A stretch of DNA of 26,895 bases, taken from positions 1 through 26,895 of the forward strand of contig JAUSPL010000107.1 of assembly GCA_030656535.1 (NCBI GenBank), in the 5' to 3' direction. The notes under the pieces are model-generated. The model saw nothing but the letters and a program-made list of their open reading frames with translations, made no database searches and was not told the DNA's origin. Made by a program: the position numbers and the translations under genes. Below, piece by piece: positions 1-26,895 of the stretch. The stretch comes from Gemmobacter sp. GTDB taxonomy: Bacteria > Pseudomonadota > Alphaproteobacteria > Rhodobacterales > Rhodobacteraceae. The stretch's first letter is position 1. Each line of letters starts with the position of its first letter.

Positions 1-1228
1 CCCGGTTCAGCGTGTAGCCCATGATCCATGCCGAAAACAGCGTGAGCAGGATCGTCACCGGGATCACGACCGCAACCACGATCGCCTCGCGCCAACCAAT
101 CGCCAGCCAGACCAGTGCGACGATGGACACCGTCGCAAGGCCCAGGTGGAACAGCAGTTCATTGGCCTTTTCGTTCGCGGTTTCGCCGTAGTCACGGGTG
201 ACGATGACGTCGATGGTGTCTGGGATAAGGCTGCCCTCCAGCGCCTCGACCCGGTGCAAGATCGCCTCGGCCACGATCACCGCATTGGCACCCGCGCGCT
301 TGGCGACCGCCAGTGTGACTGCGGGGGTGCGGGTCACTGCGCCACCCTCAGCGCGGCTGATATTGGCGACGATCACGTCGGCGCTGTCAGCGATGAAACT
401 GACCTGGGCCACATCGGCCACATAGACAGGCCGCCCGTCACGCGTGGTCACCAGAAGGTTGGCGATTTGCGCGGGTGCCACCAGCGTTTCCCCAACCACC
501 AGATCGATCTGTTCCCCGCCATCCCGCAACTGCCCGGTGTTTTGCGACCGATTGGCATTGGCCACCTTGGCTGCCAGTTGTTGCAAGGTGACACCGTGCA
601 AAGCCAACCGTTCTGGGTCCGGTGCGATGCGGATCATTTCAGGCACTTCGCCGACCAGATAGGTCAGGCCGACATCTTGGGTCTTGGCCACCTGGGTGCG
701 CAATTCGCGGGCAAGGCGGGTCAGATCATTGGCGCTGATCCCGTCCACACCAGGCTTTGGGGCCAGTGTCAGCGACACGATCGCCACATCATCAATGCCG
801 CGACCGACGATCATGGGCTCGGGGATGCCAACGGGAATGCGGTCCATGTTGGCGCGAATCTTGTCATGCACCCGCAGCACAGCGGCATCGGCCGACGTGC
901 CAACCTTGAAGCGCACCGTGACCATTGCGTAATCATCATTGGTCGAGGAGTAGACATGCTCTACCCCGGCGATACCTTTGACGATACCTTCCAGCGGTTC
1001 AGTCACCAGTTTGACGGCATCTTCGGCCCGCAGCCCGGACGCCTGCACATGGATATCCACCAGCGGAACCGAGATTTGCGGCTCTTCTTCGCGCGGCAGG
1101 GATGTCAGGGCCACCAGCCCCATCGCCAGTGCCGCCAGAATGAACAGCGGCGTCAAGGACGACGCGATGAACGCGCGGGTCAGACGCCCGGCAATGCCAA
1201 GTTTGACCGTATCAGGAACGTCATTCAT
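1..1228 (-). CDS. RND efflux permease subunit (AcrB/AcrD/AcrF family), 5' part only; runs off the left edge
   Basis: Absent from the ORF track because it is truncated. Manual translation from ATG at 1228 gives MNDVPDTVKLGIAGRLTRAFIASSLTPLFILAALAMGLVALTSLPREEEPQISVPLVDI, the typical RND TM1 plus 'LPREEEPQI' start. It overlaps the adaptor stop codon (ATGAATGA). Confidence 0.92.
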   Translation of the reverse strand, partial: MNDVPDTVKLGIAGRLTRAFIASSLTPLFILAALAMGLVALTSLPREEEPQISVPLVDIHVQASGLRAEDAVKLVTEPLEGIVKGIAGVEHVYSSTNDDYAMVTVRFKVGTSADAAVLRVHDKIRANMDRIPVGIPEPMIVGRGIDDVAIVSLTLAPKPGVDGISANDLTRLARELRTQVAKTQDVGLTYLVGEVPEMIRIAPDPERLALHGVTLQQLAAKVANANRSQNTGQLRDGGEQIDLVVGETLVAPAQIANLLVTTRDGRPVYVADVAQVSFIADSADVIVANISRAEGGAVTRTPAVTLAVAKRAGANAVIVAEAILHRVEALEGSLIPDTIDVIVTRDYGETANEKANELLFHLGLATVSIVALVWLAIGWREAIVVAVVIPVTILLTLFSAWIMGYTLNR

Positions 1229-2195
1229 CTGCGTTGACCACCCGGTCACCGGACACAAGACCCGACAGCACCTCGATCATCGCGGCCCCGTCAAGGGTTT
1301 GGCGCTGCCCCAGCACCACGGTACGCAACACCGGGCCATCCGAGCCTGCGACCTTCACATAGTCAAGGCCGGACCGGGTCATGACCGCCGCTTCTGGCAC
1401 CATCAGGGCTATGCGCGTATCAACGGGCAGGCGCACCAGCACCCGCGCGTCGATAAAGCTGTCGGGCAGATCGGGCACCTCGACATCCGCAATGACCCGA
1501 CCGTTTTCGATCAGCGGATAAATTCGTGCCAGCGTACCCTGCGACGGCCCTGCCGTGGTTTCGATCTCGATGGCCGAGCCTTCCTTCAAGAACGCCGCAT
1601 GGCGCTCGGGCACAGCGATGCGCAGGAAAATTCCGCCGCCGCCGATGGTTGCCACAGCTTCACCGGGCAAGACCACTGCGCCCGCCGCGACCGGTACCGC
1701 CAGCACGCGACCCGCGATCGGGGCCAGAACATCGCCCTCAAGACCTTGTTGTTCCACAACCTTGCGATCGGCACCGACCGCCGCGATCTGGCCCGTCAAC
1801 ACATCGACCTGGGTGCGCAGCGTGTCCAGCCGCTGCGCCGTGGTCACACCGCGTGCCAGCAGATCTTCACCGCGTGTCAGTTCCACCTTGGCATTGTCAA
1901 GTTGCGCCATCAGCGCCTGCACCTGCGCATCTATGGCGGCAAGCTGAAAGTTGATCTTTGCGTCGACGACCTGCGCCAAGACCTGCCCCGCCGTCACGAT
2001 GTCGCCCTCTGTCACCTCGAGCGACACAAGCGTGCCGCCCAGCCGGGCGCGGGCCGGAATGCGACTGCGCGCTTCGATGCGGCCATAGACCGCTTTCCAT
2101 TCGGTGACCGATACCGGGGCCAATGGCACCTCTTCGGCGAGCGAGGCGAGCGGAAGTGAGGCCACCAGGGCAACTAGGGCAATCAGGGTTCTCAT
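1221..2195 (-). CDS. RND efflux periplasmic adaptor (membrane fusion protein)
   Basis: Start MRTLIALVALVASLPLASLA (signal/anchor) with GGAG upstream. Lipoyl-like half motifs IPARARLGGTLVSLEVTEGDIVTAGQVLA and VLAPIAGRVLAVPVAAGAVVLPGE flank a coiled coil. C-terminal EVLSGLVSGDRVV. Directly upstream of the RND permease. Confidence 0.92.
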   Translation of the reverse strand: MRTLIALVALVASLPLASLAEEVPLAPVSVTEWKAVYGRIEARSRIPARARLGGTLVSLEVTEGDIVTAGQVLAQVVDAKINFQLAAIDAQVQALMAQLDNAKVELTRGEDLLARGVTTAQRLDTLRTQVDVLTGQIAAVGADRKVVEQQGLEGDVLAPIAGRVLAVPVAAGAVVLPGEAVATIGGGGIFLRIAVPERHAAFLKEGSAIEIETTAGPSQGTLARIYPLIENGRVIADVEVPDLPDSFIDARVLVRLPVDTRIALMVPEAAVMTRSGLDYVKVAGSDGPVLRTVVLGQRQTLDGAAMIEVLSGLVSGDRVVNADE

Positions 2196-2274
2196 TCGGG
2201 CTCCGCTTCGCAAAATGGAGGGATGGGGACAGCGACCAGCGCCATGCCCCAAGGTCAGGCAAAGGGTCGGGCCC

Positions 2275-2475
2275 TCAGAACGCAGTGCCAGGCTTTGCGC
2301 CCAGCCATTTGAACGCCGACGCCGCGGGACAGAACCCGGTAAACGCCGACTGGATCTGGTTGACCCCCACGAACACCGTCAGCCAGACGAAATGGGGCGA
2401 AACCCACACCGTCAGCGCCAATGACAAAAGCACCATGAAGCCCGCAAAGGCGATGACCATACGATCAAGCGACAT
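2275..2475 (-). CDS. DUF2892 / YgaP-like small membrane protein (66 aa)
   Basis: MSLDRMVIAFAGFMVLLSLALTVWVSPHFVWLTVFVGVNQIQSAFTGFCPAA: two hydrophobic helices and the family motif 'S.FTGFCP'. RBS AAAGGAAA before the ATG at 2475. Confidence 0.88.
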   Translation of the reverse strand: MSLDRMVIAFAGFMVLLSLALTVWVSPHFVWLTVFVGVNQIQSAFTGFCPAASAFKWLGAKPGTAF

Positions 2476-2556
2476 ATCGTTTTCCTTTCGTGCCCCAGCG
2501 CGCGCTTGCAATGGGGGATTGTGATTTATGTGGCAATTCTGTGGCCTTGTCCGCAT

Positions 2557-3849
2557 TCAGAACCCGGCATCAAATTCGACCTTCTTCAGCTTTTCGATTC
2601 CCAGCGCCTGCATTGCCAGCCGCTCATAGAACGGTTCGGATTTTCCGCTGCGGATCTTGTGCAGAAAGTATTTCTCAAAGGCGATCTTGGCCAGATGCAC
2701 CCACCTGCCCGATGACGACCAATTCACGTTCCGCGGTGGGATTTGCGGCTGGGCGACAAAGGCGATGCCGCTGTCGCCGAAATCAGCAAGGCAGACGGCG
2801 TTCCAAGTGGCAACGGCATCGGGCGCAAGGCCCTTGGTCAGCTGGCTGATATTTTGCACGGTCGCAGTCACCATGGATTCGATCATGAAGCCGGTTTTCG
2901 GAACACCCAGCGGCACTGGCGTTTTTCCCACCGGCGGAATCGCGACGCAAACGCCCACCGAAAACACCTCTGGGAATGCCGGATTGCGCTGATACTTGTC
3001 GGCCAGAACAAAGCCGCGCGGGTTGGTCAGCCCCTCAACTCCCCTGATCGCCTCGATGCCGCGAAAGGCGGGCAGCATCATGGTGAAAACCTGCGGTATG
3101 TCGTGCGACTTCAGGACGGAGCCATCCTCGGCCATTTCCGAGACCAGAACCTTGTCTTTTTCAACTTTGTCCAGCCTGGCGTTGCAGACCCATTTGATGT
3201 GATGCTGCCGCATCTCGCTTTCCAACAACCCGTTGGTATCGCCCACACCGTCCAAACCCAGATGCCCGATGTATGGCTCTGATGTCACAAACGTCATCGG
3301 CACCCGGTCGCGCACCTTCGCATCCCGCAGCGCTTTGTCCAGGATGAAGGCGCACTCATACGCCGGGCCAAAACACGAAGCGCCCTGCACGGCCCCGATG
3401 ACTGCCGGGCCCGGATTGGCGATCAACGCATCCACAGCCAGTTTCGCCTGCAGGGCATGATCGACATGGCAGACCGACTGGGTGTGTGCCTCGGGGCCAA
3501 ATCCCTCGATCTCGTCGAACGCCAGGTCGGGGCCAGTCGCAATCACCAGATAATCATAGGTGATCGATTCGCCGTCCGACAACTCTATGCGGCGTTCTGC
3601 AGGGTGCAGCCGTTTGGCGCCTTGCGAATGCAGGCCGATGTTGTGCTTGAAAAAGACCGCATCCAGATCCACCTCGATCGACGCCTTGTCACGCCAGCCG
3701 ACGCCAACCCACGGATTTGACGGCACGAAATAAAAACGGCTGCCCTTCGAGACGACCGACACCGCGTGCTCATCCCCAAGCGCCTCACGCAATTCATAGG
3801 CCGCGATCGTGCCTCCAAGTCCTGCTCCAAGTACCACAACATGGGCCAT
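2557..3849 (-). CDS. sqr: Sulfide:quinone oxidoreductase, type I (SqrA-like)
   Basis: FAD-binding GAGLGG, PSNPWVGVGW, SVCHVDHA, SCFGPAYE, GHLGLDGVG, VPKTGFMIESM, AVCLADFGD and C-terminal KIAFEKYFLHK. These include the three Cys and the His/Glu/Val positions known from Rhodobacter capsulatus SQR. RBS GGAGA before the ATG at 3849. Confidence 0.95.
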   Translation of the reverse strand: MAHVVVLGAGLGGTIAAYELREALGDEHAVSVVSKGSRFYFVPSNPWVGVGWRDKASIEVDLDAVFFKHNIGLHSQGAKRLHPAERRIELSDGESITYDYLVIATGPDLAFDEIEGFGPEAHTQSVCHVDHALQAKLAVDALIANPGPAVIGAVQGASCFGPAYECAFILDKALRDAKVRDRVPMTFVTSEPYIGHLGLDGVGDTNGLLESEMRQHHIKWVCNARLDKVEKDKVLVSEMAEDGSVLKSHDIPQVFTMMLPAFRGIEAIRGVEGLTNPRGFVLADKYQRNPAFPEVFSVGVCVAIPPVGKTPVPLGVPKTGFMIESMVTATVQNISQLTKGLAPDAVATWNAVCLADFGDSGIAFVAQPQIPPRNVNWSSSGRWVHLAKIAFEKYFLHKIRSGKSEPFYERLAMQALGIEKLKKVEFDAGF

Positions 3850-3911
3850 CTGAGTTCTCCCTTGGAAGGCCGGACCGCACCCGATCACTGGTCGAGCTTA
3901 ACGCCAAACTA

Positions 3912-3927
3912 ATTCAACTACATGAAT
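3912..3927 (-). promoter_or_regulatory. Putative SqrR/BigR-type operator ATTC-N8-GAAT
   Basis: Sequence ATTC-AACTACAT-GAAT, about 60 bp upstream of the sqr start. It matches the SqrR inverted-repeat consensus I recall for R. capsulatus and abuts the -10 element. Confidence 0.75.
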
Positions 3928-3933
3928 ATTATA
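3928..3933 (-). promoter_or_regulatory. Sigma70 -10 element (TATAAT) of the sqr operon
   Basis: Plus-strand ATTATA reads TATAAT on the minus strand, in an AT-rich patch upstream of sqr. The -35 position 17 bp away (CAAGGA) is a poor match. Confidence 0.6.
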
Positions 3934-4414
3934 AGTGCCCAGGGTTGGCGTCCTTGACATGGATCAGTTTCGGCCCCGCACCAGGTGTCTCTGAGATAAA
4001 TCCGTCTCTTTGCGAAAGCGCGCGAAACACCAGTGATCCGTGGCATTACTCCAGACACCTCAGGTCACCGCAAAGCCGGTACGGCACAGGCCGGCACCAG
4101 ATCTTTGCGCGATCTGCCAACGGCGAATATCCGAAGCCAGGTCAAAGCGGCCAGACCGTCACGCAACGTCGAGCTTGAGGTATTCCCCCAAGATCATCTG
4201 CGACACGGCGTCGACCGCCACACCACGTTGACATTGCTTCGTGCGGTTGATCCGGTTTGAAATGGGGTCTTGGCCCGCGACACATCGCATACCTCAGCCA
4301 GCCCAAGCACCTGTGCCGGTTGATCGCAGACCTTCGACAGCGTGTGCCGGCACCGTCAGCGCAATCGAACGGTGCTCCGCCGGGTTTGAAGGGTCGGGTC
4401 CCGGCGGGCTTGCT

Positions 4415-4430
4415 CAGCGACGCGTCGCTG
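4415..4430. repeat. Perfect 16-bp palindrome CAGCGACGCGTCGCTG
   Basis: Self-reverse-complementary sequence in the intergenic gap. Function unknown. Confidence 0.5.
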
Positions 4431-4472
4431 GCTGAGTCAAACTTCCCGAACGATTTCAAGATGTGGGCTTAT

Positions 4473-4501
4473 CTGCCCCCTCAGTTGCGGGAAGGGGGCA
4501 G
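4473..4501. repeat. GC-rich stem-loop (REP-like or terminator) downstream of the DUF3830 gene
   Basis: CTGCCCCCT-11 nt loop-AGGGGGCAG, a 9-bp stem about 70 bp after the DUF3830 stop. No U-tract on either side. Confidence 0.45.
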
Positions 4502-4572
4502 TGGTCAGCCTGTCCACCAAAGCGCAGCAGGCATTTGCTGCCGCTACCCCGGATGAAACAGCATCCCGGGCT

Positions 4573-4986
4573 TCAGGCGAGTTCGAACCGGATGGACTTG
4601 GCACCTTCATAAAGCACAAGGTTGCCAAGCGTCATCAGGTTCTCATGGCCACCCGTCAGCGTGATGAAATGGTTTCCAGCCAGTTGCCCCACCTTGGAAC
4701 TGAAATCGACGCCACCATAGGCAAGCAGGATCTCGGTCTCGGATATGCCGCCCGGATACAGGATGATTTGTCCGGGTGCGGGGTGGCTGGTAGCGTTTTC
4801 ATAGCCCACGCCAAAGTCGTAATCGCCAAGCGGCATCCACACCCCTTCGCCTGACCAGCGGACATGGACGATCTTGCTTTGAAAGGGCATCGCGGCGCGA
4901 AAAGCGGCACATGTTTTCGGTGCGGCCTCTTCCTCCAGTCTGGCAGGAAAGGTGAACGGGCCGGCGATGATGGTTATGGCAGTCAT
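4573..4986 (-). CDS. DUF3830 family protein (cyclophilin-like fold)
   Basis: MTAITIIAGPFTFPARLEEEAAPKTCAAF...HVRWSGEGVWMPLG...ENATSHPAPGQIILYPGGISETEILLAYG...SKVGQLAGNHF, matching the family signature as I recall it. RBS GAAAGGA before the ATG at 4986. Confidence 0.85.
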   Translation of the reverse strand: MTAITIIAGPFTFPARLEEEAAPKTCAAFRAAMPFQSKIVHVRWSGEGVWMPLGDYDFGVGYENATSHPAPGQIILYPGGISETEILLAYGGVDFSSKVGQLAGNHFITLTGGHENLMTLGNLVLYEGAKSIRFELA

Positions 4987-5096
4987 GATAGTCCTTTCAG
5001 GTGAAGCAAATCGGCAAGGTGGATCAATCGTGGCGGGCGCGCAGACACACGCCCCGTGATCAGGCAGGTGCTGCGTCGACGATGCTGACCCCGAAC

Positions 5097-6485
5097 TCAA
5101 CGGCCCAGATAAGTGCCATCGCCTTTGGTGCCCTGCAGGGCTCGGTCCTGAACCATCACTTTGCCACGCAGCACTACGGTGACCGGCCAGCCCGTTATTT
5201 CAAGCCCTTCATAGGGCGAGTAATCCGCGCCGTCGTGCAGATTGGCGTGGCGGATCGGGGCGGTCACCTTTGGGTCCCAGATCACGATGTCGGCGTCCGA
5301 GCCGACGGCAATCGTGCCCTTGCGCGGATACAGGCCATAGGTCTTGGCATGGTTTGTTGCGGTCAGCGCCACAAAGCGGTTGATGTCGATCCGGCCTTTC
5401 ATCACACCTTCGGAAAACAGGATCGGCAGGCGTGTCTCGACCCCCGGAATACCGTTGGGAATGTGCTTGAACTGCTTGGCCCCCTTGGGGTTCAGCTTGC
5501 CTTCGACGCTGTCATAGACGAACGGGCAATGGTCGGATGAGAACAGCTCGAATGTGCCGTCCTGAAGGCCGCGCCAGCAAGCGGCCTGATCCTCGGTTCC
5601 GCGTGGCGGCGGTGAGCAGACGAACTTTGCCCCTTCCCAATCCATGCCTTCCAGATCTTCTGCGGTCAGCACCAGGTATTGCGGGCAGGTTTCGGCGGTA
5701 ACCGCGACACCGCGCCTGCGGGCTGCGGCAATTTCGTCAATCGCCTGACCGTTGGAAACATGAACGATCACGATGGGGGTTCCCACCACTTCGGCAAAGG
5801 CCATCGCACGATGAGTGGCTTCACGTTCCACCGCAACAGGCCGGGTACGCGCATGGGCGCCAGGGCGCAGATCGTTTGCCGCCTCGTGCTTGCCGATCAG
5901 AAACTTGATCGCGTCCTCATTTTCGCAATGCACCATCACGGTTGCCCCAAGATCGCGGGCAACGTCAAAGGTCTGCAACAGTTCAGGATCCGTCAGGCGC
6001 AGGTTTTCATAGGTCATGAACACCTTGAACGAGGTATATCCGTCATTGAAAAGCGCCGGCAGATCCTGGCCCAGAACCTCGGGCGTGGGTTCACAGATGA
6101 TCAGATGAAAGCTGACGTCGGTGTAGCAGGTGCCATTGGCCAAAGCGTGATACTCGATCAGGGACTGCCGGATACTTTTGCCGCGTTCTTGCAGACAAAA
6201 CGGCATGATTGTGGTGTTGCCGCCGAACAGGGCTGATCGGGTTCCGCTTTCAAAGTCGTCGGCCATGACGATCCCGTCGCCCGACGGCTGAGAAATGTGG
6301 ACATGGCTGTCAATACCACCGGGCAGAACGTATTTGCCCGTGGCATCAAGAACCTGTTTGGCATCCTGCGCCAGATCCAACCCCAACGCGACAACGACCC
6401 CGTCGCGGATGCCGATGTCGCACACGAACGTATCCGAGGCGGTCGCGACGGTGCCGCCGCTGATCACGATGTCGAATGTCGCCAT
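5097..6485 (-). CDS. hydA: Dihydropyrimidinase / D-hydantoinase family cyclic amidohydrolase
   Basis: Binuclear-metal motifs GGIDSHVH, SFKVFMTY (carbamylated Lys), MVHCEN, IVHVS, SSDHCPF, plus FVCSPP and IPNGIPGVETR. RBS GGAGG. Confidence 0.92.
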   Translation of the reverse strand: MATFDIVISGGTVATASDTFVCDIGIRDGVVVALGLDLAQDAKQVLDATGKYVLPGGIDSHVHISQPSGDGIVMADDFESGTRSALFGGNTTIMPFCLQERGKSIRQSLIEYHALANGTCYTDVSFHLIICEPTPEVLGQDLPALFNDGYTSFKVFMTYENLRLTDPELLQTFDVARDLGATVMVHCENEDAIKFLIGKHEAANDLRPGAHARTRPVAVEREATHRAMAFAEVVGTPIVIVHVSNGQAIDEIAAARRRGVAVTAETCPQYLVLTAEDLEGMDWEGAKFVCSPPPRGTEDQAACWRGLQDGTFELFSSDHCPFVYDSVEGKLNPKGAKQFKHIPNGIPGVETRLPILFSEGVMKGRIDINRFVALTATNHAKTYGLYPRKGTIAVGSDADIVIWDPKVTAPIRHANLHDGADYSPYEGLEITGWPVTVVLRGKVMVQDRALQGTKGDGTYLGR

Positions 6486-6507
6486 TACGGCCTCCGGGCT
6501 GCTGGGT

Positions 6508-7410
6508 TCAGGTGTCGGCCAGTCCGAACAGGGTGTTCGGATTGATGGTGTTCATGCGGCGCAGTTCGTCGCGGCTGAAGCCTTCGGATTCCAGCAACAG
6601 CATGTATTGGCGAAAGCTCTCGACCGGCGGGGCCAGCAAAAACACGCCCGCGTCCGACGACACAATGGCCCGATCGCCCGCAGCGCGGATCTTGGGCGTA
6701 TAATCCTGAATTGTCTTGCCTTTGCTCTTGTGTTTTTCGGCATCGACATGAGTTAGCCCGACCTGCGTCGCATGAGAGACCGAGAAGAACGAAAACTCGC
6801 AATACGCGCCAAGGCTGACCAGTTCGGAAATATGCTCGGGCTCATACCCGCCGCAATGGGTCCGCAGGCGGGTAACGCCCTGCCGCTTGGCCTCGTGTGC
6901 CAGCGCGATCGCCTCGGGACCCGAGACGTGGCCGCAATCAAAAACGATATCGCGTTCGGCACAAAGAGCCATGATCGCCGGGACGGGATCGGGAACGCGG
7001 CCATCCTCGGGCACGCAAAAGGCGGCGTCAAGATAGGCCCCGCTGCGCCCCTCGCGCAGCGCGACATAGCGGGTGTGATGGGTCGGCAGCGACAGGAACT
7101 TCGCCCCGACGCCGAACTCGTAGCCATAGCCGACCGCACATTGCGCCACTTCCAGCGACACACCGCCCGCCGTGGGCTGCATGATCAGGCCGCCAAAGAC
7201 TTTGACACCTAGGTCGCCCAGTTCCGCCATCGCAAGGGCTGCATACCCCGACGAGTTCTGAAAGTTGTCCATCAGGCCCACAGCGCTCATGCCTGCGGCG
7301 GCTGCCTGGCGGATGGAATCAAGGACATTCACGCTGCGTCCGTTGAGGTGCGGACAGGTGTGGATATGGCAATCCACCGCACCGACGAGATAGTCCATGC
7401 CTTGCATCAT
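6508..7410 (-). CDS. DUF6282-like amidohydrolase-superfamily metalloprotein
   Basis: GAVDCHIHTCP (HxH), 'RQAAAAGMSAV', VFGGLIM, CGHVSGPE, RTHC and IVSSDAG follow the DUF6282 pattern as I recall it. RBS GAGGAAA. The start could be the second Met (7407). Confidence 0.75.
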   Translation of the reverse strand: MMQGMDYLVGAVDCHIHTCPHLNGRSVNVLDSIRQAAAAGMSAVGLMDNFQNSSGYAALAMAELGDLGVKVFGGLIMQPTAGGVSLEVAQCAVGYGYEFGVGAKFLSLPTHHTRYVALREGRSGAYLDAAFCVPEDGRVPDPVPAIMALCAERDIVFDCGHVSGPEAIALAHEAKRQGVTRLRTHCGGYEPEHISELVSLGAYCEFSFFSVSHATQVGLTHVDAEKHKSKGKTIQDYTPKIRAAGDRAIVSSDAGVFLLAPPVESFRQYMLLLESEGFSRDELRRMNTINPNTLFGLADT

Positions 7411-7428
7411 TTCGGTTTTCCTCTTGGA

Positions 7429-8166
7429 TCAGTGGCGCAGGATACGGCTGACGAAATCCGTACAGCGTTGGGTCTGCGGGTTATCAAATATCTGTTCGGG
7501 CGGACCGACCTCGACGACGCGGCCATCGGCCATGAACACGACCTTGCTGGAAACCTCGCGCACAAAGCCCATTTCGTGGCTTACAATCATCATTGTCATG
7601 CCGTCATCGGCCAGCAGCCGGATCGTGTCCAGAACCTCTGACACCAGTTCGGGGTCAAGCGCCGAGGTGACCTCGTCCAGGTGCAGGATGTCCGGTTTCA
7701 GCGCCAGCGCGCGCGCAATGGCCACGCGCTGCTGCTGGCCGCCCGACATCTCATCAGGATAGGCGTCAATGCGGTGGGACAGGCCGACCTTTTCCAGCAG
7801 CGCGCGCGCCTCGGCCTCCACCTCGGCGGCCTTTCGTTTTTGCACAATCGTGGGCGCGATGGTGACGTTGCGCAGCGCGGTCATGTTCTGAAACAGGTTG
7901 AACTGCTGGAACACGATGGCGAATTTTTCGCGGGCGCGGCGAAGATCCTTCGGACTGTCATAGCGCAGCTTTTCGCCCGCCACCGCAACAGACCCGGCGC
8001 GAGGTTTCAGAAGGCCCGTCAGCACCCGCAAGAGCGTGCTTTTACCCGATCCCGAGGGACCGATGATCGAGACGATCTCTCCGCGCTCAACGGCAAGGTT
8101 GATATCCTGCAACACAGGCACTTTGCCGTAATCTGCGGACAAATTATCGATTTCTAGGTAGGGCAA
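7429..8166 (-). CDS. Polar amino acid ABC transporter ATP-binding protein (GlnQ/HisP type)
   Basis: Walker A GPSGSGKS, Q-loop FQQFNLF, signature MSGGQQQRVAIARAL, DEVTSALDPELV and SHEMGF. Likely TTG start at 8166 behind GGAGG, overlapping the permease 3' end. Confidence 0.95.
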   Translation of the reverse strand: MPYLEIDNLSADYGKVPVLQDINLAVERGEIVSIIGPSGSGKSTLLRVLTGLLKPRAGSVAVAGEKLRYDSPKDLRRAREKFAIVFQQFNLFQNMTALRNVTIAPTIVQKRKAAEVEAEARALLEKVGLSHRIDAYPDEMSGGQQQRVAIARALALKPDILHLDEVTSALDPELVSEVLDTIRLLADDGMTMMIVSHEMGFVREVSSKVVFMADGRVVEVGPPEQIFDNPQTQRCTDFVSRILRH

Positions 8167-8830
8167 GGCGCACCTCCATGTAGGCGGCAAGGCGATTGAG
8201 GGAGTAGCAGATCACAAAGTACATCAACAAGATCGAGCCAAAGCACAGGGCAGCAGAGAACCCCTTTTGATTCAAGATCTTGGCAACGCTGGTCATTTCC
8301 AGAACCCCGATCTGCGACGCGATGGACGTGGATTTCACCAGACCGACCGAATAGGTCATCGAAGGCGGGATGATGACCGACCATGCTTGCGGCAAGATGA
8401 CCCGGCGCAGCGCGGTCAGGCCGCCCATATTCATGGTCTCGGCGGCGTCCCACTGATTGGGATGGACAGATTCAATGCCGGCGCGAATGTTCTCTGCCGA
8501 AAAGGCCGATGCCGAAAGGGCAATGGTCGTCGCCGCAACCGTGAACATGCTGACGTTGCCCCCGGCGAACTGAAAGGCGAAAAAGACGACCATCAGTTTC
8601 ACCAGAAACGGAATGCGGCGCCACACTTCGACCCAAAGCGTGGCAAGCCAGCGCAGCCCGGCCCACCGGTTGATGCGCCTGGTTCGCAAGATCGCCAGCA
8701 CGAAGCCTGCCAGAAACCCTACTCCACAGCCAACAAATGACAGGACCAACGTGTAGAGGAACGCCTTGGCCAGGAAGATCGAGTTGTAATAGTTGAAAAA
8801 TCGCGGAAGCTCTTCCAGTATCGACGGCAT
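8144..8830 (-). CDS. Polar amino acid ABC transporter permease (HisM/GlnP type)
   Basis: Hydrophobic TM segments, WVEVWRRIPFLV, EAA-loop region AENIRAGIESVHPNQWDAAETMNM, and LVKSTSIAS. TGATG overlap with the upstream permease. Confidence 0.93.
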   Translation of the reverse strand: MPSILEELPRFFNYYNSIFLAKAFLYTLVLSFVGCGVGFLAGFVLAILRTRRINRWAGLRWLATLWVEVWRRIPFLVKLMVVFFAFQFAGGNVSMFTVAATTIALSASAFSAENIRAGIESVHPNQWDAAETMNMGGLTALRRVILPQAWSVIIPPSMTYSVGLVKSTSIASQIGVLEMTSVAKILNQKGFSAALCFGSILLMYFVICYSLNRLAAYMEVRLALPRNR

Positions 8831-9504
8831 CAGAACACGCTTCCCTTGATCCGAAAGAAATAGCGCCCGACGGTATAAAGGATCGTGCTCGCGACGATTG
8901 TCAGCACGATGTAGTAGACCGCCGAAATCGAGAACACCTCCAGTGATCGGAAGGTGATGGAGTTGATGTTGTAGGCGCGACCCGTCAGTTCCTCGACACC
9001 AAAGATCGCGGCGATCGACGTGGACATCGTGATGATGATGAACTGGTTGGACAGCGGCGGGTACAGGACCTTCAGGATGTGCGGCACGACGACGTAGCGG
9101 ATCGACTGAACGCGGGTAAAGCCCAGCGTCTCGGCTGCCTCGATCTCTTCGCGACGGATCGACCTGAAACCGGCGCGCTGGATTTCGCTCATGTAGGCAC
9201 CAGCATTCAGCGCCAACCCGATCAACACGGCGTCATAGGAATCCAGCAAGATGCCGTAGTCGGGAAGCGCGAAATAGATGAAGAATATTTGCACAAGCAG
9301 CGGCGTGTTCAACACAAACACCACATAGCTGCGGACCGCGATACGCGCAGGTTTCGGGCCATACTCGGTGATGGATGCGCAGACAAGGCCGATCGCCCAA
9401 CCAATGATGAAGGCGACCACCGCAAGCTGCAGCGCGATCCAGGCACCCCCGGCTAGGTACCACAGGTATGGGGTGACCTGCCCAAATTGTAGCGTGTAGT
9501 TCAT
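8830..9504 (-). CDS. Polar amino acid ABC transporter permease (HisQ/GlnP type)
   Basis: Start MNYTLQFGQV, motif NTPLLVQIFFIYFALP, and EAA loop SEIQRAGFRSIRREEIEAAETLG. Confidence 0.93.
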   Translation of the reverse strand: MNYTLQFGQVTPYLWYLAGGAWIALQLAVVAFIIGWAIGLVCASITEYGPKPARIAVRSYVVFVLNTPLLVQIFFIYFALPDYGILLDSYDAVLIGLALNAGAYMSEIQRAGFRSIRREEIEAAETLGFTRVQSIRYVVVPHILKVLYPPLSNQFIIITMSTSIAAIFGVEELTGRAYNINSITFRSLEVFSISAVYYIVLTIVASTILYTVGRYFFRIKGSVF

Positions 9505-9532
9505 TGGGCAAGCCTTTTTCCAGCTATGGTGT

Positions 9533-10357
9533 TCAGAAGTAAGGAGAGACCGGAACCTTGCTGGCCATCGGCGACAGGAACCATTTTTCCCAAGCAGCCT
9601 CGATGGCGCCCGACGTGTGAAGTTCATAGATCGCCAGGTTCAGCCAGTCTTTCAGGGTGTCATTCCCCTTGGCGACACCGAGCGAGGAATAGGTGATACC
9701 CCACTCCGGAACCGGAATGATCTTCCACTTGGTGTTGGCAAATGCCGCCAGGCGGAAGGGCATGGAATCAATCCCGTCGAACGACGCGTCACCACGCCCT
9801 TGGGTCAAGGCCCGATCGCGGTCGGCATAGTTGTCAAGAAGGATAAGTTTGGCCTTGGGCAGCTTTTGCTCGATAAAGGGGATCGCTGTGGTGCCGCGCA
9901 CCTGGATAAGCGTGATGTTCTCGTTGTTCAAATCTTCAAGACTTGTGATCGGCGAATCCGGCTTGGCCACGATGCCGTAGTTTTCCGAGTGCAGCGGAAC
10001 GGTAAAGTCGATAACCTTGGCACGGTCGACCTTGCGGCTCATTGCGCCCATGACTGCGTCAACCTTGCCTGCGGCCACAAATGGAATACGATCAGGCGAA
10101 CCCACCTGGACCAGCACCAACTTGACCCCCATCATCTCTGCAATCAGGCCTGCGATTTCCGGTTCAAAGCCGTCGATCTCATTCTTGTCGTTGAAAAGCG
10201 CGCGTGGCGGCAGGGTCGGGTTCACGCCGACGCGAAACTCCCCCGATGCCAGGATTTCGTCCAGCGTTCGCGCATCGACGGCGGCAGGTGCCACAAAGGC
10301 AGCAGAGGCAATCAGCGCAGCGGCGCCAAATACCCGACGGAAAACTCCAGATAACAT
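9533..10357 (-). CDS. Polar amino acid ABC transporter substrate-binding protein (family 3)
   Basis: Signal peptide MLSGVFRRVFGAAALIASAAFVAPAAVDA, then RTLDEILASGEFRVGV, IDGFEPEIA, RIPFVAAGKVD, RGTTA and LGVAKGNDTLKDWLN. RBS AAGGAG 6 nt before the ATG at 10357. Confidence 0.93.
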   Translation of the reverse strand: MLSGVFRRVFGAAALIASAAFVAPAAVDARTLDEILASGEFRVGVNPTLPPRALFNDKNEIDGFEPEIAGLIAEMMGVKLVLVQVGSPDRIPFVAAGKVDAVMGAMSRKVDRAKVIDFTVPLHSENYGIVAKPDSPITSLEDLNNENITLIQVRGTTAIPFIEQKLPKAKLILLDNYADRDRALTQGRGDASFDGIDSMPFRLAAFANTKWKIIPVPEWGITYSSLGVAKGNDTLKDWLNLAIYELHTSGAIEAAWEKWFLSPMASKVPVSPYF

Positions 10358-10415
10358 TGCATTCTCCTTGTTGGTGCAGGAACCATCCTGCTTTAGGTCC
10401 GCTTGGCAGATCGTC

Positions 10416-10422
10416 TGTATAC
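10416..10422. promoter_or_regulatory. TGTATAC, GntR/FadR-type operator-like half site overlapping a possible -10 (TATACA) of the ABC operon
   Basis: Resembles the TTGTATACAA-type GntR boxes. A second similar element, TTGTATGCA, is at 10594-10602. The motif is short, so a chance match is possible. Confidence 0.3.
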
Positions 10423-10482
10423 TGTTCGTACGCAATTCGTGCACGATGAGTGGCTCTGTGTCAACGACCTTGCAGGCAATCT

Positions 10483-10497
10483 TGGCCCACAATTTGC
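10483..10497 (+). promoter_or_regulatory. Possible sigma54 -24/-12 element
   Basis: TGGCCC-ACAAT-TTGC has exact GG-N10-GC spacing and points toward the flavin oxidoreductase about 200 bp downstream. There are mismatches to consensus, and no enhancer-binding protein gene lies in the window. Confidence 0.3.
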
Positions 10498-10704
10498 CTT
10501 GCGAAGCACAGCTGAAGGCAACTTCTGGGCACCAACAAGGCACTCTGCCCGCAGAAGCGCTTATGCGGGCAGCAATTCAAAGTGTTGCTTGTTTTGTATG
10601 CAGAGAATATGCAGAAATGTGACTGCAGCTTGCAAACAAAGGAAAGAGTCCGTGCCGGGAAGAACGTCCATATCGCTTTCATTGGCCTCTCAGAGCAGTT
10701 GGAC

Positions 10705-12057
10705 ATGAAGCATCCCGACTGCATCGTCATAGGTGGCGGAATGGCAGGCCTGTCGGCGGCGCATGCGCTGCGGTCGCGTCACGTTCTGGTACTGGAAGAG
10801 TCGCACCGCCCCGGTGGTCGGGTTCATTCCCTTATGGCCGGGGACTATTGGTTGAACTTTGGCGCCCATATGTTCGGCGGACCCGAGACGCTGCTGGGCG
10901 CCCTGACGACAGAGTTCAATTTGCCATCCGAACCAATCCGGGGGCGGCTGATGGGCATGATTTATGGTGGCAAGCGCCTGTTGCGGCATCCACCCGAAAG
11001 CTATCCCTTCTTGCTTCCGTTTTCTTTGCGTGAACGGTTTGCGATGCTGCGTATGGGCCTGGCGCTTCGGCTTGGGTCCTCAAGCTATGTGACCCACATG
11101 AAGGGCTGCGACGACGCCACCCAACTTCCGCAACATGCCCTGTCCTTTCGCAATACCCGCACCCTCAGTCAGGCGATCGGTCAGATGCCGCCCCGCGTGG
11201 CCGAATTCCTGACCGCGATCACCGAGCGCAACGGTGGAGATCCCGATGATATGGCGGAAGGCCACGCCCTGCGGTCCTTTACCAATGTCTGGAGCACACA
11301 CGCCCCCGGCCGCAATATAATCGGCGGATCTGCCCTGCTGCCTCAGGCCATGGCAAACGCGCTTGGTGACGGAATCCGCTATGGTCACAGTGTGGATCGG
11401 GTGACGCGGGATGCCCAAGGCGTGACCGTGCAGTATCGGCATGGCACAACACACGCCAGCGTCCGCGCCAGAACCGCCATCATCGCCGTTCCCGCCCCGG
11501 TCGCCGCGCGCATCATGCACGACCTGCCGCCCGCCACCCTGAACGCCCTGCGCAACGTCACCTATGGTCCCTTCCTGTCGGCGTCAGTTCTGACCCGTGA
11601 AACAACGGCCATGCCTTGGGATGGCCATTACGCAATCGCCACCCCGGGTCGCAGCTTCAGCGTGCTGTTCAACATGGCGACAACCCTTCGCAGCGGCGTT
11701 CGCCGCCCGGGCGGAAGCCTGATGCTGTTTCGCGGCGCGCGTGGCGCTGCGGCACTGATGGAAATGACCGACGCCGCAATCGAACAGCAATTCCGACGGG
11801 ATCTGCTGGACCTGTTCCCCGAAGCAAAAGACATCCTTGGCGACATCGTCGTGCAGCGCTGGCCGTTGGGCGCGCCGTTCTCTCGACCGGGCCGCGCCGC
11901 ACTGCAACCGGGACTGACAGCGCCGCTGGAGCCTGCTTTTCTGGCGGGCGATTATATGGAATTCCCGAATATGGAAGCCGCCGTCGCCAGCGGCCAGGCC
12001 GCTGCGCGCAAGGCTCTCGCGTTGCTGACCGCGCCCGGGCACAAGACGCCAGCCTAG
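10705..12057 (+). CDS. FAD-dependent oxidoreductase, flavin amine oxidase / protoporphyrinogen oxidase superfamily
   Basis: Start MKHPDCIVIGGGMAGLSAA (GxGxxG), then LEESHRPGGRV, GAHMF, ARTAIIAVPAPVA, and C-terminal FLAGDY...MEAAVASGQAAA. The specific substrate cannot be assigned. Confidence 0.88.
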   Translation: MKHPDCIVIGGGMAGLSAAHALRSRHVLVLEESHRPGGRVHSLMAGDYWLNFGAHMFGGPETLLGALTTEFNLPSEPIRGRLMGMIYGGKRLLRHPPESYPFLLPFSLRERFAMLRMGLALRLGSSSYVTHMKGCDDATQLPQHALSFRNTRTLSQAIGQMPPRVAEFLTAITERNGGDPDDMAEGHALRSFTNVWSTHAPGRNIIGGSALLPQAMANALGDGIRYGHSVDRVTRDAQGVTVQYRHGTTHASVRARTAIIAVPAPVAARIMHDLPPATLNALRNVTYGPFLSASVLTRETTAMPWDGHYAIATPGRSFSVLFNMATTLRSGVRRPGGSLMLFRGARGAAALMEMTDAAIEQQFRRDLLDLFPEAKDILGDIVVQRWPLGAPFSRPGRAALQPGLTAPLEPAFLAGDYMEFPNMEAAVASGQAAARKALALLTAPGHKTPA

Positions 12058-12120
12058 GCCCCCCGACGCGTCTGGGGGAAAGGCTCGAACCTCGCAGCCC
12101 GAACCACAGCGCCTGCGGGG

Positions 12121-12148
12121 CGCAAGCGACCTGAATTTGTCGCTTGCG
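12121..12148 (+). terminator. Stem-loop between the oxidoreductase and soxB (possible terminator)
   Basis: CGCAAGCGAC-CTGAATTT-GTCGCTTGCG, a perfect 10-bp stem, followed shortly by GGTTTTG. Confidence 0.45.
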
Positions 12149-12227
12149 GGCTGGGTTTTGTCCGCCGTACGTTGAACATGGGCTGCGATCCCGGTTAGAT
12201 GCCCGGATAACGGGAAGGAACGTTCGG

Positions 12228-13478
12228 ATGCGCTATTCGGGACTGAAGGTCATCACCGAAGGGTTGTTCGGCAACAAGGGCTGGAAACCTGCGTGGCGCG
12301 ACCCGGCGCCCAAACCTGAATATGATGCGATCATCGTAGGCGGCGGCGGCCATGGCCTCGCAACGGCCTACTATCTGGCAAAAGACCACGGGCTGACCAA
12401 TATCGCGGTGCTGGAAAAGGGCTATCTTGGGTCGGGCAACATCGGGCGCAACACGACCATCGTGCGGGCCAACTATTTTCTGCAGGGCAACTCTGAATTC
12501 TATTCGCACAGCCTCAAGCTTTGGGAAGGACTGGAAGCCGAGCTGAACTACAACGTCATGCACAGCCAGCGCGGGTTGATCAACCTGTTCCATTCCGACG
12601 GCCAGCGCGATGCCTTTGTGCGGCGTGGCAACGCCATGATAAATCAGAGTGACGACGCGGTGCTGCTGGACCGCGAGGGCGTTCGCAAACTCTTGCCCTA
12701 CCTCGATTTCGACAACACCCGTTTTCCTATTTACGGTGGCCTGCTGCACCCTAGGGGCGGGACCGCGCGGCATGACGCTGTGGCCTGGGGCTATGCACGC
12801 GGCGCGGATACACGCGGGGTCGATTTGATCCAGAACTGCGAAGTGACGGGTATCGACATCGAAAATGGCCAGGTGACCGGCGTGCAGACCTCTCGCGGGG
12901 CGATCCGGGCGAAAAAGGTGGGCATGATCGTGGCGGGCCGGTCGGGTCAGGTGGCAGCGATGGCGGGGATGCGGCTTCCGGTCGAATCCCACGTCCTGCA
13001 AGCCTTTGTGACCGAGGGTCTGAAGCCCGTGATCGACCACGTCATCAGCTTTGGGATGGGACATTTCTATATCAGCCAGTCCGACAAGGGCGGGCTGGTG
13101 TTCGGCGGTGACCTTGATTTCTATGCCTCTTATGCCTCGCGCGGGAACCTGCCGATGGTCGAACACGTGATGGAGGCGGGCATGACCCTGATGCCGATGA
13201 TCGGCCGCGCAAAGGTGCTGCGGTCCTGGGGTGGCATCATGGACATGACGCCCGACGGGTCGCCCATCATCGACAAGACCCATATCAATGGCCTCTATAT
13301 CGACTGCGGCTGGAACTACGGCGGGTTCAAGGCCGTGCCTGCCTCAGGGTGGTGCATGGCACACCTGATGGCCACCGACAAAAGTCACCAGTTCGCCCGC
13401 CGCTTTCGCCTGGATCGCTTTGCCACAGGGCATGTGATGGACGAAGAAGGCACCGGCAGCCAGCACAACCTGCACTGA
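12228..13478 (+). CDS. soxB: Heterotetrameric sarcosine oxidase family, beta subunit
   Basis: MRYSG...AWRDPAPKPEYDAIIVGGGGHGLATAYYLAK, GRNTTIVRANY, GTARHDAVAW (covalent-FMN His region) and WGGIMDMTPDGSPII. Confidence 0.96.
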   Translation: MRYSGLKVITEGLFGNKGWKPAWRDPAPKPEYDAIIVGGGGHGLATAYYLAKDHGLTNIAVLEKGYLGSGNIGRNTTIVRANYFLQGNSEFYSHSLKLWEGLEAELNYNVMHSQRGLINLFHSDGQRDAFVRRGNAMINQSDDAVLLDREGVRKLLPYLDFDNTRFPIYGGLLHPRGGTARHDAVAWGYARGADTRGVDLIQNCEVTGIDIENGQVTGVQTSRGAIRAKKVGMIVAGRSGQVAAMAGMRLPVESHVLQAFVTEGLKPVIDHVISFGMGHFYISQSDKGGLVFGGDLDFYASYASRGNLPMVEHVMEAGMTLMPMIGRAKVLRSWGGIMDMTPDGSPIIDKTHINGLYIDCGWNYGGFKAVPASGWCMAHLMATDKSHQFARRFRLDRFATGHVMDEEGTGSQHNLH

Positions 13479-13489
13479 GGGCTACACCC

Positions 13490-13759
13490 ATGCGCATCCC
13501 CTGCCCCCACTGCGGCCAACGTGACCGGCGCGAGTTCTATTACTCGGGTGCCGATGACTTGCTGCACCGCCCGGCCACCGATGACCCGGCGGCATGGGAC
13601 AACTATCTGCATCTGCGTGACAACCCCGCCGGGGACACACGCGACCTGTGGTATCACGAACCCTGCGGAACATGGATTGTGGTCAGCCGCAACACTGTCA
13701 CCCATGCCGTGGACGGCGCACAGGCGGTGACAGATGTGGCGCAGGGGGTGCGGACATGA
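13490..13759 (+). CDS. soxD: Sarcosine oxidase family, delta subunit
   Basis: MRIPCPHCGQRDRREFYY, YLHLRDNPAG and WYHEPCGTW (Zn ligands CxxC...HxxC), and RNTVTH. Confidence 0.95.
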   Translation: MRIPCPHCGQRDRREFYYSGADDLLHRPATDDPAAWDNYLHLRDNPAGDTRDLWYHEPCGTWIVVSRNTVTHAVDGAQAVTDVAQGVRT

Positions 13760-16686
13760 GGATCGATGGCAAGGGTCTGATCGACCGCAGCTCAACCTTG
13801 CGGTTCACCTTTGACGGGGTGGAATATCGCGGACATCCCGGCGACACGCTGGCCTCGGCCTTGATGGCCAATGATGTGCGCATGGTCGCACGCAGCTTCA
13901 AGTATCACAGGCCGCGCGGGGTTCTGACCGCAGGGTCCGAAGAACCCAACGCCCTTGTCGAAATCATGGATGGCGCGCAACAGACGCCAAACGTCCGTGC
14001 AACGGTGCAGGAATTGTACGACGGTCTGGCCGCGCAAAGCCAGAACCGCTGGCCCGCGCTGGGGCTGGATGTTCTGGCGGTCAATGACCTGATGGCGCCA
14101 TTCCTGTCTGCCGGGTTCTACTACAAGACGTTCATGTGGCCGCGCGCCTTGTGGGAACGTGTCTATGAGCCGCTGATCCGCCGCGCGGCGGGGCTGGGCA
14201 GCCTGTCGGGCAAACATGACGAGGCCCGTTATGAAAAGGCCTATGCGTTTTGCGATCTGCTGGTGATTGGCGCGGGTCCTGCGGGTCTGATGGCGGCCTT
14301 GGTCGCGGCGCGGGCGGGTGCGGATGTGATTCTGGCGGATGAGGATACCCGCATGGGCGGGCGCCTGCTGGCCGATCAACCCGAGGTGGACGGCCAGCCC
14401 GGGCACCTGTGGGCAGCGGGGATTGTCGCGGAACTGACGGCGTTGCCCAACGTGCGGCTGATGCCGCGCACCAGCGTCACGGGCGCCTATGACCACGGCG
14501 TTTACGGTGCGCTGGAACGTGTGGGCTTGCACAAATCCAACCTTGGAGACCTGCCGCGCGAATGTTTCTGGCGCATTACCGCCCGTCGCGCGATCTTGGC
14601 CGCTGGCGCGCTGGAACGGCCCATCGCCTTTCCGATGAACGACCGTCCCGGTATCTTGATGGCGGGCGCTGTGCGCGCCTATGTCAACCGCTACGGCGTC
14701 ACCCCCGGCCAGCGCGTCGCCGTGTTCGGCAACAACGACAGCGCGCATGCCACCGCCCGCACCCTGGCCGAGGCCGGGGTCGATGTGGCCGCGATCATCG
14801 ACTCGCGTGACGATGCCGCACCAGCGGGGGATTTCCAGACCTATCGCGGCGCGGTCGTCACCGGCACCAAGGGACGCCGCGGGTTGCGGCAGATCACCAT
14901 CCGGCACGGCAATCGCGATCAGACCCTGTCGGTCGATACACTTGCAGTCTCCGGCGGCTGGAACCCGGCGGTGCATCTGACCTGCCACATGAACGGGCGT
15001 CCCGTTTGGAACCCCGACATCGCGGCCTTTGTGCCGGCACCCGGTGCGGTGCCGGGCCTGTCGGTGGCTGGCGCTGCGGCGGGTGTATTTTCAACGGCTG
15101 GCTGTCTGGAACATGGCGTGCAGGCCGCGATTGCCGCGCTGTCCGACCTTGGCCTGACGGGCGCGGCCCCAACCGTGCCGCGCGCCGAGGACGGGCACTA
15201 CGCCATAACCCCCCTTTGGTCGGTCGAGGGCAAGGGCAGAGCCTGGCTCGATTTTGCAAATGATGTGACCGTAAAGGACGTCAAACTGGCCGCGCAAGAA
15301 AACTTTGCCAGCGTCGAGCACATGAAACGCTATACCACGCAAGGCATGGCCCCGGATCAGGGCAAGACCTCGTCGGTCGGGGCGCTGGCCGTGCTGGCTG
15401 ACGCCACCGGACGCGGCATTCCGCAGACCGGCACCACGACCTTCCGCCCACCCTATACACCCGTCTCGATTGCGGCGATGGGTGCTGGTGGCAGGGCCGA
15501 GGGCTTTGCGCCACAACGCTTTACCACCTCGCATGCCGCCAGCGTTGACCGCCGCGCGCCGATGATCGAGGCGGGCTATTGGTATCGGCCCAGCTATTTC
15601 CCCAAGCCCGAAGAGCCGACGTGGCGCGAATCCTGCGACCGAGAGGTGGCAATGGTCCGCCAGACGGTCGGCATCTGCGACGTGTCGACCCTGGGCAAGA
15701 TCGACATTCAGGGTGCCGATGCCGCCAGGTTCCTGGATCTGGTCTACAGCAACACCTTTTCGACGCTGGCGGTGGGCCGCGTTCGCTATGGGTTGATGCT
15801 GCGCGAAGACGGGTTCGTGATGGACGACGGCACATCGGCCCGGCTGGGTGAAACCCATTTCGTGATGACCACGACCACGGCAGCAGCAGGTCCGGTCATG
15901 CGGCATCTGGATTTCGTACAGCAGGCCTTCTGCCCGACATGGGACGTGCGCACGATCTCCGTCACCGAAAGCTGGGCACAGTTCGCCGTCGCAGGGCCAC
16001 GGGCGCGCGACCTGCTGAATTCGGTGTTGGACAGCCCGCTGCAGCCAGAGGCCTTTCCCTTCATGGGGTGTGGCCCGGTGTCGGTGGCGGGCACGCAGGC
16101 GCGGCTGTTCCGCATCTCGTTCTCGGGCGAGCAAGGGTATGAAATCGCGGTTCCGGCGCGGTATGGCGATTCATTGTTCCGGGATCTGGTCGCACGGGCC
16201 GAAACGATGGGCGGTGGTCCCTACGGGATGGAGGCGCTGAACGTGCTGCGGATCGAAAAGGGCCTGATAACCCATTCCGAGATCCATGGCCGGACCACTG
16301 CCTTTGATATCGGCATGCAAAAGATGGTGTCCGTGAAAAAAGACTGTATCGGCAAGGTCGCCAGCCAGCGCCCCGGCCTCACCGGCGAAGACCGCGAGCA
16401 GCTGGTCGGCCTGCGCCCGGTCGATGCGTCCAAGGTGCTTACGGCGGGGGCGCACCTGTTCACGCCCGGCGCGGACGTCAAACGCGAAACCGATCAGGGC
16501 TACGTCACCTCGGTCGGGTACTCGCCGACGCTGGGGACGTGGCTGGGACTCGGGTTCCTGAAAAACGGCCGCGCACGGGTGGGCGAGATGGTGCGTCTGG
16601 TCGATCATCTGCGAAAGATCGACATTCTGTGCGACGTCTGCGACCCGGTGTTCGTTGACCCAAAAGGGGAGAAGCTGCGTGCCTAA
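13756..16686 (+). CDS. soxA: Sarcosine oxidase family, alpha subunit
   Basis: ATGA overlap with soxD. GDTLASALMAN, RSFKYHRPRG, FYYKTFMWP, VIGAGPAGL, KRYTTQGMAPDQGKTS, and the GcvT-like folate domain DVSTLGKID...ISFSGEQGYE...LRIEKG. Confidence 0.96.
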   Translation: MRIDGKGLIDRSSTLRFTFDGVEYRGHPGDTLASALMANDVRMVARSFKYHRPRGVLTAGSEEPNALVEIMDGAQQTPNVRATVQELYDGLAAQSQNRWPALGLDVLAVNDLMAPFLSAGFYYKTFMWPRALWERVYEPLIRRAAGLGSLSGKHDEARYEKAYAFCDLLVIGAGPAGLMAALVAARAGADVILADEDTRMGGRLLADQPEVDGQPGHLWAAGIVAELTALPNVRLMPRTSVTGAYDHGVYGALERVGLHKSNLGDLPRECFWRITARRAILAAGALERPIAFPMNDRPGILMAGAVRAYVNRYGVTPGQRVAVFGNNDSAHATARTLAEAGVDVAAIIDSRDDAAPAGDFQTYRGAVVTGTKGRRGLRQITIRHGNRDQTLSVDTLAVSGGWNPAVHLTCHMNGRPVWNPDIAAFVPAPGAVPGLSVAGAAAGVFSTAGCLEHGVQAAIAALSDLGLTGAAPTVPRAEDGHYAITPLWSVEGKGRAWLDFANDVTVKDVKLAAQENFASVEHMKRYTTQGMAPDQGKTSSVGALAVLADATGRGIPQTGTTTFRPPYTPVSIAAMGAGGRAEGFAPQRFTTSHAASVDRRAPMIEAGYWYRPSYFPKPEEPTWRESCDREVAMVRQTVGICDVSTLGKIDIQGADAARFLDLVYSNTFSTLAVGRVRYGLMLREDGFVMDDGTSARLGETHFVMTTTTAAAGPVMRHLDFVQQAFCPTWDVRTISVTESWAQFAVAGPRARDLLNSVLDSPLQPEAFPFMGCGPVSVAGTQARLFRISFSGEQGYEIAVPARYGDSLFRDLVARAETMGGGPYGMEALNVLRIEKGLITHSEIHGRTTAFDIGMQKMVSVKKDCIGKVASQRPGLTGEDREQLVGLRPVDASKVLTAGAHLFTPGADVKRETDQGYVTSVGYSPTLGTWLGLGFLKNGRARVGEMVRLVDHLRKIDILCDVCDPVFVDPKGEKLRA

Positions 16687-17245
16687 CCTGATTTCAAAGT
16701 CGCCATGCGCCGGTCTGCATCTGCCGCTGACCAGCGGCGGTATCACCCTGTCTGAAGACGGCGTCGGTCCGATCACGTCGGTCGCCCCTTTTGTCGGGCA
16801 AGACAAGGCCGTCACCAAGGCGCTGAAACCGCTGGGCCTGACCTTTCCTGAACCCAACAGCGTGGTCAGCGGCAAGGCCAGCCAGATGGTTTGGACCGGA
16901 CGTGGACAGGCGTTCATGATCGGCGCTGCGCCGACGGACGCCCTGGCGGCCTGTGCGGCGCTTACCGATCAGTCCGACGGCTGGGCCTGCTTGCGGCTGC
17001 AAGGACCGCAGGCCGAGGCCGCGCTGGCCCGATTGGTGCCGCTGGACCTGCGCCCGGCAGCTTTCGGGGCCGGGGCGGCAGCCCGCAGCCTGCTCAATCA
17101 CATGCCGGTCATCCTGATCCGTACGGGGGACGGGATCGCGGTGATGGTTTTTCGGTCAATGGCTGCGACAGCCGTGCACGAGATAAAAGAGGCGATGGAT
17201 GCCGTCGCCGCCAGAACCTTTGCAAGCAGCGCGCAATTGGCCTGA
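16679..17245 (+). CDS. soxG: Sarcosine oxidase family, gamma subunit
   Basis: GTG start overlapping the soxA end. Contains TDQSDGWACLRLQGPQAEAALARLVPLDLRP and VFRSMA. Confidence 0.9.
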   Translation: MPNLISKSPCAGLHLPLTSGGITLSEDGVGPITSVAPFVGQDKAVTKALKPLGLTFPEPNSVVSGKASQMVWTGRGQAFMIGAAPTDALAACAALTDQSDGWACLRLQGPQAEAALARLVPLDLRPAAFGAGAAARSLLNHMPVILIRTGDGIAVMVFRSMAATAVHEIKEAMDAVAARTFASSAQLA

Positions 17246-17311
17246 TGCACCCAAGACCAAAGCCTGCCAATACCTGAAGGTGCCTTTTGACCGATGACGA
17301 CTGCGGATCGC

Positions 17312-18562
17312 CTAGGTGGCAAAATCGTCCCACATTCCGCCCGACAGTCCCATACACTCGGGCTGGCCGAACACGACGCTTTCAACCATCATGCGCAAGA
17401 ACGGTACCCATTCGGCGTCCCAGTCTTCGCGCAGCATGCCGTCTTGCCAGACCGGCCCGGGGGTCTGAGTGAACTCGACCCGCCCGGCAACCATCCTGCT
17501 ATAGTGAAACACAGTATCGGCGCGCCCCTTGTACGCCAGATACGCGGCCCCCATGCTCATGTGCACCTTGCGCCCACCAATCTCGATAGAGGCAGAGCTT
17601 TCGCCAAACTTCCCGTCGGGCGCGATGACGACAAAGCGTGGCTCGGACCGGACCAGCTTGGCCGCACGCAGCAAACCAGTCCCCAAGTCGCCCCGGGTCT
17701 GGAACACGGCGTGCCGACCCCAATTTGACGCCTCGCGCGCGTTCGATGCAACGACCAGACGTGGCACATCAATCTGTTCCACCCGCCAGCGCAGAAAGCG
17801 CAGAAACGATGTGTGCAAAGACACCGCCATCGTGCCCAGGCCCGCCGCCAAACGGTCACGAATCGCCCGGTCGTCGACGTGACCGGCAATTGCGTCCAGT
17901 TGCCGAAAAATACGGTCGGCCTCGGCAGCCTGATCCGGGTCGCGCCTGGCGCGGCGCAGCAAAACCACCATCGTCCTAAGAAATATCCCGGCTGCCCTGC
18001 CATACAAGGCGCGTTGACGAAACTCGGCCTTGGACATGCCGGCATCGCCCCTCATGTCATAGATCGACGAGATCAGCTTTTCATCGACCGGTCCCAGATG
18101 CAGTTGCAGCCGCTCTGGGTCCAGGGATTGCAAGGTATCGCTGATCGACTCCGGGGCGCGGTTCCAGCCAAGCGCGCGCATGGCCTGCGACATATCCCGC
18201 GCGGCACCGGGTGCCGCGTCGCCCATCGCGTCAATCCGCTTGCGCAAAATGGCAGCGGCTGGAGGCAGACGCGGAAAAGCGTCCAGCAGACTCAGGGCAA
18301 AGGACGCACCATTGCTATCACCGCCCGCAATCGCATCACGTGCCACCTCCATTGCGGCGTTGGCGCGCTGGAAAGGCATGCCCCGGTCAGGATTGGTGGC
18401 CTGCGATTTGGTCAGGGCTGTCAAAAGGCCGCTCAAAAGCGACAGTTCGGGCAGCGGGTTATTGGCCCCTTGCCACTGGCTGCTGGCAAGCCAAGCCGCG
18501 GTGTCGGTATGGCCGTAGGCCTCCAGGACCTGCGAAAGCAGCGCGTCATGCGCCGGGTTCAT
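17312..18562 (-). CDS. Hypothetical protein with a C-terminal LpxL/LPLAT-like acyltransferase fold
   Basis: 416-aa ORF with an ATGA overlap on the hisE stop. The C-terminal half shows RLAAGLGTMAVSLH, FVVIAPDG, IEIGGRKVHMSMGAAYLAYKGRADTV and QPE, in the same block order as lipid A acyltransferases. Confidence 0.7.
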   Translation of the reverse strand: MNPAHDALLSQVLEAYGHTDTAAWLASSQWQGANNPLPELSLLSGLLTALTKSQATNPDRGMPFQRANAAMEVARDAIAGGDSNGASFALSLLDAFPRLPPAAAILRKRIDAMGDAAPGAARDMSQAMRALGWNRAPESISDTLQSLDPERLQLHLGPVDEKLISSIYDMRGDAGMSKAEFRQRALYGRAAGIFLRTMVVLLRRARRDPDQAAEADRIFRQLDAIAGHVDDRAIRDRLAAGLGTMAVSLHTSFLRFLRWRVEQIDVPRLVVASNAREASNWGRHAVFQTRGDLGTGLLRAAKLVRSEPRFVVIAPDGKFGESSASIEIGGRKVHMSMGAAYLAYKGRADTVFHYSRMVAGRVEFTQTPGPVWQDGMLREDWDAEWVPFLRMMVESVVFGQPECMGLSGGMWDDFAT

Positions 18563-18870
18563 CGGCGGGATTCCTTTTCTGCGATGCCGCTGGTCCCGTC
18601 ACGCCGGTCAAGTTCGTCCAAGACATCATCCAGCGTCACATCGCGGGCAGCCAGCATGACCATCAGGTGATAGATCACATCCGCTGCCTCGGCAGTCAGT
18701 CGCGCCCGGTCACCCTTGACGGCCTCGATGATCGCCTCGATGGCTTCTTCGCCGAATTTCTCGGCACACTTTTCTGGACCCAGTGCCAGAAGCTTGGCCG
18801 TCCAACTGGTAGAGGGGTCAGCACCCTTTCGAGAGGCAATGGTTGCAGCAAGACGCTCCAAAGCGGTCAT
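18559..18870 (-). CDS. hisE: Phosphoribosyl-ATP pyrophosphatase
   Basis: SWTAKLL...KCAEKFGEEAIEAII...EAADVIYHLMVML...ELDRRDGTSG. Confidence 0.97.
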   Translation of the reverse strand: MTALERLAATIASRKGADPSTSWTAKLLALGPEKCAEKFGEEAIEAIIEAVKGDRARLTAEAADVIYHLMVMLAARDVTLDDVLDELDRRDGTSGIAEKESRR

Positions 18871-18880
18871 GTCAGCCTCG

Positions 18881-19642
18881 TTATGTCAAACGAATCGGGA
18901 TGCCGGCTGTGGCCATATGGGCCTTGGCCTGGGCGATTGTGAAATCACCAAAATGAAAGATCGAGGCCGCCAGCACCGCCGAGGCACCGCCAATGGTGAC
19001 CCCTTCCACCAGATGGTCCAGATTGCCAACCCCGCCGCTTGCGATGACCGGAATGCCCACGGCGTCGACGATGGCGCGGGTCAGGGGCAAATTGAACCCG
19101 GCGCGGGTACCATCACGGTCCATGCTGGTCAACAGTATCTCGCCCGCGCCCTTGGCGGCCACGGTTCGCGCAAACTCGACCGCGTCAATGCCGGTGGCCT
19201 TGCGCCCGCCATGGGTGAAAATCTGCCATTGACCCGGCGCGACGGTCTTGGCGTCGATGGCAACCACGATGCACTGCGATCCGAAATGGTCGGCGGCGCG
19301 GGCCACCACATCGGGATCGGCGACGGCGGCGGAATTGAAGGACACCTTGTCCGCGCCCGCCAGCAACAATGCGCGCACATCCTGCGTCGTGCGCACACCG
19401 CCCCCGACGGTCAAAGGCATGAAGCACTGTTCCGCGGTGCGGGTCACCAGATCGAACATGGTGCCCCGGTTTTCATGGGTGGCATGAATATCCAGAAAGC
19501 ACAGCTCGTCCGCGCCCGCCGCGTCATAGGCACGGGCCGCCTCGACGGGGTCGCCCGCGTCACGCAAATCGGCAAAATTCACACCCTTGACCACCCGACC
19601 GTCGGCGACATCAAGACAGGGAATGATACGGGTTTTCAGCAT
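18881..19642 (-). CDS. hisF: Imidazole glycerol phosphate synthase cyclase subunit
   Basis: [49 protein letters not shown] and [10 protein letters not shown]. Confidence 0.98.
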
Positions 19643-20017
19643 CGCATGCCCTCCGATTGCGGTCCCTTCTGACCCACCCAAGCCGGGGGCGCAAGCCCCG
19701 TGCACAGGTTCCACCGCCCGCCTATGCACGGTCCAACCGTCCAGCCCGCGCTGCGGGACTTTGTGAAAGCCCCCACGCGGGCAAACTTGATCGCACGATT
19801 TCCCTACGAACCCGCCGTGAAACCCAAGGAATGTACGACCGGACCACGCCTGCCCGGATAGCGGATTGCCCCGGATGTATCAGGTGCTGAATGCTGCATC
19901 GTCGCGACTCGCGTGCAATCCATTGACAACCACAGGGTCACGAACGGATACACTGTGCTGATTTTAGCGTGTTGCTGTTGGCCTCATGGGCCCATACCAA
20001 AAGGAACACTCGTCATC

Positions 20018-22279
20018 ATGCCGATTGCCCAAGACCTTGCCCCCGCCCCCAATTCCACCCTGCCCGTCAATCAACCGGCGCTGCCCACCAATCAGATCAC
20101 GCAAGCTGTGATCTGGGGCACGGCGGGATCAGATGATCTGCGCGGCACGGACGGCGATGACATATTGCGCGGCTTTGACGGAAACGACAGGCTGGCGGGC
20201 TATGCGGGGGATGATATCCTTGACGGTGGCGCAGGTGAGGACACGCTGTACGGGGCCGGCGGCGGAAATAACGAATTCTACGGCGGCCCCGACTGGGACA
20301 CGCTCAGCTATGCGGGCAGCACAACACCCGTATTTGTCGACCTTGCGGCACAGAGGGTTCAGCGGCCCGGTGAAGCCGACCACTATTTCAGCATCCAGAC
20401 CTTGATCCTGTCCGAAGGCAATGACGTGGTCCTGGCGAACCGCCCGTACACTCGGGTCTATCTGGGCGGTGGTGATGATACGGTGCGATTTGAGGACTTT
20501 CCGGGCAGGGTATTCTTGTATGGTGGCGGCGGCACCGACACACTGGATTTTCGCGCCTATGAAGGAGACGTGAATCTTTACGGTGGGCGGCGGCTGTTTC
20601 TGGGCAAGATCAGTGGATTTGAGGTCGTCCTTGGGTCAGAAACCCATGCCAACTTCATCGCAGATCCCAATCGCACCGGACCCAGCCTGCTTGTCGGCGG
20701 CAGCCAGGCCGACACGCTGCTTGCCATGGGCGGCAACGACACACTGATCGGCGGAGGCGGAAACGACAGCCTGAATGGAAATAACGGCGACGACCTGCTT
20801 TTGGGCGGCGATGGCGATGACGTGTTGAACGGTGGTCGGGATCAGGACCGGCTGTCGGGCGATGCGGGCCACGACAGCCTGCGTGGAAACGACGGCGACG
20901 ACTTCTTGTCAGGGGGCGTCGGTCTGGACCTGCTCTATGGCGGCGAAGGCGACGACCAGATCCTGGGAGGTGACGACGACGACCATCTGGGCGGCGGTGG
21001 TGGCAACGACACGCTGCATGGCGGCACGGGCAATGATCTTGTTGTCGGTGGTGCAGGGCGCGACAGCCTTGCCGGCCAGGATGGCGACGACACATTGCTT
21101 GGCTCGGATGGCGCGGACAGCCTTTATGGCGGATCGGGTGATGATGTTCTGATCGATCAGGGGACCGGCACTCAGGCAACGGTGGCCTATGGCGGCGCGG
21201 GCAACGATATCATCCGCTTGGGCGCTGGTACCGCGATGGGGGGCGCGGGTGACGACATCATCATGTTCTGGGCGGCGACTCCGATCTACGGTGATATTTC
21301 CGTGCAGGTGGACGGGGGCGCGGGCAACGACCGCATCAGCCTCGATATCTCATTGGGCGGTAGCGTGACCGGGGGTGCCGGCGATGACATCCTGACACTG
21401 CGCAATGCCGCGACCGGCATGCTGGTCGAACCCTATGCGCAACTGAACGGCGGCGTGGGGCGGGACACCCTGGTGATGACGGGCGGCATCAATCTGCATC
21501 TGGAGGCCCCCGACTATGTTCCGTTTCCCGGGGCCTCGGTCGTACAGGGGTTCGAGCGTGTGATCCTGACCAGCGACAACCGCTTGACGGTCCACGCTGA
21601 CAACACCAGTGTCCTGGCCCAAAGTGGGGCCCAAACCCTGTCAGTCTACGCCGAAAACGTGGCGGCCACGCTGAGCGATGGCGCCGATCTGCTGTTCATC
21701 GGCAGTCGCGGCGGGCGCATCGACGCCGGGGCGGGCGACGATGAGATCTATAATGAATCGACGCTGGACGGGAACGTCATCCTGGCGGGTGCGGGCAATG
21801 ACCGGGTGACGATGGAGGGCGGCGGCGCGGTCTTGATGGGGGATGGCGACGACTTTGCCTTTCTGCGCGGATGGTACAACGACACCTCTGGCGCGGTGCT
21901 GAACATGGGGGCTGGCAATGACCTTGTCTGGGTGCAAAGCGCGTTTACACGCATTGCCTTGGGCGACGGCGATGACGTGATCGAGGTTTCCGTCGGAACG
22001 CCGGTGGACGGTGTGGTTGCGGGGGGCGCAGGGGCGGACCGGTTCATTTTTGGCGAAGGCATAGGTCGCGTCGTGGTGCAGGATTTCGAGATCGGGACAG
22101 ACCGGATGCAGTTCGCCCCGTTCAACCCTCTCAGCCTCGCTGCTTTGGCGGACATACGCCAAGTCGGTACAAACACCGAGCTTTTGTACCTGTCGGACCC
22201 CAGCAGTCCGGAATTCGCCACCTTGATCGTGCTGCAAGGCATCGTGGCCAACGACCTGACCGACGCGATCCTGTTCTGA
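20018..22279 (+). CDS. RTX / hemolysin-type calcium-binding repeat protein (probable type I secretion substrate)
   Basis: RBS AAAGGAAC before the ATG at 20018. Many GGxGxDxUx nonapeptides, including a long tandem run (about 20700-21150). No Sec signal peptide. The C-terminus [15 protein letters not shown]...[17 protein letters not shown] resembles T1SS target tails. No catalytic domain recognised. Confidence 0.88.
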
Positions 22280-22287
22280 CCGCACCG

Positions 22288-22305
22288 GACCCCTTTTCAG
22301 GGGTC
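22288..22305. terminator. Hairpin between the convergent RTX gene and hisA (possible bidirectional terminator)
   Basis: GACCCCT-TTTC-AGGGGTC, a 7-bp stem overlapping the hisA stop codon. Confidence 0.4.
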
Positions 22306-23023
22306 AGCGCTGCAACACCGCCAGTGCCTGAGTCAGATCAATCGCGCCGTCGTAAAGCGCCCGACCGGAAATCGCCCCGGCAATCACGCCAGTATCGCGT
22401 AGTGCGATCAGATCGGCGATCGACGACACCCCGCCGCTGGCAATCACCGGAATGGACACGGCGCGGGCCAGCGCCTCGGTCGCCTCGATGTTGGGGCCCT
22501 GCATGGCACCGTCGCGGTTGATGTCGGTATAGATGATGGCGGCCACACCCGCATCCTCAAAGCTGCGGGCAAGGTCAGTGACCAGAATATCTGTTTCCGT
22601 CGCCCAACCTTTGGTCGCGACCCGTCCGTTGCGGGCGTCGATGCCGACAGCCACGCGACCGGGGTATTCGCGTGCGGCCAGCCGCACAAGATCAGGGTCC
22701 TCCACGGCCACCGTGCCCAGGATCACCCGCGCAAGACCCCGGTCCAGCCAGGTCGCAATGGTCGCCATATCGCGAATGCCGCCCCCAAGCTGACACGGCA
22801 CAGTGACGCGCGACAGGATCGATTCAACCGCAGCCGCATTGACCGGGGTCCCCGCAAAAGCGCCGTTCAGATCGACAAGGTGGATCCATTCGCACCCTGC
22901 CGCCTGAAACGCCGCGGCCTGTGCTGCGGGATCGTCATTGAACACGGTCGCATGATCCATTGCACCGCGCAACAAGCGCACGCATTGACCATCCTTCAGG
23001 TCGATAGCGGGGAAAAGGATCAT
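22304..23023 (-). CDS. hisA: ProFAR isomerase
   Basis: [50 protein letters not shown] and GAISGRALY. Confidence 0.98.
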
Positions 23024-23177
23024 TTCGGGCTCCTGTTCAAACTGGGGGCTGTGTGCCATGTGACCGCGCCGACGGCAAGCCGTACGGGGCATCCGCCACG
23101 TCACCCTTGCCTGAATCCCGGCACAGGATAATGCTTCGTCCATCGCGGCACTGAACCGCGCCTTGGGAGGGGAAATC

Positions 23178-23543
23178 ATGAAATTCGCAGTTGTCGCAGC
23201 CTTGATAGCCTTGGCAGGACCGGCAGTGGCCGACCCGGTGCTGGGCACGTGGAAAACCCAAGAGGACGACGGCGCTTATGCCCATGTCGAAATGGCACCT
23301 TGCGGCGCGGCGATCTGTGGCGTGATCAAACGGAGCTTCCGGGGGACTGCGGAATACCAATCGGAAAACGTCGGGAAAAAGCTGGTGATCGACATGCAGC
23401 CGCAGGGCGGTGGCAAATATGCCGGTCAGGTCTGGCGACCGTCCAACAACAAGATTTACACAGGCAAGATCGAATTGTCGGGCGACAGTTTGCGGTTGGC
23501 GGGATGTGTGGCGGGCGGGCTTATCTGTTCGAAACAGACCTAG
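23178..23543 (+). CDS. DUF2147 domain secreted protein
   Basis: Signal peptide [18 protein letters not shown], then [24 protein letters not shown] and [25 protein letters not shown]. Confidence 0.9.
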
Positions 23544-23747
23544 GCGCGGGTAAAATAGGCCGCAGCCGCCGGACCGGCTCTGGCACGACGCATCGGCAAC
23601 GCGCGCGCGCCGTTGTCAGTGGGCTGCTTCAAGCACACCCGACAAGGGAGAACGGGCAGGCGGTTGGTGCCGCCTGAACAGAGCGGAACAGATCGACACA
23701 TCGGGTGGCACAGGGCGCGTCGTTGAACATGCGCCGCCAAGGTGCGT

Positions 23748-24386
23748 CTAGGGACGCCAACGCAGGAAATTCCCGATCAGGCGCAGCCCCGTCGCCTGGG
23801 ACTTTTCGGGGTGGAACTGGGTTCCGACAATGGTGTCGCGACCAACGATGGCCGTAATCGGCCCGGCGTAATCGACATGCGCCAAAAGATGCGCCGGGTT
23901 CTCGGTCCGAAACTGGTAGGAATGGACAAAGTAGGCGTGATCGCCGGTGGCTATGCCATCCAGAACCGGATGGGCGCTGTCGATCACCAGATCGTTCCAG
24001 CCCATGTGCGGCACCTTGAAACTGGGGTTGGACGGCACGATACGGGTCACCTCGCCACCGATCCAGCCAAAGCCCTGAGTGTCGTGATATTCCCGGCCCC
24101 AGGTCGCCAGCATCTGCATGCCCACACAGATACCCAAGAACGGCACGGCGCGGACCGTGACTGCATCGCGGATCGCCTCGTACAGACCGACGTGGTCTGA
24201 CAAGGCCTGACGACACGCCGGGAACGCCCCGTCGCCCGGCAAGACCACGCGGTCGGCCCGGGCCACGTCTTCCGGGTGCGACGACACCAGAACATCGCCG
24301 CCGCCGACCTCGACCGCCATGCGCTGAAATGCCTTTTCGGCCGAGTGAAGATTGCCGCTGTCGTAATCAACAAGCACGGTCAGCAT
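23748..24386 (-). CDS. hisH: Imidazole glycerol phosphate synthase glutamine amidotransferase subunit
   Basis: DYDSGNLHSA, VVLPGDGAF, PFLGICVGMQML (catalytic Cys), VPHMGWN, YFVHSY and TQFHPEKS. Confidence 0.98.
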   Translation of the reverse strand: MLTVLVDYDSGNLHSAEKAFQRMAVEVGGGDVLVSSHPEDVARADRVVLPGDGAFPACRQALSDHVGLYEAIRDAVTVRAVPFLGICVGMQMLATWGREYHDTQGFGWIGGEVTRIVPSNPSFKVPHMGWNDLVIDSAHPVLDGIATGDHAYFVHSYQFRTENPAHLLAHVDYAGPITAIVGRDTIVGTQFHPEKSQATGLRLIGNFLRWRP

Positions 24387-24482
24387 GACGGGACCTTTCG
24401 GGCAGAATCGTCGACCTCTGGCGCGGGTTGACGCGCGAAAGCGTTCGGCGGTGGAAACGGGTCTGGCTGCAACGTCAGGGCG

Positions 24483-25070
24483 TCACAGTGTTCCCTTGGT
24501 TGACGGGATGTCATCCGCCTTGCGCGGGTCGGTTTCAACCGCATCACGCAGCGCGCGGGCGACGGCCTTGAAGGCGGCCTCGGCGATATGGTGGCTGTTG
24601 AAACCGGCACCTTGGGTGACATGCAAGGTGATGCCGCCATGGCTGGACAGCGCCTGAAAAAACTCGCGCACCAGTTCGGTGTCGAACGTCCCGATCTTCT
24701 GGGTTGGAAAGTTGAGGTCCCAGACAAGGTATGGCCGACCCGACAGATCCAGCGCCGCCGTGACGCGGGCATCATCCATCGGCAGGATGCAAGACCCATA
24801 GCGCCGGATGCCGCGCTTGTCGCCCAACGCCTTGATCAGGGCTTGACCCAAGGCAATACCGACGTCCTCGACAGTGTGGTGGTCGTCGATGTGCAGATCG
24901 CCGGACGCATTGATCGTCATGTCGATCAGGGAATGCCGCGCAAGCTGATCCAGCATGTGGTCAAAGAACCCCACGCCAGTCGCGTTGTCATAGCGGCCCG
25001 TGCCGTCCAGCCCCACCGTGACGGTGATATCGGTTTCGGCGGTTTTTCGGGTTATGGTGGCCTTGCGCAT
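24483..25070 (-). CDS. hisB: Imidazoleglycerol-phosphate dehydratase
   Basis: [45 protein letters not shown] and IPSTKGTL. Confidence 0.98.
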
Positions 25071-25187
25071 CGGCGGCTCCGTTCGCTTTTGTCGGTTGGG
25101 TTATAGGCGGCAGGGGCGGACATGGAAAGAGGCGGGCGTGACGTGGACAAGGAATGAGCGTAAGCTGGGCATTAAAGAGGACCGTCC

Positions 25188-26471
25188 ATGCCGATGACTG
25201 CGCTGATAGGCAGCAGGATCCGTGAACACCGCATCCTTGCCGGACTGCGGCAGGCCGAACTTGCACAGGCTGCCGGGATCTCGGCGTCTTATCTGAACCT
25301 CATCGAACACAATCGCCGCCGGGTGGCGGGTGATCTGCTGACACGGCTCGCGCAGGCGATCAGGGTCGATCTTGCCACGTTGACGGGTGCCACTCAAAGC
25401 GCGATTGTCGATCGCCTGCGTGAAGCCGCAGCCGCAGCCGGCCCCGGCCCCGAAGCTGACCGCGCCGAGGACTTTGCCGGCCGGTTCCCCGGTTGGGCGG
25501 CCCTGGTCATCGCCCAGCAAGACCGGATTGCCCAGATGGAGCGATCGCTGGAATCACTGAGCGACCGGATGAGCCATGACCCGCACCTGTCGGCCTCGTT
25601 GCACGAACTGCTGTCAGCGGCGGCCTCGGTGCGATCAACAGCCGCAATTCTCGCCGATACGCCCGACATAGAACCCGATTGGCGCGAACGGTTTCAGCGC
25701 AATCTGGCCGATGACAGCACCCGGCTTTCGGCTGGTGCAGAGGCGCTGGTCGGGTATCTGGACGGTGTGGCCGCCGAAGAAACCGGGATCGCCGCGCCGC
25801 AAGAAGAGCTTGAGGCATGGCTGGACGCAAAAGGCTGGCACTTGCCCGAACTTGAACGCGGGATCGCGCCCGAGATACTGATCGGCGGGGCGGTCGACCT
25901 TGCCAGTCAGGCGGCCCGGCACATGGCCCGCGACTGGCTGACCACATATGCGCAGGATGCGGTCAGCCTGCCGCTTGCCCCGCTGATGGATGCCATCGCA
26001 CAGGGCGACATTGACCCCGGACGGCTTGCCAAGCGGTTTGGCGTGGACCCGGCTGCGGTGTTCCGCCGGCTTGCGTGTTTGCCTGCCGAAGCCGGTGCCA
26101 TCGGGCTTGTGGTTTGCGACGGTTCCGGCACCTTGGTGTCGCGCAAACCGTTGGCGGGGTTTGCGCTGCCCCGCTTTGGCGCGGCTTGCCCGTTGTGGCC
26201 GCTGTATCTGGCGCTGTCGCGCCCTGCGGTGCCGGTTCGTGCGCGGGTGGAAATGGCCGGGCGCACCGCCAAGCGTTTCCTGACCTATGCCTTTTGCCAA
26301 CCCGCCTATCCCGAAGGCTTTGACGCGCCGCCTATTCTGCGGGCCTATATGCTGATCTTGCCAGATGACAGCACTGCGGCAGCGCAGCCCATCGGGACGT
26401 CGTGCCGCATTTGTCCACGGTCGCGGTGTTACGCCCGCCGCGAGCCCGCAATCATGGCCGAAGGGGGCTAG
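25188..26471 (+). CDS. XRE-family HTH regulator with ScfR (RamB/PrpR/PccR-like, DUF2083) C-terminal domain
   Basis: N-terminal LIGSRIREHR...QAELAQAAGISASYLNLIEHNRR. C-terminal CDGSG, PRFGAACPLWPLY and IGTSCRICPRSRCYARREP (Cys-rich ScfR tail). RBS GAGGA. Confidence 0.88.
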   Translation: MPMTALIGSRIREHRILAGLRQAELAQAAGISASYLNLIEHNRRRVAGDLLTRLAQAIRVDLATLTGATQSAIVDRLREAAAAAGPGPEADRAEDFAGRFPGWAALVIAQQDRIAQMERSLESLSDRMSHDPHLSASLHELLSAAASVRSTAAILADTPDIEPDWRERFQRNLADDSTRLSAGAEALVGYLDGVAAEETGIAAPQEELEAWLDAKGWHLPELERGIAPEILIGGAVDLASQAARHMARDWLTTYAQDAVSLPLAPLMDAIAQGDIDPGRLAKRFGVDPAAVFRRLACLPAEAGAIGLVVCDGSGTLVSRKPLAGFALPRFGAACPLWPLYLALSRPAVPVRARVEMAGRTAKRFLTYAFCQPAYPEGFDAPPILRAYMLILPDDSTAAAQPIGTSCRICPRSRCYARREPAIMAEGG

Positions 26472-26530
26472 CCCCCCAATTCATGCTTGTGCGCAAACCC
26501 GCCCCAGAGCGCCTGTGATGACGTCGGACG

Positions 26531-26560
26531 GATCAGTCACAGATCAGCCACAGATCAGCC
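26531..26560. repeat. 11-bp tandem repeat, about 2.7 copies, overlapping the hemE stop
   Basis: GATCAGTCACA / GATCAGCCACA / GATCAGCC. Confidence 0.7.
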
Positions 26561-26895
26561 GTTGCGAATGGTTTCGATCATCAACGCGACGTTGTCAGGA
26601 TTTGCGTCAGGGGTGATTCCGTGGCCAAGGTTGAAGATATGCGGCCCCTTGGAAAACGCCTTTACGATGCGGCGGGTTTCATCAATCAGCGCCTGTCCGC
26701 CAGTGACCATGTGTCGCGGGTCCAGGTTCCCCTGGACGCATCCGTCCACCTGGACATGGGCCGCCGCCCAATCAGCGCTGACCGAATTGTCGATGGCCAC
26801 GCAATCGGCCCCGGTGGCCTGTGCAAAGCCGATATAGCCATCCCCTGCCTCGCGCGGGAACGCGATCACCGGAATACCGGGGTGACGGGCCTTGA
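26555..26895 (-). CDS. hemE: Uroporphyrinogen decarboxylase, C-terminal part (5' end beyond the right edge)
   Basis: PVIAFPR, VQGNLDP, and [11 protein letters not shown], the UROD C-terminal signature. Confidence 0.95.

Follow-up and report, generated by a model that had tools for sequence, protein, structure and literature searches.

Gene content and layout of the locus

The window analyzed here, a stretch of 26,895 nucleotides, carries on its minus strand the genes of a polar-amino-acid ABC importer, a DUF6282 protein, a hydantoinase-type enzyme (HYD) and a DUF3830 protein, and these face a flavin amine oxidase family gene (AmOx) on the plus strand (Table 1). Profile searches against Pfam and NCBIfam confirmed all eight genes in position and in family, as an earlier note on this DNA had named them. 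The source bacterium is from groundwater.

Table 1. Features of the locus and of the adjacent sox operon
Feature	Position	Strand	Description
SBP	9533..10357	-	274 aa, signal peptide; periplasmic solute-binding protein, polar-amino-acid family
ABC permease 1	8830..9504	-	BPD_transp_1 + TIGR01726
ABC permease 2	8144..8830	-	BPD_transp_1 + TIGR01726
ABC ATPase, GlnQ-like	7429..8190	-	ABC_tran, E 1e-37
DUF6282 protein	6508..7410	-	300 aa, PF19799
HYD	5097..6485	-	462 aa; D-hydantoinase/dihydropyrimidinase-type cyclic amidohydrolase
DUF3830 protein	4573..4986	-	137 aa, PF12903; small beta-barrel
Divergent intergenic region	10358..10704	.	SBP start to AmOx start, from start sites
AmOx	10705..12057	+	about 450 aa, PF01593; flavin amine oxidase family
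soxB	12228-13478	+	TIGR01373
soxD	about 13490-13759	+	PF04267
soxA	13756-16686	+	Fer2_4, SO_alpha_A3, GCV_T, GCV_T_C
soxG	16655-17245	+	

Three genes likely start within their longest open reading frames: SBP, whose frame reaches 10543, at the internal ATG 10357 behind an AAGGAGA ribosome-binding site; permease 1 at 9504; and AmOx at 10705, its longest frame opening at 10582. For the ATPase, two TTG codons, at 8190 and 8166, are possible starts, and the overlap with permease 2 is up to 47 nt. The true start of the DUF3830 gene is ATG 4986, preceded by a GAAAGGA ribosome-binding site, and the 137-aa product is identical to the gene call of the public set and matches the start of all homologues. 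The gene therefore lies 110 nt past the HYD stop codon and does not overlap HYD. The junctions other than those of the ATPase and DUF3830 are a 1-nt overlap (permease 2 start with permease 1 stop) or gaps of 18-28 nt, including one of 22 nt between DUF6282 and HYD in which a search found no terminator-like site. Shine-Dalgarno-like motifs precede SBP, permease 2, DUF6282, HYD and DUF3830. The divergent intergenic region is presumed to be the control region; neither a sigma-70-like promoter nor an Rfam family was found in it. No regulator gene lies within the window, and a DHDPS-family gene, an epimerase and a semialdehyde dehydrogenase are likewise absent from it. Another contig (C231) holds a 52% DHDPS-long orthologue and a GntR fragment.

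The importer belongs, as previously proposed, to the polar-amino-acid type. SBP matches SBP_bac_3 (E 7e-29), with amino-acid-binding proteins as its closest solved structures; both permeases combine BPD_transp_1 with the HEQRo three-TM domain (TIGR01726, above cut-off; 85 bits versus 42 for permease 1), and the ATPase reaches 273 bits with the GlnQ model, under the model cut-off. The DUF6282 protein (PF19799, 138.5 bits versus a cut-off of 26.8) is modeled by AlphaFold as a TIM barrel (pLDDT 95); VIA comparison gives Z scores of 17-19 with many families of amidohydrolases, without a close match to any. Together with the near-invariant residues H15, H17, H161, E205 and D253, the model suggests that the protein belongs to the amidohydrolase superfamily as a metal-dependent hydrolase and has no close characterized relative.

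HYD exceeds the cut-offs of TIGR02033 (527 versus 393 bits) and of NF009941 (697 versus 647 bits), so that its NCBIfam name would be dihydropyrimidinase. Alignment with PDB 1NFG (E 5e-122) matches the HxH, FKVFM (Lys), HCEN, VHVS and SSDH motifs, and all catalytic residues are intact as judged from the sequence. The substrate loops carry Gln-Pro-Ser and Arg/Lys in place of Met-Pro-Phe and Phe/Met, residues whose roles we take from Bacillus D-hydantoinase work. HYD belongs to a clade in which the substrate loops are altered, apart from the RutR-linked dihydropyrimidinase (DHPase) of G016 and from the Bacillus D-hydantoinases. The DUF3830 protein (PF12903, 109.6 bits versus a cut-off of 26) yields a model (pLDDT 94.7) with Z scores of 19.9 to 3KOP, 17.8 to the KslB barrel, 16.3 to McbB and about 11 to cyclophilins; the predicted fold most resembles the catalytic barrel of Pictet-Spenglerases from bacteria. 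Fold searches pointed to a specific reaction for neither DUF protein.

AmOx is a clear member of its family (PF01593, 142.5 bits versus a cut-off of 19.8; E 3e-41), and its best PDB match, the monoamine oxidase 8P84, is weak (E 2e-13). On the same strand, 170 nt 3' of AmOx, lies a heterotetrameric sarcosine-oxidase-type operon, soxBDAG (12228-17245; soxB 662 bits versus a TIGR01373 cut-off of 529), which the earlier note had omitted and which is the sole sox operon found in the assembly. No soxB gene was found beside AmOx or DUF6282 homologues in the other genomes examined, and soxBDAG is a tentative member of the system.

Two separately conserved modules

The neighborhoods of DUF6282 orthologues of 62-77% identity were compared in 24 loci of other genomes (10 kb requested per side, several ending earlier at contig ends). 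In 23 of these, DUF6282 followed the same ABC genes, with the ATPase gene directly upstream in 21. SBP orthologues (53-74% identity) stand at the operon head in most of loci L009-L032 and in L105, and the orthologues of permease 1, permease 2 and the ATPase share 65-77%, 67-76% and 70-82% identity, respectively. This module adjoins a fused FAD oxidoreductase, a DHDPS-family gene and a second ABC set in seven loci. DUF6282 clusters of three further lineages also include a hydantoinase, namely L030 (78%), L031 (47%) and L105 (genome G235); in L105, ABC, DUF6282 and PTE genes, in that order, are divergent from OoxA, DAO, DHDPS, HYD and GntR. In L016, a 48% AmOx homologue directly follows DUF6282.

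The second module, hydA next to the DUF3830 gene, was also found in four or more other genera, with HYD identities of 52-72%. The two genes are adjacent on pAt of Agrobacterium vitis, pAU20b of Aureimonas and p3 of Azospirillum argentinense, and are separated by one racemase-family gene in Paraburkholderia. Some hydA-DUF3830 loci also have the fused FAD oxidoreductase, DHDPS and second ABC genes, a set that accompanies DUF3830 without hydA in genome G110. Overall, HYD orthologues (52-78% identity) adjoin DUF3830 or DUF6282 in other genomes and keep amino-acid importers and flavoenzymes as neighbors. The contexts of DUF3830 as a whole are highly diverse: in a class-wide sample, only 2-3 of 30 DUF3830 genes had a TIGR02033-type hydantoinase within 5 kb. 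Its fusions to amidohydrolases, PuuD-type urate oxidase, OHCU decarboxylase, PuuE-like deacetylase and M20 proteins, together with its neighbors, tie DUF3830 to ureide breakdown across bacteria and archaea.

The gene order within each module exceeds chance, and the cluster is a mosaic of the two rather than a single conserved seven-gene unit. None of the 24 DUF6282 loci, within the flanks available, contained DUF3830 (0/24); both families were present in only three other genomes among 401 sampled alphaproteobacteria, always on different contigs, and exactly this set of seven genes was found nowhere else. The two modules may therefore serve different substrates. They do recur near the same kinds of genes, namely opine/D-hydroxyproline-type flavin dehydrogenases, DHDPS-family genes and GntR regulators, and share a third partner, the set of fused FAD oxidoreductase, DHDPS and second ABC genes. 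Homologues of AmOx (34-37%) reside in hydroxyproline-type clusters: in two of three plasmids examined they adjoin DHDPS-family genes, with proline-racemase-family genes further off, and in two of three they lie beside SBP and GntR genes. DUF3830, DUF6282 and AmOx were absent from all three same-family genomes sampled, and GC content falls to 0.56-0.57 across 8-11 kb of the window; by these two features, the island is accessory. Gene co-occurrence, the check proposed earlier, was thus observed within each module but not between DUF6282 and DUF3830. Accordingly, the idea of one complete, co-inherited route in which both DUF proteins supply the missing steps has to be given up in that form: the window joins two modules, and the DHDPS-family partner seen with both elsewhere is absent.

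A possible route and its alternatives

The importer, the three hydrolase-type genes and the flavin oxidase probably degrade a ring-shaped, amino-acid-like nitrogen compound. Pyrimidine breakdown is not the role of the cluster, and, as already recognized in the earlier note, this is neither a canonical pyrimidine nor a hyu cluster: the window is devoid of PreT/PreA, beta-ureidopropionase, carbamoylase and racemase. The explanation we prefer, though with slightly less than even confidence, is an accessory catabolic island in which the two modules, joined in one operon, import and degrade a cyclic ureide or imide that is acidic and derives from an amino or imino acid. Under this explanation, substrate class, step order and the functions of DUF6282 and DUF3830 are inferred as follows. 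The imported compound would be such a ureide or imide in anionic form, candidates being a 5- or 1,5-substituted hydantoin or a carboxylate-bearing dihydropyrimidine-like ring, and ring opening by HYD would yield an N-carbamoyl (ureido) acid. DUF3830 might aid the ureido step as a racemase, a ureido- or hemiaminal-cleaving enzyme or a partner of HYD; DUF6282 would then take off a further amide, ester or carbamoyl group, and the freed amino or imino acid would be oxidized by one or more flavoenzymes. The divergent AmOx most likely takes the oxidase part played elsewhere by secondary-amine/imino-acid flavin enzymes, and soxBDAG may contribute to oxidation. An opine lactam is a possible substrate. 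Counting against a joint route, the DHDPS-family partner and the GntR regulator are both missing from the window.

Accidental juxtaposition on the accessory island is rather unlikely, though the likeliest of the alternatives. The ABC-DUF6282 genes would then act on the substrate of Bosea-type loci (with opine/Hyp-type dehydrogenases, DHDPS and a PTE-like hydrolase), and hydA-DUF3830 would be a general nitrogen-salvage pair for ureides and hydantoins. Such separate ends would fit the lack of DUF6282-DUF3830 co-occurrence elsewhere, the presence of each module alone in many genomes, the very varied contexts of DUF3830 and the 110-nt gap ahead of it. However, a hydantoinase accompanies DUF6282 clusters in L030, L031 and L105, the DUF6282-HYD junction is short with no terminator-like site found, and the fused FAD oxidoreductase/DHDPS/second ABC set is common to both modules.

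It is improbable that HYD is a displaced ordinary dihydropyrimidinase or a second allantoinase with unrelated neighbors, despite its NCBIfam name and the occurrence of DUF3830 in purine and ureide clusters. With two additional hydantoinase paralogues in the genome (contigs C597 and C28), HYD does not stand alone as a displaced hydA, and its loops are unlike those of the RutR-linked DHPase of G016 and of Bacillus D-hydantoinases, which agrees with the earlier view. Allantoinase models score well under cut-off (257 versus 358), PuuE, OHCU decarboxylase, an AllE-like cupin and ureidoglycolate lyase are already encoded on contigs C150 and C431, and the orthologues retain amino-acid importers and flavoenzymes nearby.

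Creatinine or N-methylhydantoin, one of the examples offered earlier, is an unlikely substrate, and we assign the corresponding route very little probability. DUF6282 would deaminate creatinine, HYD would open 1-methylhydantoin without ATP, DUF3830 would decarbamoylate N-carbamoylsarcosine and SoxBDAG would oxidize sarcosine; three unassigned proteins would match three hydrolytic steps, a carbamoylase is absent, and soxBDAG, with its folate-binding SoxA, follows AmOx closely on the facing strand. This adjacency is, however, unique among the homologues examined, whose partners are Hyp/opine-type dehydrogenases and DHDPS instead of sarcosine oxidase. The polar/basic HYD loop residues would fit a charged side chain, neutral creatinine would be an odd ligand for an amino-acid-type binding protein, and both a HyuA/HyuB-type N-methylhydantoinase and an isochorismatase-type N-carbamoylsarcosine amidase are absent from the window. 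Equally slim is the chance that diketopiperazines with proline, hydroxyproline or sarcosine are degraded by HYD (ring opening), DUF6282 (dipeptidase), DUF3830 (binding of the imino-acid peptide) and oxidases using the imino acids, as might be suggested by the imino-acid oxidases that partner both modules, the renal-type and other dipeptidases among the top DUF6282 structural matches and the cyclophilin-like fold of DUF3830: those dipeptidase matches are level with many unrelated amidohydrolases, DUF3830 is far nearer Pictet-Spenglerase barrels than cyclophilins, its fusions and neighbors indicate ureides and not peptides, and we know of no hydantoinase or dihydropyrimidinase that cleaves diketopiperazines.

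Comparison with known systems

Classical hyu clusters comprise a hydantoinase, an N-carbamoyl-amino-acid amidohydrolase, a hydantoin racemase and a permease. The window resembles them in that a catalytically intact D-hydantoinase-type enzyme adjoins an uptake system, and the Paraburkholderia hydA-DUF3830 genes are flanked by two Asp/Glu/hydantoin-racemase-family genes and a transporter. In contrast, DUF3830 and DUF6282 stand in the places of the carbamoylase and racemase, uptake relies on an amino-acid-type ABC system, and the HYD loops are polar/basic instead of hydrophobic. The allantoin pathway shares a ring-opening amidohydrolase of the same superfamily, and DUF3830 adjoins or is fused to allantoinase-type and other ureide enzymes. 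However, HYD is neither an AllB nor a PuuE allantoinase, the canonical ureide genes of this genome lie on other contigs, and that pathway has no counterpart for the importer or the flavin oxidase.

The DUF3830 model superposes on the catalytic beta-barrel of KslB and McbB, of the cucumopine-synthase family (rmsd 2.1 A over 126-129 residues), a domain whose ligands are an amino acid and a 2-oxo acid and whose chemistry involves an iminium intermediate (PMC12012969). DUF3830 lacks their helical-bundle domain and shares 13-17% identity, which reflects a common fold, not family membership. Catabolism of 4-hydroxyproline and opines employs a flavin cHyp oxidase or a three-subunit D-Hyp/opine dehydrogenase with a DHDPS-family Pyr4H2C deaminase (PMC4113996, PMC4575208), the pairing of flavin oxidase and DHDPS-family deaminase being a known 4-hydroxyproline route (PMC4113996). 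Although these pathways have no hydantoinase, DUF3830 or DUF6282, and the window lacks the DHDPS-family, epimerase and semialdehyde dehydrogenase genes, the partners that recur with both modules in other genomes belong to the same families, along with polar-amino-acid ABC importers and GntR regulators, and AmOx homologues likewise adjoin DHDPS-family and proline-racemase-family genes.

Gene content and origin of the cluster

Open reading frames were listed and scanned against Pfam and NCBIfam, which confirmed the earlier gene calls and showed the reported arrangement to be real. The window comprises the entire contig C8 of a metagenome-assembled genome (3.45 Mb in 657 contigs, about 70% complete), and the best sequencing run containing its DNA is a groundwater metagenome; the runs listed as containing it include no RNA data set. 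The closest relatives of the window's genes are found in Hyphomicrobiales.

Genes of the cluster and of the adjoining sox operon
Feature	Coordinates	Strand	Basis or remark
DUF3830	4573-4986	-	Pfam
D-hydantoinase/dihydropyrimidinase-type enzyme (HYD)	5097-6485	-	TIGR02033, NF009941
DUF6282	6508-7410	-	Pfam
GlnQ-like ATPase	7429-8190	-	start uncertain, possibly 8166
Permease 2, HEQRo-type	8144-8830	-	Pfam/NCBIfam
Permease 1, HEQRo-type	8830-9504	-	Pfam/NCBIfam
SBP_bac_3 binding protein (SBP)	9533-10357	-	Pfam/NCBIfam
Flavin amine oxidase family protein (AmOx)	10705-12057	+	faces the minus-strand genes
soxB, D, A, G operon	12228-17245	+	170 nt after AmOx, same strand

The DUF3830 gene starts at an ATG at position 4986 with a ribosome-binding site, and its 137-aa product is identical to the gene call in the public protein set and agrees with all homologues. 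With this start, the gene is separated from the end of HYD by 110 nt, so that there is no overlap. The remaining junctions are a 1-nt overlap or gaps of 18-28 nt, with the ATPase, given its uncertain start, overlapping permease 2 by at most 47 nt. No Rfam family matched and no sigma-70-like promoter was found in the window, where terminator-like sites are no commoner than in shuffled sequence. The search of the window for a gene or remnant of a GntR or other regulator was likewise negative, including the stretch of about 680 bp downstream of DUF3830 (3889-4572), which holds no convincing gene or Rfam match.

GC content is 0.56-0.57 at 8001-11000, where the importer genes and the divergent promoter region lie; the rest of the window has 0.59-0.67 and mostly exceeds 0.61. 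The dip is consistent with acquired DNA. Because of this dip, and because DUF3830, DUF6282 and AmOx are all missing from the three same-family genomes sampled, the island looks accessory. Two further genes of the window deserve mention in their own right: a 416-aa open reading frame with coding-like GC3 (17312-18562, minus strand) that had no Pfam match at E 0.001 in two scans, and a 788-aa protein with eight matches to RTX calcium-binding repeats (19913-22279, plus strand), flanked by two genes of the His_biosynth family (PF00977), presumably hisF and hisA, that lie on the other strand.

Two modules and their neighbourhoods in other genomes

Neighbourhoods were reconstructed from ORFs that we called ourselves, from BLAST searches and from plasmid records that carry annotation. 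DUF6282 orthologues (62-77% identity) are encoded at 24 loci from other genomes, behind the same ABC genes in 23 of them and with the ATPase (70-82% identical) directly upstream in 21, and DUF3830 is absent from all 24. A hydantoinase directly follows DUF6282 at two of these loci (L030 from a Rhodobacteraceae MAG, 78%; L031 from Enterovirga, 47%), and a 48% AmOx homologue does so at one (L016, from a Bosea MAG). Among 401 alphaproteobacterial genomes sampled, 30 (about 7%) carry DUF3830 and 14-16 carry DUF6282, and only three other genomes have both, always on separate contigs. The earlier note had read the cluster as a complete uptake-and-degradation route. DUF6282 and DUF3830 are not inherited together, and the cluster is a mosaic of two modules, the importer with DUF6282 and HYD with DUF3830, and is not demonstrably complete.

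Neighbour clustering and Pfam scans showed that ABC-DUF6282 is elsewhere surrounded by a long protein of the dihydrodipicolinate-synthase-type (DHDPS) family, a phosphotriesterase-family hydrolase (PTE), and GntR and EamA genes. An operon of SBP, permease, DHDPS, fused FAD oxidoreductase (about 960 aa), ATPase, hydA and DUF3830 occurs on A. vitis pAt and Aureimonas pAU20b, and Azospirillum argentinense carries the same genes rearranged. Orthologues of the DHDPS, the fused oxidoreductase and the second ABC system (44-73% identity) adjoin ABC-DUF6282 in 7 of the 24 loci, while in genome G110 this set adjoins DUF3830 without hydA. Of all the versions of the system that we saw, the fullest belongs to another alphaproteobacterial family (L105, G235:C4:108000-127999) and mirrors the layout of the window, with PTE<-DUF6282<-ABC divergent from OoxA->DAO->DHDPS->hydantoinase->GntR, OoxA and DAO being flavin dehydrogenase partners of the opine/D-hydroxyproline type.

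The exact combination of the window was not found elsewhere, but all three module pairings are present in independent lineages, which argues for modules that serve related chemistry. That two unrelated modules have come to lie side by side would fit the separate occurrence of the two DUF families, but we consider this alternative rather unlikely.

The AmOx subfamily is rare, occurring in 3 of 400 other genomes. Of its plasmid homologues (34-37% identical), the one in Pseudonocardia adjoins a DHDPS-family gene and the one in Agrobacterium deltaense lies close to two; both also have proline-racemase-family genes at a greater distance. In A. deltaense, as in Pantoea, the homologue stands beside an SBP gene and GntR genes. 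The AmOx neighbourhoods in G164, G142 and G292, and the region downstream of L016, were uninformative. The earlier description had missed the soxB, D, A and G genes downstream of AmOx. SoxB scores 661.9 bits against a cut-off of 529.45 for TIGR01373, SoxD matches PF04267, SoxA has folate-binding GCV_T (PF01571), PF17806 and PF13510 domains, and SoxG is present. The operon is complete and is predicted to be of the heterotetrameric sarcosine-oxidase type. No soxB was found near the plasmid AmOx homologues of Pseudonocardia, A. deltaense and Pantoea, so that soxBDAG is tied to the system only by its adjacency in the window. As the only sox operon found in the incomplete assembly, it may be a housekeeping operon.

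The importer, the hydantoinase and the two DUF proteins

The importer has the components of a polar amino acid ABC system, namely SBP_bac_3, HEQRo 3-TM permeases and a GlnQ-type ATPase. None of the equivalog models for glutamine, cystine, ectoine, histidine and arginine importers reaches its cut-off, which argues that the substrate is not one of these compounds.

HYD exceeds the curated cut-offs of TIGR02033 (526.7 bits against 393.25) and NF009941 (697.4 bits against 647), and it aligns end to end with the D-hydantoinases 1NFG and 4KQN (E about 1e-122). The motifs of the binuclear metal site (DSHVH, FKVFM, HCEN, VHVS and SSDH) are complete and align to these two enzymes, indicating an intact site of HxH, a predicted carbamylated Lys, two further His and an Asp. 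In the Bacillus D-hydantoinase, the residues that contact the substrate side chain are Met63, Leu/Phe65 and Phe159. These hydrophobic gate residues are absent from HYD, which has Gln, Ser and Arg in their places, and loop 1 carries a one-residue insertion and loop 3 a one-residue deletion. This pattern is kept across HYD orthologues, the third residue being either Arg or Lys, whereas the RutR-linked dihydropyrimidinase (DHPase) of G016 and the G235 enzyme retain the hydrophobic gate. From the polar and basic gate residues we infer a substrate with a polar or anionic substituent, in agreement with an importer of the amino acid type.

HYD could alternatively be a plain dihydropyrimidinase or a second allantoinase. 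Its substrate loops weaken this reading, as do genes elsewhere in the genome: a PuuE-type allantoinase gene is divided between the ends of two contigs (C150/C431), and on C431 the genes for OHCU decarboxylase, an AllE-like cupin and ureidoglycolate lyase come after it. A canonical ureide route is thus encoded outside the window, so allantoin is down-weighted as the substrate of the cluster, and we regard this alternative as very improbable. Two further hydantoinase paralogues lie on short contigs of the genome. A separate locus of Aureimonas pAU20b (15701-37077) encodes a second, 73%-identical copy of the HYD clade in an operon of ABC, cysteine-desulfurase-like and hydA genes; Ensifer adhaerens is listed with this pairing too, a hint that the clade has yet another substrate.

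DUF6282 (PF19799, 138.5 bits against a gathering cut-off of 26.8) is predicted to form a TIM barrel of the amidohydrolase superfamily (pLDDT 95.2), in which H15, H17, H161, E205 and D253 (HxH, His, Glu, Asp) are nearly invariant, as expected of a member. Fold searches did not single out any one amidohydrolase family, the barrel (Z 17-19) being equally far from dipeptidases, PHP/PTE-like lactonases, TatD, LigI-like hydrolases and cyclic amidohydrolases. More remote members of the family (25-30% identity) adjoin TRAP transporters and HpcH-type aldolases, whereas the window's subfamily adjoins DHDPS-type enzymes. DUF6282 is of interest as another orphan family, a metal hydrolase that nearly always accompanies a single kind of importer.

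DUF3830 (PF12903, 109.6 bits against a gathering cut-off of 26) is matched by more than 8000 clusters at 90% identity and keeps 77-85% identity across many named taxa, with P23, E63, G72, Y90 and G128 invariant and H41 and N64 nearly so. Its AlphaFold model (mde2c4cd1c843, pLDDT 94.7) superposes on 3KOP with Z 19.9 (rmsd 1.8 A) and next best on the catalytic barrels of two Pictet-Spenglerases, with Z 17.8 for KslB (rmsd 2.1 A over 129 residues) and Z 16.3 for McbB, against Z about 11 for cyclophilins and about 6 for PxpB/C-type domains. The predicted fold is thus much closer to the KslB/McbB catalytic barrel than to cyclophilins, a likeness that does not itself give the reaction; Pictet-Spenglerases (McbB, KslB, cucumopine synthase) join the barrel to a helical bundle and have a catalytic Glu, whereas DUF3830 is the barrel alone and falls outside their class. 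The ESM Atlas returned only sub-threshold leads to cyclophilin-like families and cucumopine synthase (scores 0.84-0.88). The literature searched contains no mention of DUF3830, DUF6282, PF12903 or PF19799, and no paper linking a hydantoinase with cyclophilin-like proteins.

The genomic contexts of DUF3830 are varied but chemically coherent. The gene belongs to an MFS-racemase-hydA-racemase-DUF3830 series in Paraburkholderia, and in Azospirillum ramasamyi it accompanies a dihydroorotase-family gene, with formamidase, amidohydrolase and ABC genes alongside on the opposite strand. Skermanella has allB and, further on, an amidohydrolase, an AtzD-like ring-opening amidohydrolase, formamidase and DUF3830; Rhizobium johnstonii pRL10 has ABC genes, RidA, two amidohydrolases, a racemase, GntR and DUF3830; and Paracoccus pantotrophus carries DUF3830 twice, next to allE and a Zn hydrolase. 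In G016, an M20 carbamoylase-like gene overlaps DUF3830 by 4 nt, with a RutR-type regulator and the DHPase alongside. Furthermore, the fusion partners of DUF3830 (proteins P0272-P0337) are amidohydrolases (5), urate oxidase N-terminal domains of the PuuD type (7), OHCU decarboxylase (3 clusters), PuuE-like deacetylase (2) and M20 peptidase (1), although some singleton fusions may be gene-calling artefacts. On the other side, a strong hydantoinase match stands within 5 kb of only 2-3 of the 30 DUF3830 genes from the class sample. These data tie DUF3830 to ring-opening amidohydrolases and ureide enzymes, and its fold resembles that of enzymes handling iminium intermediates. For so large and conserved a family, the ureide link and the iminium-type fold offer concrete and cheap assays.

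Possible routes and comparison with known pathways

On the most economical account, which we favour at a little below an even chance, the cluster is an accessory system whose substrate is an acidic cyclic compound, a ureide or imide derived from an amino or imino acid. The compound would be imported and its ring opened by HYD, DUF3830 and DUF6282 would carry out further ureido or amide processing, and the product would be oxidised by AmOx, perhaps also by SoxBDAG. A bolder joint reading, speculative and unlikely as a whole, makes DUF3830 an undescribed ureide enzyme built as a stand-alone Pictet-Spenglerase barrel, which together with the HYD clade and a flavin C-N oxidase would turn substituted hydantoins into oxo acids without a carbamoylase; DUF6282 would feed this route as a second new hydrolase. 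DUF3830 might then convert ureido-hemiaminal or N-carbamoyl-imine intermediates to urea and a 2-oxo acid, or alternatively racemise hydantoins. Identifying the substrate of the accessory ureide or imide system would fill a gap in the use of cyclic nitrogen compounds by soil, plant-associated and groundwater bacteria, and the cluster could supply new enzymes for hydantoinase processes in biocatalysis.

A creatinine or N-methylhydantoin route is very improbable: an operon of the sarcosine-oxidase type is present, but creatinine deaminase, the ATP-dependent N-methylhydantoinase HyuA/HyuB and N-carbamoylsarcosine amidase are absent from the window, and published work on creatinine yielded nothing further that bears on the cluster. 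Imino-acid diketopiperazine breakdown is equally hard to credit. The cluster also differs from reductive pyrimidine clusters, in which PreT/PreA and beta-ureidopropionase are expected; neither is among the window's genes, which bears out the earlier view of an uncharacterised catabolic cluster that does not serve pyrimidine breakdown. From hyu clusters, with their carbamoylase and hydantoin racemase, it is set apart by the absence from the window of any carbamoylase of the M20 or nitrilase type and of any gene of the Asp/Glu racemase family. The established 4-hydroxyproline route pairs a flavin oxidase with a DHDPS-family deaminase (PMC4113996). Of the components of such clusters (flavin cHyp oxidase/dehydrogenase, DHDPS-family deaminase, 4-Hyp epimerase and semialdehyde dehydrogenase), the window offers AmOx as its only candidate, and the DHDPS-family genes of the genome lie on other contigs (C231, C165). 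We read the cluster as a further form of hydantoin/ureide and imino-acid catabolism, and its two orphan families can now readily be put to the test.
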